A stretch of DNA of 64,000 nucleotides, taken from Bugula neritina. Taxonomy: Eukaryota; Animalia; Bryozoa. Of the stretch, positions 1 to 64,000 are shown in pieces. How positions within the stretch are numbered: position 1 is the first letter of the stretch; each line of letters begins with the position of its first letter. A program made the translations under genes and the position numbers. The notes under the pieces were generated by a model, which saw only the letters and a list, made by a program, of their open reading frames with translations, made no database searches and was not told the origin of the DNA. The stretch lies in contig OZ037772.1 of assembly GCA_964035545.1 (NCBI GenBank), forward strand, positions 11,716,818-11,780,817, in the 5' to 3' direction.

Positions 1-114
1 TGTTAATTTTATTTACACAAATATACTTTAAACATCCCATGTTTTGAAATTTCAATATCGTTTAAATTACACGTTAAAAGAGTTAGGTTTATAATTTTTG
101 TTGTATAAAATTAG

Positions 115-849
115 CTAGAATACGGATGCACCGCAGAACTTGCAGGAGTAAGTGTCCTTCTTATCCCGTAGAGCCACTCCACTCTTATCACATGACACGC
201 ATGCCTTAGCAACGACAAAGTTGTTTTGTTCGATGGCTTTAGGGTCAGCGGCTGCCAGACAATCTAATTTACCAGACCAGTGCAGAGTCTCGCTCAAGAT
301 GTGTTTTCTCATATCTGGTGCTCTTTTACAGCTGTAACCACAGACCAGACATTTGTAGGAGTCACACAGTCTGCACTTGCCTGTGTACTGATTGACCTTG
401 AATAAGTCAGATGCTTTTCCTATGCATGGGTTATCACATGGGTGCAGAGCAATCTTGTCGTCGTGCATTGGAGTTAGCATTTGGAAGACGTTGGTGGGGC
501 AGTTGGTGTATTTAGAACAAACTGAGGCGTCGTCTAAAGTGTGTTTGGGGGTCTTTCCTAAATGCAATCCAATAGCCTGTGATGATTTGAACTCGTCTCC
601 GCAGACTAAACACTGGAACCTCTTACAGACGTTACACTTGCTACTCTTTGTGTTAATATACTTCCTTCCTATTTCTGCGCCGCATGAGCAACCAACTAAA
701 GGAAGTGCACCGTTCGGAGCAACAACCATTTCACTCTCCTTCTTGGTGGTTAATTCTGCGCTGTAGTTGTAAGCCAAGAGCTCATCCTATACAAAAAGAC
801 CATTGCACTGAAACAGAAGTCCTATATTTACCGACAAAATGGTCGGCAT
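115..849 (-). CDS. Cys/His-rich zinc-finger protein, 2 predicted exons (849-832, 786-115), ~229 aa
   Basis: The track ORF starts at TTG, but an in-frame acceptor (TTTTGTATAG|GAT) at 786 and an upstream ATG CCG ACC ATT TTG TCG|GTAAAT exon give a phase-0 45-bp intron. The protein has two CxxC + C2H2-like modules (QCLVCG..H..H, KCLVCG..H..H) and a C-terminal CxxC..CxxC. Confidence 0.65.
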
Positions 850-1928
850 TTGAACAAAGTAAATCTCAGACTTGTCAACTGAAAAACATCAAACAGTCAA
901 AGCTTCTCGATATTGCTTAAAAGCTATCAGAGTAAGTCCAAGCCATGAAGCCATGTGTCATTGGTTAGTTTATAAACTTTGCAAGCATGGCTGACAATTT
1001 GGATCTTTGCTGCCTTTAACGACAGCAGCTATGTCAGTATATTTATAGCAGATGTATAAATGTATAGTGAGCGTTCATCCCCCAACTGATAATATAATAT
1101 ATCTTTAGCTCTTATATGTTGAAATTGCCTAACCTAATAAATTGTTTTATTAATTACTGCATGTGTTTTTATTCATAATTTGTAAAAATGGATGGAATAC
1201 TGCTGTGAAGTACTTGGAGTAGCAAGTAAACAAGAACTATATCATGTATCAAAATAATTGAATGAGCCTTTGGTTGAACCTTACCCAGAAAATTTCTGAC
1301 ATGGTTACGCTTAAGTCTTCAAAGAAGTAGTACAGGTAGTTTACCACATCGTGGAGTCTTAGCGCATCAAAATGCTGAACTGTTTCTAGCACCAAATGCT
1401 GAGCTGTTTCAAAAAGCTAAAACAGCGCATTTGAAACACAAATGTATCTAATAATATGCGACACTTTTATTTGATTTAAATTTAGTTTTTACAAGAGAGT
1501 CAATTTACAAGTTAATTGCTGTAAGCATAAATTCATACATTTTAAATATCCCGAATTTCATTATCTCCACACGCAATGAATTCAGATACAGCCGTTGGCT
1601 GCAAGTTAGTAGCAGCACCAATAGTGATATACACATACTTTAAACTTTCAACTCTAAACTCAGCTTTGTGCTGCTTCTAGCGATATTTAACTGAAAAGTG
1701 TTTCACCCTATATAATCAACTAATAATAGTTAGCATAAAAACTTACAATAGCCATATCTGTCGAGGAGGGGGTCGTGCATGAGATTCCACTATAAAACTG
1801 TCGCACTGCAGGCAAGCTATTTAAAGCCTCCTCTAATTGCTTATTGGTGAGTTGAGCAGCATTTGCTATAAGGTCAACCACCTGGTTGTTGGCTGGAAAA
1901 TAGCATCAGTGTAAGGAGAGTTCATGTA

Positions 1929-2125
1929 GGGAGTAGCAGTGGTCTAGGGGTTAGTGCGTTTGCTTAGAGAATACGAAGTTATGGGTTCGAGTCCCCAACA
2001 AACGTCATTAGTGAGGAGCATCCAGTCATAATTGCTCCTGCTTCCCGTCTGAATAAGTCCTTAGCCCTATTTAACAAAAACCTTTTCCATCAGGGTTTGT
2101 CACGCAGGGATGACGACTATAAACT
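1929..2125 (+). mobile_element. tRNA-derived SINE, copy 1
   Basis: Pol III A-box-like TGGTCTAGGGG and B-box GGTTCGAGTCC, followed by a body (GAGCATCCAGTCATAATTGCT...AAAAACCTTTT) shared with two other copies in the window. Confidence 0.75.
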
Positions 2126-2245
2126 AGGGTGAGTATTTTTTAAGTGAGTTCACGTCTGCTATGCAGGTAAATGTTTGTTTTTTTTTAAAATATGTAGCAT
2201 TGTATAATGTGTTGGAGTGTATTAGATTACAGCCAGTGAACCGAG

Positions 2246-2345
2246 AATAGTTCTATAAGCAGCTCGGAGTGGGGGTGTCTGAGTGCAGAAGTTTGTGGGG
2301 CTTGAGTTTGAAGTTGGGGGTTAGTTGAACCCCCCAACTCTAAAC
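2246..2345. mobile_element. MITE-like fragment related to the palindromic element at ~45745-45890
   Basis: Terminus AATAGTTCTATAAGCAGCTCGGAGT resembles the reverse complement of the right end of the 45745 element; internal hairpin TTGGGGGTT..AACCCCCAA. Confidence 0.4.
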
Positions 2346-4295
2346 TATAACTATAGGGGCAGGTTGAGCTGAAACTATAGCTGCATAGAAAATAGTGAAT
2401 GCTAAGAACTTTGCGCATCATGCATGCTTCTAGGAAAAAATGTTTACAGGTTTTTATATAAATGAATGAATTAAAATTTAATCTTTAACTAATCATTTTT
2501 TGTGCTGATTCAACAGAACACAATTTTAAGTATTGCAGCTAAGAAAGAAGGTTTTAATTAAAAGTTTAATGACGTATATGTGGCAAGATCAATTTAAACT
2601 AAATTTTGAATATACTAGTTAATATTATATTGACTTGAAGTTTTTCAAATTACTTAAAACTCAAACATTCTTACAACCAAATGAAAGAGTTTATTGCAAT
2701 AATTAAAAATAAACCAGTACAACTACAGTATACCACGGCAACAAGTATATTAACTTACCTATATTTTTAACAGCCATTGCATAATCTTGATAAAAATGTG
2801 CCATCTGTACTTCATACGGTCCCAGTATCTCTACAATTTGCTCGAAAGTTATATGCGAGTTTGGGTTTTGCGTAGCTGTTTGATACACCCTGGCGGCAAG
2901 CAACAAAAATTAAATACTAATCATTAATTACTAAATACCAAGTACTAAACACTAAACACTAAACACTAACATTTTATAAATACTAAGCACTAAATGTACT
3001 AAGTGGTATAACTATTACCTACTAAATATTAAGTATGTAAACACTGAATACTTTATTACCAAATGCTTACTACCTACCTATAATAGTTTGTATAATTTTA
3101 TAAATTTTATGAATTTATAATTTACAACCTATTATAATAAACCTTTTTTATTCTAAACAAGATTCCAGCTACATTTTATTTTTGCATTTAAAAGTGAATT
3201 TCTGCATTTAGACTGACTGATAGCGTGATACTATAATAATCATAATAATATTATAGTATCTATACTTGCAGAGTTATGCTATGCAATGCCATGCAGGAAC
3301 TTACTTGGGCCAAACATATGACACAAATATCAGTTTACTAGTGACATTATCAGGGAGTGCTGGGCCAGCAGCCATTGCCATGATTTTTGTTACTATAATA
3401 TTATTTCAATACACAAAATATAATTTAACAAATTAAAAAATATAGTGAAATTCTTAGCCATGCATAGTTTAAATTATTTGAATTCATAGCTTTAGGCCAT
3501 CAGTAAGATAGTTTGACATGGAAATTTTACTACAAATTGGTAACTACAATTAAACTTAAATAACTTCCATGTTTACACCCACTTTATGTATTTATAGAGC
3601 TAGTTACTAATTTTTATATTTGACAAACTGTTTGAAATAAATGTAAAATCTAGCTATGAAATTAATATTGAGCAGTAAATCAACAAACTGCAAAACTATG
3701 TTTTAGCAGTTATTGTTTCGACTTAACTACGTTTTCTTATCAAAATAGCCACATGTGGAGATAACTGTGCATATATATTTTAATCAAGAGATAAGAATTA
3801 ATAATATTTGTATTATTTGCATGCATGAAATAAATAGACATGTAACATTATTAAATAATTGTTTGCATTTGTTTATCTTTTCTTTCAAATTTCTGGATAA
3901 ATTGAATATGACTGATTTTGCTTTACACCTCTACATAAAATTTACATTGTTAGGCTCTTTAATTATATAATCATGTGACAGAAGCTGTGATCCTAGGTGG
4001 CCATAGAGAGAGCTATGCACCAGCATGCACTTGTAGGTCACTGTAGTTTGGGTTTTATAATATAGCATTAAGTGTGTTGTTAGCTAGGATGGGCATCTAC
4101 TAATAATTCATGAGGGTGGGGAAACAGAATTCAATCTCCCCACCCTTACCGTGAATTAAAAACTCTCTTACTGACAATGACTTGGAACCTGTAAGCAGGG
4201 TGAGAATACAAAGCTCTAATAATGTTGGACAGAATTATGGAGATATTTCCGACGATCTTACTTTGACCTAAAATACCTTAAGAAAAGCTCACACA

Positions 4296-4488
4296 AGTTT
4301 ATGGTAGATATCTCTGTGAGAACCCCTAGTGGAAAGGGTTTTTGTTAAAGTGGGCTAAGGATTGGGCACAGAAGCAATTATGACTGGATGCTCTTCTAAC
4401 ATCACCAAAGGCTTTTGTTGAGGTTCGAACCTATGATTTCAAGCTTACTATAGGGAAATGCTCTAACCCCGAGACCACAACTGCTTCC
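4296..4488 (-). mobile_element. tRNA-derived SINE, copy 2 (diverged)
   Basis: Reverse-complement match to copy 1: GCAATTATGACTGGATGCTC core, GGTTCGAACC B box, CTAACCCC..GACCAC head. Confidence 0.7.
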
Positions 4489-6280
4489 TCTAAAAGACCT
4501 CCAAACTAAATTTGAATTGAAGCACCAAAATGTGCATCTTATAAATGAATTCTGACATAATAGTAATATAACTTACCACCATGATATGCAATATATTATA
4601 TTATGCTTCTATAACAAATATATTAGTTATTATAACTTCATTGTATCTCAGATTCACCGCTATATTATTATTATATATTGTTTTATATCATTGTTATCAT
4701 AATTAGGATGATGTACTATCTGAATGCTGCTATACATGCAGGCTGTGCTAGGCTATCGTTAGCTTTACTCAGTACATTTGCTTTGTGTAGCTTTAGGAAT
4801 GAGATATCAATAACCAATAAGGTATAGATTATTGCTAATTCTACAATATAGTATGACAGATGTAAATTCTCACCCACCTATCTCTGCTTTGTCTTGTTCG
4901 GGTAGCGAAGTGGGGTGGCAGATGTAGATAATAAGAATTATTGCTAACCAATAGCCATTTCATTATAAAGGTTTATTTTGGGTCCATCAACTGATGGTAG
5001 TGTAAAACTTTATTATAACTATGAAGATTGATTAATATCATTACAAAAATTTACATTGAAAACTGATAGTCTGTAGCTATACATTATGGCTAACTTTTAA
5101 TTGCTGCAGCTGTTTATACATTACATGAAGTTGTCTTTACTAGACACATGTACTCAGGTTTCCCATACCATAGCTGAATGTCTTAAATGATGTAAAATAG
5201 TATTGCTTGGTTGCTCGTCACAAATTTCACAGCAGTTAGTCTTAGTACAAGATGCTTTACAGAAGAAGAATTCCATTCATGAACTCACATCAGTTAATTA
5301 TAGCAGCATGTTATAGAACTTTGTTGGCTTCACTGAGTGTGATAATTAGAATGAGTCACAAAGAACATGGAGTTACCCGCTCTTTTGTACTGACTGCAAA
5401 TGCCCTGCCAGAATACAACGGTTACTATTGTGATGGCCGGTTGCCATTTATTGAAACTTTTATAGCTGTTGACAAGTAAGTGGCAACTACAGTAATACTG
5501 ATAGTGTTGCAGTAGGTTACACCTTATTTAGCCCAAGCTATCATATTGAGTGGGGGAGCACAATTAGCTGAGGGCTGTTGCTAATGGCATAACGAAGTCT
5601 TATTTTAGCAGTTTTATTATATTTGAGCAGCAACTGAATTGTATACTGTAAAACAATAATTAATGGAGTATGAAGTTTGCAGTTGTATAAACATAAACAT
5701 TTATTGGGTTACATAAATAAATATAAAATCATATTCTAAATTTTAAAAACTCAACAGTCACATATAACGAATAGAGTACACAGGAGACGTAAGGCTAAGT
5801 GAATATAATAAATAGGTTTAGACCGAGCTCCACAATCCCAATATACATGCCTTTAGGGAGCTCAACGGTAACCTACTAGTACAGGCAGTTGAATGGAGTG
5901 CGACCCCCAAAACAAATTGAAACCTAATCTGAGAAAGACTCAAATAAATATTTCCTATTCAAAATAAAATAACACATAGCCTATAAATAAGCGAATATAT
6001 CAATTTTCTACCACAAACTTGACTCCGCCCAGTACAATCTGAACTACTGGCCAATTAAAATTGCCGATGTGAAAACTCAGCCAATCGCAGCGAGTATAAC
6101 ATATTTGCAGAGACTATGAAAGCGTTTGGGTGAGCTGACCAATCAGAATCAAGTGCTATTGCTGTACTTCCTGTGCCATGAAACAAATGCTCCACTTGTA
6201 GAGACAGTATCTGGTGTCAGCCAATCAGCAGTTAGGTAGCACCTTGTCAGTCATTGGCTGCAGTAACTCCGATAATACTG

Positions 6281-9200
6281 TTATTTTGGATATCTGCTAC
6301 GGGAGGCGAGTGCCCCCGCCCTTCCACCGGGAGCAGGAGCTGGGGCTTTAAACTGGGCAGGATTAAACATCATTGGAGGCTTTGCAGGCAGAGATGAGGC
6401 AGCGTCTGACTCAGTAGTCTGTGTAAATGAGAAAAGTGAGTTACAAACATAATCAGCGCGTGCTGATCCAAGAAAACAGTGATGAGGTTCTTACCTGCGC
6501 ACATTGTCTAGAAAATGATAGAACATAAAGAAGTGGACAAACATAATTTAGAAAAAAATCTTGCATTCAACAGAATTCAATTTTGTCTCTTCCACACCAA
6601 AGAATCACTAGCCACATAGAAGACACGCAAAGGGAATACACAAAGTGGACGTCACATTATACACTCATGTCTCTCTATAAGGGAGTATTATCTCACATCT
6701 TGTGGTGGTGCAGCTGAAGGTGGTGCTTGAGAGGTGGGTGCGGGTGGAGGTGCCGGCTGAGATGGCAGGCCGGGTTTCCCCATTATATTCTGTACTTCTA
6801 GAGAAGCCAGGGACACATTTCTGGGCATCTGTAAAGGGACAACCATTAGTTATAAGAAAGGCAGCCGGAGAAAGCAGCGCGAAGGCAGCTGAGACAGGGC
6901 ATTTGCTGAAATTCACAGAGCAAACAACACAGCAAGACTTAAATTGAGCATTCCACAGTCAAACGCTGAATACAATGATATAACCACATGCATAATACTG
7001 TGTATACTCTGTACAATAGCTAAAGTTGAGGTTCATATACTTGATGAGTAAATATATATACACATTCAAATATAGTAATTCCTAACAGCAACATGAAACA
7101 CCAGCCAGAGATACTGGTAGAAATGATTTAAATGGGATATAAAATACTACATGTTTATACTGTTATTATTATACAGAGATAATAGAAGACAACTTCAATT
7201 AACAAGGCAATACCTGGGAATCTAGTTGACTAGAATTTGGTTGGTTTGAATACTGGTAACTGTACTGCTGTGACTGTGGTGGCTGTTGCTGTAGTGGCTG
7301 TTGCTGTGGTGGCTGTTGCTGTGACTGTAGTGTCTGTTGTTGTGACTGTAGTGACTGTAGCGACTGTTGTTGCTGTGACTGTTGCTGTAACTGTTGTTGT
7401 GACTGTTGTTGTTGGCTGTAGTTGCCAGGAGTGTGGTTAGAGTCGGTCACACCGCCAGAGGGTGCCGGTTCAGTCTCGGTGTCAGTCACGGGAGACGGAG
7501 TGAAGATATGACTGGTGGGTGTAGAGCGTGGAGTCACGTCCAGCAGGTGCTGTGGGATGGGCGTGGCAGACGTGCCCGAACTCTTCCCTACACGAGACAG
7601 AGAGAAATTAGGTTACGTGTTGCAGACGACAGGATGTTGAAGTGAGCACGTGCAGCAGGAAACACTTACCCATCACATCCACGTACTTGGCCCGCCCACT
7701 TCTCTTCAGAGAGTAGGCGTTGGCAGAAGGCCCGGTCCCGGCAGCAGGTCCTTTGGAGTCTACTTGCTGTGAGGGAGAAGGTCGTCCCAAGGTCATGTCT
7801 GTAGGAGGCGGGGCGGCCTTGACCTCTTCTGTCCCGTCACTTTCAGTGTCAATCCACTTTTCTAGAGCAAACAGTGATAGGCGTCTCAAACACGGACTTG
7901 GATAAATTAACAGCAACAAAACACAAGACTACATATTTATCATGACATATCATTCTATTGTATTAATGCATTGCATCATTATATTATATTACTGTATTAT
8001 TATATCATATTATTGTATCATTATATTATATTATTGTATCATTATATTATATTATTGTATCATTATATTATATTATTATATTATATTATAGTATCATTAT
8101 ATTATATTATTATATCATATTATTGTATCATTATATTATATTACTGTATTATTATATTATATTATTGTATCATTATATTATATTATATCATATTAAATAT
8201 TATAAACTTACTCAGCTTGTCATCCCAGACTATTGTCTGCTTAGAATCATCTGGAAGTTTAATTTCATTCTTTGATTTCGGAAGGATTTTCGAGAAGAAA
8301 GATCCAATTCCAAAGTTGAACCCTCCGCCAGATTTCTGAAAGTAAAAGCATTAACTAAGCTGTTTACACAGAATCTAATGATGATCTCAAAGCACTACAC
8401 AACAAATTAACTCCTTGAATTTTTTACCTATTGGCAGGTAGTAGAAATGAAAATGATAGAGAGAAGACAACAAACATATCTCTAACGCTTGGCAAAATGG
8501 CAAACATAATATTCTGTATTATGAAATGACAATTTAATGGTGAATATCCCTGCCAGTATTCGCAACTATATTGGTCAAAAATTTAGCATGTCAATTCATT
8601 TGTTACTCAAGAATATCGGTGAAATTGAGGGCAACAGGGACGAGAAAAGATTGCGTATGGAGTAGAAATATTACAAGAGAAAAGCACTGCATATAGAGTA
8701 GAAATATTACAAGAGAAAAGCATTGCGTATGGAGTAGAAATATTACAAGTGCAGACGTACTGATTTAGCAGCCGTCTGCTGCGCTTTGCTGCCGTCTGCT
8801 ACTTTATCTTCTGTACCTTTGTCTGCCGTATCCTGTGGAGAGGTCTTTGGCTATAAAATTAACAAATAGAGATCATGGTAACCATTGTTTATCCTCAAAC
8901 AAATAAATCAAAGAATAGTATTTTGATGCGGCCAACAGCTAACAAATGTTTAGAGGAGGAGAATTCAATGACTATTTTCCCAATAGTAAATAGCAGACAA
9001 CTCCCAAATCATCTCACATTTGCGGCTAAGTTGTGATAAATATTTGTTATCAAAATGAAAGTTAGATTAAACAAATACATTACTAAGTTTGTACGCTAGT
9101 GCTCACTCTTACTTCAATAATATAATAAATAAAACCAGTACAGCAATACTAAAAGCAAACACAAAGTGGTGTGCTAATGGAAATCTACTAAACTAGTGGA

Positions 9201-12200
9201 ACTTCAAAAAGAAACACCTAAAGCCATGTGCATACAATACTACATCTAGTGATTCTAAACTAAAACTGGAAACAGAAATTGCTGAATAGAAGAGAAGTGA
9301 TACAGTGCAGGAAGTGGCTAGGAAATCATCACAGCTAAGTTACCATAGAGCGGGGGCTGGTTAACACCTCCCGATGTTGCTCACAAGAATTTAGTCTATC
9401 TAGCTCTCTTTTCTCTTTGATAAACTTCAAGACATAATTTACGCATAGAAGTTGATAAACTTTATTACGGGAGGAAAAAACAGCACTTAGACCTGAACTG
9501 AACTCTATAGATACAATTTGTCCACAAGGCTACAGGACTAATGACGGCAAACCACTATATTGATCAACCATTGCTTGCAATAATATGCAAGTAACAAGAT
9601 AATATATTAATTGCTATTATCAAGAATCAAGTTGAAGTTGTCTTTACATTTATGAATTAAAACTATTTTAATCCAACAAAACAGTTAATGAAACTAGAAA
9701 CTTTTAGTCAGAAGTTGTATTTCGTAAATAATCATAAAAACAAGCTTTGCACAAGATCAATTGTTACTAAGAAATAAAAAAAAAACAAACTTTTCCAAAA
9801 AAATATTGATATAATCCGTAGCACTTGAAACACATTTATATCATAAATAAATGTGTTCATTTAGTTTTTTCAAAGCCTAAGTTTCATGTTGCAGTATTTT
9901 AGTACTGTTATAAATGTTTGAGAAAACTCTTCTCAATCCCATCAGATTGCCCATCAGAGGTGCCTATAATGGCCACTGTTAGATCTTGCTTTGAAAAATT
10001 AACTGAACTTTTCAATTGTCAGCTAATAACTAGCAGCTGGTTACTGACAAGTTAACAAAAAAAATTTTCTAACCAACACACAGAACTTAAGCTTGACGCA
10101 GAATATTAGAATAAAGATTTCCCGTCACCAGCCATAAGCTGCCCTGAGGCTATGCTGTGGACACGTAGTAAGAGAGCCACCCATACCCCCCGCACACACC
10201 ATAAGAAAGAAGAGAGAGAAGGGCTACACAAAACCTACCTCGGCCAAGGATCTGTTTGTACCGGAGTTAGACAGACTTCTACTAGAAGGCGCTGCCTTCC
10301 CACCACCTTTAAACTGACTGCTGTCGGGGAAACTGGAAGACAGTCGTCTGCTGTTGAGGTCATGAGATGCGACCTCAGAGGAACCGTAAAACCCGCCACC
10401 ACTGCCGCTACTATAAGCACCCGCCGCACCACCAGAAGGCTGGGCGTGTGTATTGTTACTTGGAGGGTGAAAGGAGGGAGGACTGGACGTCTGCAAGATA
10501 GAGAGGCGTGACAGGACAGTAGCAACTCTATCACACTGTGCTCAGCGGAAGTTCTGTTAGCTACTAATCACCGGGATACAAGACAAGACACACAGACAGA
10601 CACACATACAGACACACAGACAGACACAAAACTCACCACAACCTCAGGCTTGTAGTCAAAATAGTCTGAGGGTTCTGCACCAGATGAGGGTTGAAAACTG
10701 GCCACCCCGTCTGTCTGATCTGAAATGACAGAACACAAGCTAAATAAATGACAAGGAGAGCTGAGCTAAACACTAGCCGCTCTGAGAGCTGCACTACAAG
10801 AGACAGGAAATGCAGACAAAGAGAGATGAGCTCTTACGGCGGTAGAATGGTGCCACAACTCCCACATTGTCTGCAACACTGTGAACTCTCATATACAAGT
10901 AGCAAAGGACTCTATACAGACAAGTTTCCAACAGAGGGAGCTGCAACAGACTGAGAACAGTAACTCACCTGAAGGTAGTGTGGTAGGGGGAGGTGCCGAG
11001 TACCCCAACTGCTGTGGTGCTGGTGGCTGCTGAGTGGAGTGAAGCAGTTGAAGCTGTGCAGGCCACTGGGCAGAAGACTGAGGGGGTGGATGAGTAGAAG
11101 AGCTGTTGTAGGGGTTAGTATCTAGGGGTGGATATGCAGGCTGTGTGCTGTACCCCTGACTGTCTGCGTGTGACGTTGGAGCTGGAAATAATATCGGAAT
11201 TGATACAACATATCTTGGAGTTGCCCTCTTTGGTTCAACAAATACTGTGTATTACAGGATAAGATAACTACAATGTCTACTGAGAAGTGCATGCTGCAGG
11301 TTTGACAGACAGATATGAACACCTTTAGAGTGAGTATTACCACCTCCACGGACTGACTAGACAAGTAGAAAGTCATGACTGGTAGACACCAGGTTATGGC
11401 CATACGGTTCAGCACGGCCTCACACTGTGTATACAGTACTAGCGCATGGCAGCACAGCACAGTACATAACTCTCACCTTGCCAAGAACTCTGTGCTGTCG
11501 AGTCCTGAGCTCCATTAACCTGAGCTCCATACTCAGTTCCATAGCTAGCCTGAGCTCCATACTCAGTCTGAAGAGTGTCGGGAGGGAGACTGGAGAGCTG
11601 GTAGTGTGCTAGATCGGGCACCGTAGAGTCCACAGGATCTTCCTCTGCTGGCTGTTCTTGGGAAAGGGTGGGTGGTGCACCCCCCGCACTCACTGCTTCA
11701 GAGGAACTAGTCTGACTCTACGCAGAGTAACAATACAGAAGATAAATACAGAGAGTCAAGTGAAGTATGGGAATATATCAAACCTACACGCTAGAGAGCA
11801 CAACTCCTAACAAAGGATTTCATAGGCTATTACATCACACAGGCTGACCAGCGAAAAATATTAGCAGGCATCACATGGAAAGGAGCATCTGTAAAATTCC
11901 AAAAGAGTAAAAAATCAACCAGACAATGAATTCAAAAACTACGCTAGCAAATCATTTACAACACTCCACCCTCGCATACAATGAAAATATTTGACTTCTG
12001 TACTCATGACCTTCTCGTGACCTCTAGCTAAACAACTCACGTGTTTGTGTTGGAGGCTGTCGGCTAACTTGGTGATCCACTCGACCTCTAAGCTCCTCCC
12101 CTCTCTGACGTACGCTGCCTCGGCATCAAAGTATTTCAGCCTCTCCGACAGCTACAAGTATGAGAACATCCTTCTAAACTAGTAACAACATTCTATACAC

Positions 12201-15200
12201 ATGTAATGGTTTCCACTGCTGATCAGAGCAGAAAGCATGGTTGCAAGTATAATTGAAGGGAAACAACTCCCAATAATTACGCTGAGGTTATTAAAGATGA
12301 TCTGAATAGATCAATTTGGCATCTGCTAGAACAATATTACTGGCAAAGGCAATGGATATACTTCTAGGGGTGGGTGGATCCTCAAGAATACTAGAATCGG
12401 CATGTAGGGGGTTCGAACCCCTCCTTGTTGCTAGGCAACTGAAGCCTGACTGCAAACACGGCTATCTGTACTCACATTGTAGAGCTGCGAGATGAATGCG
12501 GAGGGGAATAACTCCACGTGGTCAGAAACTTTAGAGGCAATAGCTTCGAGGTATGCGAGAGCCTCTGCGGGCTGCCCTCTATCTATCAGATTCCTAGCAT
12601 GATAAAACTACAAGAACACAGGCTATGATATAGGGACAACTCCTACTAGAGTCAGGTTGATATAAACAATGAAAAGAAAACTCCAAACACACAAGAATTT
12701 CATTAACGACTTTACGTCGACAATTAAACTCTGTGACATGAAGCATAGCTTAATGTAACACGCAAAAACTTTGCAAACAATAAAGGGAAATGCAAGTTTG
12801 AAATGGTGAGTTAAGAGAATTAACTTTCAAAATAGGAAGTTTTTTAAGAAATGCTACAAGTAAGATAATCTAGTATGTATTTGCTAAGACTTGTTAAAAT
12901 TTCAACCATCAAATTTAAAATTACGGTGAAACTAGTTCAACTTATTTTTGGTATTAGAGTGAAAAATGTAAATATTTACAATCAACAAACATGAAACCAC
13001 CACGTGAAGAGCTCGTGAATTCTTATACAATATTTTACACTAACTAAGCTCTACAAGCTTTCAATACTGGATATTATAGGTGATGTTCAAAGGGCAGGTA
13101 ACTCTCACATACCTTGCAGAGCTGTAGATGACAGATGATGGTGGTGTCACCAGCGAGCGCCTGGGCGTACTCGTACACCTCCGTTAGTTCAGTGACAGAG
13201 TCCTGCATGTACTCGTCTAAAGGCACCCTGCAAGTTAATAACATAACGTCTAGAAATATAATTATATACAAATATAATATATACAACTAAACTCTACATA
13301 CAATCACATTTTCGTATACCACTATCACTAGATTCTATAACTTGTTGACATTCTACACTCTATATAATTCACGATATTCTATACCATATATACACTCTAT
13401 ATACCTCACTATACTTTATAATGCTACACTCTATATAACTCACTATACTCTATATCATATATATAACGCTATATTCTATACCTCCACAGTTCACACCTAG
13501 CAAGTAGAGAGAAGACAACTCACCCACTCTGCAGACCCAGCATGGAGAGTTTAGCTGACTTCTTGGTGTACGGCTCCAGGGGCTGCTCGGCCATGAGGTA
13601 ACAGAACTGACTGGCGTGGAGCAACCCTTTCGCTGCCAGGGAGTCACCCAAAGCAGTGATGGACCTAAAGAGAGAACATGTGAAAACAGAACATGTGAGA
13701 GAGACTTGAGATATTGTAACCTGGCTGTGACATAACGTACTGATAAGGATGGAGGTGTGGCAAATACTAACCTGATGTTTAGCTGAGAGTCACTAGAGGG
13801 ATTGCATAGCATCATAGCGAGATGGGGACGCCACGTACCCCACCCGTCATCTGGATGCTGAAATCAGAGAGATACAAAGGATATAAAATGAGGGTATCGT
13901 GCTAGGCTAAAGCCATTCATGTAGCTGAATAATGTAATCACGCATACAGGAGACAATAGCCACAGTGACTGAGCCCTCTGTGATCGATGAGTGACCCAGT
14001 CTGAACCATCAGCTACCAAATTTGTCACACGGAATAATTCCAAGCAAAACACAAAACAGACAATATAACTTCTACCTCAGTACCAATAAAACAAGCCGTC
14101 AGGGAAGACTCGGCACTAGAATTGGACACTTACCGTCTCAGCACTAGAATTAGACACTTACCGTCTCAGCACTAGAATTAGACACTCACCGTCGCAGCAC
14201 TAGGCTGTCTGCTGCTCATTAGCTGGTACAACGTCTGCAGGGGGTCGTTAGGTGTCATGGAGGAGTTGGCAAAGCGAGTGAGCACCTGGGCGTGAGTTCG
14301 CGAGTCCATCTTACTGGAGAGGAAGAGGGCATGACCCCAGAGGTCACAGGACATGGCCCACACCAGAGCCTCCTTTGTGTCTCCTAAAAGTAAACAGAAA
14401 GTTGATGCAGGAAGATATAAGCAATGGAGAGATAAAGTACTAATATTAGAATCTAAAAGCACTGTCCCTATCTTTGAATAGGGGATGAATACCCTATAGC
14501 TTGCATGTTTGTTACTAAATTAAGAAGTACCAAGTCCTGCGATTCAACACGGTGCCATAATACTAGAACCACTGATTGCAAGCTTTTTGACTATACAACT
14601 TCTAGAAGGTGCTGCATGATTACAAACTAACGGTTTTTCTGCATGTAAAAGAAATACGTCATTACATACTATTTACTCAGTATTATAGCATATCCCACAA
14701 TGCACTGTCAACTGATCCGTCACTCACCGAACATGACCAGCTGTCTGAACCGGTCGACTGTTTCCTGTTGAGACATGTTAGCGTTGGGTTTAGCCTGAGT
14801 CTGCATAGTATAGAGGGAGCTGTCCACATCGTACCCATCTAGAAGCAACTCGGCAATGTCTGAGCCAATGTACGTCTGTAATAACACTAACACATGTGTA
14901 ACAACACTAACACATGTGTAACAACACTAACACAGCAATAAGCAGGGCAGAAAGAGTTCCACTTTGACTGAATATATTGCTAATCAGGTACCAGCCTAAA
15001 CTTCTGTATGACATTTTATTGTATTACTTAAACATGTTTTAGAGTAGAAATATAACTTCTTTGAATCCACACCAGCTTCTTGTTTCATTCACCCCGTTCT
15101 GTTTCACTCACCCCGTTCTGTTTGACAAGCATGTGTAGGAACTTCCAGAGCAGCTCGGTGGATGCCCGGTCTATGAGACTAGAGTCGGACCCGGCAGCAG

Positions 15201-18200
15201 CGGCCATCTTGTTACAGTAGTCCAGCACATCTCTCTTGTGGGTCTGTCCCCTGTAGTAAGTCCCAACAGACTTAGAATATATCACATGGACTATAAGCTC
15301 ATTCACTGCTGTCCAAGCTTGCATTATGGATTCATGGATTTTTCATTCAATGTTTGAAAACAATTGCATCCAATGAAACCGCAACCACAATTTCATCCTT
15401 CTAAGCATCCATATTTGCATAATGCGGAACTATGGAAATGCAGTGATTAGAATATTTAAAATAAATCTCAGTGCGATAAGTTGAGGTATATCTTAACGTA
15501 TTTCAGTTTTAAACAAACAGTGGTTTTGCTAAACTAATCATTATAATAGAGGCCACAGCTCCCAAAACATGCCTACATCAAGGGAAGGAACTACAGCATT
15601 CTCTAAGGAGGTCAGAAGGTCAGAAGAATAAACGGACAAGTAACTAACTTGATCAGAGGTCCCGGGAACTTGAGGAGAGAGGGCTGATAGAGGTTTCTCC
15701 TAAGTACACATATGGTGGCGGGTTGCCCGGCGTCCGGCTGGTTGGGCTGAACCTCCAGAGTGTCTCCGTTGTGAAGGAGTCTGGGAATGACGTGAGGTAG
15801 CGGGAACTTAGCCGGGGTCATGCGTGACGGCTCAGCGGGCTCAGAGTCAGAGTCTGAGTCACTTGAGGAACTGTCTGTGGAGAGATAGTAAGCTGAGTGA
15901 GAGATAGTAACTCTGGGTGAATCAAACTAATTATACATGAGAAATAAACATGGCCGCTGAAAACTACTGTAATATTCATGCATGTTTAGTTGATTTTCAA
16001 TGACAAAAGATGGAAAAGGAAAACTTATACAAATACTAAACTAAAAACCACAAATTATATTTAAATTGAAATTAAAAAAAAATCAAATAAATAAGCAAAT
16101 AAAATTGTAACCTCAAATGTTATTGGAAAGGAAACCACAGAGAGAAGAGCTACTGTATAATAAAAGAGAAACAAATGTGAGAGGAAGGAGTATTATAAAT
16201 ATAAAGAGAAGACAACTCAAGGAGCTGAGGTGTACCTTCTAGTTGGCCTTGTTGATAGTAGGAATCCAACCGGCTGCTGGTTCTGCTTGGGGGACGGGGT
16301 GAGAAGCCCGACTGACTCAAGTACGGGTTGACCTCAGCTTGAAACATGCCTAAATTATACACAAACTCACATAACATGCAAACATATATACAAGAGAATA
16401 CAAGTTTCTCAATCTGCCGAACATTCAAATAGTTCTCTTTGCTTAAGTAAATAAGCAAATTGCATGCAACATTAACAAGCATTGAAACTTTTTCCAAAAC
16501 ATATAACAGTCATCCAGAGGTTAGAGAAATTAAACTGAATCAGGCCAAACTGAATTGTCTTGTAAGAATGTTAGACTACAACAAGAACCAAGTGTTAGCA
16601 CTAGATGTGTGTCTTCTTATCAACATGCAGTTGAGCTTCACAGTTTAGTAGCTAATTGTGTTATAGCGATAAGTAATGGCTAGTTTAAGATGTGGAAATA
16701 GAACATAATATTCAGTAGACAGGAAGTTGACAGCATGCGACAGCAGCTGCCAGAAGATGGAGAAATCAGCATCCTGTGCGATGCTGTAGGGGAGTCGAGA
16801 GTTTATAAAGAAAATCTGATATTGAATAGCAAAAGAAATTATTCCATCATTGATAACAACAAATAATGTGATTTGTAATTTATTAAAATTATTATCAAAA
16901 TATGTTTTGGGCAAGAAATGACAGGAGAGAAAGTTCAGCATGCACTACTATCTACTAGCAGGCACATTGGTGACTGAGAGAAATTGTCAGAGTGATTAGA
17001 GAGAGAGATACCTCATAGTATTAGTACACTATCTATAGAGTAGGTGAAGAAACAACAACCAACTTACTAGTACGAGCTCTGCCTCTCATATGAAAGTCAA
17101 TCTCACAATCATACTCTAACAAATGCACAATAATCACGGTAATCAAACGGACCACACAACAAAACATTAACACAGAAATTTTCTATAAATATTTCTATAA
17201 GTATCATCTCTATTTAGGAGTTATGCACCTTCTGAGGGTACAGTATTTATTATATTATAGTAAAATGAAAAATAGTGAAGTTAAAATAAGAGAGCAAAAC
17301 TGTCTAGAAAATGCAGGCAGCAAAAATGCAAAAAAGTAACTTTCAAAAGGAGAACTTCACTCCATGCCTACAGTAACTAAATCTTTTAGAGACCCTAGGC
17401 TAGCAGACACTTCCAAGTTACCCGTACGTCTCAATTCTTACACTCTCGTGAATTCTGAGTAGAACATGTTTTATATTGATAAGGAGTCGGGAAAGTTATG
17501 CTTTACAGATGAACCAATTACTTGAACGATGTCTATGCAGCGAAAGACTTGATAAAATGACATCTTTCTGCCCCCTGTTTCTATACTCAACCAATCAAAT
17601 GCCTAATAGCTTTCGCCAATCATATTTATAAAGGAAGTGTTTTAAACACAATATCGCTAGTTTATTTTCATCGCAAAACTGTAACTGCAAAAGGTATGGA
17701 CAGCTTACTTATTGTCACATATCTGCATTACTGTGACAACCACTCATACGAAATTGTAGAACAGGAAAGAGACAGAGCCTAACTGCAGAAATAAAGAGCA
17801 TCGTTGCAGAAATAAACTTAAAACCTGTCGAGTTACCTGAAGAAACATTTCCTGCTCTGCTAGAAGGTCTGCTGCCTGATCGACTGGAAGGTCGAGAGCC
17901 GTACCCATAGCCCCGTCTCTCTTCATGAACCTCTTTGGATCTAGGTCTACCATATCCGTGATCGTCTTCTCTGTAGCTGCTGTAAAGGAAACAGCAAACT
18001 ATGCAGATGGAAACAAGCAAGAGACAGAGCTGCTGTGAAGGTAGAAGTAGACAGATGAAAGCAGAGAACTAGGGTGAACTGAGGAGTATAAGAGAGCAGA
18101 TAACTTCCATCTCATCAATAGACAAACTTTCACAAGCTTCACATGACATAATTTGACAGCCACAGCTGCTGTACTCAACCAGAGTGACATGTACAGTCAG

Positions 18201-21200
18201 TTAGTATTACACTATTATCACTACAGTATTCCTAATAACACAGCAAATGTTTTCTGATTTCTAATGTCCTGTCTTATTATCTACAGAGAGCTCTAAATTC
18301 TGAAATGGGTCATTTTACTTAATTTAGTACACACTGAAAATCTCCAGTTTTTAGCTATTTTTTACAATTTAGCTGCTAATGAACATGGGTTTTTGCTCAA
18401 AACTAGTAAAGTTTCAATAAATACATCTAAATAATCAAGGTTCTTCCTAATTTTGCTTGATTTCCCATGTTTTTTTCTATGTATTTAGCTAATTTGGATT
18501 GCTTACTGTTACAAAAAAACCATAACGGTCTGCAATCAAAAGTAGCTGAATAATTAGGAAAAAAACATGGAAAATCAATCAAAATTAAAAAGAACCTTGA
18601 TTATTTATGTGTGTTGATTGACATTTAACTAGTTTTGGGCAAGAACCCATGCTCATTAGCCGCTATATTGTAAAAAATAGCTAAAAACTGAAGATTTCCA
18701 GTGTGTACTAAATTAAGTAAAATGACCCAAATAATTATTTGTACAGAGTGGAAAGATATGATGGATCTTTCAACAGCTTCCAGTAAAACATGAATGCAAA
18801 AAACTATTCCTTGATTCAAATTAATTATTAATTATTTTGAAAATTATAAATTCAGCAGTACACATCAGTATATTTACAGGGAGGCATGTGTATTGGAAGG
18901 AGTTAAAACAAAACCACACACTGGTTGGCTAGCCATCACCCAGTCAGACGAAAGGTAACAATATAACATCCAATAAAAAGAAAACGATCAATGCGGAATA
19001 TAACGCAACATGGGAAATAAATATGACACAATCAGCATGAACGAAATCAAAACAACAACTGCCAACATCTTCCAAATCAAGACGAGCGACTAACTACTGC
19101 CACATCTAGAACTTTCACATCAAAACCTGCAGCAAACACCTAGTAAGGCTGGCGCATGAGAACACCAGGTGTGTACTTGAACTGAGGGTTTGACATAAGA
19201 GTTTCAATGTGAAAGTGAGGAGATGAGAAGGTAGAGCGGTAACTGTACCCATTAGAGTTGGCGGGTGATGCCGGGGAGTGTGACACGACGTCGTCAAAAG
19301 TGACCGACAGTCTGCGAGAGACTGACGGTGACTTCCTTTTCCTGGTTACACAACAGTAAGGATACACAGGCTGTTTGCAAGATGAAACACAGACTATTGA
19401 TTTTCTCATCGAATGTCTCTACATTTATTGTAATTGTCTTACTAAATACCTGAAATTACCAGACAGTCTATTAGACAGGAAGTGAGGTAATCACAAACCT
19501 GAAACTCTCGTCTCTGTAAGATCCATACGAGTTATTCCTGTGCATCCTGTTGTCACTGCTGTATTGTGGGTAATCTAGTAACACAGAAATAGGCCACGTT
19601 AGGTTATATGTGAATACCATAAGTTAAAGAAAGAAAACAATGTGGTATTATTCTTGGCTGTTTTACTCTTAATGTAATCCAATGGTCCATAAATCGGATA
19701 AATTACTCTTTTTTGAAAGGAATTGCCCCTCATGATTTTTTCAGGGTGACATCCGAGTATGTCGTGCAAGAAGTTATTTTATACAGCTGGTTTTTCGGTA
19801 GAAAAATCCAGTAAGATCTCTATGAATTATGCATCACCATTCAACTCATTCAACAGTTCTACAGACAAGAAGATATTATTATGATTAGAGATATTGTATT
19901 TCAGAGTTAGTATAAAGACTCACTGGGGCTAGGCTGAGGTCTGCTACTTCTACCATAGCCCTGCTGAGTGTGGGGCACCATCATCGGCCCCCCTCCTCTT
20001 ACTGGAGCTGAGCCAGACTGAGACCAACCGGGTCTCGGCATGTAGCCAGAGCCTTGCTGACCCCCCATCTACAGGAAATGACGTCATAGGAAATCATAAA
20101 CTCAAGATGTAACCATGGTAACGGGTAATTAAGCTAATATAAACAAAGAACATACGAAGGAATAAAAAGAACAGGTAAACTGGTGGAACAAAACATATAA
20201 ATTTCAGCTGGCGAAGTTACCGAGATGTGCTGAGAAGGGAATCTGCTGTAGTATGGAGCTAAAGAAGGGTGGGTTGGGACACCCCTCTGTGATGACAACG
20301 AATATTCCATCTATGACGAGGAGTAAACAGTGACACAACGCATGCAGTAAAGTCATATGACGTTACTATATAGCGCTAGGAGAGCAATATGTCTAACAGA
20401 TAATCCTCATGTGAACAATAGTTTGCAGATTTTTAAACTAGAAGGTCAGAGAGTTTAGATTCAAGGATAAAACTCTCATCTTATGGTGTGAAGACTGGAA
20501 AAGCGGGTTCTAGTTTACATACAAGAAATACGTGTCAGACATGTATGCAATGAGCACGTGCTGGACACAGGAAGTAGGTGCGAGACATTTACCTGCTGCT
20601 GGTGAAGAGGTTTGAAGCCTTTCATCATAGACATTCTTTGCTGCATCTGTGGATCCATCTGACTGAACTGTTGCCGTGGGTTACCTGCACAGACAGACAG
20701 ACAGACACATGTTATACTGTAAGTTACCTGCACAGACAGACAGACAGATGTTATAATAAAGTAACAACTTGTGAAAATACTTGTCTTGTGGTAGTGAAAC
20801 CTTTAAGCACCATCAAAACTTTCATCTTATTACATAAAGTCAAATAATTGCTTGTGACACTGAGCGAAGTTCCCTTATGGTACCTTATGGATCTCAGTAT
20901 AACAGACATTCAAATGACTAACTGGAAAGTACAGTTTACTTTCTCCTTTCTCACACCCAACTGGTAGTTACAGCAAATCACTACAGAGTAGACAGAAGCA
21001 CACCAATGCTGAGTCACGTACCGTATGGAGGGTAAACTTGCTGCGGACCTCCCATCATCATACCGGGGTACACGCCCTGCTGCTGCATATACGGCATATT
21101 ACCCATCATCCCTTGCATGTTGTTTCCCATCATCCCTTGCATGTTGTTTCCCATCATTCCAAACTGACCCGCCATCATATTCATGCCGTAGTTTGGCATC

Positions 21201-24200
21201 ATATTGGAGCCCATAAACTGGCTTTGCTGCTCCATTGATTTATTCTGCATCATCTGACTTTGAGGGAATCCCTGTTGACCTTGAGGGAATCCCTGTTGAC
21301 CTTGAGGGAGACTTTGTTGACCTTGAGGGAATCCCTGTTGGCCTTGAGGGAATCCCTGTTGACCTTGAGGGAATCCCTGCTGACTTTGAGGAAATCCCTG
21401 TTGGCCTTGAGGGAATCCTTGTTGACCTTGAGGGAATCCTTGTTGACCTTGAGGAAGGCCTTGACCTTGAAGGATGCCTTGTTGACCTTGAGGGAATCCC
21501 TGTTGACCTTGAGGAAGGCCCTCCTGACCTTGAGGGAAACCCTGTTGACCTTGAGGAAGACCTTGACCTTGAGGGAATCCCTGTTGACCTTGAGAAATGC
21601 TATTTGAACCCTGTAATAAACACACAAACCATACGAACAACTAATAATCATGTAAAGAATAGAAAAAGCAGCAGCAGCAGTAAAGCTAGAAATCTCACCA
21701 ATGGCTGACTAGTGGCTGTCAACTGAGACGCATTTTGATTGGTTTCTGAGAAGTGGCCACTGGCAGGTGTAGCAGATGCCAATGAGGTCACATGACTTGT
21801 ATTTCCTGTCAGACTGCTGCCGGGAGCCGAAACCTGTGACTGACCGTGTGCTGTACTGAGAGCGGCCATATTGCTTGCATCACTGAGCTGAGAGTTCTGG
21901 GAGGAGACAGCACCGGACACCGCCTGGGGGAGATGGGGTCCAGGAGCTGAGTTCGTCTGACTCTCATATGCACCGCCTAGCTGCGAGCCGGGTAATGACT
22001 GAATCGGCATAAAGTTTTGCTGAGTTGTGTCAACAGCTACTGACGACACAGGTGGGTGCTGGGTAGTTGGAGCAGAGGCTAAGGGTTGTGTAGGCATGGG
22101 CGGAGCTTCTGTAGAGGTAGGCGGAGCTTCTGTAAAGGTAGGTGATGCTTCTACAGGAGTAGGCGGAGCTTGTGAACTCGTAGATGAAGGATCAACTAGC
22201 GTAGGCGGAGTTTCCGTAGCGACTGGAGATTGCACAGACGTGGGAGGAGCTGAAGACAGGTGGGTGGAGTCAGAGGAAGCGGGCTGAGAGAGGTTGGAGC
22301 CAAGGTCTGTTGTAGAAGTGGATGGAAAGGAGCTGGCTTGGGAGTCACTCAGTGAGATCTACAACAGATGAATAAAAAACATCAAAATATCGGTGTAGAG
22401 ATCAATGGGGAACTTTTGCCTGCTCGAAAAATAGTTTAATCCAGAATATCTACTAATAATAGAATAAAAGAATAATGTGCATAATATAATGGATAATTAT
22501 GATAGCCATGGACACAGAGAAAAGAGCTTCAGATAAGATACTATCTTTATCATTAAATTAGTTGTCCCAGACAGTGTAAGGAGAGATAGCCTGAGAACTA
22601 CCTGCACATCAGGATGGGCGGTGGGGTGTTGAGCCACCTTCTCGGCTAGTGTTAGGTTGTCTAGACTGTTAGCTAACCCGTCGGTCTGGTCAGGCTCAGA
22701 GCTGGAGGCCGTAGGTAACATGTTATCAGCACCCATAGACTGCAAAGCCGACACAGACTGTTAGTACATGCACCGAGTTGACCACAGAAAGAAGAGCAGC
22801 TCAGTAATATTAGAATCTTGTACTCACTCACTCACGCAAGTTTATAGTCACCATGCGTGTGAGAAAATCCCTGATGAAAAAGGTTTTTGCTAAAACGGAC
22901 TAAGGGCTTATTCAGATGGGGCACAGGAGCAATTATGACTGGATGCTCTTCCAAACATCACCAATAGCATTTGTTGGGGTTTACCCATGACTTTGTGTTT
23001 ACTAAGCAAACAATTTAACCCCTAGACCACGGCTGCCCCTGTATTAGATGAGTTAAACATAAATTAATTTGTTAGCATACCTACAGGTCTCTACCTCAAA
23101 GAGCAGGCTTATTGGTTAAGTTCACCAGAACAGCTCCACTCACCTGTAACACTTGTGTCGGCAGCACCTGTATCGGCAGCGGAGCAGCTCTAGCTTCAGC
23201 AGGATGCAGGTGCACATTGGGAAGACTAGGCTGTTCCCATAATGGTGCAGCAGTAGTTCCAGCTGCAAGAGAAGAAGGCAAAAAGTGACAAGGTGTGAAA
23301 CTTCTAGCATATATATTTATACAATATTGGCAGGTTATAACAAGTGAGTAGCATGAAATGAAAACGTTAATAATTTTAGTAGCAACAGAGCTTCAAGGTA
23401 AACACTTCCACCCACAGGTATTTATTCGCATTAATCATGGCAACTAGATGAGAATACGATGACTAAAAGTTGAGAAATAGTCCCTCTATTCATCAGCCAA
23501 TCAGCAGTTGACACATGCAGAAGAGCCGGGAGCATCAAAGAGAACAATTGAACCGTGACGGACAAGAGAGAAAATAAGCGGGATTGTCCCAACCCAGCGT
23601 AGAGGTCAACAGAACGCAGTTGGTGACAAAGACGAACAGACAGATTCCAGCGACTGGGGCTTCTCACCTCCCCCTGTTGGCACAGGGAGAAACTCTCCCA
23701 CCACATCGGATTCTAGGGAGAAGACTGCAGGACTGCTGCATATAGAAGACAGGGCAGCTTCCTCTGAGTAGATACTGGCACTTGCAGGGGTGTAGACAGA
23801 GTGGGGCAAGCAGGGTCCCAGGAGAACCCTTAAGATTTTCTTTGACTCTTATGAGACGAAAATGATAAAATATAAAGTATTGAAAAATGTTAAGTGCTAA
23901 AACCTTAGAAGGTAAAGCTTCAGTAACTACTTAGGCGATTCGTCCTAGAGGGAAGTAACTGCAATATCTAGTGGGGCACTGCTATGGTACAACAGAGGGG
24001 GGAAAGCAATTCTAATATCTACAAAGAAGACTGGCCCTAGGAGAGTGAACCGAGAATTCAAGAACAAATACGAATTGAATAGATTAGAGTTTGTGATTTG
24101 TCAAAATGATTCTGAGCAGAGAAAAACCCTGACATGATAATCAGCAACTGAGCTATTCAAAAAATTACTAAACATGCTAATTTGACATCATAACCATTAA

Positions 24201-26834
24201 TATTGTATATTGTATATATTTATATTATTCTGTTACTTAATTGTTCTCAATTCATGATAAGTTGAAAGTGAATGTTTAAAAAAAAGAGGAAAGGGATATC
24301 TTAGGAAACTTCAATAGTTAAGGAAATTATTAAATTAAAAGTGTTACAAGAGAAGTGAGGTGAAACCAGAGTTCAACAGGACAAACTCAGACAGGAAACA
24401 GGTGGAATCCAGCCAGAAGTTAATATGTGAGAGTTGTGTGTGCCGGTTACCATGGCAACCTAGTTCTCTTCATACACAGAAGGTAAGTTGAAAATCAAGA
24501 CAGACGGTGGATGGAGTGAACAGTACATTAGTATAGGTAGTATCTCACCTAGATGAAGTAAATATCTCAGCCCTACACAGGAAATATTATCTACTGCTAT
24601 AGCTAGTCAACTCTGACAAACATCAACAGTAGTTCAGTACTGGGAAACTTAAAATAATTCTATTATGTTGTATCTAATAATTGTATAATATATTAACTTA
24701 TTGTAAGTCAAATAAAAAATACAGTTTTGTTCCATCAAAATGATAACGCTGATTCAGAGTATATTAGATAGCATTGAGGAAAATAGTATCAAAGTAAATA
24801 ATAACAGTCATTGTGATATAGAGTATAACCTAAGTTCTACAAAGATAACTCACTGCTTTGTGGCGCGTGAACGGTGGGTTCCACATCGGAGAGACTTGTA
24901 CTTCTACTAGCCCCTCTGACCGGCTCAAAGGCTCCAGTTGGACTGTGGAGTACCGTGGAACTACTTCTACTCTCAGCCATACTAACTGAAAGTAATTATA
25001 ACTCATTAGTAACCCTGAGTATCAGTATTCACTAGTCACTGCGAGTATAAGTACTAACTAGTCACTGTATAAGTGATCATTAGTAACTGTGAGCACCAGT
25101 ACTCAATAGTTACTGCATCAGCGCATTTCAATACTAAAAACTGAAACAATTTCATTAGTTGTGTTACAAAGTTTTTCATTAAATTACGGAGTTGTCTTCA
25201 CTGAAACTTGAAATACCGATTTCCTAATCACATAAATATTACAATATTTGTGTACATCTGAACACCATCAACAGTGAATTATAACACTTTGTTGAATTAA
25301 CTCCTCTTATTTGTTGAGAAAGTTGAAAAATAATAAACTATATAAGTGTTTTCTTTTAGGGCTTGAAAAGACAACTGCTAAAATATGTATTAAAATGAAT
25401 AAAAATAAAGGTTGATAAAAAAATTATGATGAAATACAATGAGTGACAATTCTGCTGAACGTAATGAGCATCATTAGCCTAAATTACCATCAGTATCTTC
25501 ACGGGCTGGTGACAGTATGTCGGGGCGGGTCTTCTCATCTCCCCTCACTCCATTAGATATGATGTCAGGACCACTGCCCGAGCCGCTCTCCAGCTCCGCC
25601 CCTAGCATTCTGTCTTCCAATTGGTCGCCTGCTACAGCTGCCTGGCCACCCAGTGGCAGCATGTCAGGCGGGAGGTTAGCTATGTTATCTGCATCGTTAT
25701 TGGCTACTGGGTCAGCGTGCTGAGCAGCTGCTGGCACCATATCTGGTTGCTGATTGGTCACAACTCCGTGTGCTGTAGAGAGAGCTGTGTTGTCCATAGA
25801 ATTGCTTGGACTGAACAGGTCTGGTGGGCTGCCCATGCCTAGTCCTACAAGCAATACGCCATGCATGCAGTGAATTAATTTCCATGTTGTTTTTAAATCC
25901 TCTACTAACAGAAACCACATTTGTTTTTTATGTAAACTACTTTCCAAGTTTACATACACCACAGTATTGAGGAATTGTGTTCTCGTGGAGAAAAGTAAGA
26001 CAACTACAAATTGAATAGTTCACTAAATTATATTATTCTAGATTCTGGAACATGGTGTCTGGTTTTGGTGACTGGAATATTTTACAGTCGCAATTGCTGA
26101 CTTTATAATGCTGAGAGACAGCGTAGAGGCCAAAGTTCACTTGGATTTCTGAAAAAGTCTACTTCCTGCAGCAAAATAAAACAGCAAGGAAACTTACCAT
26201 TGTTTTGAAAGTTAGGGGCGTAGTATCCACCCGTCCCCATCCAGAGGCCAGGGTTAGGATTATCATAGTTTGACGGATACGACTCATACTGCTGATTGTT
26301 CCACTGATAAGCACCTTCCACATGACCTTCACCATAGCCTGAGGGAACAAACATAGCTTAGGTACTACCAGAAGAGACATTGCGTGTGTAGACTACCTAA
26401 AGGTTACAGGAAGGCATGAGTGGCACAGACAGAGTAGTGAAAGAAGAGACTGATAGACTAACCTGTTCCTTCACTGGAAGATTGAGGAGGACTGCTGGCA
26501 GGTGGATACTGTGATGGTGCAGCTTGGTGCTGGTACTGTAGCTGGTAACCGTGGGGACTGTTGTGGAATGTATTGGTGGCACAGGCTCCGCCTTCTACTA
26601 GACAGGAAACAAGTTCAGAGTAAATAAAGGCGGCATTTGATTCATGTTTTCACAATATTTAACAATAAAGTTTAAATCTTCAAGTTCAAGTTGTGGAATC
26701 TAGATAAAGTTTGGCTATTAAATGATGGAATATAATATAATGTATGCAGAGCAGGTAACTAGTTATAAACAACTGAATGAAGAATGAAGAAACTCACCTT
26801 GGCTGGAATAGGGAGGAAATTGTTGATGACTCAT
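6281..26834 (-). CDS. SEC16: Protein transport protein Sec16 (ER exit site scaffold), multi-exon; 5' end uncertain
   Basis: Exons encode central conserved domain motifs [83 protein letters not shown]. The C-terminal region has [28 protein letters not shown] and a last exon PMMFNPAQF...RSRYPK-stop (TAA 6283-6281). The N-terminus is long and Q/P/S-rich. GT-AG junctions are visible at many exons. Confidence 0.9.
7950..8200. repeat. AT-rich low-complexity (ATT/TATCAT) intronic repeat
   Basis: Degenerate ~21-bp TATTATATTATTGTATCAT units inside a Sec16 intron. Confidence 0.8.
18307..18728. mobile_element. 422-bp fold-back MITE with 4-bp TSD (Sola-like by termini/TSD)
   Basis: Begins GGGTCATTTTACTTAATTTAGTACACACTG and ends CAGTGTGTACTAAATTAAGTAAAATGACCC. 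The ~200-bp arms are imperfectly inverted, and AAAT flanks both sides (18303-18306, 18729-18732). Confidence 0.8.
21255..21595 (-). repeat. Coding 21-bp tandem repeat (PQGQQGF)n within a Sec16 exon
   Basis: Unit CCTTGAGGGAATCCCTGTTGA on the + strand; it explains the stacked ORFs in several frames. Confidence 0.85.
22839..23040 (-). mobile_element. tRNA-derived SINE, copy 3
   Basis: Reverse-complement match to copy 1 along its length (AGTTTATAGTC...GGAGCAATTATGACTGGATGCTC...AACCCCTAGACCAC). Confidence 0.75.
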
Positions 26835-29545
26835 CACTGAATTTCCTTCGTGTGGACTAAAAATACCACCAGCTGATTAATATATCTCAAAAGCAACTTG
26901 CTTATAATAATTATCAAAAAATAGCGTTATGACACGTAACATCTTCAGCATACTTATGTAACTAGTGAATGAAGAGAACAGCAGCTTTAGATCTGGTATT
27001 TGTAATATAATTGTTTTCTTAAAAGAAAAACTAAAAATTAAAAATATTTGCTAGAAAATGAACTTGTTTGAGTGAATAATTTAGCAATGGAAAAATCACC
27101 AAACAGGAAACTAAATGAAAGTCAGGCGATAACTGAAAATTTTTAATACAACTTTCAAAGTGTGTTGAGCTTACTCATATATGTAAGGGTTGTATTGGAA
27201 TATGTATTGAATTGACTTACCCATTTTGAGTTGGGTTGTGAGTTTGGGCATTCAACTGGGCGTTGCTTGTTGGCGGTAAATGGCCCGCAGAAACTGGATA
27301 GGCAGGGTAGCTATGGTATCCATCCATGGATTATCCTAAATAATTTGTATGCTTTGTTAAAAAAATACAGAATGTATATATCAAGCACCGCTGGTGGTGG
27401 CTATATTAGTAGATATATTATTTTTGTAAATTTATATCCAGTAGATTCACATAGACATATGAGTCTGTTTTATTGCTTTAACTAAAACCACCAAGTTTAA
27501 CTAAATTGAAAAATGTGAGATATTACAATTTGAATCATAATAGCTACCCTTAGTTTTGCTACATTAATATTGGAATGGAATGTAGCTATGTTGCTCATCT
27601 AAATTTGATATACTAATATAAATGTTAAGACTGTAAGTGTAAGACAGTAATGGCTTTACTATAACTAGAGCCTTATGCATCATTTCACCTACAAAAATTC
27701 AATGTTAAAATACACTAGTAGTGCCAGTTCACTGTGTAATATATTTTACTAGATTGACTGTTACTTTCAATATTGGCACTCAGCACAGTCTATATTTTTC
27801 AACTTTAGTTTTAAAACAATCTACTAGTAGTAGTAATATTGCTGAGTACTAACAGTAACTCTGGTCATAAATTCCTTTAAATCTAAGTTTCACTTTATGC
27901 TTTGAGTTTGTACTTTTAAGTTTGTCTTGATCTAATTTTAATTCTAGTATGTTCTAAAGAAAAAGTAGGAAACAAAAATAATTAATTTGCAAACTAAATA
28001 AAATGTTATTCATTTATAAGTTATAAATTTTATAGTTATTGTTACTACTACTAGGACATTATAAAATTAAATAAATAATCAAAGTCAAACTATCAGTATC
28101 AGTATGAGTATCATATTTGGTTTTACTTTCACAGTGATTACTATTAGTAGTTTTACTTTCAGTTTCACTTTTTCCCTTTGAATTTTGAGTTTGTCTTTTA
28201 CTTTTACTTTTGCCTTTACTTTTGGTTTTACTTTTAGTGACAAGTCATTGCCAATGTCATTCACATTGTGATTGTAATACTAAATCTAATTCAGTGTCAG
28301 TGTTACGCCTACGGTCGAGCTAAATCTTTTAGTAATTTCTAAGTAATAGTAATACTAAATCTAATAGATTATAGTAATTCAAATGAAATTGAATTAGATA
28401 ATTTAAATTTGATTTCAGTAGTCTTACTCAAGTTAAAACAGTAAACAATAGAGCAAACAAACATTCAAGGATATAATTACAATATGATTATCAATTTAGA
28501 CAATAAACTTAACAAAACAAACACTACCACTAGCAGAAACTAACATTCTAGTAGTATTACTATTAGACTTAGTATTACTATTAGCTAATCTACGTGGAAT
28601 AAAACAGTGCAAGTCGCCATCATTTGCCGTCATATCCGTATTGCATAAGACCTAGTCTCCTAACTAATTAACATCCATGTTATTCGTTTAGTGGACGACC
28701 TACCGGTGGTGGCGTGCTAAACCTTTAGCATTTCTGGTTAAGGATTTAGCGACGGAATTTGTGCCTTCATCTACACTATTTCCACATTTTATTCCACATT
28801 GACATTAAGGTTATCATTATGATGATTACATAACGATGATATTAATATATTCAACTTCTTATAAGATCATTTAACTGCCAAAACCGACTTCAGTAAAAAA
28901 TCATAAGTGAAATAATCAAGCAATTAGCCACATTTACTTTGAATAAAAATATCAAATCTAAAGTAAATAAAATGGTAAAACTAAACCTAAACTTAAAGTT
29001 AAAGGCTAAAGTAAAACTAAAAGTTAATCTAACCACATTCAGTGATTCACCATGATAATCATAATCATTAATTATTTACTGATAATCATTATGCATTGGA
29101 TTTAATACTTGAAGACTGAAGTTGAAAGTTGGACTTAAACTTAAACTCTTGAACTTGATACTTATAACAGTAATTTAGTCTCATGAGATTAAATCCTAAT
29201 ATGAAATTTAACCGTTGACGGTAACCACCTTGGGCGTGGTGATACTCATACTGATACTCACACTGATAGTCATACTCATAGTCAATGTCATATTCATAGT
29301 GATAGTGATACTCTTACTCGTACTGAGTCTGATAGTCATGGTGGTAGTAATAATCATAATGATTTTTAATATTATGTTATTATTATTATACTCATAATGT
29401 CACTCACTCACTGTCAGTGATATCAATAATTTAAACACTAGCAATAACAGAGTGAATAGCATGCTACATTTTTTTCCAAGATTTAATTTTGAAATTTAAA
29501 TTTTAGGTAAGAGTAAGTGTAACTTAAGTAGCAAAACAAGTTGGA

Positions 29546-30907
29546 ATGCCGCTCTTGCTCTCATTATCAAGACGCCGCGTTCATCATCGATGTCATTTGT
29601 ATCAATTACTACGGAAAATTAGCACAGTCAAAGATACAATTTACTCTTTATCATCTGGTATGTCCCAAGCAACTTTATTCTATTATAAATATAAATATCA
29701 GTTTGATTTTATACTTTTGAGAAAACTGTATGCTTGTAGGCCCATCTATACTTAAAACTTAGTCATGTTGCTATTCATTAAATAGCATTAGAATATTAAT
29801 GCTCCAATATGCATCTGTCAACTGACTAATCAAGAACTCTGCTCTACATGCATTTGGCATACAAACCATGTGGAGTTGCTCAATTCTGTATTGAATTGTT
29901 CTACATTGGCTAACATTTCAAAGGTAAAGGTAAATGTGGAGTTGCAGTCATCAGGGTATCTGGTCCATTTACTAAAGACATCATGATGAAAATGGGAGCG
30001 TTTACTCGCCCCCCTAAACCTAGGACAGCTACGCTGAGAACTATTCTAGACAACAAAAGTAAGGAGAGACTTGATTCAGGGCTGATGCTGTGGTTTCCTT
30101 CTCCTCAGAGTTTTACTGGTGAGACTAGGCTTCAATGAATTAGACTAAGCTTCAATAGATTAGACTAAGTTTCAATAGATTAGACTAAGTTTCAATACTG
30201 CCATTGATTATTTGGGCTGTTGATGTCAGATTAGTTGCTACATTCTGTCACAGGAGAGGATTGTCTGGAACTGCACGTACACGGAGGGGTGGCGGTTGTG
30301 TCAGCAGTGCTGACTTCTCTGGGGAAGTTTCCTTCTACTAGACAAGCCGAGCCAGGAGAGTTCACTAAGAGGTCTTTTCTCAATGGTAAGCTGGACATAA
30401 CTGAGGTAAGACTGATGACACCTCAAACAGGTGTCAGCATGTGCTTATTTCTCCTACACTTGTCTCTCGTGTTTAGAGTTATGCCTCCTCTTACTATACT
30501 TGCCTATTGCAATCATCATTTTTGTTTTTCTCTAAATTTTTTCATGATAGTTGAAATTCTTAGACATCTTGGCTATTTGCCTCAATCATCCAGTTGTCAT
30601 GCCCAATTTGTAAGATTAATATTATTTGCTTTCTATACCCTTATTATGCAATTCACGGCATGTCAAACTGTTGACACGTAACGCAGGTGGAGGGTCTTGC
30701 AGACGTCATACATTCTGAGACTGAAGTACAGAGGAAGCAGGCGTACAGACAGATGACTGGAGAGTTGTCTGCTCTTTACAACAATTGGAGGGATATTATG
30801 ATCAGAGTGAGTACGCAGTAGTAGTAGTGGTAGTATTAGTAGTAGTAGTAGTAGCAGCAGCAGCAGTAGTAGTAGTAGTAGTAGTAGTAGCGGTAGTAGT
30901 AGTAGCG

Positions 30908-30950
<43 letters not shown>

Positions 30951-33759
30951 CAGTAGTAGAAGTAATATTAGTAGTAGTATTAGAAGTAGCAGTAGCAGCA
31001 GTAGTGGTAGTAGTAGTAGCAATAGTAGTAGTAATAGAAAAAAATATTGGAAAAAGAAATAATCGTAATTGCAGTGCTAATAATATATAACTGTTGTAAT
31101 AATAATGGTTTGTAGAGTTGTGCTCACGTCGAAGCATACATCGACTTCAGTGAAGAAGAGAATATTGAAGATGATGTCATATCCGCAGTAATGACCTCCA
31201 TAGCTGACCTAATCAGCCAATTGGAAAGCTATCTCACAGATGGTACGTCTGTCTTTACAAGTCAGTCTGATTCTAATACAAATAAAGGGACTGTTAGCTT
31301 CATTAAATGACTCTGTACTGGTTTTAATTTAAGTTTTGAATAACCAGCTAAAATTATTCTAGTTTAAATACTGAGACATATTATCTTCTTTTGGGATATA
31401 ACTACTCATAACTCAAAACTAAATGAAAGTACCAATTGACTAGCTCATCCATTCTGATATTTATGGCTTTTACCAGTAGTTAGCACTTGGAACTGTCGTC
31501 AGTGGTTTATCAGAATTTAAAATGTTGTGAAAATCTCTAACTGGACTGACATAAACTGTAGCAGGTATAGTACCCATGCTGATTATATGCTGCCTGCCAG
31601 CAGCAGAGTATGTGTATATTGACTGGTCATTTCTCTATGCATGTCCACAGGTCGTAGAGGAGAGAGACTACGGGATGGGGTGCATGTCGCTGTCCTCGGA
31701 CGTCCCAACGTTGGTAAAAGTTCCCTCATGAACTACTTGACTAAGAGACCTGTGGCTATAGTATCTGATGTTGAGGGCACCACCCGAGACCTCATTGAGT
31801 CTACTCTAGACATCAATGGTTACCCGGCAGTAGTGGTGGATACAGCTGGCTTAAGGTGAGGCAGGGGCTTAGCTCAACGACAGTGGCATATATTTCTGAA
31901 AAATTGATTGGTTGTAAAAATTTTCAAGTGCGGAATAGCAACCTCCCCAAACTGATGATAATGTGGTGAGATTAAAGTCATATGTTGACGGATGTTGTTG
32001 ATTTGGAGAGGAAGGCTCTTAGTTCCAGAATGTTCCAGATAGTTCTAAAATGTCAAACATAAACTGGTCACATGTCTGCTTAATTGAAACATCACAATTT
32101 AAATATTATATCAGCCCACAATGCTTTGCTTTGAACATACATAATATTATGTTAATGCATTGATTACTCAGTGAATTTATTCAAGGTTGAATTTACCGCA
32201 CAGAATCGAAAATTGGCACCAATTCTCACTGCCATAAATTTTTTCTCCAACATAAACTGTAAATAATGATTACCTGCTGATTGTAAATAGGCAGACAGTT
32301 TAAGGTATCATTTGTCTTTACTCAGTGCTGAAGTCTTACTTAGCTTTCACGCAAATCATTGTGAAACTCAGTTGCAGTAGTAGTGACTTCGTTACTGAAA
32401 TTATTTTCGTGTGACAATTAATTACCTTATCTGTTTGAAATATTGAGAAATCTGCTCTTTCCTTATTGCGTTGCTCCATCTATAGTTGCTAAGATACTCA
32501 TAAACACTGTGTATTCCACAGAGAGACTGGTGACAAGGTAGAGAAGGAGGGAGTGGCGAGAGCTATATCTAGGTCAGGGCTGTGTGACCTACTTATTATT
32601 ATGGTAGATGTAAGTGAGGACAACTCCTCGGATAGTGTCCCCACCCTCATCAGTCAACAAGTTCATCAGCTTCTAGACCAACACTTCCAGGTGAGTCTCA
32701 ATTTCTTTATTTGCTGGTATTTTGCTCTACTCTGCCACTTGGCCTGAAGCCAACTGCTTATTTGACAATCAAAAGTGTTCCGATTATTTTTAATTTTTTT
32801 CAAAAGTGTCAGAGTATAGATCAGATAGATGCTCTTAAAATAATAACCCATTCCTAGTCTGAAGAATAACATTATCATAGTTTTTCTCATTCCACATGCA
32901 CTAGTGCACAATGTAGTTTATGTTGATTGATTGTTGCCTTATTCATAACAGAGGGGAGTTGTGGCACCTTCTTAGTAGATTATACTGGCTTCTTCAGGGG
33001 TGTTTATCTACCTTTGCTGCCACTATGGCAAAAGAGATTTATAATTTATAATTTCTTTCTAGTTGGTGAAATTCTAACAAGTTTGTATATTACGTTTTAA
33101 CTGACTTACTCTAACTTTTAGCTTTCATAATTTCTATTTTCAAGTTGAGACAACTCTAGTCTTATTGTTGGCTCCATAAATTACTATCATGTATATTGTT
33201 TTAGGCTGAGAGAGATTTAAAAGACAAGTCCCTGCTCATTGTGGTGAATAAAGTAGATAAACTTGACTCACCCACATTTCAGTTTCTTACATGTCAAACT
33301 CATCGACCTGAGGCTAAGTTTGAGTCCCAAAACATGAGCCTCAGTGACTCTTCTGTCAAAGGGAGGACAACTTCTTCTAGCAGTCTACAAGATGTGGACT
33401 CTACGCAGTCAGGTATACTGAAGGTAGACGTGTTGGGCAGTCTAGTGCCTGTAGTGTTCACATCTCTGACTCATAGCATCGGATTACATCTCTTCCTGGA
33501 TGAGTTGACCCGATTACTGGCGGCTCTCTGCGCCGACCCGACCTCCGAGTGTCTGTCAGTCACTCAGGCTAGACACAGAACGCACCTAGACAACTGTTTG
33601 GAGTTTTTACGGGAGGCAGTGGAGTCCCTCGATACTGACGTGGTTGTAGCAGCCGAGAACCTTAGGCTAGCGTCTGTAGAAATCGGCAGAATTACTGGCA
33701 GAATATCAACTGAAGACATCCTGGATGTTATATTCAAAGAGTTTTGTATTGGTAAATGA
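29546..33759 (+). CDS. GTPBP3: Mitochondrial tRNA modification GTPase (MnmE/TrmE family), 8 exons
   Basis: Exons ~29546-29657, 29924-30118, 30253-30405, 30687-30806, 31116-31242, 31651-31856, 32522-32690, 33205-33759. Motifs [76 protein letters not shown] and terminal FCIGK; basic N-terminal targeting-like peptide. Confidence 0.95.
30818..31035. repeat. (GTA/GCA)n microsatellite in a GTPBP3 intron
   Basis: Direct reading. Confidence 0.95.
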
Positions 33760-34798
33760 CAATCACTGTGGTACTATATGACAGGTATATTGTAGTATTG
33801 TGTGACATTATTATATTGTATAGTGTATATTTTGTAATGTAATGTAAGTTTCTTGTGTATAGTTTATTCTATATATTGTATAGTTTCTATGCTTTATGCC
33901 AAATGCCCTTGCCCTATTATGGGTACATTTCATATTATATTTATACTGAATGGGTATAAATATAGTTTATGCTGTATAGTATTGTATATATTGTGTGATT
34001 TATTGAGTATAGTTTATATTGTATAATGTATAATGTATTGTATAGAATAAAATGTGTTATCCTTAGAATTACTTCACTGTAGCAATTTCTAGTTGTTGGT
34101 TGAATAATGTTGCCCGTGTTGGTTCACTACAATCTATACACCTCGAACGTAGTTTATATTTTATGGTTTATTTTTGTAAGCAAAACAGCAACACAGCTTA
34201 AATATACAGTGACTTGCCTATGTAAGATTTGTACAGAATATATACTATAATATTACTCAGGAAAACAAAATTCATTCAAAGCAGTAAATTTGGTTATAAA
34301 TAACATAAAACTGGCAACAATTAAACTAGAATGAGAGGAAAATACTGTAATAATGATGGTTTATATTTTACTAATAATTTACTATATATATGGTGTTAGC
34401 AGGTCAGTATGTAACACAGATACCAGTTTCAAATGATCTATAAGCAGGTCACATGCTATATGGATTGCAGTTAGTATATTGGTATTATATATAGAATACA
34501 GTTTCTGTAAAACAAATTATTCTATAAATTTATTTATTATTTAGCTCCATATCCACAGGTGCCTTACCCATTTACCTTTCAAATTCCCAGTAGCTGGGTA
34601 GTTAAAAACTGCATAGTGGTGAGGTTTAATAATATTGTTATAGCAAGATACAACGACTTTCATACTTTGTGGAATTTTACAAAGGAAATCTATCTTTAAA
34701 CTGGCAGACATTAACAAGTGACTATTACTGTAATATTAGGTTAACTAGTTCAGTTTGTCAAGATTTTTCAATTGTCTTAGTCTTAGCTCCTCTTCTGT

Positions 34799-37700
34799 TT
34801 AAAGATCTCTAGGTGACGGTAGCTCATCAATACTTTTGGACCTGTAGGCTATGAACCTGTCCCAGACAGAGCAGATAACTTCAGCTGCCGTGAGGTCATT
34901 CACCTGCTGCGCCAACATTCTGAAAAGACATTAAGAAATTTATTATATGCAAATTTTTATATAGCTTTTACATACGTATAATATTGCAATGCATTGAACA
35001 TACACTACAGTGTGTGCTAGTGACATAATGTTACACACTACAGTATGTGCTATAGACATAATGTTAAACACTACAGTACGTGCTATAGACATAATGTTAC
35101 ACACTACAGTACGTGCTATAGACATAATGTTACACACTACAGTATGTGCTATAGACATAATGTTACACACTACAGTACGTGCTATAGACATAATGTTACA
35201 CACTACAGTATGTGCTATAGACATAATGTTAAACACTACAGTATGTGCTATAGACATAATGTTACACACTACAGTATGTGCTATAGACATAATGTTACAC
35301 ACTACAGTACGTGCTATAGACATAATGTTATACACTACAGTATGTGTTATAGACATAATGTTACACACTACAGTATGTGCTATAGACATAATATTATACA
35401 CTACAGTGTGTGCTATTGACATAATGCTACACACTACAGTGTGTGCTATTGACATAATGTTACACACTACAGTGTGTGCTATAGACAGTACCACAACAGG
35501 CTACAAATTGCTGGCTTTATATATAAAACAGGGTAGCCTATTGGTTTGTCGCATTAATAGGCTATACATTCTCTTTTATAGCAGTTCTTTAATTGGTTAG
35601 TGCCTGAACTATTATTCTTAATGGTACCAACATCTTATAGCTTATAGCACTGTATTGTATATAGTTCATACTATATTGTGTATAGTTTATACTGTATTGT
35701 GTATAGTTTATACTGTATTGTGTATAGTTTATAATGTATTGTGTATAGCTTATACTGTATAGTGCATAGTACAGTATAGTCTAATTAAAAAAAATGCTGA
35801 ATTTATAACAACATAAAATTGCTGACTTTAACTGAAAAGGGAAACTGGTGGTGAAGCACAATAGGTGCTGACGCAGTAGCTGTTCCTTTCAACAACAAGC
35901 AATGCTCCTGTTGGCAGCACACAACACATGTTATTGTGGCCAGACCCTGCTACTGACTATTTATCTCTTGCTGACACTTGTTTATCTATTCATCAGTCAT
36001 CACTAGACTGCCATTAGCTTGGCTTCCTAATACTTCTGATTAGGGAAGGGCTAACCACCCTTACATAACCACAAATACTTGTTATGGATTTTAACTAAAT
36101 ATATATGTTAGGCCAGTTTGCGGACTTCTGTAAAACCTCCAACTATTTAATGTCATAACAAATCTTCAGCTCATCATTGTCAGGTACAGTCGTGGGAATT
36201 TACTCCATCAGCTGGTAGTTTACTCAGTTATATAATTTAATGATAATTCCAGGCTAGATTGAAGCCTGCTGCTGAAGACTTCACACGGCCTGGGGCTGAG
36301 AATACAGGATTTGGCTGACAGTACATTAGTTTTTAACAGATTTTAATGACTGGAAATAAATGTAGTCTTTTAAAATACTAAGCATGTACATTATATGCTT
36401 GAATTCTGCAGTTACATGCACTATACTAGTTGCAATCAATTAGATTGTTTATAGAGCATTTGAAGGATAGTAAAACATGCAGTAAACTGAAATCTCATTT
36501 ATAGAGCTGGTTAAATTTAGAACCCTAATTTTGGTAAAATTTAGGAGTTTTGGTGAACCTATGAGACAGCTGACAGATGTCCTAAATCAGTGGCAGCATC
36601 ACACAAACACTTTTTTCTCTGTTTTGATAGTTGCTGGGGAATTATAGTTGCCTTTACAGCTCTATAGCTGGTGAACACCTCAAACTTGCAGTTGGGACTG
36701 CAAACTAGGCAAGTCATTAGTGTTTGAAAATGCAATTCAATAGAAAAGCAGCACAAGTCTGAGTTTTATCCTCTGTTAATTTATACATAATCTGGGGCAT
36801 TAAGCTCCGCCTTCTTTTTGCAACTCCTCCAGCTATATGCACTGCTTTAAGCACAAGTAAGACTTAAATATGATTGCTTGAAGTAAAAACTATATAATAT
36901 GATGCATTATATAAAGTGCAGTCCATGCCTTTTACCGGAATACTATTTTGTACTGTGAAAGTACATATATAGTTAGGAGGAGGTATTATTTTAGCCTGTG
37001 GCCCTCACCTCATGACAAACACCCCATCACTTCTAAGGTATCTGTTGGTGAACTCCTTAACCAGTTGTCTCTCCTTATCAGAGGCTCCATTCAGTCTGTT
37101 CATCAGCTTCAAATACTTTCCAATGAATCTGAAAGAATTTACTGTAGAACTTTAGTAAAATACAATAATGTATTATATAATAGAATATTATGTAATGTAC
37201 TGCAATACAACATAATGCAGTACAACATAATGCAATACAACACAATACAATACAATATAATGCACTACAATGCTCTACAATGCAATATATCATGTGATAA
37301 CACAGTGTGATACATGTTTACTGAACTACACCTATGAGGATCCTTACCTGTTGTTGCTGTTGGGGAGGAGAGTGACGCACCAAACTAGGAAGCCAAGTAC
37401 AGAGAGAGCGGCTACCATTACCAACCACCACCAGAGGAAGATGTAAATCTTCTCGTTGAACAGGTTGTAGGGGAGGACACACTGCACTGTGAAGTTGTGG
37501 ATGTTAGAGCCCATCCTTCTGATCTGCAAGGAAAAGAATAAGGCAGCGTGCTTGGTGAAAACTGACACAGCAGAAAATCAATCTTCTATAGTGAGAAATT
37601 CAACTCACAAGTATTTGAAAACTTAAAAAGTTGGGATATCAAGTTAATTCCAAATTACTGCTCTTGAATGCTAAGGTCACTGCTGAAATACTATCTATAA

Positions 37701-40700
37701 AAATATTTAACTCAATATCTTGAGCAACACTTAGGACGACGCTGTGTTGTGTCAACTAAAATGCATCCACTGATAAGCTATGCACATTGTGTCAACTCAG
37801 TATTTCAAGATCAAGCATATTAAACTGGCTAAAACAATTATGGATTATAAATTATTAATTTAGTTCCACACATTTTCAGCTATTAGAGTCAGTTTCTAAA
37901 AGCTTTTTGTTAAAGCACAATGTTCTGACACCTTTACTAACAGGTGATGACACCCTACTGCATGCATGCTCTGACACCCTGATAACAATAGTTTTTGATG
38001 GAAAGTTGGTTATATTAAAGATGGATTTGAAATAATGATAAAACATGACATAACATAATACAATACCATATACTATAATAGAATATAATATGATATAATT
38101 TATACTATAATCATATAATATGGTGCAGTAAAATATTATATAATCTGCTGTAATAGTATAATATATAGCAATAAAATATAATATAATATAAAATAATCTA
38201 TTATAGTAAAATATAATATAATATAATATAAAATAATCTAATATAGTAAAATATAATATAATATAATATAGAATAATCTAATATAGTATAATATAAAATA
38301 ATATAATAATATAATATAGAATAATAATATAATATAGAATAATAATATAATATAAAATAATAATATAATATAATATAATATAATATAAAATAATAATATA
38401 GTTTGCATACCTGAAAGTCACAGAGGGTTACTCTGGGGAAGAAGGGTGAAGCCTCCCATCCTTTGTTATTCATAAGGTCTTTGATAACTTGTACACCGTA
38501 CATGTGGTAACCTGGAAACCAGGAGACTATGTAGGGACAACGCTAACATTATCTTGTATGGAACTGTTATATAAATTTATGCTTACATGCACTCACTTTG
38601 GTATATACATAAATAGATGAGATGGGAATCAGCTTAATTAGGATCTAACAATAGATATAAATATAGCTTTGTGGTTTTGTGTTTTTCCAATTCTAAATGG
38701 GTTTTCCAAAGGGTTTGAAATAGTATTTTTTGCTTTATTAATTAGTTTCCCTGATGAACAGGATTTAGTACTTCTAAATTGACCCATAGATATGGCCATC
38801 CAATGTATTAGCATGTATTAAAGTTTTACCCAATGTGTGCCTTGAAAACATTGAGTCTTGGAAATTAGGGTTAATTTAAATAACTAAATTTAAATATAAA
38901 TTGTCTAATGTAATTTTTACAAAAGTTGTATATGAAAGAACTATTACAAGTGATAACAGATGTGGCAAATTTAGTTAATTTTCTGGCATTGCATTATCAA
39001 AACTACCACGTACTGTTTGAGACCATGCATCAACTTTAAAGGTTAGGAAATCATTCTAGTATTTGTTTAAGCCCATTCTGTTCTAATCTGGTAGTAATTA
39101 AATAATATGATATAATTTAAAACATATTCTTTTACATGATGAAATAGTAGCTCCTATTATTACAGTTTTCGCTTTTTAGGAATAATCAATTTTTGAATCA
39201 AAATAGGTTTTTAACTTGCTAAGTTAGCAACAGTCTTTGGTTCAATCAGTTATATTGATTAGAAATAGAGGCAATATTGGCTTGAATAGCTTACTAGTTT
39301 ATAGACAGAAATCGAGAAATAATTCATTCCCAAAGATGATGCATTGATTTTTATTTGAGAGTTTTTTTTTAACTTTAGTCAGATTTATATAAATTGTAAG
39401 AATTCACACACATTGTGATAGTGCAAAGGTAAATACAAACCAAAAGTATAATGATAAGTCAAAAGCCTATACTTTATTTCACCATTATTACGGTATGTAC
39501 ACGTACTATAGATTATTCGTACCGAGATCTATACAAACCTGCACATAATGTACTTACACTTTGTATAGTATAACACTTACCTTGTCCAATGACATAGTTG
39601 AGAGCGTACAGCTGGAATAGGGCCATCCCAATGTAGCAGATCTTTGTGATCATGTAGAGGATAAACAAGTAGTTCCCGTACCGCTTCCCCGGCATACAGC
39701 ACTTCTCTGAAGCTGCCTGTCTGAACCTGGCCAGCCCGGAGTTCCGATATTCCCTCCTATAACCTGAAAGTGAAAGACTGGTGTTGTTCACAAGTACTAG
39801 TAAAAGTTATTTGAAAATTTGGAAATCTATTTTATTGAATAAATTATGAAATTAACACAAACCAACACTGCATAGTGCATCAGCTTAGACCTGAGTTCTT
39901 ATTATAGATGTGGGAGAGTATAAGACTTATAAGAAAAGTTGAAATAGTATTTCTGAGATCACAGGCTTTTTAGGCTTAGACCGAGTTCTTATAAATAAAC
40001 ACCACATGGCTATATTTAGATCACAGGCTTTTTAGGCTTATAGACTGGGTTCTTATAAGTAAAAACCACATGGCTCTTTAGATCCAATGATTGTCTTATG
40101 AAAATGCACAGCTGAAGTGGTCAAGCATTCAGTTGGGTTTTTTACATTATTTTGAATCAGTTGAACTAATATTCTGAATTATTATATTCATTTCTAAATA
40201 TATACACTCAGTACTATTGCAGTTAGTTTTTTCTCTCATACTTTGGCAACTTTGCAATCTTTTATCTTTTTGCAGTTACACCATCCAAAAGAAGCAAAGC
40301 TGTTTATTATGAACTGTATTATAGTAGCATAGTAGTATAGTAACATTGCTTATTTTGCAAAGTTGTGGCTACGCAGGAAGTTATCTTACCTTACAGATTG
40401 CTTATATAACAACAACCCTTATTTACATTTATTTGTATGAATCATATATACTAAAATGTTCTAAATCAGCAGCAAACACCCAACTTCTGTTTTATAGTAT
40501 TTTTGAGTTGGTAGATTTGCAGTCAAAAATTACTAGCCTATGAAACCTACAAATTTTATTGCATGCTACAGCCTATTCTCTCTGGGCTATATAAATTATA
40601 GAGACTAAGGCTATGTTGCTGATTATGACACTAATGGGAGGGGGACTTTCTGAGCACCCTAACATTTATGTCAGAGTATAATAACAGCACTGCACTATAC

Positions 40701-43259
40701 TCACTGAGCAGTCTGTCCAGATGGCTGGTGATGTAAGCTATGGATCCATCTCTCTTTGCTGGGTCCAGATTCTCTCCTTTGTTACAGACACTCACTATGT
40801 GGTGGATATCATAGCCAGCCGTTGCAGAAAACACCTAGAAATATAGATCTTAGGTTATTCAATTCAACCTAATACTGTTTGTTACTGTTTGTTACTGTTT
40901 GTTACTGTTTGTTACTGTTTGTTACTGTTTGTTACTGTTTGTTACTGTTTGTTACTGTTTGTTACTGTTTGAATGGATTTTCTCTTAATTGAAATGTTCA
41001 ATACACATAAAAAGATGCATACTATAGTATGTTACATTATATTATTATGTCATATCATATTATGCCATAACATGGTATACCATATATTGTAGTATATTAT
41101 AGAATATTATATTTTATTATATTACAGAATATTATATTATATTATATTATATTATACTATAACTGGGATAACAAATGGGATAACTATTTCTATATCGCCT
41201 TGGTTCTAGTATATGTATAACAGTTTTGCCATTGTTGCAGCATCAAAAAACACAGGCCTACCCTAGACTTATAGCCAAACTCAAAGTCCTTTATGGGTTG
41301 CACTGTTGCAGATTCACCTACAGCTACTGCTACAAGCATTACAGCTTTCTACTGCTTTCAGCATGTGTTATATAACATTTTAATGAGCCTTTAATTACTT
41401 TGGACCCTCTGCACTGAGTAGAAAATAATGACTTACTTTCCATAGAAGACCTGGTAATGTGAATAGAAATGCCTGGAAAGCTAAGATGATTGGAGTCCAT
41501 TGATAGTAGGTAAGTTCTAGTCCTAAAAGGTGACACAATATCTATATATAGTGAGTTACCATGTAGAGCCAATATAAACTGCACTAAACATACAATGATG
41601 TCTCCCATACTTCTCCCAAGACCTCTTCATGCACCAATCACTGCATGTATATTAGTGTAAGGCAGCATTGATGTCTAGACGTCATGGAATACTAAGTTAT
41701 GTATATTTTGTGGGCTACTGGTGTTGACTCAGCTGACCACATGGAAACATCCTGAAGCTTCTGGAATATTCCTCCAGTGCCAGGATGTCTGCCTAATTAC
41801 TATACCAGATGTAGACTGCATATTAGTAATAACATTGCATAGTTTAGCAACCCAGATGGTTTTAGTATGTGAATATATAGAACATAAATTAAAAAGGCAC
41901 AATTTTATTGATAGCAAAACAGCTAAAATATTTCCTCACATTTTGAATTTCAAAACTATGAGCAAAAACTTAGCAGTAAAAATGCTCTATGAATGAAACT
42001 TGGCAATTTTAAATATTTTAAATGTAAAATATTTTTTCACTTAAAACAGACAAAATTACTACATATCTTAATGATTTGACTTCTTGATATAATATACTTC
42101 CGTCAGTACCCTTTTATTTGGAAATACTAAAGTAAGTAGGTGATAAATAATATACTGTAGCCTACATGATGATGCATTGGTGGTGGTGTATATGGGCTTA
42201 TATACAGGATAATGAATATATGTATAATCTGAGTCATGAATATTAATATTAGTCATGCTGCTTTCCACCTTCAAATACTATATTCATTATATAATGAGAT
42301 TACAGTGAAGGACTGCATCATTATACTTTGCATTACTATAACAATTATTATTAAATACATATGTTTTAGTAAAAGTATATTAACCTAAAATCAAATAATT
42401 GTTGTAACTTTTATTTGCTAATAATTACTAACTTGTAGACAAGTGTGATATTGTTACAGGATAAGTTAGCCAAAGTTCTACGTTACCTTTGCGTTGGCTG
42501 TGTTGGGGAATGTTCTGTGTTGTGGGTACATAGTACGTGTTCTTCACCCAACATACCTGGTCCGTGTACTTGAACCATTGAGGCGTGAACTCTCCCGGGG
42601 TGAAGCAATCAATCGGGTCTCCAATATATTGACCTGAACGGAAAAATAATATAATATAATACAATACATAATATAATGTAATATAGCAATATATAATTCA
42701 ATATAATATAAAAAATAAATATAAAATAAATAATATAAAAATAAATATAGTATATAGTATAAATATCTTACATAATATTTAATATAATTCAACACAATAT
42801 AATGAGATAATATATGTACATGCAATCAAGCACAGCTGATTCTATCAATCATTTTCTCCAAGTTGCAGTTTAGAAAAGGTTAAAAGTTGTGTGCCGTAAT
42901 AATTGCAGTTTCTTTCTATTTTTTTCTGAAAAGCGGCCTTTTAGTTTTACGATCAGCATAATGGTAGCCTAATTATAATATTTCTTAAAAAGTAAACTAG
43001 TGAGAAATACAAATTAAAATAATTGCATTTCTCTCATAGCTCTATTATCTGCTTAAGAACTTTCGATTTTTTACTATTTGACTTTTCATAGGGGGGGGGG
43101 GGGGTGTCCAAAGACTATATACTTACCTCCAGACACTAGGAAAGCAAAGACTATACAAACAGCCACGCTGTATCTAGATGACAATCTATCGTATGTATCG
43201 TCATCCCCTCTTTTCATCAAACTAATCCCATCTTGAATCGCCTTCGCAAACCCCGACAT
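34799..43259 (-). CDS. inx: Innexin (invertebrate gap-junction protein), ~9 exons
   Basis: Exons include 43259-43127 (DDDTYDRLSSRYS), 42633-42487 (QYIGDPIDCFTPGEF..YTDQVCWVKNTY), 41522-41437 (signature YYQW), ~39762-39581 (GKRYGNYLFILY), ~38511-38411 (FPRVTLCDF), ~37524-37348 (QCVLPYNLFNEKIYIFLWWW), ~37128-37008 (YLRSDGVFVM) and a last exon ~34919-34799. Confidence 0.93.
35001..35487. repeat. 33-bp minisatellite (~14-15 copies) in an innexin intron
   Basis: Unit ACACTACAGTATGTGCTATAGACATAATGTTAC. Confidence 0.95.
40876..40971. repeat. (TGTTTGTTAC)n 10-bp tandem repeat
   Basis: Direct reading. Confidence 0.95.
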
Positions 43260-44951
43260 TTTCTCTTTCAAGTCCTCAGATCCAGTCCAGTTTCATGTAG
43301 ACATGTAAAGAGAAATGTCATACAGTTACCTGAGTCTGCAATAGACAGAATGTCAGCTTAGTAAAGGGATGCTGTCTGCTCTAAAGATATGATTGGCTAG
43401 TTGAAAAGCATTGTCCAATCACGTGCGACATGTCACTCGTATCTTTGTTTATTAATAAACTAAGAAGGAATGTGCCTTCGTTATTTAAACTGTCGTTAGG
43501 TCTGCCCTGCGTTCTCTCACCTGCCAACCGTGTCACATGACCTTGGTTGCTGTCCAGAGGACTAACCTGCCCTAGCTTGTCACATATCTAGTCAGCAATA
43601 GCATAGTACTTTGTACTTTATACTGTTTAGAGCCACATATAGTTCATTCGAATCCTCCAGCCAAGGAAACCTTCACTGCTAAAGAACTTTGCTTATATTG
43701 AAATTCTTTCATTTGTCCAACTGCATGGTGCCTGTTTTTCCTTACATTAAACTACAATAATGAGTCCACTATTTTATTTTTGGCAAACCTTGAAAACTAC
43801 AAGAGGTCAAAGTTCAACAAAATGCTGTTGTATAATTATTATTAGAAAGCTTATGATAATTAAATAAGCCTAACTGAATGAGAATATTTCAAATGCATGA
43901 CTAATATGAAAAAGTGAAAGAGCAATTGTTTTTAATATTTGTCCTTCACTTTAAAGCTGACTATTATATACCAAATGTAGTGTTGTGATGATTCCCCAGT
44001 AACCCCCCCCCCCCCCTTCTCCATAGTGATAAGGTACATGAGTTAGCATGTTAGCTTACAAGTTGCAGGCCTGAAGTATGTGTAGTTTGGAACATACCAA
44101 ACAGCTGATATAGGGTCAGGATATGTGTGCACCTGAATATACATACGCTGTTCAGTGTGCTCTGTGGAACCAGCAGTGTATATAAAGCAGCCACTTGTTT
44201 ATATAATACATGTACGTTGTGTAAACAGGTACATAGCAGCAAGAGCTGGTGCATGTGGCAGCATATAGAGTGTTGACGCTGCTGAAACACCTGCAGGTGG
44301 CACAGCTTTGAATTAACCATGTAGTAAAGTTACAAACTTATTAGCTATATATGGCATAAGTTTTTTATTTAATACTATATGATTTGAATGAAAAGTTAAT
44401 AAGATTCAACACTCATATATACCTTGCAACAAAGTATCTTCTATAGTCTATTCAATTAATCCTGGCTCGTTGTTTCAAGTTTATACAAATTTATAGCTAT
44501 AACTTAAGAGTTGCGTGAAATTGTTGAAAACTTGAAATTGCAGTAAATTATAGGTTACACAGTAACTTAGCAAGTTTAGCAAAACTTCTGAGAGAAGATA
44601 ACTTTTGAATATATATTTTAATTCCTTGGATGCGTTATTGTCAAGCAAATTTAAATAATCTTTTGATTTCACCAGCAATAAGAATACTAAAGGTGTGTTA
44701 AAGAATGCACTCCATTGCCAAAAAGATGAAAACAAAGCCTGCTGCATGAGTCTTAGGATGTTTTAGAAGTCATTGTCGATATGACATAGTTATCATTTGC
44801 CACAAACTTTAGACATCAGTGGCAGTATGACAAGCAGTTATCACCTGCAACTAACACCAGAGCTAGCAAATGATGGGAGCAACCAGGTGTTGATAAGCTA
44901 TTTGCTTTCTTTACAAGTTCCTTTTCAAATCCTAACTAAAACTCTGCAAAT

Positions 44952-47900
44952 ATGGCCGCTTCTCCTTCACTTCTCCTCTTCTTGTGTCTAGCAGTTGCTG
45001 GGTAAGTTATGAATATATTTATAATGTTTTTAATTATAAAACTTAAATCAATTTTAGCTTATTTAAATTATGATAATTATTGAAATACAATTTTAAAATA
45101 ATAAAAGTAATTACCTGCAGCCATGAATAAAGTACCAGGGAATATCTGTCACTATAAATCACGAAATCTCTATGCATACTTTCTATTTTCTTTAAATAAT
45201 TATACTTAAATTTTGATTAAGTTTAGTTCTGCATTTACTTAAAGTCTGTTATATTATAAAAATAAAAGGAAATTAAACACTGTTTGCTAATCTATATGTT
45301 GTCTTAGTTTACTTATTTTCAAAAGAAAATTAATTAAGAGTATGAAAGCGATTGCATCATAGAAACAACTTTTATGCCTTCTCTCAGCATGAGAACATAG
45401 TTATATAATTATAATTATATAGTATTTATATAATGTTGTAGAGCTAATGGGCTGTGGTGCTGTGGTGACATTGACACCAAGGTCACTTCACAGATAAAGC
45501 CTGTGACCCGCTCAAGGACCATTCAGATGACAGCCGTAGAAACCTATAACCTCAAAACAGGTTAGAACAGAGGCTAAACTCTAAATATAAAACTAATTTA
45601 CTATTAGAGTAGGCAAACTATCTTAATATACATTTTAGCTATTTATTCGAAATATATGAGCATGACTGTGCTGTGTTTTAAATTGAGATTTTAGCTACAA
45701 TGAAGGCATTCAATATAGCTTGTGTATGTCAAACAACAACGAAAATTGCCTTATAAGCAGCTGCGAGTTAGGGGAGGGACTATTTTAGCTTGGGGATCTC
45801 GAGTTTGGTGTTGGGGGACCTAACTCCAAACTTGAGACTCCAAACTAAATTCGTCCTTCACCCATAACTCGGAGATGCTTATAGAACAATTCCAACAAAA
45901 CCTCAGACAATAGCCTTTGTTTCTAGGCTATAAGATATGCCCCAACAATACGGTGGCTGAGAAGGACGTGCCGACTGGGCTAGGGAAGAACCCAGACAAC
46001 ACTGAGGAGAATAGAAAGAAAGTTTTTGGAAACAAGGGACGCTTCAACATCCTCGGTCTGCTGCTCAACGGCAAACTTGGTGGGTAGAAGACTTCACATC
46101 CTGTTTTAACTTTCTTGAGTTATTCCATTGGTTCAACTGAGTTTGATAAAACTGTTTATTTATAAACACAGCCACTTTTTTTGTTAAAAACCTAGACAAG
46201 AGCTTACAATATACTGCATATATATATTACAATTTTACGTTATGTTTTATACAGCATTGAGCATGGTAGCTTTTGTTAAAATATATTATATCATTTCATG
46301 CCGTATTGTGTGTGAGAGGTATTATATATCTTGATTGTATGAAACCATTAGAAACAATTAATATGCTGGCCATTAAGGCTTAATTATTGCTGTTATATAT
46401 ACACTTAGGTGTGCAAAAGGTTCTGTACGTGGTTTGTTTGTTGTGTGCGTATGTGTAAATGTGTGTGCGTATATTATATGTAACACATGAGTGTATACTA
46501 TATTATAAATACTTGCATACATGTTGATTATACACGTGACTTTATAAATTGCAGACAATGATGAGTATCACAGCTACTGTCCTGTCTATTCTATCAAAAC
46601 AAGGTAAATTAAACCATATATTACATAATCTGACAAGCTTGTACAGTATAGAAATTTAAATGTCAGGAGATATGAATTGTTTTATAGATAACTCTGCTGC
46701 TATTGGTATACAGAATGCATGTAAATATACTGATATTGTACTTTCAATTAAACCTATGTCTCAAATTTAATAGAATAATATGTCATAATATTGTATTTTC
46801 AAATTAAAGTGAGAAACTTTTTACAAATTTATTTTTAAAAAATGAGTTGAAATTGTAACAATTATTTTCCAAATTTATTTAGACGATTCAGTCGCAATGA
46901 GCGAACCGTTAGTAAATTATATTATGTACTCTGGTAGGCCTGTAGTAAATTATATTATGTAAATATGTGGTAGGCCTGTAGTAAATTATATTATGTACTG
47001 TGGTAGGCCTGCAGTAAAGTATATTATGTACTGTGGTAGGCCTGTAGTAAAGTATATTATGTACTGTGGTATAGGCCTGTAGTGAAGTATATTATATACT
47101 GTGGTAGGCCTGTAGTAAAGTATATTATGTACTGTGGTAGGCCTGTAGTAAAGTATGGCGTAGAATACTACAAGACGGCTGTGTTTGACGATGAAAAGGC
47201 TTCTTGTTCGGCCAATAAAAAGATTTGTTGTCGTGGTTACAAGCAAGTTGGAGAAAACTGTGTAGGTCAGTGAGAGAACAATTCTGGACATATTTTATGT
47301 CGACTAACAACTTTTTAAATAGCCAGTTTGTCACCTTTTGGCTGTGGGCCATTTTTTTCTAATTTCATAAAGAAAATACAAGCTTGTTTAAACTCTCAAT
47401 TTTAAGAGCCAAAAACTGTGCCTATACTAGCATGAATTACTTGAAGGCTCCTGCTTGAAACATATAAGAACAACTGCATGAACAGCTAGGTTTGTTCCCT
47501 GAAATCACCAATGACTTTGACAAGCTGTAAACCCATGATCTAGTGCATATATACTGTATCAATCTTACATTAAATTATATATATAATATATTGTTTTTAA
47601 ATACGTAAATTATATGTTATGTTTATATACGTATATATGTAATTGTGGTGTAATATATATGTGACATGAGTAGTATAATAAGCGCCTCTACGGCTATGGA
47701 AGTAAGCATCTCGCATCGACCAATTTGTCAACATAGTGTAGACTCTATGGCTATGGAAATTAGCATCTCGTTAACTATGTGAGCATTGTATTTGTTATTG
47801 ATGAATTAGCATTGTAAGCCTTAAAGTTGACAGGTGGTAGCTATTAAATTTAGCTTACGGTGAATACACCTTTTAACTAACTACGTAGTCAGAATCTCAC

Positions 47901-50900
47901 GTACTAAAACATTGATCTATGATTAGTTACCCTCGTTATATCACTGTTGTCACTTTGGTAAATTCTACACTCCGTATAATATTCAATAACCAAAAAGAGA
48001 TTTCTTTTCACCATGAGTTTATTTTCTTCAACAAAAAATGTCATAATAGAATATTACAGCTTTAAATTTTAACAGGATAAGAAGCTTGTTCAAAAATAAA
48101 AGGTAAGTCTACAATTTCCAGTTCTTTATTTAAAAAATTACTATATTTTTGATTAATGTAATTAAATATAAAAGCATCATTTGCGTATGTATCACAACAA
48201 TCATTTATTAAAGATATAATGTGTTCTAGTGAGAAACCTCTGGCTAAATGCGTTAACACAAAAATACAGTATTGTCCGCAAACTGTAGAAAATACAGATT
48301 GTAGCTGAGTGCTACTAAATTGCCAAGAGTCTACTGAATCAAATATAGCCGCAACCTCTGGCATGTTGTAAAGACCACTTCCAAAAGAGTCAAAATAAAC
48401 TCCTGTGTTATTTTCTGTCTTTAGAAACATCACCCAGTGCTCTCCCGGATGATTGTGAGGTTTAGTGTTTACAACTCCACAGCAAGGATAATCCGTCAAA
48501 CTACTACTAGGTATTCTATCGACTGGAAATACACCGATGAAGTTCATCTTTTTCACCCACTCATCGTTCTCAAGAATGGAATATATTTCTTTAGAATTCA
48601 TCACGCGTAGAAATTTGTAAGTACCGCTCTATTCTTATCAATTTTTATACCAGAGTCAAATTCGGAATAGACAATCACATTAACGGGTGTGTCAAGAGCC
48701 TGAGAAAACTTTAGCTCTAATCTTATTGTTCCTCGCTTCATCAAATGAAAGCAAGTGCTCAAATCTAGGTCAGGAGTTAAATCAAAGGCCATTAGACTGT
48801 AACCTTTCTCGTATTCCTCTCTATCTATATCTATTCCGCCATTGTTGAACACCTTTCCCGTTGATTCCAAGAGCGTAAAATAGTTTCTTAGAGTATTATG
48901 ATTTGTGTAGTCTGAAACCAATGCCTTCTGAGGTACTTGTTTCCCGTCAACGACTAGGTTTGTATATTTTAAATGTTTGTGCTGAAAGTTGAAAGGATTC
49001 AAATTGTACGCGCCTTCGAATGCACCAGCGTTTACAATACCTATAACTATCCTCTTAGGCAGAATACCGTGAAATAAATTTTCTTCGTTCCAAGACAATG
49101 AACCCAATGCGATATTGAATGACTTCATATCAACTCTTCTGATAGGATAAACGGCTGGCAATAGTTTCTTGTCTAAATTTTCAATGTGCTTTAATTGTAT
49201 TCCGCTATTGATTTTAACTTTTCGAAGGAAAAAAGATGCGTTTAGGATTTTTAGTTTGCAAGTAGAGTTTTCACCAGCCATTAGCACTAAGCTGTTGTGA
49301 TTCCTCACAAACTTTAATTTCATGTCTACTCCATTTAAAATGAATCGTCTTTGAAAGAATATGTCAGCGTGCGGTCTAACAATTAACTGCACAGTTTTAC
49401 TCTGCCCCGTAATTCGCCTTCTAGCTTCCAAGCCTTCATTATCACCACCAATGTGATCCATTTTTCCGGGTGTATCCTTTGAGTAGAGTGACATTGATAG
49501 TTGTGACTTTTTAGCTTCATCGGAGTAACTTAGTAAAGTTTCTATAAGAGCTCTGTAGTGGTAGAGATTAGAAGCGTTGGAAATAACTACATCATTTAGC
49601 ATAATTTCTACTTGTTGAAATAATGTGTGACCCAAAAGGTTTATAGGAGCCGCATCACCTTGAGCATCGAGATCCGTACCGTCAGCTTTTGTTATTTTCA
49701 CCTCTAATAATAGATAGCTTGAACTGAGGTCAAGGTAGTTGTTCGAATCACCAGAGATTGAGAACTTTATAGGTCCCTCATCATTCAGTGAGGTTGTGGG
49801 CATATGTTCTACGTGATATCCTTCTTCGATTGATGCTTGAGTAGGTAGTGTAGAAAATAAATCTAATTCGGGTTTGCCAGCGAGGCAGCTATGTTCCATT
49901 ATGAAACTCATAGTATAGTATTCTATGAAAAGATATCGCGTTTAGTAACCCTACGTCTTTTCACCTTTGAAGACTTGGAAGAAGTAACTCTGTTAGTCTG
50001 ACGCTTCCTTTTTTTATTTCGATTTCTGTTGGTGACGTATGTAATACCTTTAGTAATAACCTCTCCAGCCGCGCTGTTGACATTATCTTTAATTGACTCT
50101 CTGAATGGTTTACCGGATAAACTATCTCTGGCAATGTTTAGACCAGTATTTATTGCTGTCTTTCCTAAACTTTTTACACCTTGTTTTACAACAGGCAATG
50201 CTGCTTTGAGTATGTTACCAAATATGCTCCCTAAACCGTATCCTGTTTGATATTTTTCTCCTGAAAATATTGGAATCATTCCATTTCCTGATTGTTCATA
50301 TAACTGTCTATAGCTATTTGATGCGGCATCACAATCGAATGGAATTATTCTCATATTAGGTTTATAGGTTTAACTTTTCGAATATCTACCGTTACCACTG
50401 TACGTCCATGCGTGAATGGTACTCTTTCACCGTAATCCGTGTATATATAAATTGATACACTCGAAACATGCGTTTTATTTATTTTGCAGTACTGTACATT
50501 GTTAAAGTTAGTGGACTGCAACCTCCAATGACCATCCTCGACTCCTACAACTCTTAGTAGTTGAGCCTGAGTATCTCCAACAATACTAGATTCTGCTACA
50601 TCTGTATACACCATCAGGTTAAATATTGTATGTAATCTTATTGGAGTATTGTACTTGACCAAAATTGTGCCATCGGTCATTGATTTTATCTCCATTTTTT
50701 CTTCCTGTACATTAAGTATTTTCTCAAGAGATGGTGAGTATGTGATGTCTATAGAGCAACCTCTAACATTTTCAGCAATGACATAAAAATTCTTATTGAC
50801 ATCGTTGTAATAGAAATTAAATTTTACTTTCAGATTTAAACACTGGTCATTTATTGCTTGATTGATAGATTGTATTAGCTTTTTATCTGATTTGTAGTAA

Positions 50901-53900
50901 CCATCATCTAGATGCACTGTTTCTTCAGCTTCATTTACTTTTAAGGTTATGCTGCACTGTTTCACATTGAACCATGATTTATAAAATTGTATCTCACTCA
51001 ATCCGATCTCGTAAGAGCCATCTGTAAAATCTAAACTTTGAGGCAATTGAACTGTGTATACTGAAAGACTATTTTTTGGAAAATGCTTCAACGAAGCATT
51101 ACTAGGTAAAACAACGCGCATCTTTGTAAGAGTGACAACATATAAGTTTATTATCTAATTCTTATAGTTAAAAATTACATCTCTTTTATCAACATACGAG
51201 TCAAAACTTGGCGGATATCCAGCCCACCTTACAAGAAATTGTTTTTTACCATTTACAGTACGCTGACCAACAATTGACTCTATTTTATAGGTGTTGCTCT
51301 TGGTGTTTACTTTCTGCAATTCCGGTTCATACCATGTTCCTTCTAGCTGATCACCGCTGTCATCCGCGAGAGAATACACTGGAGGATTAGTAGTGTGGAT
51401 TTTCGCTATGGTAAAGATTTCTTCGCTCCAAGAAGGAAGGTATCCTTTTTTAAATACTGTACTATATTTCGATATTCTAACGAGATCTCCAACATTGTAT
51501 TTTAGTTTGTTAGTTTGACCACTCTGACTATCTGTGTATAGTCTATGCCAAATTTCTTCTTGATTGTTAACTGTCACATCATTAGGTGTTGAGTTATGAG
51601 CCGAGTGTTTCGAGTTATTGTATGATGATATTAGATCATTGAGAATGTCAAGATATCTGTGACTGTTTTGATGAGTAAAATATTTAAACAATTTAGCCTT
51701 TAGTGTTCTTTGCAGTCTTTCAACCATAGATGCTTTAATTTCTTGATTGTTGGATGAAAAGTGGTTTATGTTATATTCTTTCATTAATGCTTTAAATTGA
51801 GGGTTAAAGAATTCTTTGCCTCTATCTGATAAAATCATTTCTGGTGGAGTGTTGTTGTTTTCGTTTTCTATAATCTCCCTCATAGCTCTACTCACTTCTA
51901 AACCAGATTTAGTTTTGAGTGGTACACCGTAGGCTTTACGACTGAATGTGTCAATGCTTAATAGTATATACTTGAATCCATTATTTTCGGATGAAAACTG
52001 TTGGAGATCTGTTAAATCAATTTGCCACATGGCATTAATACCTGATACAATATACTTTCGTCTGGGAAAGTTTTTTCGCAAAGGTTTATGTAGGTTATAG
52101 CTGTCAGTTTTTTCAAGCCATCTATCAATTGCACCCTTGCTTACTTTGCCTTTTAATGATTTGTATAATTTTGCTTTACTACCAAATCCGGCTGGTTTAG
52201 AAATATTGAAATAGGTGTCTCGAATTAGTTTATCAGTATAGCTGGAGTCTGGATTTTGCTTTTTTCGTTTTCGCCTTGCCATCGTATGGATCCCACTCGC
52301 CTGATGACAATTTACTAGACTCTCTTCTACTTTTAGATTTCTCTTCGATAACGTTTTGATTAATGAGTAGTTTGGGTACATTGTAATCAATTAATACTTG
52401 TCTAAATTCTTTCCACCCTTCCAATGTTTTACCTTTCAGTTGACTATTAACCGCAAGATTTAATAGATCAGATAAATTGCTTCCGCGTAGTTGGTTGCCG
52501 TTAATAGTTACCTGCCCCGCATCATTTACAGAAACTTTACCATCTTTTTTCAGTATATCCCAAAGTTGACTCGCCTTTGTTTTAAATCTTTGAGGGATAG
52601 CTAGTAGTGGGTTATAAGATGTAAGACTTTCTGTTTCTTTTAGTTGTGGTTCACTATTCTTTGATAAAGTAGGCAACCTTGTGCTAGATATTTTCTTATA
52701 AGTAGTAGTTTTTAACTCTTGATAATTAGTCAACGCGTTGTTATAAGCAGTTACTTTCTTATTTTCTGATAGCGTGTTGTCATTTAAGATTTCACTCATT
52801 AGCTTATCTACGGCAAATAGTTCTTTAGTAATCAAAGGTTTGTTTCTCTCGACTTGTTGATAATCATTATTTTTGCTGACATCAGCATTTACAAATGAGT
52901 TGTGTTTTAGATCCGCGGCATCCACTAACAAGAATTTTCTAGCGCTTTGCGAATTCATCTTTTTCTAAAACCGCTGAATATTCCTTTCGCTAGTGGTGCT
53001 AGAACACTTCCTATTAGTGGTCCTAAAAGAGCCGAGAGAAACCCTCCTTTCTGTACCAGTGTTTTTTTAGTTTTCAGTGTACTCTTTTTATCAGCAATCT
53101 TTCTTAAAATATTTTTGTATTTACCTAAGTTGTTTTCTTCAGTAGGTGACAATGACACCTTGCCTTTTAATACGTTGTAGCAAATATCTGAGAAACAGTT
53201 CAACAGTTCACTACCCGCTGCGTTGATGATTGCTTTACAGTTGTGTTTGTCACATTCAGCTAAATAACTTAGAGTCTTGGCATGTTTTTTAATTCTAGCG
53301 GTCATGATTTATGTTAGCTTCAAGCTGCATTTCTTTGTAATGAAGTAGCGTTTCTGTTTGACAAATAGATATAGGTTTTCTCACCCGGAAATACACCTGT
53401 TCTAATGCGCAAATAGTCTTCTGTCTCTTGCCTGTAGTCTATAACCAAGTACCCAAAGGGGACAGAAGTGGCGTCTCGAAACGCTTCAACAACAAAATTA
53501 CTCTGGTTTTTAGGAAACATTTGTCTTGCCAAATAGGATATCTGGTTCACGTCTCTAGGGTTTTTAAATACAACAACATAAGAAGCGCTTCGAGACATTG
53601 TTCTCATGTGAGAGTTGTCTTGAAACAGATTCTGTGTTATAAATATTACGCTTATGTTGCGATGGTGACTGTGCTTAGTAAATATGTTTTCAATATTCTG
53701 ATCTATTTCACTCATTAAATCATCAAATATTATCAAGTTTTTTATATTTTTGTTTAATTCTTGTATATCGATAACACCTTGATGAAACTCAACGTTGTTG
53801 TATGAGCTAAACAGTGGCTGCCACTCACTATAACAATATATTATTTTTTCAGGTGGAGGTGATATCATTGTATGACTGTTGGTAATCAATTTCCTTACCC

Positions 53901-56900
53901 ACTGAGTTTTACCAGCCCTTGAAGGACCAGCTACAATTGCTGAAAATGTATGGTAGAAAGGTAAGCTCATGATGTTAACTGTATATTCCGAGAGTTTATT
54001 CCCAAATAATTGTATCAAGTAATGTACAAAAATATTAATAGGCATAAAAAAGTATAAATAGATTTAGGCAAGTTCAGGCATGTTTAGGCATGTTTAGGCA
54101 TGTTTAGGCAAGTTTAGGCAAATATACACAATTATATACAAAATAAACTATTGTACATTGTTTTGTTTCTCGAGAGCTATTCCCAAGTTCCATTGGATCT
54201 GTTGAATAAAATATTTCACTGCGAAGTGTTCTCCAGCCTCGATATACATTTTGCAAATTTGCACGCACAAGAAAAATATTGTTTCTAAGCGAATAGCTGA
54301 GATATTTGGATCAGTCAAATCTTTTGCCACTTTACAAAACTGAACGTAACCGTTAGTCTCGTACATATCCTCGGCTAGTTCGACCAATTCATTTATTTCT
54401 TCCTCACTCCAATTTTGATGTTTATTGTACATGTCCAAAACGGTTTGCGTTATACAATAGTTAACGTAATGTTGTCTACTCATTTTCGAAAGCTTGTACC
54501 ATATATAATTATAAGCGTTTTTCTGTAATAGGTATAAATTTTCCATCGTAGAATATTGATTGATGCGACCTATCAACCGAACAGTGAAATACCAATTAAC
54601 TGAACGCGCTAACTGAACACAGTTTTTTTACAGTAAAGTAGGTTTGGTTGTCACGTGATCTTGTGACACAATTCTCTTTCCGTAAAAATAATTTAAAGCT
54701 TTTCGATTTTGAACGTACGTGAATATTTCTTCACCTTTTACTCGAAAACCCTTGTTCGTACCGTAAGCAATTTTCTGATTTATCAATACATCGAAGTAAT
54801 CTTTTTCGGTATAGTTGTTGTGCAATTTACTGACACCTTTTGAACTGTATTTAGGTTCTTCCCCGAAACAATAGTAACATTTGGAGCAAAGCGCTACAAC
54901 ACCTCGGGAGACATTTTCGCAGTGAAACAACCCCAAAGATCTTTTGTGGAACTTGGCACTAGCTTTACAACAGTCTAATGGATTCCAGGTTTGCCCGTTA
55001 AACATACATTGAAAATATTGTGACTTGTGTTCATCGCAATATTCTCTACACATCCAACTAGTGTGTTCTTGTTCAAATTCATTTCTCATATCACTTTTAA
55101 CCGCTAGGTACAAAGTTTTTTCACTTAGAGCTAAATACATTGAGTCAGTGTCCATTTGAATCAAAGCAAAACTGTCTAGAGATAGAAACTTTAACAAGAA
55201 ATCGTAATAGAATTTCAACATGGCTAGCTTTGCATACTCTAATACTTGAAAGCCAATTTGTACTGGTACATTGAGTCTAATCTTAGCTTTTCGTGATTCA
55301 ATTTCAACTAGTTGAGAATCAATTTCTTGTAAGCTGTTAAATCTAGGATTGTTTACCAGTCTTGAGATGTTTGTCTCTTCAGCATCACAATATATGATAT
55401 CAGTGTGACTCTCCAGGTTGACTAGTGTTCGGCCATACGCAGAGTTTCCTGAAATATAGCGAAGTGGATTATTTTGAAATATATTGAGTAATTATTCAAT
55501 GCAAAAGTTATCGCTCTTGCTAGATGCTTAAGTGATTTGCATATTAATAACCATTGAATAAGTGCTATGTCTAAACATGTCAATATTTACTAAATACCTA
55601 TTAGTTTGCATGAATCCGATATAATCTTCTTTGAGGAATCGAGGTCACCAGCTCTCCTGGCCTCCATTACCTTTTCACCAAACAGCTTGAAGCATTTTGA
55701 TGGCTTGTATTGAATTACTTGATATACTTTTGTAACCACTAAGCCGTGTTGTAGGTACCATTGCAGTAGCGGGGTGGACAAAAGGATTTTGTTCCCGAAA
55801 TAGCTACTGATTAAAGTACGTGATGGCTTTTTTAGTAAACCATTTCGTTCTGCAAATTGTTTCATGTGTGGGCCTATGTCATCCCTTGATATCAGTACAT
55901 TTTTTTGTATAGGTTGATATTTAGCAAATATTGTTTTCAAGTCTTCAGGTGTTTCTATATCAACTTCAGCCATTCCAAACATTGAACCATTTTTGATTTC
56001 TTCTAGTATTTTGCTTTCTGATATTACGTATCTTGAATCAACAATGAAGTCCAGATTTGAGCAGAACTCACTGACATCACTGTTTTCCTTTTTCAAATTA
56101 TCAAATTCACACTCCCAAGTATGGTAGACTCTGTAACCCAAATCTTGGAAATATTTCAGCGTATTGTATGTGTCTATTTGATTTTGTAAATCTTTTTCTT
56201 TGTTATTAAACTTTCCATTTGGACAATAGTCGCATAGATGTCCGTGAAACCAGCATCCTGAGTAGTTGAACACTTGTTCACTACCATCACTCGCCAGAGC
56301 GTATCCATCGACTGGTATGTTTCGTCCACCTATTCGACGTTCGGTGCTATTAAACTTGTGTTGAATTTTGACTCCGAGCAGCTTTGACATGTATTTTAGC
56401 CATACTGTAGCTTTTTCACCCGAATAGTAGCTTTTTTCTATTCTAAAGCTATTTTCTCTCCGCCTTCTTACAAAGGCTCCTGTGGGCATATCTTTCACTA
56501 GGCAACTCAAATATAAACTTGTCGCATCATACCCTACACATGTTTGCGTAGTTTTGGCTTGATCACCAAAGTATTCAGGTTTAATCTTTGTTGCGCCAGC
56601 TTCTTGATACCTTGAGAACACAATTGATAAACCACCTCTAATGTTTGATTTGATAAGTTGGTGAATGTCTTTAAACTTATCACCAAACAGAAAGATTGGC
56701 GCTTCTGGGTCTTTTAATTGAAATAAATATTGAATCGCTAGTCCTGGTATAGATATAGCTGACTTGAAATCAAGATTGCATGATTTGTAAAATTCATTTT
56801 GCTTTTCTAATGCTGGTATAAAGTGTCTGACATCTTCGTTATTGTAGTACTCTAGTAAGTCTTTTAATGTTTTCATTCCTTTCTGCACCCATATTTCTTT

Positions 56901-59900
56901 GCATTTTTCATACTCCTGAACGGATATGTTTTTACCTTTCAGTTTACTGTAAAACTCTTCATGAGCGGGGAACTCTGTTCTGTCTAGCACTTCCATAGAT
57001 GTGAATATGTCATAAGGCCAGAAGAATTTTTCCCCTTCAACTCCCATAGCTTTTAGATAATCAGAGTACGAAAACCCTGGAGCAAGGAAATTGAGCACGT
57101 CTAGAAATCTTAATTTTTCCGTTTGAATACACATGTATTTGTTTCCTTTTTTAGCTGTAAACAAAACTTTTTGGTTTTGTTCTAATAGATACCGTAGCAT
57201 ATGTTGTCGAATCAATGGAATGTCATAGACAGCGCCGTTGAAAGACAAGATCATCAAGTCTTTCAAATAACAGTGGAGTTGACTTTCTAGTGATTCAAAC
57301 TTTTTTTTGACATTGTTCACTGCTTTGTTATTACAACTAGCTTCAATTTCTTTCTTGATACACTCGTCAGCTTTTTCACGTAGTTGTTTAAACACATCAT
57401 TGTATCTAACAAGCAATCTCTGGTAGCATACTTCAGACAGCTTTGTAAGGAAATCCATCATTTTCACAACCAGCTCGTATTCATTTCCAGAATTCATGAA
57501 ATTCACTGGTTGTGTATAGCCAGATACGTTTGAGCATAAACTTATACAAGCCAACTTGTGTTTGTTTTCATAGTGTATTGTATTTGTGTTTGCAGGTAAA
57601 TCAATCGAAGACATCATCGTTTCGCAATCAAACACAGCAAAGTACGGATAATGTCGTCTATTTTCATCAACTGTGATGTGAACATCTTCAAGCTTTTCGA
57701 AAATAGATCGAGACGGAGTATACACCCCGTAGGGATACACAAGGTTTGTTTCACCAGCTGTACATACTGTGTTATGACTATTCAACGCTCTGACTGATTT
57801 CATTAGCTTGTTACAAAATGTACATTTGTATGACTTTGTGTAAAGAGAGATGTTTTTTATCCAACTGAAATGTGATTCCTCTAGATGTAGGTTTAGTTTG
57901 TGTTTGTAATTGGTAGTGGCTCTGTACATAAGCTTTGCATTAGCTTCTTTCCCTGTATTGTATTCCAAGGTGTACACATTAATAGAACAGTTCAGTATTC
58001 GCTCGGCAAATCTGAGGTCTGATAAAGGCACTCCTGTAAAATCTTGATTCAGTTTGTTCATACCATTCAAGTACATTTCATAATAATGTTTCGTAGACTG
58101 TGTTAAAGTACTCTGCTGCCCCTTTGAGTAAGCTAGAGCTCTAAATAGACATAAGTTGTCTTCATACAGTCTTCCAGTTGTATCAGTGCTAGCTGTTATA
58201 ATTGCTTTGTTTTGTTTTGTTCTCTCAGATGGAGATATAGGGCATCCGATATTGTGATCTGGTATAGGAAATACATACAATGTAATATTTGTTATTTTGT
58301 GAACACTCCACGAAGTGTTTGGCCTGTTTTGAGTTGCTTTCTCTATGAAATCTTTTTCTGTCATTTCTTTCACAAGTTGATTGAAATCTTGTAAATTCTC
58401 TATTAGCTTTGGCGAGGCAAAAAGTTTATCAACACCCATGCTAGCATGAAAGTATCTCAACTTTTCCTCATTTTGATTCAAAAGGATAAAACCAATTGAA
58501 GCATTGCATTTGAATTTCAATGTTTGTTCATGAAATATTAATTTCACTTCTTTATTGTTTAAAGTTGAAATAATGTCATTGTCTTTTATCAATCGATTGT
58601 AGACACTACAATATTTCCCTTTTCTGTTGTACGTTCTTATAGCTGACCAGTTTTTTCTCAATAGAGCATTTGTTTCCTCTTCGTAAATGCCTTTGTACTG
58701 ATAGCGTTCAATATCATCACTGAATGTGGTTTGAGGCTTTTTGTTTGACCTTCTCTCTGCTCCGTTTGAGTTTGTATTCTAAAATTTACCAAGATTACCA
58801 TTGATTAGTTAGCTTTGAGTTTGTTGTAATAGTATATGTAGTATGATCATATTCATATCGTATCGTATCACTCAGTAGATAAATTACCGTGTTATGACAT
58901 CGGTGATTTGTTTTCCACGGTGCATACAACCGTTTACATTGATCACATCTTTTTTTGTGGATACTTTGGTGCCTGCTCAAACTTTGCCTGTGGTTATAAC
59001 TTTTTCCACATATGTGGCACTTGAATTTCTCTAAAACATTGAAGTATAAATTATTCTTTTAACCACCTTGATAGAGATGCAAGGATCAAAGAAAATTACT
59101 TCAAATAGAGATATTGTTTATTAATATGTAAATAGATACACTCATAAATGTATATACTTGACATATAGTGGCATTATCAGATAGAATTGTCAGGTTTACT
59201 ACACTCTTCATCAGAGCCAGAAGAACAGTGTTTTAAACTTTTTCATCGAGTATATATTAAGATATATTGAAATAAATTGAAATAGATTGAAGTATATAGA
59301 TATTGTATATTAACAACTCGCTTTTATACATTTTGTGTTTAATAGTGGCAGAGATAGTATTGAATTTCTTTTCATCGAGTATATATTGAGATAGATTGAA
59401 GTATATAGATATTGTATATTAACAACTCGCTTTTATACATTTTGTGTATAATAGTGGCAGAGATAGTATTGAGTTTCTTTTCATCGAGTATATATTGAAA
59501 TAGATTGAAGTATATAGATATTGTATATTAACAACTCGCTTTTATACATTTTGTGTTTAATAGTGGCAGAGATAGTATTGAGTTTCTTTTCATCGAGTAT
59601 ATATTGAAATAGATTGAAGTATATAGATATTGTATATTAACAACTCGCTTTTATACATTTTGTGTTTAATAGTGGCAGAGATAGTATTGAATTTCTTTTC
59701 ATCGAGTATATATTGAGATAGATTGTAATATATGGATGTTGTATATTAACAACTCGCTTTTATACATTTTGGGTTTAATAGTGGCAGAGATAGTATTGAA
59801 TTTCTTTTCATCGAGTATATATTGAGATAGATTGAAGTATATAGATATTGTATATTAACAACTCGCTTTTATACATTTTGGGTTTAATAGTGGCAGAGAT

Positions 59901-62900
59901 AGTATTGAATTTCTTTTCATTGAGTATATATTGAGATAGATTGAAGTATATAGATATTGTATATTAACAACTCGCTTTTATACATTTTGGGTTTAATAGT
60001 GGCAGAGATAGTATTGAATTTCTTTTCATCGAGTATATATTGAGATAGATTGAAGTATATAGATATTGTATATTAACAACTCGCTTTTATACATTTTGGG
60101 TTTAATAGTGGCAGAGATATAGTATTGAGTTTCTTTTCATTGAGTATATATTGAGATAGATTGAAGTATATAGATATTGTATATTAACAACTCGCTTTTA
60201 TACATTTTGGGTTTAATAGTGGCAGAGATAGTATTGAATTTCTTTTCATTGAGTATATATTGAGATAGATTGTAATATATAGATGTTGTATATTAACAAC
60301 TCGCTTTTATACATTCAATAGTAGCAGTGCTAGTATTGAATTTCTTTTCATTGAGTATATATTGAGATAGATTGTAATATATAGATGTTGTATATTAACT
60401 CGTTTTTATACATTCAATAGTAGCGGTGCTAGTATTGAATTTCTTTTCACTGAGTATATATTGAGATAGATTGTAATATATAGATGTTGTATATTAACAA
60501 CTCGCTTTTATACATTCAATAGTAGCAGTGCTAGTATTGAATTTCTTTTCATTGAGTATATATTGAGATAGATTGTAATATATAGATGTTGTATATTAAC
60601 AACTCGCTTTTATACATTTTGTGTTTAATAGTGGCAGAGATAGTATTGAATTTTTTTTCATTGAGTATATATTGAGATAGATTGTAATATATAGATGTTG
60701 TGTATTAACAACTCGCTTTTATACATTTTGTGTTTAATAGTGGCAGAGATAGTATTGAATTTCTTTTTACTGATTATATATTGAGATATATTGTAACAAT
60801 ATTTTAAACAATAATACGCATAAAAGTATTCCATTCACCAACATAAAATATTTCCCCATCACCAAAAAATACAACATATTTATATTAGAGAGTCAGTGTC
60901 AGTCCGTCAGCCTAAAAATTTTATGATCGGCTCCGATCGTTTAAAATAATTATATTCATCCGGTGATATGTCGTCTAGTTTGATTTCGGTCACATTTAGT
61001 GACCAAAATAAGTCCTCGTTTACTTTTTTTATCACACCGCTTCTCAACACGCATGTTAATTTTCCCACTTTTCCATACAGTTGTTGTACATTTAATAACA
61101 CAGGTTGTCCATTGACTACAGCATTTACGCAAATTTCGTCTTCCATGTTTCTGACCACGTCAACATAACATCCGAGCAATGATGCATTTTCACTTTTACC
61201 GTAAAACTTAACTTTTTTTTCAAAAATTTTAGCTAGCTTTGTTTTAAAAAGTTCTAGATTTTTAGATTTTTTCACATATAAACATGGCCCACTGTTGGGA
61301 ATTTTCGACTCGTATATTTTTAATTCACCTATAAATTCATCAGATTTAAAAAAGAATTTACGCGAATGATTAAATGTAGGTATTATCTTGTCATTGTCAG
61401 TGTAGTAGGATAATTGTGATTGATCATAATTAAGAGGGACTAAATAGCAACCTTCTTCATTTGCAGGTGTTTTGCTCTGATCGACAGCGGTAGCAGCAGT
61501 GGCAGCATCATCACTTGTAGTAACAGTTGTACCAGTAGAGGAACTAGCGGATGGAATAGACAACGTCATAGAGGAAGGAGTGGTAGTAGCGCTAAAAAAG
61601 AGGGATCTATTACTATGTTTTATAATATGTAACTTATTCTACGTAATATAATTTATTACACGACAAACGTCTGTTTATTTGTTTATAGTTTGTCAAGTGA
61701 ATACAATTAATTGTGAGTCTTACAGATGATTGATGATTTACGATATTCTACTAACCTCACGCTGGTAGATACAGATGGCTCGCTAGTCGACTCATCCACC
61801 TTTGGAATTGATGCAGGTTTCTTACGCTTTGATTCACCAGACTTAGATTCACTAAAATAATATTATTGTAATGAATAAAATGCTACTTTTAGCTGATAAA
61901 AAAGGTTAGCATAATTATAGAAAGCTAACACTATAGTAAACTAAAATCATTCTCGTGTTAATAATATTCTAACAGGTTAGTGGTTAGCATAGTTATAGAA
62001 AGCTAACACTATAGTAAACTAAAATCATTCTCATGTTAATAATATTCTAACAGGTTAGTGGTGAGATATCCAAAAGAAATATATTATTACTTACTTTTTT
62101 CTTTTAGAAGGCTTTAAGGCTTTGAGTGGTTCAACTGTACTGGAACTAGTACTCGTTTCTCCCACTTTTCTTCTGAGTTGTAGTAGTTCAGCTTCTAACT
62201 TCTTTACTAAATCTCCCATGGTGTTTGCTGTATGGTTTGGGATGCGATGAAACATAGAAGTTTTTCGAGGCTTTTATATACTGAGATTTTGTAATTTATT
62301 CCTACGTAAATGAAATTTATCTTAACTAAAAGTTTTCCTCTTTTTTATTATAGGGAGTTGGGTGGTAACATTTTAATTGTAATCTGCCGGTTTAAGGTTT
62401 ACTCACGTAAGCAATATTATATCAGTTTACGTAGGTGATACGTGTTTTAACAGTTGCATATGTATTTAAATTTCAACTAGGACACTTCCCATCCGTAAAT
62501 TAGAAATTGCCGTGTCATCCATCTTAGCTGAAAAATTTTCCGATTTCTAACTATAATGAGGAATTGAGTTGTTAAATTTTAAATACAATCCACCCATCTA
62601 GGGTTTAATTACTGGGCGATATTATATCAGGTTATACAAGATTTTATTATGTTTTACTTCCCATTGATTAAATTGGAAACCGCTGTGTCACCTCCTAATT
62701 TTTGCTAATATTAATTTTTACTTTGTCAAAGTTTCAAACATCATTAGCATAAGGTTAATTATCTTTTTTCTGCTTTTTGAGTTTCAGAAAAATTGTGTCA
62801 AGTTATAAGTTTAAAAATGGAGTTGCAAATAGAGTTGGACCATAAGACATGTTTTTTGTTTCCATTTAACATTTTATTATAAACTATGAGTTGTATACAG

Positions 62901-63995
62901 AAAAACATTACATTCCGTAATAATTATTTTCTAAAATGTGTTTAGTCAAAACTGTTAACAGCTTAGATGGTGAAGACGCATCACTCTGAGACATATTACC
63001 ATTCAAGAAAAAATATTGTATAGTTATAAAATCCCCGTGAACTTTAGTGTTGCAAACAGCTAGTTTTAAATTGTCAGTCATTTCGAAGTGTTTTGTGCAG
63101 TTATTGAACATTCTGTCTAAAGTATAATTAGTTGAAAACATCTTTCCAGAAAAGCTACCATTACCGCTCATAACTATGTTGATTACATTCATTGATAAAA
63201 ATAGTGCTACCAGGATAATAGCGATAGGTTTCTTTTTTAGTTCTGAAAAGCTCCAGTCATTCTTTGCATTATCTCTCCTGGTCGAAACTTTATTAATGAG
63301 TGTATTCCGATTATGTACAACTTTTCTCGCCACATCTAACTCATCTTCAGCCACATTTGCATCTTGTTCATTAAATATAGGATCTTTATTTTGCAAGGGA
63401 AAATTTTCTACTTCTGTCATCATTGATTAACCTTTGCGCTCAAAACATATAACGATGAATGATGTAAATTTCAGAATGGTGATGTTTTATACCAAAAAAC
63501 ACACAAATTTTGACTCGCAAACTGTATAACTCTCAGCTCAGTGAGTAAATTTTGTTACTTATAAAGTTAGTGACAAGGATATACAGCTAAACTAATCATT
63601 GATCCACCTTCCAGTAATTGCTTAAAAAGGTGTATTCACTGTAAGCTAAATTTAATAGCTACCACCTGTCAACTTTAAGGCTTACAATGCTCACATAGTT
63701 AACGAGATGCTAATTTCCATAGCCATAGAGTCTACGCTATGTTGACAAATTGACCGATACGAGATGCTTACTTCCATAGCCGTAGAGGGGCTTATTATAC
63801 TACTGACATGTGCTTACTATTAACACAGAAACATACATATTATTATGTGTAAAATATATGCACGCATTCGATCTCATATGTGAGGAATTGCTGTGTTACA
63901 AATACAAACCTGTCATTTGTTTTGCAGAAGAAAAAAAAGCTGGTGATGCAAATGACGCTCTGGACTTCCTTAAGGGTCTTGGCATTGTTGGATAA
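44952..63995 (+). CDS. Small secreted EMI-domain-like host protein, ~7 exons; last intron contains the Polinton
   Basis: Phase-compatible exons: 44952-45001 (signal peptide MAASPSLLLFLCLAVAG), 45442-45560, 45927-~46079, 46555-46603, 46883-~46910, ~47149-47265 (…KICCRGYKQVGENCV, EMI-type CCxGY-x5-6-C end; phase-1 donor G|GTCAGT) and 63928-63995 (TTTGCAG|AA, phase 1; EEKKAGDANDALDFLKGLGIVG-stop). Confidence 0.7.
45745..45890. mobile_element. Short palindromic MITE-like element
   Basis: Imperfect inverted arms AATTGCCTTATAAGCAGCTGCGAGTTA ... TAACTCGGAGATGCTTATAGAACAATT, with an inner CTCGAGTTTGG/CCAAACTTGAG pair. Confidence 0.55.
46911..47155. repeat. ~33-bp tandem repeat filling an intron of the EMI-like gene
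   Basis: Unit TATTATGTACTGTGGTAGGCCTGTAGTAAAGTA, ~7 copies, running into the next exon. Confidence 0.9.
47669..47874 (+). repeat. Left TIR (206 bp)
   Basis: Reverse complement of 63625-63804, with 6 substitutions and a 26-bp extra segment. Confidence 0.95.
48062..48601 (-). CDS. Adenain-like cysteine maturation protease (PRO)
   Basis: Motifs NTKPHNHPGEHWV, YFDSFG, QLQS..STVCGQYC (His/Asp/Gln/Cys). ATG at 48601 overlaps the MCP stop (TGATG). Confidence 0.92.
   Translation of the reverse strand: MNSKEIYSILENDEWVKKMNFIGVFPVDRIPSSSLTDYPCCGVVNTKPHNHPGEHWVMFLKTENNTGVYFDSFGSGLYNMPEVAAIFDSVDSWQFSSTQLQSVFSTVCGQYCIFVLTHLARGFSLEHIISLINDCCDTYANDAFIFNYINQKYSNFLNKELEIVDLPFIFEQASYPVKI
48601..49911 (-). 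CDS. Major capsid protein (double jelly-roll, Polinton PY/hexon-like), 436 aa
   Basis: ELDLFSTLPTQASI, YLDLSSSYL, TLFQQVEIMLN, YHYRALIETLL, LPKRIVIG, NPFNFQH, GYSLMAFDLTPD are typical Maverick MCP motifs; position fits. Confidence 0.9.
   Translation of the reverse strand: MSFIMEHSCLAGKPELDLFSTLPTQASIEEGYHVEHMPTTSLNDEGPIKFSISGDSNNYLDLSSSYLLLEVKITKADGTDLDAQGDAAPINLLGHTLFQQVEIMLNDVVISNASNLYHYRALIETLLSYSDEAKKSQLSMSLYSKDTPGKMDHIGGDNEGLEARRRITGQSKTVQLIVRPHADIFFQRRFILNGVDMKLKFVRNHNSLVLMAGENSTCKLKILNASFFLRKVKINSGIQLKHIENLDKKLLPAVYPIRRVDMKSFNIALGSLSWNEENLFHGILPKRIVIGIVNAGAFEGAYNLNPFNFQHKHLKYTNLVVDGKQVPQKALVSDYTNHNTLRNYFTLLESTGKVFNNGGIDIDREEYEKGYSLMAFDLTPDLDLSTCFHLMKRGTIRLELKFSQALDTPVNVIVYSEFDSGIKIDKNRAVLTNFYA
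49923..50354 (-). CDS. Conserved small basic Maverick protein (putative core/membrane-lytic precursor), 143 aa
   Basis: QSGNG / QTGYGLGSIFG..LKAALP motif, amphipathic helix, K/R-rich tail ending DIFS; lies between the minor and major capsid genes. Confidence 0.7.
   Translation of the reverse strand: MRIIPFDCDAASNSYRQLYEQSGNGMIPIFSGEKYQTGYGLGSIFGNILKAALPVVKQGVKSLGKTAINTGLNIARDSLSGKPFRESIKDNVNSAAGEVITKGITYVTNRNRNKKRKRQTNRVTSSKSSKVKRRRVTKRDIFS
50351..51121 (-). CDS. Minor capsid protein (penton, single jelly-roll), 256 aa
   Basis: N-terminal VLPSNAS..FPKNSLSVYTVQLP..YEIGLSEI and C-terminal VYTDVAESSIVGDTQAQLLRVV motifs of Maverick mCP. Confidence 0.85.
   Translation of the reverse strand: MRVVLPSNASLKHFPKNSLSVYTVQLPQSLDFTDGSYEIGLSEIQFYKSWFNVKQCSITLKVNEAEETVHLDDGYYKSDKKLIQSINQAINDQCLNLKVKFNFYYNDVNKNFYVIAENVRGCSIDITYSPSLEKILNVQEEKMEIKSMTDGTILVKYNTPIRLHTIFNLMVYTDVAESSIVGDTQAQLLRVVGVEDGHWRLQSTNFNNVQYCKINKTHVSSVSIYIYTDYGERVPFTHGRTVVTVDIRKVKPINLI
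51155..52282 (-). CDS. Retroviral-type (rve/c-int) DDE integrase with C-terminal chromodomain; probable start MARRKRKK at 52282 (ORF open to 52390)
   Basis: WQIDLTD, LSDRGKEF, ASMVERLQRTLK (D,D,E); KGYLPSWSEEIF; chromo-like YKIESIVGQR...FLVRWAGYPPSFDSYV. Confidence 0.93.
   Translation of the reverse strand: MARRKRKKQNPDSSYTDKLIRDTYFNISKPAGFGSKAKLYKSLKGKVSKGAIDRWLEKTDSYNLHKPLRKNFPRRKYIVSGINAMWQIDLTDLQQFSSENNGFKYILLSIDTFSRKAYGVPLKTKSGLEVSRAMREIIENENNNTPPEMILSDRGKEFFNPQFKALMKEYNINHFSSNNQEIKASMVERLQRTLKAKLFKYFTHQNSHRYLDILNDLISSYNNSKHSAHNSTPNDVTVNNQEEIWHRLYTDSQSGQTNKLKYNVGDLVRISKYSTVFKKGYLPSWSEEIFTIAKIHTTNPPVYSLADDSGDQLEGTWYEPELQKVNTKSNTYKIESIVGQRTVNGKKQFLVRWAGYPPSFDSYVDKRDVIFNYKN
52233..52958 (-). 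CDS. Conserved Maverick hypothetical protein (PZ-type, label tentative), 241 aa
   Basis: Motifs MSEIL..LSENKKV..Y, VNDAGQVTING..LRGSNLSDLL, GWKEF..NVP resemble the uncharacterised ORF seen next to the integrase in animal Mavericks. Confidence 0.7.
   Translation of the reverse strand: MNSQSARKFLLVDAADLKHNSFVNADVSKNNDYQQVERNKPLITKELFAVDKLMSEILNDNTLSENKKVTAYNNALTNYQELKTTTYKKISSTRLPTLSKNSEPQLKETESLTSYNPLLAIPQRFKTKASQLWDILKKDGKVSVNDAGQVTINGNQLRGSNLSDLLNLAVNSQLKGKTLEGWKEFRQVLIDYNVPKLLINQNVIEEKSKSRRESSKLSSGEWDPYDGKAKTKKAKSRLQLY
52955..53305 (-). CDS. Conserved small basic Maverick protein with adenovirus pX/mu-like C-terminus, 116 aa
   Basis: NVLKGKVSL..YKNILRKIADKK..LVQKGGFLSALLGPLIG; ATGA overlap with the next gene. 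Confidence 0.75.
   Translation of the reverse strand: MTARIKKHAKTLSYLAECDKHNCKAIINAAGSELLNCFSDICYNVLKGKVSLSPTEENNLGKYKNILRKIADKKSTLKTKKTLVQKGGFLSALLGPLIGSVLAPLAKGIFSGFRKR
53320..53970 (-). CDS. FtsK/A32-like DNA packaging ATPase (probable start MSLPF at 53970; ORF open to 54045)
   Basis: Walker A GPSRAGKT, Walker B LIIFDD, HHRNISVIFITQNLF, VFKNPRD, PFGYLVID. Confidence 0.92.
   Translation of the reverse strand: MSLPFYHTFSAIVAGPSRAGKTQWVRKLITNSHTMISPPPEKIIYCYSEWQPLFSSYNNVEFHQGVIDIQELNKNIKNLIIFDDLMSEIDQNIENIFTKHSHHRNISVIFITQNLFQDNSHMRTMSRSASYVVVFKNPRDVNQISYLARQMFPKNQSNFVVEAFRDATSVPFGYLVIDYRQETEDYLRIRTGVFPGEKTYIYLSNRNATSLQRNAA
54066..54115. promoter_or_regulatory. Five tandem p53-family consensus half-sites (putative response element)
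   Basis: AGGCAAGTTC AGGCATGTTT AGGCATGTTT AGGCATGTTT AGGCAAGTTT; each is 10/10 RRRCWWGYYY with zero spacer. Function is untested. Confidence 0.6.
54148..54546 (-). CDS. Accessory alpha-helical protein, putative divergent Bcl-2-like fold, 132 aa
   Basis: ATG at 54546 (MENLY). The segment GYVQFCKVAKDLTDPNISAIRLETIFFLCVQIC...V..F...I...L keeps the gap-free register of the Bcl-2-family alpha4-BH1-alpha5-alpha6 region. The ORF is well supported; the fold is inferred. Confidence 0.55.
   Translation of the reverse strand: MENLYLLQKNAYNYIWYKLSKMSRQHYVNYCITQTVLDMYNKHQNWSEEEINELVELAEDMYETNGYVQFCKVAKDLTDPNISAIRLETIFFLCVQICKMYIEAGEHFAVKYFIQQIQWNLGIALEKQNNVQ
54628..59030 (-). CDS. polB: Protein-primed family B DNA polymerase (pPolB) polyprotein, spliced: exons 59030-58888, 58778-55598, 55448-54628; first exon unresolved; ~1380 aa
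   Basis: ExoI FDCET, ExoII FNGAVYD, ExoIII YNNEDV, motif A YDATSLY, motif B KLIG|NSAYG rebuilt across a 149-bp GT-AG intron, motif C MDTDS, KCY..SKGV. The N-terminal part has a C2H2 finger and an OTU-like DNLCLFRAL..SHFSW region. Confidence 0.92.
59240..60797. repeat. 109-bp tandem array, 14 copies (three ~100-102-bp variants), inside the Polinton
   Basis: Anchor CAACTCGCTTTTATACA recurs at 59314, 59423, 59532, 59641, 59750, 59859, 59968, 60077, 60188, 60297, ~60398 (degenerate), 60498, 60600, 60709. Confidence 0.95.
60907..62219 (-). CDS. Three-exon Polinton gene (62219-62095, 61851-61756, 61591-60907), 301 aa; putative nuclear ssDNA-binding protein
   Basis: Kozak ACCATGG at 62219; donors AA|GTAAGT and AG|GTTAGT; acceptors TTTTAG; both introns are phase 2 and the frame is continuous into track ORF 60907-61569. 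Coiled-coil N-terminus, KRKN..KRKKP NLS-like motif, S/T-rich linker, beta-rich C-domain. Confidence 0.75.
62271..62280 (-). promoter_or_regulatory. TATA box of the 3-exon gene
   Basis: TATATAAAAG about 50 nt upstream of the Kozak ATG at 62219. Confidence 0.6.
62908..63423 (-). CDS. Accessory single-pass membrane protein, 171 aa
   Basis: KKKPIAIILVALFLSMNVINIVMSG signal-anchor-like segment, followed by N-x-S/T sequons NGS, NYT, NCT, NMS; TATAAAA at 63491-63485. Confidence 0.65.
   Translation of the reverse strand: MMTEVENFPLQNKDPIFNEQDANVAEDELDVARKVVHNRNTLINKVSTRRDNAKNDWSFSELKKKPIAIILVALFLSMNVINIVMSGNGSFSGKMFSTNYTLDRMFNNCTKHFEMTDNLKLAVCNTKVHGDFITIQYFFLNGNMSQSDASSPSKLLTVLTKHILENNYYGM
63625..63804 (-). 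repeat. Right TIR (180 bp)
   Basis: Inverted copy of the left terminus; ends ...TTATACTACT followed by the TSD GACATG. Confidence 0.95.
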
Positions 63996-64000
63996 ATCGA

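Follow-up and report, generated by a model that had tools for sequence, protein, structure and literature searches.

The window, by which we mean the whole stretch of 64,000 nucleotides that was analysed, contains a Polinton/Maverick element of 16,136 bp on the minus strand (47669..63804), with (AGT)2//(ACT)2 ends (AGTAGT...ACTACT). The element is bounded by a 6-bp target-site duplication, GACATG on the plus strand, on its left (47663..47668) and right (63805..63810); a matching 6-mer at both element ends would arise by chance with a probability of approximately 6e-4 at the local composition. The original prediction had given the span as 47663..63810, and the duplications are indeed found there, but that span includes both of them, so that the element proper is the shorter one given here. 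Terminal inverted repeats (TIRs) occupy 47669..47874 (206 bp) and 63625..63804 (180 bp) and are imperfect, differing by a 26-bp indel and, over 180 aligned bases, by 6 substitutions. The element also holds a 109-bp tandem array of about 14 copies with 95% matches (59272..60793).

All 14 stop-to-stop frames of at least 70 codons with recognisable or conserved genes are found on the minus strand, and the plus strand of the element has 8 frames of at least 70 codons, sized 71 to 100 codons. The gene order is pPolB-ATPase-PM-PZ-integrase-penton-PW-MCP-protease on one strand, as in the related locus L005. At one end of this minus-strand series is an adenain-like maturation protease of 179 aa (48062..48601), for which a profile of 17 relatives matches S273R of African swine fever virus (ASFV) at E 2.9e-9 and the protease of adenovirus at E 8.2e-7; H55, D71, and C108 are invariant in 17 of 17 rows of an alignment that leaves out L041, which has a stop codon, and L050. 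The double jelly-roll major capsid protein (MCP, 436 aa, 48601..49911) was recognized from an AF2 model (pLDDT 87) that matches the Sputnik and PBCV-1 capsids in Foldseek with E ~1e-16. It is 62% to 65% identical to Watersipora subatra proteins, and no relatives were found in the viral-contig sequence collection. Two further ORFs are named by position only: a conserved 143-aa ORF at the PW position (49923..50354), present in 51 of 80 related loci, and a probable minor capsid protein (penton/PX, 256 aa, 50351..51121), which is conserved at the expected place in relatives and whose profile matched no capsid among PDB sequences.

The integrase (408 aa, 51155..52381) is of the rve type with a C-terminal chromodomain (Pfam rve E 2.4e-14, Chromo E 1.8e-6), and its D/D/E motifs were found. 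ORFs at the PZ (241 aa, 52233..52958) and PM (116 aa, 52955..53305) positions, again named by position, occur in 8 and 24 of the 80 loci, respectively. The packaging ATPase (53320..54045) has Walker A/B motifs and matches Pfam Adeno_IVa2 (E 8.6e-5), a match that passes the cut-off. A 132-aa ORF with no assigned role (54148..54546) has a single relative, which occupies the corresponding place in L005, and a 171-aa ORF with a hydrophobic stretch (62908..63423) gave no usable match in the Atlas protein search. Both of these are also on the minus strand.

With the TIR end motif, the 6-bp duplication, PolB, an rve integrase, a double jelly-roll MCP, a packaging ATPase, a cysteine protease, and dispersed copies, the element qualifies as a full-length Polinton/Maverick, and its eight core genes, of which the minor capsid protein is a probable one named by position, follow the known order. 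The earlier identification of an intact-looking 16-kb virus-like element holds, as do its boundaries and antisense orientation. The element has the coding capacity for virion formation and may be competent for it; that capacity is likewise present in the 134 intact vertebrate Mavericks of PMC8097293, a paper according to which Maverick particles have not been observed.

The core genes had been described as uninterrupted. No in-frame stop occurs in any of the core exons, all of which were checked (approximately 11.6 kb of coding DNA), but the polymerase is split by at least 2, probably three, GT-AG introns, and its reading frame is open only if these are spliced, as they likely are. On the minus strand, the main exon (55598..58778) encodes Exo I to III, Pol A, and the first half of motif B, the last exon (54628..55448) encodes the second half of motif B and motif C, and a phase-1 GT-AG intron of 149 bp (55449..55597) separates them within motif B. 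Upstream is a C2H2 zinc-finger exon (58888..59030, Pfam zf-C2H2 E 7.8e-6) with same-phase splice sites in L005, and a 7-nt stretch (59158..59164) is a possible start exon, a guess for which the phase fits and the donor is weak. pPolB carries Exo I to III as well as the Pol A, B, and C motifs; it has 271 homologs, several with PF03175, a family that the window's own polymerase ORF did not match in the Pfam search, and nothing matched among PDB sequences.

L005 has a 152-bp GT-AG intron at the same motif-B site, and in 15 of 23 clade relatives the ORF stops at that site, a count that rests on a quick tree and leaves out P0162 and P0176, which read through with a variant motif. Because this position is common to a clade whose polymerases are only 52% to 73% identical, the motif-B intron is, on sequence grounds, an old part of the element. 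In two loci, L006 and L032, the DNA shows no intron at motif B. For the 8 read-through rows of the polymerase clade, spliced gene models and intronless genes are both possible and look alike. An old intron in an active-site motif of the polymerase would mean that the element needs nuclear transcription and splicing, and surveys blind to introns would class such elements as broken.

A three-exon accessory gene whose phases close is located beyond the tandem array on the minus strand (60907..62219; exons 62219-62095, 61851-61756, and 61591-60907). Its last exon is predicted to encode a single-stranded DNA-binding domain of the T7 gp2.5/NCLDV type. The domain has 52 homologs, and its AF2 model (pLDDT 93.6) has a predicted OB fold like that of gp2.5, Enc34, and CP312R. 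In VIA, the top four matches are ASFV CP312R (Z 9.2), T7 gp2.5 (Z 6.4), Enc34 SSB (Z 5.5), and DUF2815, with CP312R the only one above Z 8; for CP312R the VIA rmsd is 4.6 over 159 aligned positions, and Foldseek agrees (E 2.2e-4). The domain has 117 BFVD matches at E ≤ 0.001, and the ones among the matches listed are mostly giant-virus proteins. Unlike T7 gp2.5, Enc34, and ASFV CP312R, however, the accessory gene is predicted to be spliced and has a basic low-complexity N-terminal extension, and sequence identity is about 10%. Profile searches of PDB sequences gave nothing useful, Pfam gave nothing consistent on 53 members of the family, no relative was found in the viral-contig sequence collection, and there was no significant match in the 80 related loci, most of which end short of that region. 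In the main texts of the open literature searched, we found no paper devoted to a gp2.5-type single-stranded DNA-binding protein in Polintons. Such a gene, if the prediction is correct, supplies a helper that strand-displacement replication needs.

Close described elements include the intact vertebrate Mavericks of PMC8097293, which have the same (AGT)2//(ACT)2 ends, 6-bp duplication, and eight core ORFs, a size range (12.7 to 24.6 kb) that takes in the 16.1 kb seen here, and, in Xenopus tropicalis, the same two-module order on one strand. As described there, however, these elements lack introns, while here pPolB has 2 to 3 GT-AG introns and the accessory gene has 2; the invertebrate host and the predicted gp2.5-like gene set the present element further apart. 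Filing it under the vertebrate "intact" Maverick type was ruled out, the core ORFs not being intronless, although that trait is a descriptive one for the vertebrate group. Adintoviruses (PMC8502044) share adenain, hexon, penton, an FtsK-like ATPase, an rve integrase, and PolB between inverted terminal repeats; the main text of that paper, whose supplements may list related elements, makes no mention of splicing, bryozoans, or Bugula. Nematode Mavericks/Polintons (10.1101/2022.07.12.499685, PMC10748475) are similar in having core genes and a TIR-adjacent accessory region that can hold intron-bearing genes, but their core genes are described as intronless, unlike the spliced polymerase here, and they carry an 866-aa fusogen, whereas no unassigned ORF that large is present here. 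Spliceosomal introns inside integrated Polinton-like DNA viruses are also described for dinoflagellate elements with introners (PMC11957031); for the most part those introns are host transposons that inserted secondarily and recently, in contrast to the clade-shared motif-B intron. Our literature search found no paper on Maverick transposable elements in bryozoan genomes.

The host sequence on either side can be read as a small gene on the plus strand, with six predicted exons to the left of the element (44952..47265: 44952-45001, 45442-45560, 45927-46079, 46555-46603, 46883-46911, and 47149-47265) and a predicted seventh of 22 codons, ending in TAA, to its right (63928..63997). In this model all introns are GT-AG, the phases close, and there are no stops. 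The predicted protein has a hydrophobic N-terminus and is probably secreted; exon 6 may resemble an EMI domain, Pfam found no domain in exons 2 and 3, and a search with exon 3, which is weak evidence, found no longer relative. A 24-nt pattern from the predicted exon 7 had 0 matches in metagenome contigs. The animal is an invertebrate and likely a bryozoan, a placement that comes from the closest named viral proteins and from a weak innexin match (E 0.0024). Both splice sites of the last intron, the donor following 47265 (GTCAGT) and the acceptor ahead of 63928, are phase 1, in agreement with the proposed phase compatibility, and the intron measures 16,662 bp filled and 520 bp empty, a ratio of 32.0 that matches the 32-fold enlargement first put forward. 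The other five host introns are 237 to 475 bp long.

On this model the element likely lies in the last intron of the host gene, as had been claimed. The seven-exon model closes in phase, but an in-frame stop at 47271-47273, two codons past the proposed donor, permits the gene to end before the element. If the host gene ended in exon 6, with the ATTAAA at 47569 as a poly(A)-like hexamer ahead of the insertion, the element would be located in or just past its 3' end. The lack of a homolog found for the host protein fits such an ending, as does the shortness of exon 7, whose openness is weak evidence, a stretch of 21 codons without a stop past an acceptor having a probability of approximately 0.19 at the local composition. 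We nevertheless consider an end in exon 6 unlikely, because the donor is good, the phase fits, the host-derived part of the intron has no strong acceptor other than 63927, and the GC content of exon 7 (0.40) is nearer to that of the other exons (0.37 to 0.52) than to the introns (0.21 to 0.36; 0.30 to 0.32 in the flanking intron).

The original prediction held that every splice site and poly(A) signal of the element is on the strand opposite the host gene, which should spare host splicing. The counts do not bear out the first statement as written. The host (plus) strand of the element has 9 AATAAA and 11 ATTAAA hexamers (22 and 27 on the minus strand), 24 GTRAG donors (21 on the minus strand), and 53 YAG sites whose pyrimidine content equals or exceeds that of the true acceptor. 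With so many cryptic signals, and other introns of only 237 to 475 bp, sparing of the host gene is unsupported. Antisense intronic placement is itself ordinary and needs no special mechanism. Since the genes are all on one strand in most relatives (13 of 15 related loci holding both PolB and MCP), half of all intronic landings should look antisense, and selection would tend to retain these. What was first put forward, an intact Maverick lying antisense within an intron, amounts to an ordinary transposon insertion.

The allele may be mildly harmful to the host. In a stronger form, the 16.7-kb intron would be spliced wrongly or truncated at cryptic acceptors and poly(A) sites on the plus strand, damaging the gene so that the allele survives only rare or heterozygous. 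The first such acceptor, at 48424, leads to a stop after 12 codons and to an AATAAA at 49073, and the insertion is 117 bp from the host acceptor; in mammals, according to PMC3088655, it is insertions close to exons that form the hazardous class. However, counting hexamers and YAG sites does not measure their function, the element leaves the native donor, the polypyrimidine tract, and the acceptor intact, and only 22 codons rely on the 47265/63928 splice. Damage of this kind is a serious possibility that we hold to be somewhat improbable.

The dominant version of the element in run X1 differs from the window element at 18 of 10,336 bases (0.17%, in the 8 longest listed pieces), and the CpG observed/expected ratio is 0.76 in the element versus 0.42 in the window's host DNA. 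Neutral decay to the level of the TIR mismatches would leave all frames open with a probability of only about 3e-4, so these mismatches were probably inherited; dating the insertion by TIR divergence was rejected, as it conflicts with the open frames. From these sequence features the insertion is likely recent. Loose ends before 47669 with other flanks, in at least 3 contigs of X1, at least 1 of X2, and at least 1 of X5, show other insertion sites, and near-identical copies exist elsewhere. For one X1 host contig at 47546-47598, the sole one there among the contigs listed, the match ends precisely at 47668, where the duplication has its last base. Were the allele purely filled, the match would extend about 30 bases into the TIR, which points indirectly to polymorphism; the insertion is probably polymorphic, with an empty allele inferred from where the match ends.

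An old and decayed insertion, or a misassembly that looks open because it is a consensus of many copies, would account for the unequal TIRs, for the decayed copies with frameshifting indels in X2, X5, and X6, and for the whole stretch being spanned by none among the contigs listed. It is very improbable in view of the perfect duplication at both ends, the host exon phases that fit across the element, the 11.6 kb of coding DNA free of stops, the closeness to the dominant X1 version, and the high CpG. The best explanation, which we hold with good confidence, is a complete Polinton with eight open core genes, likely a recent antisense insertion by the integrase and probably in the final intron of a small invertebrate gene for a secreted protein.

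Contigs of the element in X1 have depths of 1003 to 1154, compared to 62 to 68 per host haplotype and 86 to 143 at host places with a single contig, a ratio of 8 to 17, although contig depth is no copy number and contigs drop rare variants. This excess could represent free replicating linear DNA, from active infection or reactivation, in place of about 16 integrated alleles. The ratio is only 1.9 to 2.6 in X2, X5, and X6, the X1 contigs are long and nearly invariant, and only 3 junction contigs before 47669 are among those listed; a like pattern, in which a single high-depth version predominates and host junctions are rarer, is described for a midge data set in PMC8502044. The X1 junction count of at least 3 is, however, a lower bound from contigs that drop rare variants, and 8 integrated copies per haploid genome would be ordinary, because teleosts have 9.92 +/- 10.11 intact Maverick copies per genome (PMC8097293). 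We regard free DNA as an unlikely explanation of the excess. Equally speculative is the wider proposal of a splicing-dependent, SSB-encoding Polinton lineage of a bryozoan-like host in active replication, whose near-invariant version is largely free linear DNA in one animal at 8 to 17 times host depth and of which this locus is a fresh germ-line integration.

The mechanism proposed under the best explanation above begins with the rve integrase, which would have attached a linear copy to host DNA with a 6-bp stagger. Within the nucleus, the host's RNA polymerase II together with its spliceosome would then supply the mRNAs for the polymerase and the ssDNA-binding protein; the motif-B intron would have to be removed, or else no active polymerase would result. 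Replication of a linear copy would be protein-primed at the AGTAGT ends and would proceed by strand displacement, and the gp2.5-like protein would coat the displaced strand. The ATPase, capsid proteins, and protease would then package the copy, or the integrase would re-insert it. The X1 version, at 8 to 17 times host depth, is a place where free genomes in an animal might show.

The element, a minus-strand Polinton/Maverick of 16,136 bp (47669-63804), starts with AGTAGT and finishes with ACTACT, and on either side of it lies a GACATG target duplication (47663-47668 and 63805-63810), a 6-mer match expected by chance with a probability of ~6e-4 given the local composition. Its terminal inverted repeats (TIRs), 206 bp and 180 bp long, differ by 6 substitutions and a 26-bp indel. 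Both the size and the end motif fall inside the range described for vertebrate Mavericks in PMC8097293. The element is a young member of this family in an ordinary genomic position, and the points worth keeping are its spliced polymerase, its candidate ssDNA-binding gene, and its amplification in one sample.

Starting at its right end and following the minus strand, the element carries a 171-aa ORF, a three-exon accessory gene, a 109-bp array (~14 copies), the DNA polymerase (pPolB), a 132-aa ORF, the ATPase, a 116-aa ORF, a 241-aa ORF, an integrase with a chromodomain, a 256-aa ORF, a 143-aa ORF, the major capsid protein (MCP), and the protease. This order and the one-strand layout are as reported for the X. 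tropicalis Maverick (PMC8097293). The order from pPolB to protease is identical in L005, one of 80 related loci, at 42-68% identity in the core genes and 27-33% in three smaller ORFs. Among named proteins, the closest to the capsid protein and polymerase come from the bryozoan Watersipora subatra (62-65%), which together with the host genes of the window points to an invertebrate host, likely a bryozoan. The polymerase, integrase, ATPase, and protease each carry their characteristic motifs. A profile of the protease hits ASFV S273R and adenain, and the predicted MCP model (pLDDT 87) matches the Sputnik and PBCV-1 capsids (E ~1e-16). The 256-aa ORF is a putative penton by gene position alone. 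In two small ORFs (52955-53305 and 49923-50354), hydrophobic stretches come after Gly-Gly/Gly-x-Gly motifs, an arrangement that we take to resemble the sites cut by the adenovirus protease and segments of the protein X/VI type. In the related loci L063 and L069, ~2.7 kb, probably a nested insertion, interrupts the capsid gene at residue 115 (MCP 22-366/3068-4036 and 2925-3269/5971-6939, respectively).

A 149-bp, phase-1 GT-AG intron (55597-55449) splits motif B of pPolB between Gly and Asn, a phase-0 intron lies between a C2H2 exon (58888-59030) and the main exon, and there is likely a third one upstream. At the motif-B site L005 has a GT-AG intron of 152 bp, and its splice sites at the other two positions are in the same phase. 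In a quick tree, with two rows excluded from the counts, the ORF ends directly after the motif-B Gly in 16 of 69 relatives, 15 of which group with the window's polymerase in a 24-row clade (SH-aLRT 100) whose remaining 8 rows read through motif B. The motif-B intron is absent from loci L006 and L032. The likely spliced pPolB sets the element apart from intact vertebrate Mavericks, described as intronless in PMC8097293, and from nematode Mavericks, whose core genes are so described in 10.1101/2022.07.12.499685; for protist elements, the reported introns belong to the introners or to group I (PMC11957031; PMC12220804). Among the papers listed by our literature search, none dealt with spliceosomal introns in the polymerases of animal Polintons. 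The PolB of the related element L006 (7078-11315) is inverted and intronless, and its coding sequence is divided between two frames near 10,500-10,600. L005 has an additional polymerase intron (3730-3865) that is not found in the window's element, and what is presumably a dUTPase-like C-terminal motif upstream of PolB (300-390).

The last exon of the accessory gene (62219-60907) has 52 homologs and a predicted fold (pLDDT 93.6). Among 48,161 chains, the best structural match to this domain was ASFV CP312R (Z 9.2, rmsd 4.6, 159 aligned), followed by T7 gp2.5 (Z 6.4) and Enc34 SSB (Z 5.5). Foldseek concurs with this ASFV CP312R/T7 gp2.5/Enc34-like fold, 117 viral models match the domain at E<=0.001, and Atlas indicated the same SSB-like identity with low recognition. 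T7-like SSBs are reported from several giant-virus families (PMC11253617). The protein would likely coat the strand displaced during protein-primed replication. The first intron of the gene contains a 78-bp tandem duplication (61904-62062, 97%).

Integration involved a 6-bp stagger, as shown by the GACATG duplication, with the integrase as the presumed enzyme. Because the GT-AG introns are conserved, the host would transcribe and splice the element's genes in the nucleus. Protein-primed strand-displacement replication, established for such elements (PMC8097293; PMC11161782), would begin at the AGT-repeat ends, and the gene content predicts that the linear copy would be packaged or re-integrated.

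Contigs of four public sequencing runs (X1, X2, X5, and X6) were compared with the window over 44700-59100. Element depth per contig in X1 is 1003-1154. Among the listed rows, three heterozygous places give a host depth of 62-68 per haplotype, and five places covered by a single contig give 86-143. With host values from the listed rows, the element/host ratio is 8-17 in X1, 2.0 in X2, 2.6 in X5, and 1.9 in X6. Measured against the window over the listed element pieces, X1 shows 18 differences in 10,336 bases (8 longest pieces), X2 29/3,515, X5 28/3,747, and X6 41/3,037; X1 is possibly close to the source sample. The excess may reflect ~8 integrated copies per haploid genome, an ordinary number beside the 9.92 +/- 10.11 given for teleosts in PMC8097293. 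The alternative, free DNA in replication, which PMC8502044 suggests for a midge data set, is unlikely. Loose ends ahead of 47669 number at least three contigs in X1, a lower bound since contigs lose rare junctions, and at least one each in X2 and X5. The X2 and X5 flanks before 47669 differ at 1 of 30 letters, and that other insertion site is therefore common to two studies.

X2, X5, and X6 also contain element copies with frameshifting indels. The element has a CpG observed/expected ratio of 0.76, versus 0.42 for host DNA. Decay since insertion, had it produced the TIR mismatches, should have left ~8 stops, yet there are none (P ~3e-4), so inherited asymmetry is more likely. At 47724, a TIR variant accounts for 1055 of 2310 depth in X1. 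In X1, X2, and X5 there are contigs that follow the TIR as far as 47731 and depart from it alike beyond that point, which suggests a second Polinton family with a shared terminus. As to the empty allele sought in the original prediction, the single listed X1 host contig at 47546-47598 (depth 89.7) ceases to match at 47668 (distance to end 104 at 47565 and 71 at 47598). If only the filled haplotype were present, the match would continue for ~30 bases of the TIR; an empty allele is therefore likely in X1.

The original prediction, an antisense insertion in the last intron of a small host gene, was partly confirmed as an observation and partly supported in its interpretation. The predicted gene (44952-63997) has seven exons that join in phase at GT-AG boundaries and are free of stops, and encodes a protein of ~195 aa with a hydrophobic N-terminus, for which a homolog search with exon 3 found none. 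Its first five introns span 237-475 bp; the last, from the 47265 donor to the 63928 acceptor, measures 16,662 bp filled and 520 bp minus the element and one duplication, and the recomputed ratio of 32.0 bears out the predicted 520-bp empty intron and ~32-fold enlargement. Nesting depends on exon 7 (63928-63997), whose acceptor is the only strong one within the host-derived part of the intron, whose phase is compatible, and whose GC is exon-like. Against it, exon 6 read on without splicing meets a stop codon at 47271-47273 and an ATTAAA follows at 47569; the 21 open codons have a chance probability of 0.19. We nonetheless regard nesting, under this gene model, as quite probable.

The claim that all splice sites and poly(A) signals lie opposite the host strand was not confirmed as worded, as the host (plus) strand of the element carries 9 AATAAA, 11 ATTAAA, 24 GTRAG, and 53 YAG sites no less pyrimidine-rich than the true acceptor; nor does the sequence support the expectation that host splicing is spared. 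Use of the first such YAG site (48424) would yield a stop after 12 codons, and an AATAAA lies at 49073. PolB and MCP share one strand in 13/15 related loci holding both, and the antisense orientation of every gene is therefore a single event with two outcomes. In mammals, selection is known to give intronic transposons an antisense bias (PMC3517506; PMC3088655).

The predicted fifth host intron (46912-47148, 237 bp) is nearly all a 33-36-bp minisatellite, each unit boundary of which offers an overlapping acceptor and donor, and it may derive from tandem duplication of exon sequence. Another host intron contains a short high-copy repeat (45857-45892), probably a small mobile element, whose depth is ~500 in X1 and at which each of the four runs shows many loose ends. 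The host neighbours are an MnmE/TrmE tRNA-modification GTPase (29000-33759, plus strand; Pfam E 1e-16) and a probable innexin (36000-43300, minus strand; weak match, E 0.0024).

Follow-up and report, generated by a model that had tools for sequence, protein, structure and literature searches.

A complete Polinton of 16,136 bp (positions 47669 to 63804) in the genome of the bryozoan Bugula neritina carries an array of p53-type half-sites directly before its packaging ATPase gene. On the basis of the DNA sequence, we read this array as a lineage-specific p53-family response element that was amplified by slippage and that likely switches on the late gene block (probability, approximately 0.42). 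Counting activation and repression together, we give somewhat better than even odds that the array has been selected as a p53-family site. Under the proposed mechanism, one site would have arisen in this lineage and then multiplied by slippage, and host p53/p63 tetramers would bind the resulting array. DNA damage, or the element's own replicating or linear DNA, would raise p53; binding of the p53-family protein would then activate the packaging/integrase/capsid block, while a Bcl-2-fold protein encoded next door would delay cell death. The slippage origin, the binding by a host protein, the activation, and the late block as the target are all things that we infer. The late-block reading is supported by the position of the array, which occupies the only promoter-sized gap ahead of the packaging, integrase, and capsid genes. 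p53-family proteins are known from across the animals. The cnidarian protein nvp63 is reported to bind the vertebrate p53 sequence and to bring about the death of germ cells damaged by UV (PMC1964547).

The array and the element that carries it

The array lies in a window of 64,000 nucleotides (i.e., the whole stretch of DNA that was analyzed), which was chosen because of the motif. Five abutting perfect RRRCWWGYYY decamers, starting at 54066, 54076, 54086, 54096, and 54106, were confirmed, as was the statement of an earlier note that the units differ only at degenerate consensus positions. The variation comprises two kinds of substitution, and 8 of the 30 possible single changes in a unit leave RRRCWWGYYY intact anyway. 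The cores are mostly CATG. The consensus of a p53 response element consists of two RRRCWWGYYY decamers with a short spacer or none (PMC4323202), and the array, with five perfect decamers and a spacer of 0 between them, is a p53-family response element by this sequence definition. The only full p53-type sites in the 64-kb window (core C/G intact; up to 2 mismatches) are the four overlapping 20-mers of the array, while single half-sites occur at chance level (19 observed; 18.4 expected). The earlier caveat that a tandem repeat needs only one lucky unit (roughly 1 in 400 by that estimate) was right: we computed that 1 in about 480 to 500 random 10-mers has a matching rotation at the composition of the window. 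Given the 16 period-10 tandem-repeat rows in the window, approximately 0.03 lucky arrays are expected per window, which is unlikely for one window and common across a scan of many; thus, the array alone proves little. In a word search, the perfect units matched none of the motifs for heat-shock factor, NF-kB, grainyhead, E-box proteins, or adenovirus packaging repeats, and these were rejected as identities of the array. Forkhead was likewise rejected, the single forkhead-like word being confined to the degenerate edge.

Table 1. Features of the element and of the gap that holds the array (window positions)
Feature	Position	Strand	Evidence or remark
Left terminal inverted repeat (TIR), starts AGTAGT	47669..47874	+	Repeat search; 6-bp target duplication 47663-47668 just before
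Rest of late block: ORF116, ORF241, integrase, ORF256, ORF143, capsid, protease	48062..53305	-	Genes abut or overlap
Double-jelly-roll major capsid protein	48601..49911	-	Structure model matches PBCV-1 VP54, E 2e-16 (Foldseek), also Sputnik capsid
rve integrase with chromodomain	51155..52381	-	Pfam rve E 2.4e-14, Chromo E 1.8e-6
Packaging ATPase (IVa2/A32-like), heads late block	53320..53970	-	Pfam Adeno_IVa2 E 8.6e-5
AATAAA, candidate poly(A) signal of polymerase/Bcl-2-like unit	53995..54000	-	Word search
TATTTATA, candidate TATA box, below array on coding strand, 90 bp before ATPase ATG	54053..54060	-	Word search; reads TATAAATA on +
Array of five RRRCWWGYYY half-sites, 10-bp phase	54066..54115	.	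Pattern match
Decayed sixth unit	54116..54125	.	Pattern match, 2 mismatches
TATATAA, second candidate TATA box, above array on coding strand	54132..54138	-	Word search
ORF132, 132-aa Bcl-2-fold protein directly upstream of array	54148..54546	-	Structure model, pLDDT 92
Family-B polymerase (presumed), two open frames	54628..58439	-	Catalytic motifs; predicted 149-bp GT-AG intron 55449-55597 inside motif B
ORF220, probable last exon of early gene	60907..61569	-	Look-alikes DUF5871/DUF2738/Pox_I3, score 0.91-0.95, low recognition value

The element belongs to the Polinton/adintovirus group by its integrase, capsid, ATPase, and termini (Table 1). Polinton/adintovirus termini are inverted repeats that start with AG and are flanked by a 6-bp target duplication; the two TIR arms here are 96% and 99% complementary. 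The right TIR occupies 63625 to 63804 (minus strand), and the 6 bp behind it (63805 to 63810) are identical to the duplication at the left end. All genes are on the minus strand, in the order ORF171, ORF220, polymerase, ORF132, array, ATPase, ORF116, ORF241, integrase, ORF256, ORF143, capsid, protease, and the order of the late block is identical in seven relatives (L003, L005, L011, L014, L019, L025, and L032). The ATPase has 1,562 homologues at E<=1e-20, many with PF04665, and their alignment places the conserved start at ATG 53970, 95 bp from the array, in agreement with the approximately 95 bp noted earlier; an in-frame ATG farther upstream, at 54045, lacks such conservation. By its position, ORF256 would be a minor capsid protein. 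The protease matches only Peptidase_C5 (E 0.016, below the cut-off), and its position is conserved in relatives.

The two open frames between ORF220 and ORF132 contain DxxSLY, KxxxNSxYG, and DTDS motifs, on which the naming as a probable family-B polymerase is based; Pfam, PHROG, and PDB gave no polymerase match. The split was ruled out as a sign of a broken gene, since it matches a conserved GT-AG intron beyond which the frame is open to the stop. Its acceptor position is common to L003, L004, L005, L007, and L045, at the same codon of motif B; the window, L003, L005, and L007 show the donor as well as the acceptor, and L004 and L045 show only the acceptor. The gene is uninterrupted in the L025 and L030 families, and none of the RNA joints listed crosses the intron. 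ORF220 is likely a single-strand DNA-binding protein, an assignment to be taken as a lead only. Between ORF220 and the polymerase (59272 to 60793) lie 14 copies of a 109-bp tandem repeat with 95% identity. Among the relatives, L003 carries a dUTPase-like ORF (identified by eye; 1985 to 2479) ahead of its polymerase, and L083 to L091 are Polinton contigs within bacterial genome bins (Chlamydiia, Sedimenticola, and Chromatiales), a placement that is probably due to host contamination.

ORF132 is predicted to have the Bcl-2 helical fold. In Foldseek searches with its structure model, Bcl-xL/Bcl-2 ranked first (probability 1.0; TM about 0.65) with weak E values (best, 0.095), and none of the matches listed names another fold. 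Two of the seven ORF132 alignment members matched Pfam Bcl-2 (best E, 0.0023). NWGR is a signature in BH1 of Bcl-2 proteins, and it is missing from all seven aligned sequences. Bcl2 homologues have been described in some adintoviruses (PMC8502044). The array had been placed at the junction of the replication and morphogenesis modules; the packaging/capsid block is indeed downstream, but the gene directly upstream is this Bcl-2-fold ORF and not the polymerase.

The gap between ORF132 and the ATPase gene (54147 to 53971) is 177 bp long. Since the genes of the late block abut or overlap, and since no TATA word lies 90 bp or less from the capsid start or from any of the five starts that separate it from the ATPase gene, this gap is likely the promoter of the whole block. 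The sequence that the earlier note had reported after the array on the coding strand was found (i.e., TATTTATA, 54060 to 54053), while that reading did not include the canonical TATATAA above the array. TATAWAW words occur 55 to 132 bp before the ATPase ATG in 8 of 10 relatives examined (one of the 8 being an AT repeat), and TATATAA itself occurs 61 to 70 bp before it in L004, L005, and L013; these words in relatives support the presence of a promoter at this place. Both words in the gap are putative TATA boxes, and the choice between them sets the role of the array: with TATTTATA, it would be an upstream activator site, whereas with TATATAA it would cover the start site, which counts against activation and fits repression. 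If the AATAAA at 54000 to 53995 ends the polymerase/Bcl-2-like transcript, as it may, the array would also lie in that 3' UTR. A contig from run X10 covers 53975 to 54144; contigs cannot show transcript ends or strand.

Near-identical copies and related elements

Relatives were compared as DNA at two ranges, i.e., near-identical copies (from about 98%) and elements with 30 to 65% ATPase identity. The array is present in all four runs compared (X1, X2, X5, and X6). Runs X2, X5, and X6 (three samples, two studies) carry a six-unit form that differs by two within-consensus changes and, in the last unit, by one off-consensus change, the latter counting against the p53 reading; the contigs of X1 break at the array, and the X10 contig runs through it and has one additional unit. 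Every near-identical copy seen has five or more perfect units, and the number of units varies between 5 and 6, as slippage predicts. Given this retention, the array belongs to the family and not to one insertion. Other host contigs that match the array core (runs X1, X2, and X5) continue into half-sites in the same 10-bp phase and in reversed orientation (judged by eye), which is not a product of slippage alone. Such in-phase arrays of mixed orientation have at least four other flank types; they were retrieved through their likeness to the array, and they hint at support for a p53-type site.

Several further features of the copies were recorded. A joint in X13 (49608>54187) marks an internally deleted copy that fuses the Bcl-2-like ORF to the capsid gene and has lost the array and the ATPase-to-ORF143 block; a B. 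neritina protein (P0124) is such an ORF132-capsid fusion (88 to 93% identity) and agrees with this joint. In X1, contig depth over window positions 47572 to 59200 is about 1,000 to 1,150, compared with 89.7 on the left-junction contig (values that do not represent copy number), and three other flanks occur at the terminal repeat; together, these hint at many near-identical or free copies. In RNA-like runs, a spliced transcript opposite to all element genes spans 48100 to 57745 on the plus strand. Its GT..AG joints are 53958>54853 and 54985>57593 (X10 and X13; two studies), 51437>53851 (X10), 48616>50490 and 50615>51289 (X13), and 48100>48423 (X9 and X13). This transcript is probably read-through from a host promoter and may feed small-RNA silencing. 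A start of the antisense RNA at the array was ruled out, because the first exons of this RNA are located far upstream, and the array falls inside one of its introns.

Beyond the near-identical copies, we examined 81 ATPase loci (L001 to L081; 30 to 65% identity), for 70 of which the sequence extends 150 bp or more upstream of the gene. In these 70, the 300 bp ahead of the ATPase start contain no full site, even when up to 3 mismatches are allowed, and a lone half-site was found there in two. The five families that share the Bcl-2-like/ATPase gene order are among those without a full site. Conservation of the array in related elements, which the earlier note had proposed as a check, was therefore not found at this place (0 of 70); the array is kept only in near-identical copies. 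Across six elements, the aligned ATPase upstream regions have a mean column identity of 42% and are uninformative. Nine more distant loci, most of which lack the terminal early region, contain no p53-type cluster. In viral contigs, the ATPase gave no match with a single protein as the query and one distant locus (L001) with alignments, and exon 2 of the polymerase gave none; a two-unit pattern matched once, inside a phage DNA polymerase gene, and was treated as a chance match.

A p53-type cluster in L007 and L009

Among L001 to L081, two p53-type clusters were found in 493,932 bases, compared with a mean of 0.25 over 12 shuffles. The cluster in L007 is located about 400 bp before the homologue of ORF220, and L009 has three in-phase half-sites at the homologous place, again with the ORF220 homologue behind them. 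These clusters are not tandem repeats: the half-sites differ and are partly spaced, and they form two to three full sites with 1 mismatch. L009 and L007 are 91% identical from the polymerase onward and 67% identical in the early genes. The full site that they share is identical at 16 of 20 positions, with all four core C/G positions kept, compared with 186 of 433 positions outside the three conserved blocks. The two further footprints in this region (L007, 480 to 760; L009, 762 to 1000) are a 10/10 word of bZIP type, presumably PAR-bZIP/ATF, and a 21/21 word of presumed GC-box/TALE type. The bZIP-type decamer is at a fixed distance of 57 to 58 bp from the p53-type site, which itself is 204 to 215 bp upstream of the GC-box/TALE-type words. 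Neither the bZIP-type nor the GC-box/TALE-type word is present in the element of the window. The cluster in L041 and a full site in L067 were set aside as support, as both lie away from recognizable Polinton genes.

For a comparison of the p53 consensus with 319 equally degenerate palindromic motifs, we used the window together with those loci that have the same set of genes, which are 25 of the 81 (11 families and 242 kb in all). For the p53 consensus, strong clusters were obtained in 2 of the 11 families and full sites in 3. By comparison, 316 of the 319 control motifs have no strong cluster, the strong clusters of the remaining three fall in these same families (one of the three being a rotation of the consensus), and no control motif reaches three families with a full site. 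The other nine families of the clade, most of them without the terminal early region, have no strong p53-type cluster. Since the family of the window had been selected for the motif, the independent evidence amounts to one family in ten.

The p53-type reading of the earlier note thus gains from the diverged and positionally conserved cluster in L007/L009, from the retention of the array in near-identical copies, and from the Bcl-2-fold neighbor, but not from conservation ahead of the ATPase (0 of 70). Taken together, these comparisons lead us to regard the array as real, lineage-specific, and of p53 type, with one independent parallel in the clade. A broader claim would be that animal Polintons of this clade have more than once, and independently, built sites for the host p53 family into their promoters (i.e., of the late block here and, in L007/L009, of a replication gene) and combine such sites with a Bcl-2-fold gene. 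They would then be DNA-damage-responsive proviruses that time replication and virion building through the germline guardian p53/p63, and this would be the missing trigger for the long-sought Polinton virions. We put this forward tentatively, as a rather unlikely generalization.

Alternative readings and known systems

The array could instead be a neutral slippage minisatellite that began as a single lucky decamer between two genes, in AT-rich DNA, and that may bind p53 in vitro without having been selected for this. An expectation of approximately 0.03 lucky units per window makes such an array common once many windows are scanned, tandem repeats abound in the element and its flanks (151 rows), the number of units varies and the edge units decay, and the array is absent ahead of the ATPase in 70 of 70 relatives. 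This explanation leaves the non-tandem, footprint-conserved cluster of L007/L009 and the result with the 319 control motifs unaccounted for, however, and the at least five perfect units in every near-identical copy seen also speak against it; we consider it unlikely, though it keeps a substantial minority share of the probability. As a p53-family site, the array might alternatively repress the late block, a protein over the start site below TATATAA quieting the capsid and integrase genes in a manner comparable to the human LINE-1 5' UTR. LINE-1 is described as repressed by p53 through sites in its 5' UTR (PMC7608743), the TATATAA at 54138 to 54132 resembles the TATA words before the ATPase genes of relatives, and transcription that began about 30 bp below it would start within the array. 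Against this stand the second TATA-like word below the array and the enhancer-like position of the L007/L009 site, 204 to 215 bp upstream of the GC-box/TALE-type words; moreover, amplification and retention of a site that does nothing but harm would be surprising in a multicopy family. Repression seems improbable to us.

It is more doubtful still that the array is a binding site for a factor encoded by the element (e.g., a late activator or a packaging or replication factor) and that its likeness to p53 sites is incidental. While the array directly precedes the gene of an IVa2-like ATPase, and while virus-coded DNA-binding proteins take part in adenovirus late control (PMC3807333), a site of this kind would be expected to be conserved along with the viral proteins, yet it is absent from this place in 70 relatives. 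In addition, the perfect units contain no adenovirus packaging-repeat word, and similar arrays occur in unrelated host flanks. The reading that we prefer remains that of a p53-family response element that would switch on the late block.

The site is so clean that it is a named candidate trigger for integrated Polintons and for the making of their virions. If the preferred reading is true, an invertebrate provirus has converged on an adenovirus trick (i.e., p53 as a late switch), and p53, usually a guardian against mobile DNA, is exploited by a mobile element. A search of literature that was mostly open access found no report of p53 sites in Polintons.

In SOS induction of lambdoid prophages, a latent element reads the DNA-damage signal of its host through repressor cleavage. 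The earlier note had likened the array to such a system, and the analogy holds in part: the L007/L009 site, which precedes a replication gene, fits it better, whereas the array of the window fits an adenovirus-like early-to-late switch better. The expected targets of SOS-like induction are genes for replication or excision, and since the array precedes late genes and not these, the analogy is looser here. The present system would also operate without repressor cleavage, and the likeness is one drawn from sequence.

Mobile elements with p53 response elements are known (i.e., LINE-1, LTR/ERV, Alu, and zebrafish EnSpm-N6_DR), and the reports describe their sites as able to repress the element or drive nearby genes (PMC7608743 and PMC3485254). 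These are vertebrate retroelements or a nonautonomous DNA transposon, whereas the present element is an invertebrate DNA provirus that encodes a capsid and has the site between modules of its own genes. With adintoviruses, Polintons, and Mavericks as described by Starrett et al. 2021 (PMC8502044), who argue the viral status of Polintons from gene content, it shares the rve integrase with chromodomain, FtsK-type ATPase, and capsid genes, the terminal repeats, and probably the PolB and protease genes. It differs from the adintoviruses described there in its p53-type array and its spliceosomal-type polymerase intron; in the main text of that paper, neither p53 nor promoter occurs, and the sole mention of an intron concerns bidnaparvoviruses. 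The closest likeness is the L4 promoter of adenovirus 5, an internal promoter of a double-jelly-roll virus at which p53 turns on late virion-building genes. According to the report on this promoter, p53 binds and activates it and is needed for late gene expression, binding and activation having been shown and the sites only predicted (Wright and Leppard 2013, PMC3807333). Compared with L4, the site described here is a perfect five-unit array, known from sequence alone, in an integrated invertebrate element and directly before the packaging ATPase.

Follow-up and report, generated by a model that had tools for sequence, protein, structure and literature searches.

A divergent, anchorless Bcl-2-fold protein predicted in a Bugula neritina Polinton, next to a candidate p53 array

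A complete Maverick/Polinton in the window

The window (the whole 64,000-nucleotide stretch of Bugula neritina DNA that we analyzed) carries a complete Maverick/Polinton with terminal inverted repeats, AGT-type ends and a 6-bp target-site duplication, the end motif agreeing with that given for Polintons in the available text of PMC8097293. Its main features, in window coordinates, are these:

47669-63804, no strand assigned: whole Maverick/Polinton, 16,136 bp, with AGTAGT...ACTACT ends, terminal inverted repeats at 47669-47874 and 63625-63804, and the target-site duplication GACATG
48062-48601, minus strand: likely adenovirus-type protease (weak Peptidase_C5 match, E 0.016)
48601-49911, minus strand: likely major capsid protein (weak Capsid_N match, E 0.024; equal position in related loci)
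51155-52381, minus strand: retroviral-type integrase with chromodomain (Pfam rve, E 2.4e-14; Chromo, E 1.8e-6)
53320-54045, minus strand: packaging ATPase (Adeno_IVa2, E 8.6e-5; relatives with PF04665), the first gene downstream of the p53 array
54066-54115, no strand assigned: five tandem perfect p53 half-sites, RRRCWWGYYY, in a 10-bp unit with no mismatches and no spacer
54148-54546, minus strand: ORF of 132 residues with a predicted Bcl-2 fold (helices 1-6), without BH2 and without a membrane anchor (from the intact frame, the model and fold searches)
54628-58439, minus strand: protein-primed DNA polymerase B, split over two frames, one at 55590-58439 and the other at 54628-55221 together with the frame upstream of it

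The core gene set of a Polinton is thus represented, the integrase and ATPase being recognized by Pfam, the capsid and protease by weak matches, and the polymerase by motifs and synteny; the polymerase frames had no significant match in Pfam, and their identity was taken from motifs and related loci. Along the minus strand the polymerase comes first, followed by the Bcl-2-like ORF, the packaging ATPase, a pair of unnamed ORFs, the integrase, another two ORFs, the capsid and the protease; the Bcl-2-like ORF is thus flanked by polymerase and ATPase. Two accessory ORFs at 60907-61569 (220 residues) and 62908-63423 (171 residues), both on the minus strand, had no significant Pfam match.

The two polymerase frames are likely split by an intron. 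The gene is interrupted inside its K-L-x-x-N-S-x-Y-G motif, at about 55450-55600 on the minus strand, by what is likely a GT-AG intron; since the polymerase genes of two related loci (L002 and L003) are broken at the same place, this looks like a conserved intron rather than decay. Upstream of the polymerase and inside the element there is a 109-bp tandem repeat of ~14 copies with 95% matches (59272-60793), and joints in other sequencing runs suggest that its length varies between copies. In one sequencing run (X1) the summed contig depth was mostly ~1,000-1,500 over the element, compared with 57 over the left flank, with few differences; such depth is not equivalent to copy number, but its combination with few differences suggests many young copies of the element. 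A contig from the same run (depth 540) joins positions 54594 and 60704, skipping 6,109 bp, and is likely a deletion derivative that has lost the polymerase and retained the Bcl-2-like gene, at least in its 5' part. RNA-labelled contigs covered parts of the Bcl-2-like ORF only, at a depth of 3-5, which is too little to show transcription. As to the contents of related Polintons, L010 has a dUTPase gene at 1148-1657 (Pfam E 2e-29), and L002 has at 14542-15042, 3' of its protease gene, a TPR-like ORF (recognized by eye) that may belong either to the cargo or to adjoining host DNA.

Homologs of the Bcl-2-like ORF

An alignment of 30 ATPases, used as query, recovered 81 related loci, and 3 of their 893 ORFs matched the ORF product: those of L001 and L002, which encode identical proteins (E 3.7e-17), and that of L010 (E 5e-11). 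Each of the three homologs occupies the slot between polymerase and ATPase. The slot was visible without a homolog in L003-L006, L009, L011, L030-L032, L036 and L081, many other loci being too short to show it. Locus scans with the ORF protein itself as query found none, and neither did a search of viral contigs with a single ATPase as query. An ORF upstream of the polymerase in L003 and L005 that looked similar by eye was rejected as a homolog (hhalign probability 1.2%).

A three-row profile searched against 1.84 billion proteins retrieved 30 proteins, of which 28 were kept; P0135 (a repeat frame) and P0152 (74 residues) were judged spurious. Our 24-row alignment omits these two together with two near-copies and three fragments. 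None of the 20 family members that we looked up had an informative name. The only named relative, KAF6025960.1 (P0005), is a 74-residue annotated protein of B. neritina whose start matches the end of the Bcl-2-like ORF (an overlap of 26 residues, 88% identity) and whose remainder resembles, by eye, a stretch of Polinton capsid; it probably reflects a gene prediction that spans a rearranged copy.

The initial annotation of this DNA, made from the sequence alone, had read the ORF as a putative viral Bcl-2-like protein and looked to profile searches for a Bcl-2 hit. For the ORF product itself there was none, as the single protein matched no Bcl-2 entry in Pfam (where BTB, at E 0.035, was the only match) or among PDB sequences, but its relatives did give such hits below threshold. 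The sole Pfam match of the L001 protein was Bcl-2 (E 0.013), and 8 of the 27 relatives scanned matched PF00452, which was the best match in 7 of them (best E 2e-5, 25.4 bits); none of the 27 reached the Pfam cut-off of 31.4 bits for this family. A hydrophobic tail (mean hydropathy of at least 1.5) is present in 7 of the 24 aligned rows. In a tree without an outgroup, the 11 short rows, including the window ORF, fall on one side of a branch with support of 51/8 (83/82 when P0136 is left out), which lends weak support to a single origin of the short group. The genomic context of family members comes from three loci (L001, L002 and L010). For 4 of 29 rows looked up, the longest contig has the length listed for one of the ATPases, which hints weakly at a Polinton location for further members.

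Predicted fold and anatomy of the ORF product

Modeled from its single sequence, the product reached a pLDDT of 61.5. Foldseek returned Bcl-xL or Bcl-2 in all 38 matches listed for this model (best E 0.051), and unrelated three-helix bundles scored as high or higher (YpkA came first in the structural alignment, and Bcl-xL ranked 20 in a wide search). The model had no match in BFVD, and one ESM Atlas search with the ORF protein gave no match; a TIMELESS fragment (0.75) from the Atlas was a mere lead and was dropped.

AlphaFold2 supplied with the 24 rows produced a confident model (pLDDT 96.7, pTM 0.90; five models spanning 95.8-96.7) with helices at residues 4-9, 11-23, 34-44, 48-63, 66-78, 84-103 and 107-131. 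All 34 Foldseek matches listed for this model were to the Bcl-2 family (TM up to 0.72, best E 0.03). In a VIA search of 48,161 solved chains, Bcl-2-fold proteins filled ranks 1-33 without exception, headed by Trichoplax Bcl-2L2 (Z 11.6, rmsd 3.8, 128 residues aligned) and Bcl-xL (Z 11.4, rmsd 3.8, 119 aligned) and including Bok, Bax, CED-9 and herpesviral, iridoviral and poxviral members, and the first unrelated chain had a Z of 5.3. The top Z of 11.6 is below the VIA caution level of ~13 for helical bundles; despite this, a chance likeness of fold is unlikely because of the gap in Z, the full-length cover and the agreement with sequence profiles. Against the PDB, 18 of the 22 rows found by the three-row profile were Bcl-2 or Bcl-xL, aligned from BH4 to helix 5, and 40 of the 59 rows found by the 24-row profile belonged to the Bcl-2 family; the top row of the latter was a designed helical repeat (E 4.6e-4), and its best natural match was zebrafish BCL2-like 10 (E 0.0057).

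With a confident model, two fold searches and sub-threshold Pfam matches in relatives pointing the same way, the Bcl-2-type bundle foreseen in the initial annotation is predicted over helices 1-6 and very probably correct. We file the product as a divergent Bcl-2-fold protein and not as a proven viral Bcl-2, because the BH1 NWGR and BH2 motifs of the canonical family are missing but the fold is predicted. On the minus strand its parts are arranged as follows:

54478-54537, minus strand: helix 1, residues 4-23 (4-9 and 11-23 in the model), aligned to Bcl-xL BH4
54439-54459, minus strand: residues 30-36, a stretch Y-x-[VI]-N-x-x-V peculiar to the family, located in the linker between helices 1 and 2 (Tyr30 in 20 of 24 rows, Val36 in 21 of 24)
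54358-54447, minus strand: helices 2 (34-44, the BH3 position) and 3 (48-63), from the model and profile alignment
54238-54351, minus strand: helix 4 (66-78), degenerate BH1 (Ile85, Arg86) and core helix 5 (84-103), from the model and alignments
54154-54228, minus strand: helix 6 (107-131), followed by the end of the chain, from the model and structure search

The motifs quoted in the initial annotation are all present in this frame, one spacer given there as four residues being five, and its by-eye register on Bcl-xL was recovered both in the first model (residues 65-132 on Bcl-xL 118-186, 68 aligned pairs) and in the good model (3-132 on Bcl-xL 1-186). It had reported the BH1 Arg as kept and the NWG of BH1 and a C-terminal anchor as missing, and this is what we observed: an HMM alignment puts Arg86 on the Arg of VNWGR, Arg is the only part of the NWGR motif retained in the ORF product, and there is no hydrophobic C-terminal tail, only 11 residues following position 121. 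In the Bcl-2 family BH2 is the region of helices 7-8; here the chain stops after helix 6, at the equivalent of Bcl-xL position 186, and both BH2 and helices 7-8 are absent. Of two upstream helices offered as BH3-like candidates, one (34-44) is indeed helix 2 at the BH3 position, but it is short and has no BH3 Gly-Asp motif, and the other (48-63) is helix 3. The alignment of helix 1 with Bcl-xL BH4, which the initial annotation did not include, came from both profile (E 0.29) and structure; N-terminal pieces had no Pfam match to BH4.

The most conserved positions in the family are Trp16, Tyr30, Asn33, Val36, Leu77, Tyr92, Tyr101 and Ile114 (the ORF product has Thr33 and Phe92), with Trp16 in helix 1 retained in 19 of the 24 rows. 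At the BH1 Gly position 8 of 24 rows have Gly (1 of the 11 short rows; the ORF product has Ile), and at the Arg position 7 of 24 have Arg (3 of the 11 short rows); judging by these counts, the groove signature is not under strong selection.

A candidate p53 element ahead of the ATPase gene

The array of half-sites follows the stop of the Bcl-2-like ORF by 32 bp and precedes the first ATG in the ATPase ORF by 20 bp, and it contains what defines a p53 response element by sequence, namely at least two half-sites without a spacer. Single half-sites occur in the window at the frequency expected by chance (19 seen, 18.4 expected), the tandem array is the only run of at least two half-sites in the element, and a 10-bp unit fits the p53 consensus in some rotation with a probability of ~0.002. 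The array varies by one unit between copies of the element, some others carrying one extra. Judged as sequence, the array is real and unlikely by chance, and is a candidate p53 element.

Beside the homologous gene in L001, L002 and L010 the spacer has no array, and a search of viral contigs for a three-unit array pattern found 0. The best of the 81 loci was L003, where six relaxed half-sites fall within 100 bp (470-560), a result reached by 0 of 100 simple pair shuffles; this cluster sits elsewhere in its locus, which has no Bcl-2-like homolog. A cluster in L005 (762-800) was not above chance (15 of 100 shuffles). The L003 and L005 clusters, which belong to a related lineage of Polintons, both lie just 3' of what is probably a splice donor.

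Since the array is missing beside three homologs and the L003 cluster occurs without the gene, gene and array are not an obligate pair. The initial annotation had set the gene next to a p53 array and proposed that the two could work together. Five perfect half-sites are present, but they come after the gene and before the ATPase, and this position, together with the distribution just described, leaves a coupled module unsupported. Most likely the array is a control element in its own right, specific to the lineage and placed ahead of the ATPase-integrase-capsid genes, and in the window element both gene and array may act.

Comparison with known Bcl-2-fold proteins

Helices 1-6 of the predicted model superpose on those of cellular Bcl-2 family members (Bcl-xL, Bcl-2, Trichoplax Bcl-2L2, zebrafish NRZ and Bok) over 110-128 residues with Z of 10-11.6, and the BH4-like helix 1 and the BH1 Arg align as well. 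However, identity is just 9-13%, and the ORF product differs from the cellular proteins in having neither helices 7-8, an anchor nor NWG, and in its short helix 2 preceded by a conserved extended linker. Adenovirus E1B-19K is a Bcl-2-like death inhibitor, and the polymerase, protease and ATPase of adenovirus have a common ancestry with those of Polintons; the E1B-19K family was not among the Pfam matches of the ORF product or its relatives.

Vaccinia N1 is likewise small and anchorless, with little identity to cellular proteins, and yet blocks apoptosis (available text of PMC11209288). It matched our model with a Z of 7.1 (rmsd 4.1, 108 residues aligned, 5% identity) and belongs to an unrelated virus; its binding of Bim, Bid and Bak has been shown, whereas binding by the ORF product is putative. 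Vaccinia A52, B14, A46 and A49 have, as predicted for the ORF product, a Bcl-2 fold without BH sequence motifs, and A52, A46 and A49 matched the model with Z of 6.5-7.8 (A46 7.2, A52 6.5), the cellular proteins matching better. The groove is closed in A52 and B14, according to the accessible part of PMC2494871.

Bcl-2-like accessory genes are already on record in animal Polintons, as Bcl2 and IAP homologs occur in adintoviruses (Starrett et al. 2021, PMC8502044, where the available text has one sentence and three map labels in Fig. S2 on them); we compared these Bcl2 homologs with the window family by description. In the same text Oncoid genes are located upstream of PolB rather than in the slot between it and the ATPase, and p53 does not occur. 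Anti-apoptotic genes in mammal-associated adintoviruses are mentioned in the accessible part of bioRxiv 10.1101/2024.03.25.586562. There was no occurrence of "bcl" or "p53" in the available text of PMC8097293 and PMC11131425, and none of "polinton" in that of the vBcl-2 review PMC11209288. Our literature searches, which covered papers outside subscription, returned no paper on p53 sites in Polintons, on the truncated Bcl-2 family, on its slot or on the adjacent array. Bcl-2 homologs in Polintons have thus been known since 2021; of the truncated family, its slot and the neighboring array these searches gave no earlier record.

Possible roles of the gene and the array

The best explanation in our view, with a probability of about 0.58, is that the ORF encodes a soluble anti-death Bcl-2-fold protein of the Polinton. 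The ORF is an accessory gene of the integrated element. Its product, predicted to have a shortened Bcl-2 fold and to be soluble, likely binds Bcl-2-family or BH3 proteins of the host, and such binding would delay death of the host cell while the element replicates. Because hydrophobic tails occur in seven of the aligned rows, several rows having Gly-Arg at BH1, we infer descent from a membrane-anchored Bcl-2 gene whose anchor would have been lost in the short group, and the product may act in the cytosol like vaccinia N1.

The same fold could instead do another job, as a repurposed scaffold that, like vaccinia A52, B14 or A49, binds an innate-signaling protein (NF-kB/Toll) through a surface other than the groove. 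This would suit the best-kept residues (Trp16, Tyr30, Asn33, Val36, Tyr92, Lys99, Tyr101 and Gly105), which are not those of BH1 and map to helix 1, the helix 1-2 linker and the stretch from helix 5 to the 5-6 turn, as well as the weak conservation of BH1 and the absence of BH2 and anchor, and it has a precedent in A52 and B14, which share the fold without blocking apoptosis (PMC2494871, available text). We nevertheless hold it possible but unlikely, as the predicted structure is nearer to cellular Bcl-2 proteins than to A52 or A46, Arg86 is retained in the window ORF, and viral Bcl-2 proteins may keep the groove despite low sequence conservation (PMC11209288, available text). A pro-death or membrane-active protein, with a Bax/Bak-like hairpin of helices 5-6 aiding particle release, seems very unlikely: the structure search placed Bok, Bax and Bak (Z 11.3, 10.3 and 9.2) among the close matches, and they appear among the rows of the 24-row profile too, but the ORF product has no BH3 Gly-Asp motif and no anchor, and the viral Bcl-2 proteins in the available text of PMC11209288 and PMC2494871 are pro-survival or signaling inhibitors. 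Least probable of all, and by our estimate highly improbable, is a helical bundle of no relation to Bcl-2, its likeness being due to chance or model bias; a lack of significant direct sequence matches, a single-sequence model fitting unrelated bundles equally or better and the empty BFVD and Atlas searches would be expected of it, but sequence profiles and two structure searches agree on one family and one register.

Compatible with either the anti-death or the innate-signaling reading is a coupled stress switch, in which host p53 would bind the array and turn the element on, and the Bcl-2-like protein would prevent the cell death set off by p53. Five perfect half-sites so close to the gene, the low probability of such a unit and an L003 cluster that none of the shuffles reached all speak for a switch of this kind, but the array is downstream of the Bcl-2-like gene, in three loci the gene is present but its spacer holds no array, and L003, the best of the loci, has its cluster elsewhere and no homolog; we consider the switch doubtful. 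More speculative again is its fullest form, a Polinton whose six-helix anchorless Bcl-2 core is wired to the p53 array, such that DNA damage would launch integrase and capsid while p53-driven death is blocked.

Implications for animal Polintons

To the questions of how animal Polintons are triggered and how they deal with the defenses of the host, this element brings a predicted regulator of cell death together with an array of p53 type. The element appears to have been active recently, its target-site duplication being intact and its near-identical copies apparently many. The family of ~28 proteins escapes standard domain searches. As predicted here, it is an invertebrate addition to the viral Bcl-2 families, with anchored and anchorless forms, which offer a natural series for the shortening and repurposing of the scaffold, parallel to that in poxviruses. 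If the wired arrangement is true, a lineage of marine-animal Polintons would have its own unrecognized Bcl-2 family bearing a new conserved surface, and a provirus that reads DNA damage of its host through p53 would be an animal counterpart of prophage SOS induction.

What the first reader, a model, noticed from the sequence alone, without database searches (positions are those of the whole stretch)
55449..55597. Spliceosomal intron splits catalytic motif B of the viral DNA polymerase
Seen: the 1023-aa ORF stops at ...CKLIGI*, but AG|GTATTT (55597) and TATTTCAG|GA (55449) define a 149-bp phase-1 intron. Removing it restores KLIGNSAYG and an open frame through MDTDS to the stop at 54628. Unspliced RNA would give a protein with terminal-protein/protease/exonuclease regions but no complete polymerase active site. 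Inference: intron retention could act as an on/off control of replication, or supply excess primer protein. It also means ORF-based annotation would wrongly call this element decayed.
Basis: partly seen in the sequence, partly recalled or inferred. Interest (0 to 1): 0.8.

Follow-up and report, generated by a model that had tools for sequence, protein, structure and literature searches.

The report
Conserved intron in Polinton polymerase gene
A virus-like jumping element (Polinton/Maverick) has a host-style intron inside the active-site region of its DNA-copying enzyme gene; the intron is cut out in two likely RNA data sets and sits at the same spot in many distant relatives, the gene likely shares one spliced unit with a predicted single-strand-binding protein, and nothing found shows an on/off switch.

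Summary
The intron is real. 55449-55597 (minus strand) is a 149-nt phase-1 GT-AG intron in motif B of the pPolB gene of an intact 16.1-kb Polinton. The exact splice joint appears in 2 of 6 RNA-like runs (two studies) and 0 of 2 DNA-like runs. It is old: 6 of 43 scorable metagenome loci have an intron at the same position (68-191 nt, mostly unrelated sequence), 16 homologous ORFs break there, the last exon is under purifying selection, and a tree favours one gain plus about four exact losses. The switch idea has no support: relatives use ordinary donors, and several lineages lost the intron. New beyond the finding: the polymerase gene has no start codon of its own. Conserved splice phases predict six exons, whose first three are shared with an upstream gene whose model matches gp2.5/CP312R-type ssDNA-binding proteins. 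That would be an adenovirus-E2-like unit; it is inferred, with no RNA joint seen. Papers searched call Maverick core genes intronless. This scan noted intron-split Polinton polymerases before on other DNA (11 notes).

The parts
47669..63804 (.). Complete Polinton/Maverick element, 16,136 bp
   Evidence: AGTAGT termini at both ends, terminal inverted repeats 174/180 identical, identical 6-bp target-site duplication on both flanks
55449..55597 (-). The finding: 149-nt phase-1 GT-AG intron inside polymerase motif B (last intron of pPolB)
   Evidence: Sequence; splice joint in runs X1 and X3; same position in 6 related loci
54628..55448 (-). Last pPolB exon: second half of motif B, motif C (DTDS), C-terminal part
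   Evidence: Open frame; 48-55% identical to relatives; dN/dS about 0.09 between L011 and L013
55598..58778 (-). Main pPolB exon: terminal-protein-like N-part (by position only), vOTU-like Cys/His, Exo I-III, motif A, VSR insert, first half of motif B
   Evidence: Motif conservation over 21 sequences; VSR hit E 1e-4; model matches family-B polymerases including phi29 weakly; architecture from PMC11161782
58779..58887 (-). Predicted 109-nt phase-0 intron between zinc-finger exon and main exon
   Evidence: Phase-0 donor in 16 of 17 zinc-finger hits; phase-0 acceptor read by eye in 7 of 7 loci; no RNA joint seen
58888..59030 (-). Predicted C2H2 zinc-finger exon of pPolB (no ATG; phase 1 in, phase 0 out)
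   Evidence: Pfam zf-C2H2 E 2.9e-5; phases conserved in 16 of 17 hits; finger fused to the polymerase N-terminus in the continuous relative P0024
59163..60857 (.). Tandem array of about 109-bp units, inside the predicted long alternative intron
60907..61591 (-). Last exon of a predicted ssDNA-binding protein gene (gp2.5/CP312R-like fold); holds the internal phase-1 donor at 61451
   Evidence: Model pLDDT 86.7; Foldseek ranks 1-9 all ASFV CP312R, T7 gp2.5 or Enc34 SSB; VIA Z 8.6, rmsd 4.5, 155 aligned; donor in 12 of 15 aligned rows
61756..61851 (-). Predicted leader exon B (96 nt, phase 2 to 2)
   Evidence: inferred
62095..62219 (-). Predicted first coding exon A (ATG in strong context at 62219, TATA-like box at about 62280, consensus donor at 62094)
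   Evidence: inferred
48062..54045 (-). Downstream module of intact ORFs: packaging ATPase, two unnamed ORFs, integrase with chromodomain, probable minor capsid, unnamed ORF, major capsid, adenain-like protease
   Evidence: rve and Chromo above cut-off, Adeno_IVa2 E 8.6e-5; Capsid_N E 0.024 and Peptidase_C5 E 0.016, both weak; same order in L003, L014, L015. The minor-capsid label is recalled from gene order and comes from no call

Best explanation
The 149 bases are a spliceosomal intron that is cut out in two likely RNA data sets and sits at the same position in many diverged relatives; it was likely gained once by the ancestor of this Polinton clade and is likely removed routinely, as one of a predicted five introns, each time the host spliceosome makes polymerase mRNA. 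Shown: splice signals, the exact joint in two studies, the same position and phase in relatives, purifying selection on the last exon, and exact absence in some relatives. Inferred: one gain followed by about four exact losses, probably by recombination with a reverse-transcribed spliced mRNA. Inferred: transcription starts near the right terminal repeat. Three leader exons are used either with the rest of an ssDNA-binding-protein exon, or, through an internal phase-1 donor at 61451, with the zinc-finger, main and last polymerase exons (1,501 codons by exon arithmetic). The donor choice at 61451, not retention of the motif-B intron, is then the likelier point at which polymerase output is set.
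For: Joint 55447 to 55597 skipping 149 nt with GT-AG ends in X1 (1 contig, depth 13.3) and X3 (2 contigs, depth 5.6), 37 letters on the short side, studies P1 and P2. None in DNA-like X14, whose contig 55198-56877 carries the intron, or in X15. Same-position phase-1 GT-AG intron in 6 of 43 scorable loci of 70. 16 of 60 scorable homologous proteins end 0-37 aa after the same Gly. 15 of 15 close last-exon ORFs that reach motif B begin with a foreign run. dN/dS about 0.09 on both sides of the intron for L011/L013, with the intron 76% identical. Clade of 30 rows, support 1.0: 21 with and 9 without; 1 gain plus 4 losses against 9 gains. Phases of the 5' exons conserved in relatives and consistent along the window's six exons with no stop.
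Against: 4 of 6 RNA-like runs show no joint (X4 low cover without joint; X6 and X10 no cover there; X5 a 93%-identical chimeric contig running through the intron). The tool only guesses that these runs are RNA, and contigs are unstranded. The window's donor (GTATTT) is the weakest of seven. All six intron-bearing loci come from one series of assemblies. 15 of the 21 'intron' rows in the clade are inferred from protein ends, without DNA. A TATA-ATG-donor chain was found in only 2 of 6 lineages by a simple script. One ORF outside the clade (P0034) breaks at the same site, which fits recurrent gain.
Confidence: 0.82

Rival explanations
1. Regulated retention: the intron is kept for use as a switch. 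Unspliced RNA yields a polymerase-dead protein with terminal protein, protease and exonuclease, which shuts replication off or supplies extra primer.
For: All 7 DNA-level introns give an in-frame stop within 26 nt of the donor. The window's donor is weak. The intron is the last one, so a retained transcript might escape junction-dependent decay (inference). The unspliced product would keep vOTU, Exo and motif A. The position is conserved across a deep clade.
Against: Early stops are expected in AT-rich introns. Relatives have GTAAGT, GTGAGT or GTTAGT donors. Tails of 0-37 aa are not conserved. The intron has no fold beyond shuffles (z -0.78) and no AATAAA/ATTAAA in 6 of 7 introns. About four lineages lack it. 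Relatives carry further introns at other polymerase sites (L014, L018). The vOTU cleavage proposed in PMC11161782 already frees terminal protein from the full-length protein.
Confidence: 0.15
2. Recurrent independent gains at a proto-splice hot spot rather than one ancestral intron.
For: Intron sequences are mostly unrelated between lineages. The window's junction has a 3-base repeat at both ends ('both' = 3). P0034 outside the clade breaks at the same site.
Against: It needs 9 gains against 5 events. The earliest-branching rows of the clade are broken at the site. Synonymous sites are saturated between lineages, so unrelated intron sequence is expected. The intron has no terminal repeats and no copy elsewhere in the window or in the 70 loci.
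Confidence: 0.1
3. The joint comes from intron-less sister copies in DNA, and the 149 bases are a disabling insertion in a dead copy.
For: Intron-less relatives exist (37 of 43 scorable loci, 12 of them in the clade). Run type is a guess. The terminal repeats have drifted by 3% plus a 26-bp indel.
Against: No joint in 2 of 2 DNA-like runs, which carry the intron. X1 and X3 also show canonical GT-AG joints on the other strand, as RNA would. All other ORFs are open. Same position in distant relatives, with selection on the last exon.
Confidence: 0.03

Closest known systems
Polinton/Maverick elements of animals (polintoviruses, adintoviruses), pPolB with VSR insert as in Jeong et al.'s marine mollusc/nematode pPolB2 subgroup
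   Same: Terminal inverted repeats, 6-bp target duplication, pPolB, rve integrase, ATPase, protease and capsid genes; VSR domain inside the polymerase.
   Different: Core genes are described as intronless (PMC8097293; bioRxiv 2022.07.12.499685). Here the polymerase has one RNA-supported, clade-wide intron and four more predicted ones. Placement within pPolB2 was not tested on a tree with named references.
Adenovirus E2 transcription unit
   Same: One spliced unit encodes the ssDNA-binding protein, preterminal protein and polymerase; polymerase mRNAs are rare (PMC7851563). The same three functions are predicted here from one leader.
   Different: Here terminal protein and polymerase are one polypeptide, the binding protein is predicted to have a gp2.5-like OB fold (the adenovirus DBP fold differs; recalled), the shared leader is coding, and there is an intron in the catalytic core. 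Adenovirus introns lie mostly in untranslated regions. The shared unit is inferred, not seen in RNA.
Introner-carrying Polinton-like viruses of dinoflagellates (Gozashti and Corbett-Detig, bioRxiv 2025.03.18.643946)
   Same: Spliceosomal introns inside Maverick-Polinton-like elements.
   Different: Those are young, repeated, transposon-made introns, mostly gained after integration. This intron has no copies or terminal repeats and is shared across elements whose proteins are about 47-68% identical.
T7 gp2.5, Enc34 SSB and ASFV CP312R
   Same: Best structural matches for the upstream ORF's model.
   Different: About 10% identity, TM-score 0.4-0.5; DNA binding was not tested.

Membership tests
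Polinton/Maverick | Terminal inverted repeats with AG...CT ends and 6-bp target-site duplication | tested here: met
Polinton/Maverick | Protein-primed family-B polymerase with Exo I-III and Pol A-C motifs | tested here: met
   Motifs conserved, family-B structural hits, homologues with PF03175; the window's own ORFs have no Pfam polymerase hit
Polinton/Maverick | Retroviral-like (rve) integrase | tested here: met
   PF00665 E 2.4e-14
Polinton/Maverick | Packaging ATPase | tested here: met
   Adeno_IVa2 22 bits, cut-off 21
Polinton/Maverick | [quoted passage not shown] | tested here: inconclusive
   Only sub-threshold hits: Peptidase_C5 E 0.016, Capsid_N E 0.024, adenain E 0.2; conserved in the same order in relatives
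Polinton/Maverick as described in vertebrates and nematodes | Intronless core genes (a described trait and screening criterion, not the definition) | tested here: not met
   Intron spliced and conserved; trait
U2-type spliceosomal intron | GT-AG ends, pyrimidine-rich acceptor, exact removal from RNA | tested here: met
   branch point not identified
Introner (transposon-made intron) | Near-identical copies at other sites and terminal repeats | tested here: inconclusive
   No copy in the window or 70 loci, no stable hairpin; whole genome not held
Regulated intron-retention switch | Condition-dependent retention in sense transcripts with a stable truncated product | not testable with these tools
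   Only unstranded contigs were available
Adenovirus-E2-like unit | One promoter and leader spliced alternatively to ssDNA-binding protein and polymerase | tested here: inconclusive
   Conserved matching phases and SSB-like fold; no RNA joint examined for the leader

The most novel reading that the evidence does not exclude
A widespread clade of aquatic-animal Polintons runs its replication genes as one adenovirus-E2-like spliced unit. A shared coding leader is joined either to a gp2.5-like ssDNA-binding protein or, through a conserved internal donor, to a zinc-finger-terminal-protein-protease-polymerase that also carries an ancient intron in its active site. Splice choice sets the SSB-to-polymerase ratio, as in adenovirus, and repeated exact intron losses record mRNA-to-DNA recombination in a DNA-replicating element.
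Probability: 0.55. Interest if true: 0.75.

Novelty: new variant of a known kind. Interest (0 to 1): 0.58.

Why it matters
Papers found describe Maverick core genes as intronless and use intact ORFs to call elements active. An RNA-supported intron that is conserved across a deep clade means such elements are undercounted and their polymerases are mis-annotated at both ends. It ties their replication to nuclear transcription and the host spliceosome. If the shared-leader model holds, it supplies an ssDNA-binding protein for these elements and a testable parallel to the adenovirus E2 unit, which bears on how adenoviruses arose from Polintons. The intron's presence and absence is also a usable marker for mRNA-mediated intron loss in a DNA element.

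Tried and rejected
No whole genome is held, so copy number and sister copies could not be read directly. No holder is on record as RNA; 8 of 18 listed runs were laid. X6 and X10 have no cover at the intron, which says nothing. The zinc-finger intron gave no joint in 6 RNA-like runs, where cover is mostly from diverged, indel-rich copies. Intron structure is no better than shuffles. No copies of the intron were found. The PDB sequence search with the last exon found nothing. Foldseek on the main-exon model did not resolve terminal-protein or vOTU domains, and the VIA searches for that model were not run because the machine was busy; the terminal-protein label rests on position. dS is saturated for the window against relatives. 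Kapitonov and Jurka 2006 could not be opened (ids recalled), and Repbase annotations, Pritham et al. 2007 and all supplements were not seen; they may mention Polinton introns. Searches showed no listing that describes a conserved spliceosomal intron in an animal Polinton polymerase or a Polinton SSB/polymerase spliced unit. The DUF2738 search gave 0 papers. The atlas search for the capsid ORF did not complete. Look-ups by sequence and place in earlier scan notes were empty. In the tree, L047 was labelled intron-less although it is unscored; it lies outside the clade counted.

Full report
OBSERVATION. On the minus strand the donor GT is at 55597 and the acceptor AG ends at 55449: 149 nt, phase 1. 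The upstream frame reaches the Lys of motif B and stops 5 nt into the intron. The downstream frame carries the rest of motif B and the DTDS motif C and ends at 54628. Five frame-compatible GT/AG pairs exist near the site; only the stated one removes no coding residues.

THE ELEMENT. It spans 47669-63804, with AGTAGT ends, terminal repeats 174/180 identical plus a 26-bp indel, and an identical 6-bp target duplication. Integrase and ATPase pass Pfam cut-offs. Protease and major capsid give only weak hits but keep their order in relatives. All these ORFs are open. The nearest named relatives are from a bryozoan, echinoderms and a ctenophore, so an aquatic invertebrate is likely (inference). No whole genome is held.

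SPLICING. Of 18 listed runs I laid 8. The joint 55447 to 55597, skipping 149 nt with GT-AG ends on the minus strand, is in X1 (1 contig, depth 13.3) and X3 (2 contigs, depth 5.6), from two studies, with 37 letters on the short side. It is absent from X4 (low cover), X6 and X10 (no cover there) and X5 (one 93%-identical chimeric contig runs through the intron). It is absent from both DNA-like runs: X14 has a contig across the whole intron, and X15 has contigs across each boundary. The tool only guesses that X1-X10 are RNA. X1, X3, X4 and X10 also show canonical GT-AG joints on the plus strand, which X14 and X15 do not; that fits RNA. Contigs are unstranded, so no retention ratio can be given.

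CONSERVATION. Of 71 homologues of the main exon, 60 cover the segment up to the site: 43 continue through motif B, 16 end 0-37 residues after the same Gly with unrelated tails, and 1 is unclear. Among the 31 best hits to the last exon, none matches the main exon; all 15 that reach motif B begin with a foreign run. Five main-exon and last-exon hits share a contig length. At DNA level, 43 of 70 metagenome loci could be scored. Six have a GT-AG phase-1 intron at exactly this position (173, 170, 170, 191, 69 and 68 nt; donors GTGAGT twice, GTAAGT three times, GTTAGT once) and 37 have none. L012 and L013 have identical introns, and all six come from one series of assemblies. Apart from L011 with L012/L013, the introns are mostly not alignable beyond shuffles. 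Between L011 and L013, dN/dS is 0.029/0.33 upstream and 0.020/0.215 downstream, and the intron is 76% identical, so the exon behind the intron is under purifying selection. L012's last exon stops after 80 codons.

HISTORY. A FastTree tree of the upstream exon alone (86 rows, 557 columns, midpoint root; 11 proteins and near-duplicate or short loci left out) puts the window in a clade of 30 rows with support 1.0. In it, 21 rows have the break (6 by DNA, 15 by protein end) and 9 do not (3 by DNA, 6 proteins, of which P0021 matches L001 and P0004 is a genome annotation that may be a spliced model). One gain and four losses explain this; without losses nine gains are needed. Outside the clade only 1 of 56 rows (P0034) breaks there. 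Exact loss suggests recombination with spliced cDNA (inference from established intron-loss models). L014 and L018 carry one more apparent intron each at other polymerase sites.

THE SWITCH IDEA. An unspliced product would keep an invariant Cys and His placed as in the vOTU domain, Exo I-III, motif A and a VSR insert (architecture from passages of PMC11161782). The terminal-protein label rests on position; the fold search did not resolve it. All 7 introns stop the frame within 26 nt, and the window's donor is the weakest of the seven. Against a switch: relatives have consensus-like donors, tails are not conserved, the intron has no special fold, and several lineages lack it. I put regulated retention at about 0.15.

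THE 5' END. The main frame has no ATG for 113 codons although homology starts near its beginning. It opens right after an acceptor at 58779. Upstream lies an ATG-less C2H2 finger bounded by a phase-1 acceptor and a phase-0 donor in 16 of 17 hits, window included; this holds also for elements without the motif-B intron. In the continuous relative P0024 the finger is the polymerase N-terminus. Further upstream, ORF 60907-61638 has homologues in 14 loci. In 12 of 15 aligned rows (6 lineages, about 20-25% identical to the window) one Gly is encoded as AAG/GT in phase 1, at the border between an unstructured leader and the folded domain; only 11 of 121 Gly codons in these ORFs have that context, these sites included. 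Its exon starts at a phase-2 acceptor in 6 of 6 lineages. In the window, exons 62219-62095, 61851-61756, 61591-61452, 59030-58888, 58778-55598 and 55448-54628 match in phase with no internal stop, 1,501 codons in all. A TATA-ATG-donor chain was found in 2 of 6 lineages. The folded domain's model (pLDDT 86.7) matches ASFV CP312R, T7 gp2.5 and Enc34 SSB at Foldseek ranks 1-9; VIA gives Z 8.6, rmsd 4.5, 155 aligned. The atlas puts it near unnamed Nucleocytoviricota clusters (recognition low). So one transcript likely yields either an SSB or the polymerase by donor choice.

COMPARISON WITH PRINT. Barreat and Katzourakis (PMC8097293; passages) report no introns in intact vertebrate Mavericks, 'in agreement with' Kapitonov and Jurka 2006, which I could not open. 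Widen et al. (bioRxiv 2022.07.12.499685; passages) call the core genes intronless, with introns only in cargo. Jeong et al. (bioRxiv 2023.08.22.554363; passages) used a 900-aa ORF filter and describe VSR-bearing pPolB2 in marine molluscs and a nematode. Gozashti and Corbett-Detig (bioRxiv 2025.03.18.643946; first third of the text) report introners in dinoflagellate Polinton-like elements. PMC12220804 (passages) reports group I introns in such elements. PMC8502044, PMC11296320, PMC6431247 and PMC11131425 (passages) say nothing on spliceosomal introns in these genes. bioRxiv 656579 (abstract) covers introns in domesticated Tc1 elements. PMC7851563 (passages) gives the adenovirus E2 unit. Searches showed no description of this intron or unit; supplements and Repbase were not seen. 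This scan holds 11 unchecked notes on intron-split Polinton polymerases in at least 5 other genomes and one on an E2-like leader; none was found by sequence or place.

VERDICT. It is a real, old, spliced intron in a working-type Polinton polymerase gene (0.82 for the full best explanation). It is a new variant of a known kind. Interest 0.58; the E2-like unit, if shown, would deserve about 0.75.

Noticed in passing
window 48100-57593, plus strand: Spliced antisense contigs cross the element with canonical GT-AG sites: 48100-48423 (X1, X3), 48616-50490 (X1, X3, X4; three studies), 50615-51289 (X1, X3), 53958-54853 (X1), 54985-57593 (X10). They could be an antisense RNA from the left repeat or host read-through.
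   Followed up: partly
window 60907-62219, minus strand: Three-exon gene for a predicted gp2.5/CP312R-like ssDNA-binding protein with a conserved internal donor.
   Followed up: yes
window 59163-60857: Tandem array of about 109-bp units, each with a TATA-like stretch, between the SSB gene and the zinc-finger exon; relatives have other sequence here.
   Followed up: no
L014 4395-4562 and L018 4871-4982: Additional apparent GT-AG introns in the polymerase gene of relatives, one in the VSR insert and one just before motif A; L018 also has frameshifts.
   Followed up: partly
window 56435-59100: Diverged, indel-rich sister copies give the deepest contigs in RNA-like runs (X1 up to about 1,860), so decayed copies appear to be transcribed.
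   Followed up: no
window 62908-63423 and 54148-54546, minus strand: Two ORFs without Pfam hits: a 171-aa ORF with a hydrophobic, membrane-like stretch near the right repeat, and a 132-aa ORF with a homologue in L015.
   Followed up: no
protein P0034: A polymerase outside the clade (about 41% identity over the searched region) breaks at the same motif-B site: possible parallel gain; no DNA seen.
   Followed up: no
window 48000-58800, DNA-like run X14: Flat contig depth of about 1,000-1,500 across the element with few differences, which may mean many near-identical copies; contig depth is not a copy number.
   Followed up: no
window 18295-18740 and 2013-2134 / 22830-22951: Long imperfect inverted repeats and many minisatellites in the host flank.
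   Followed up: no
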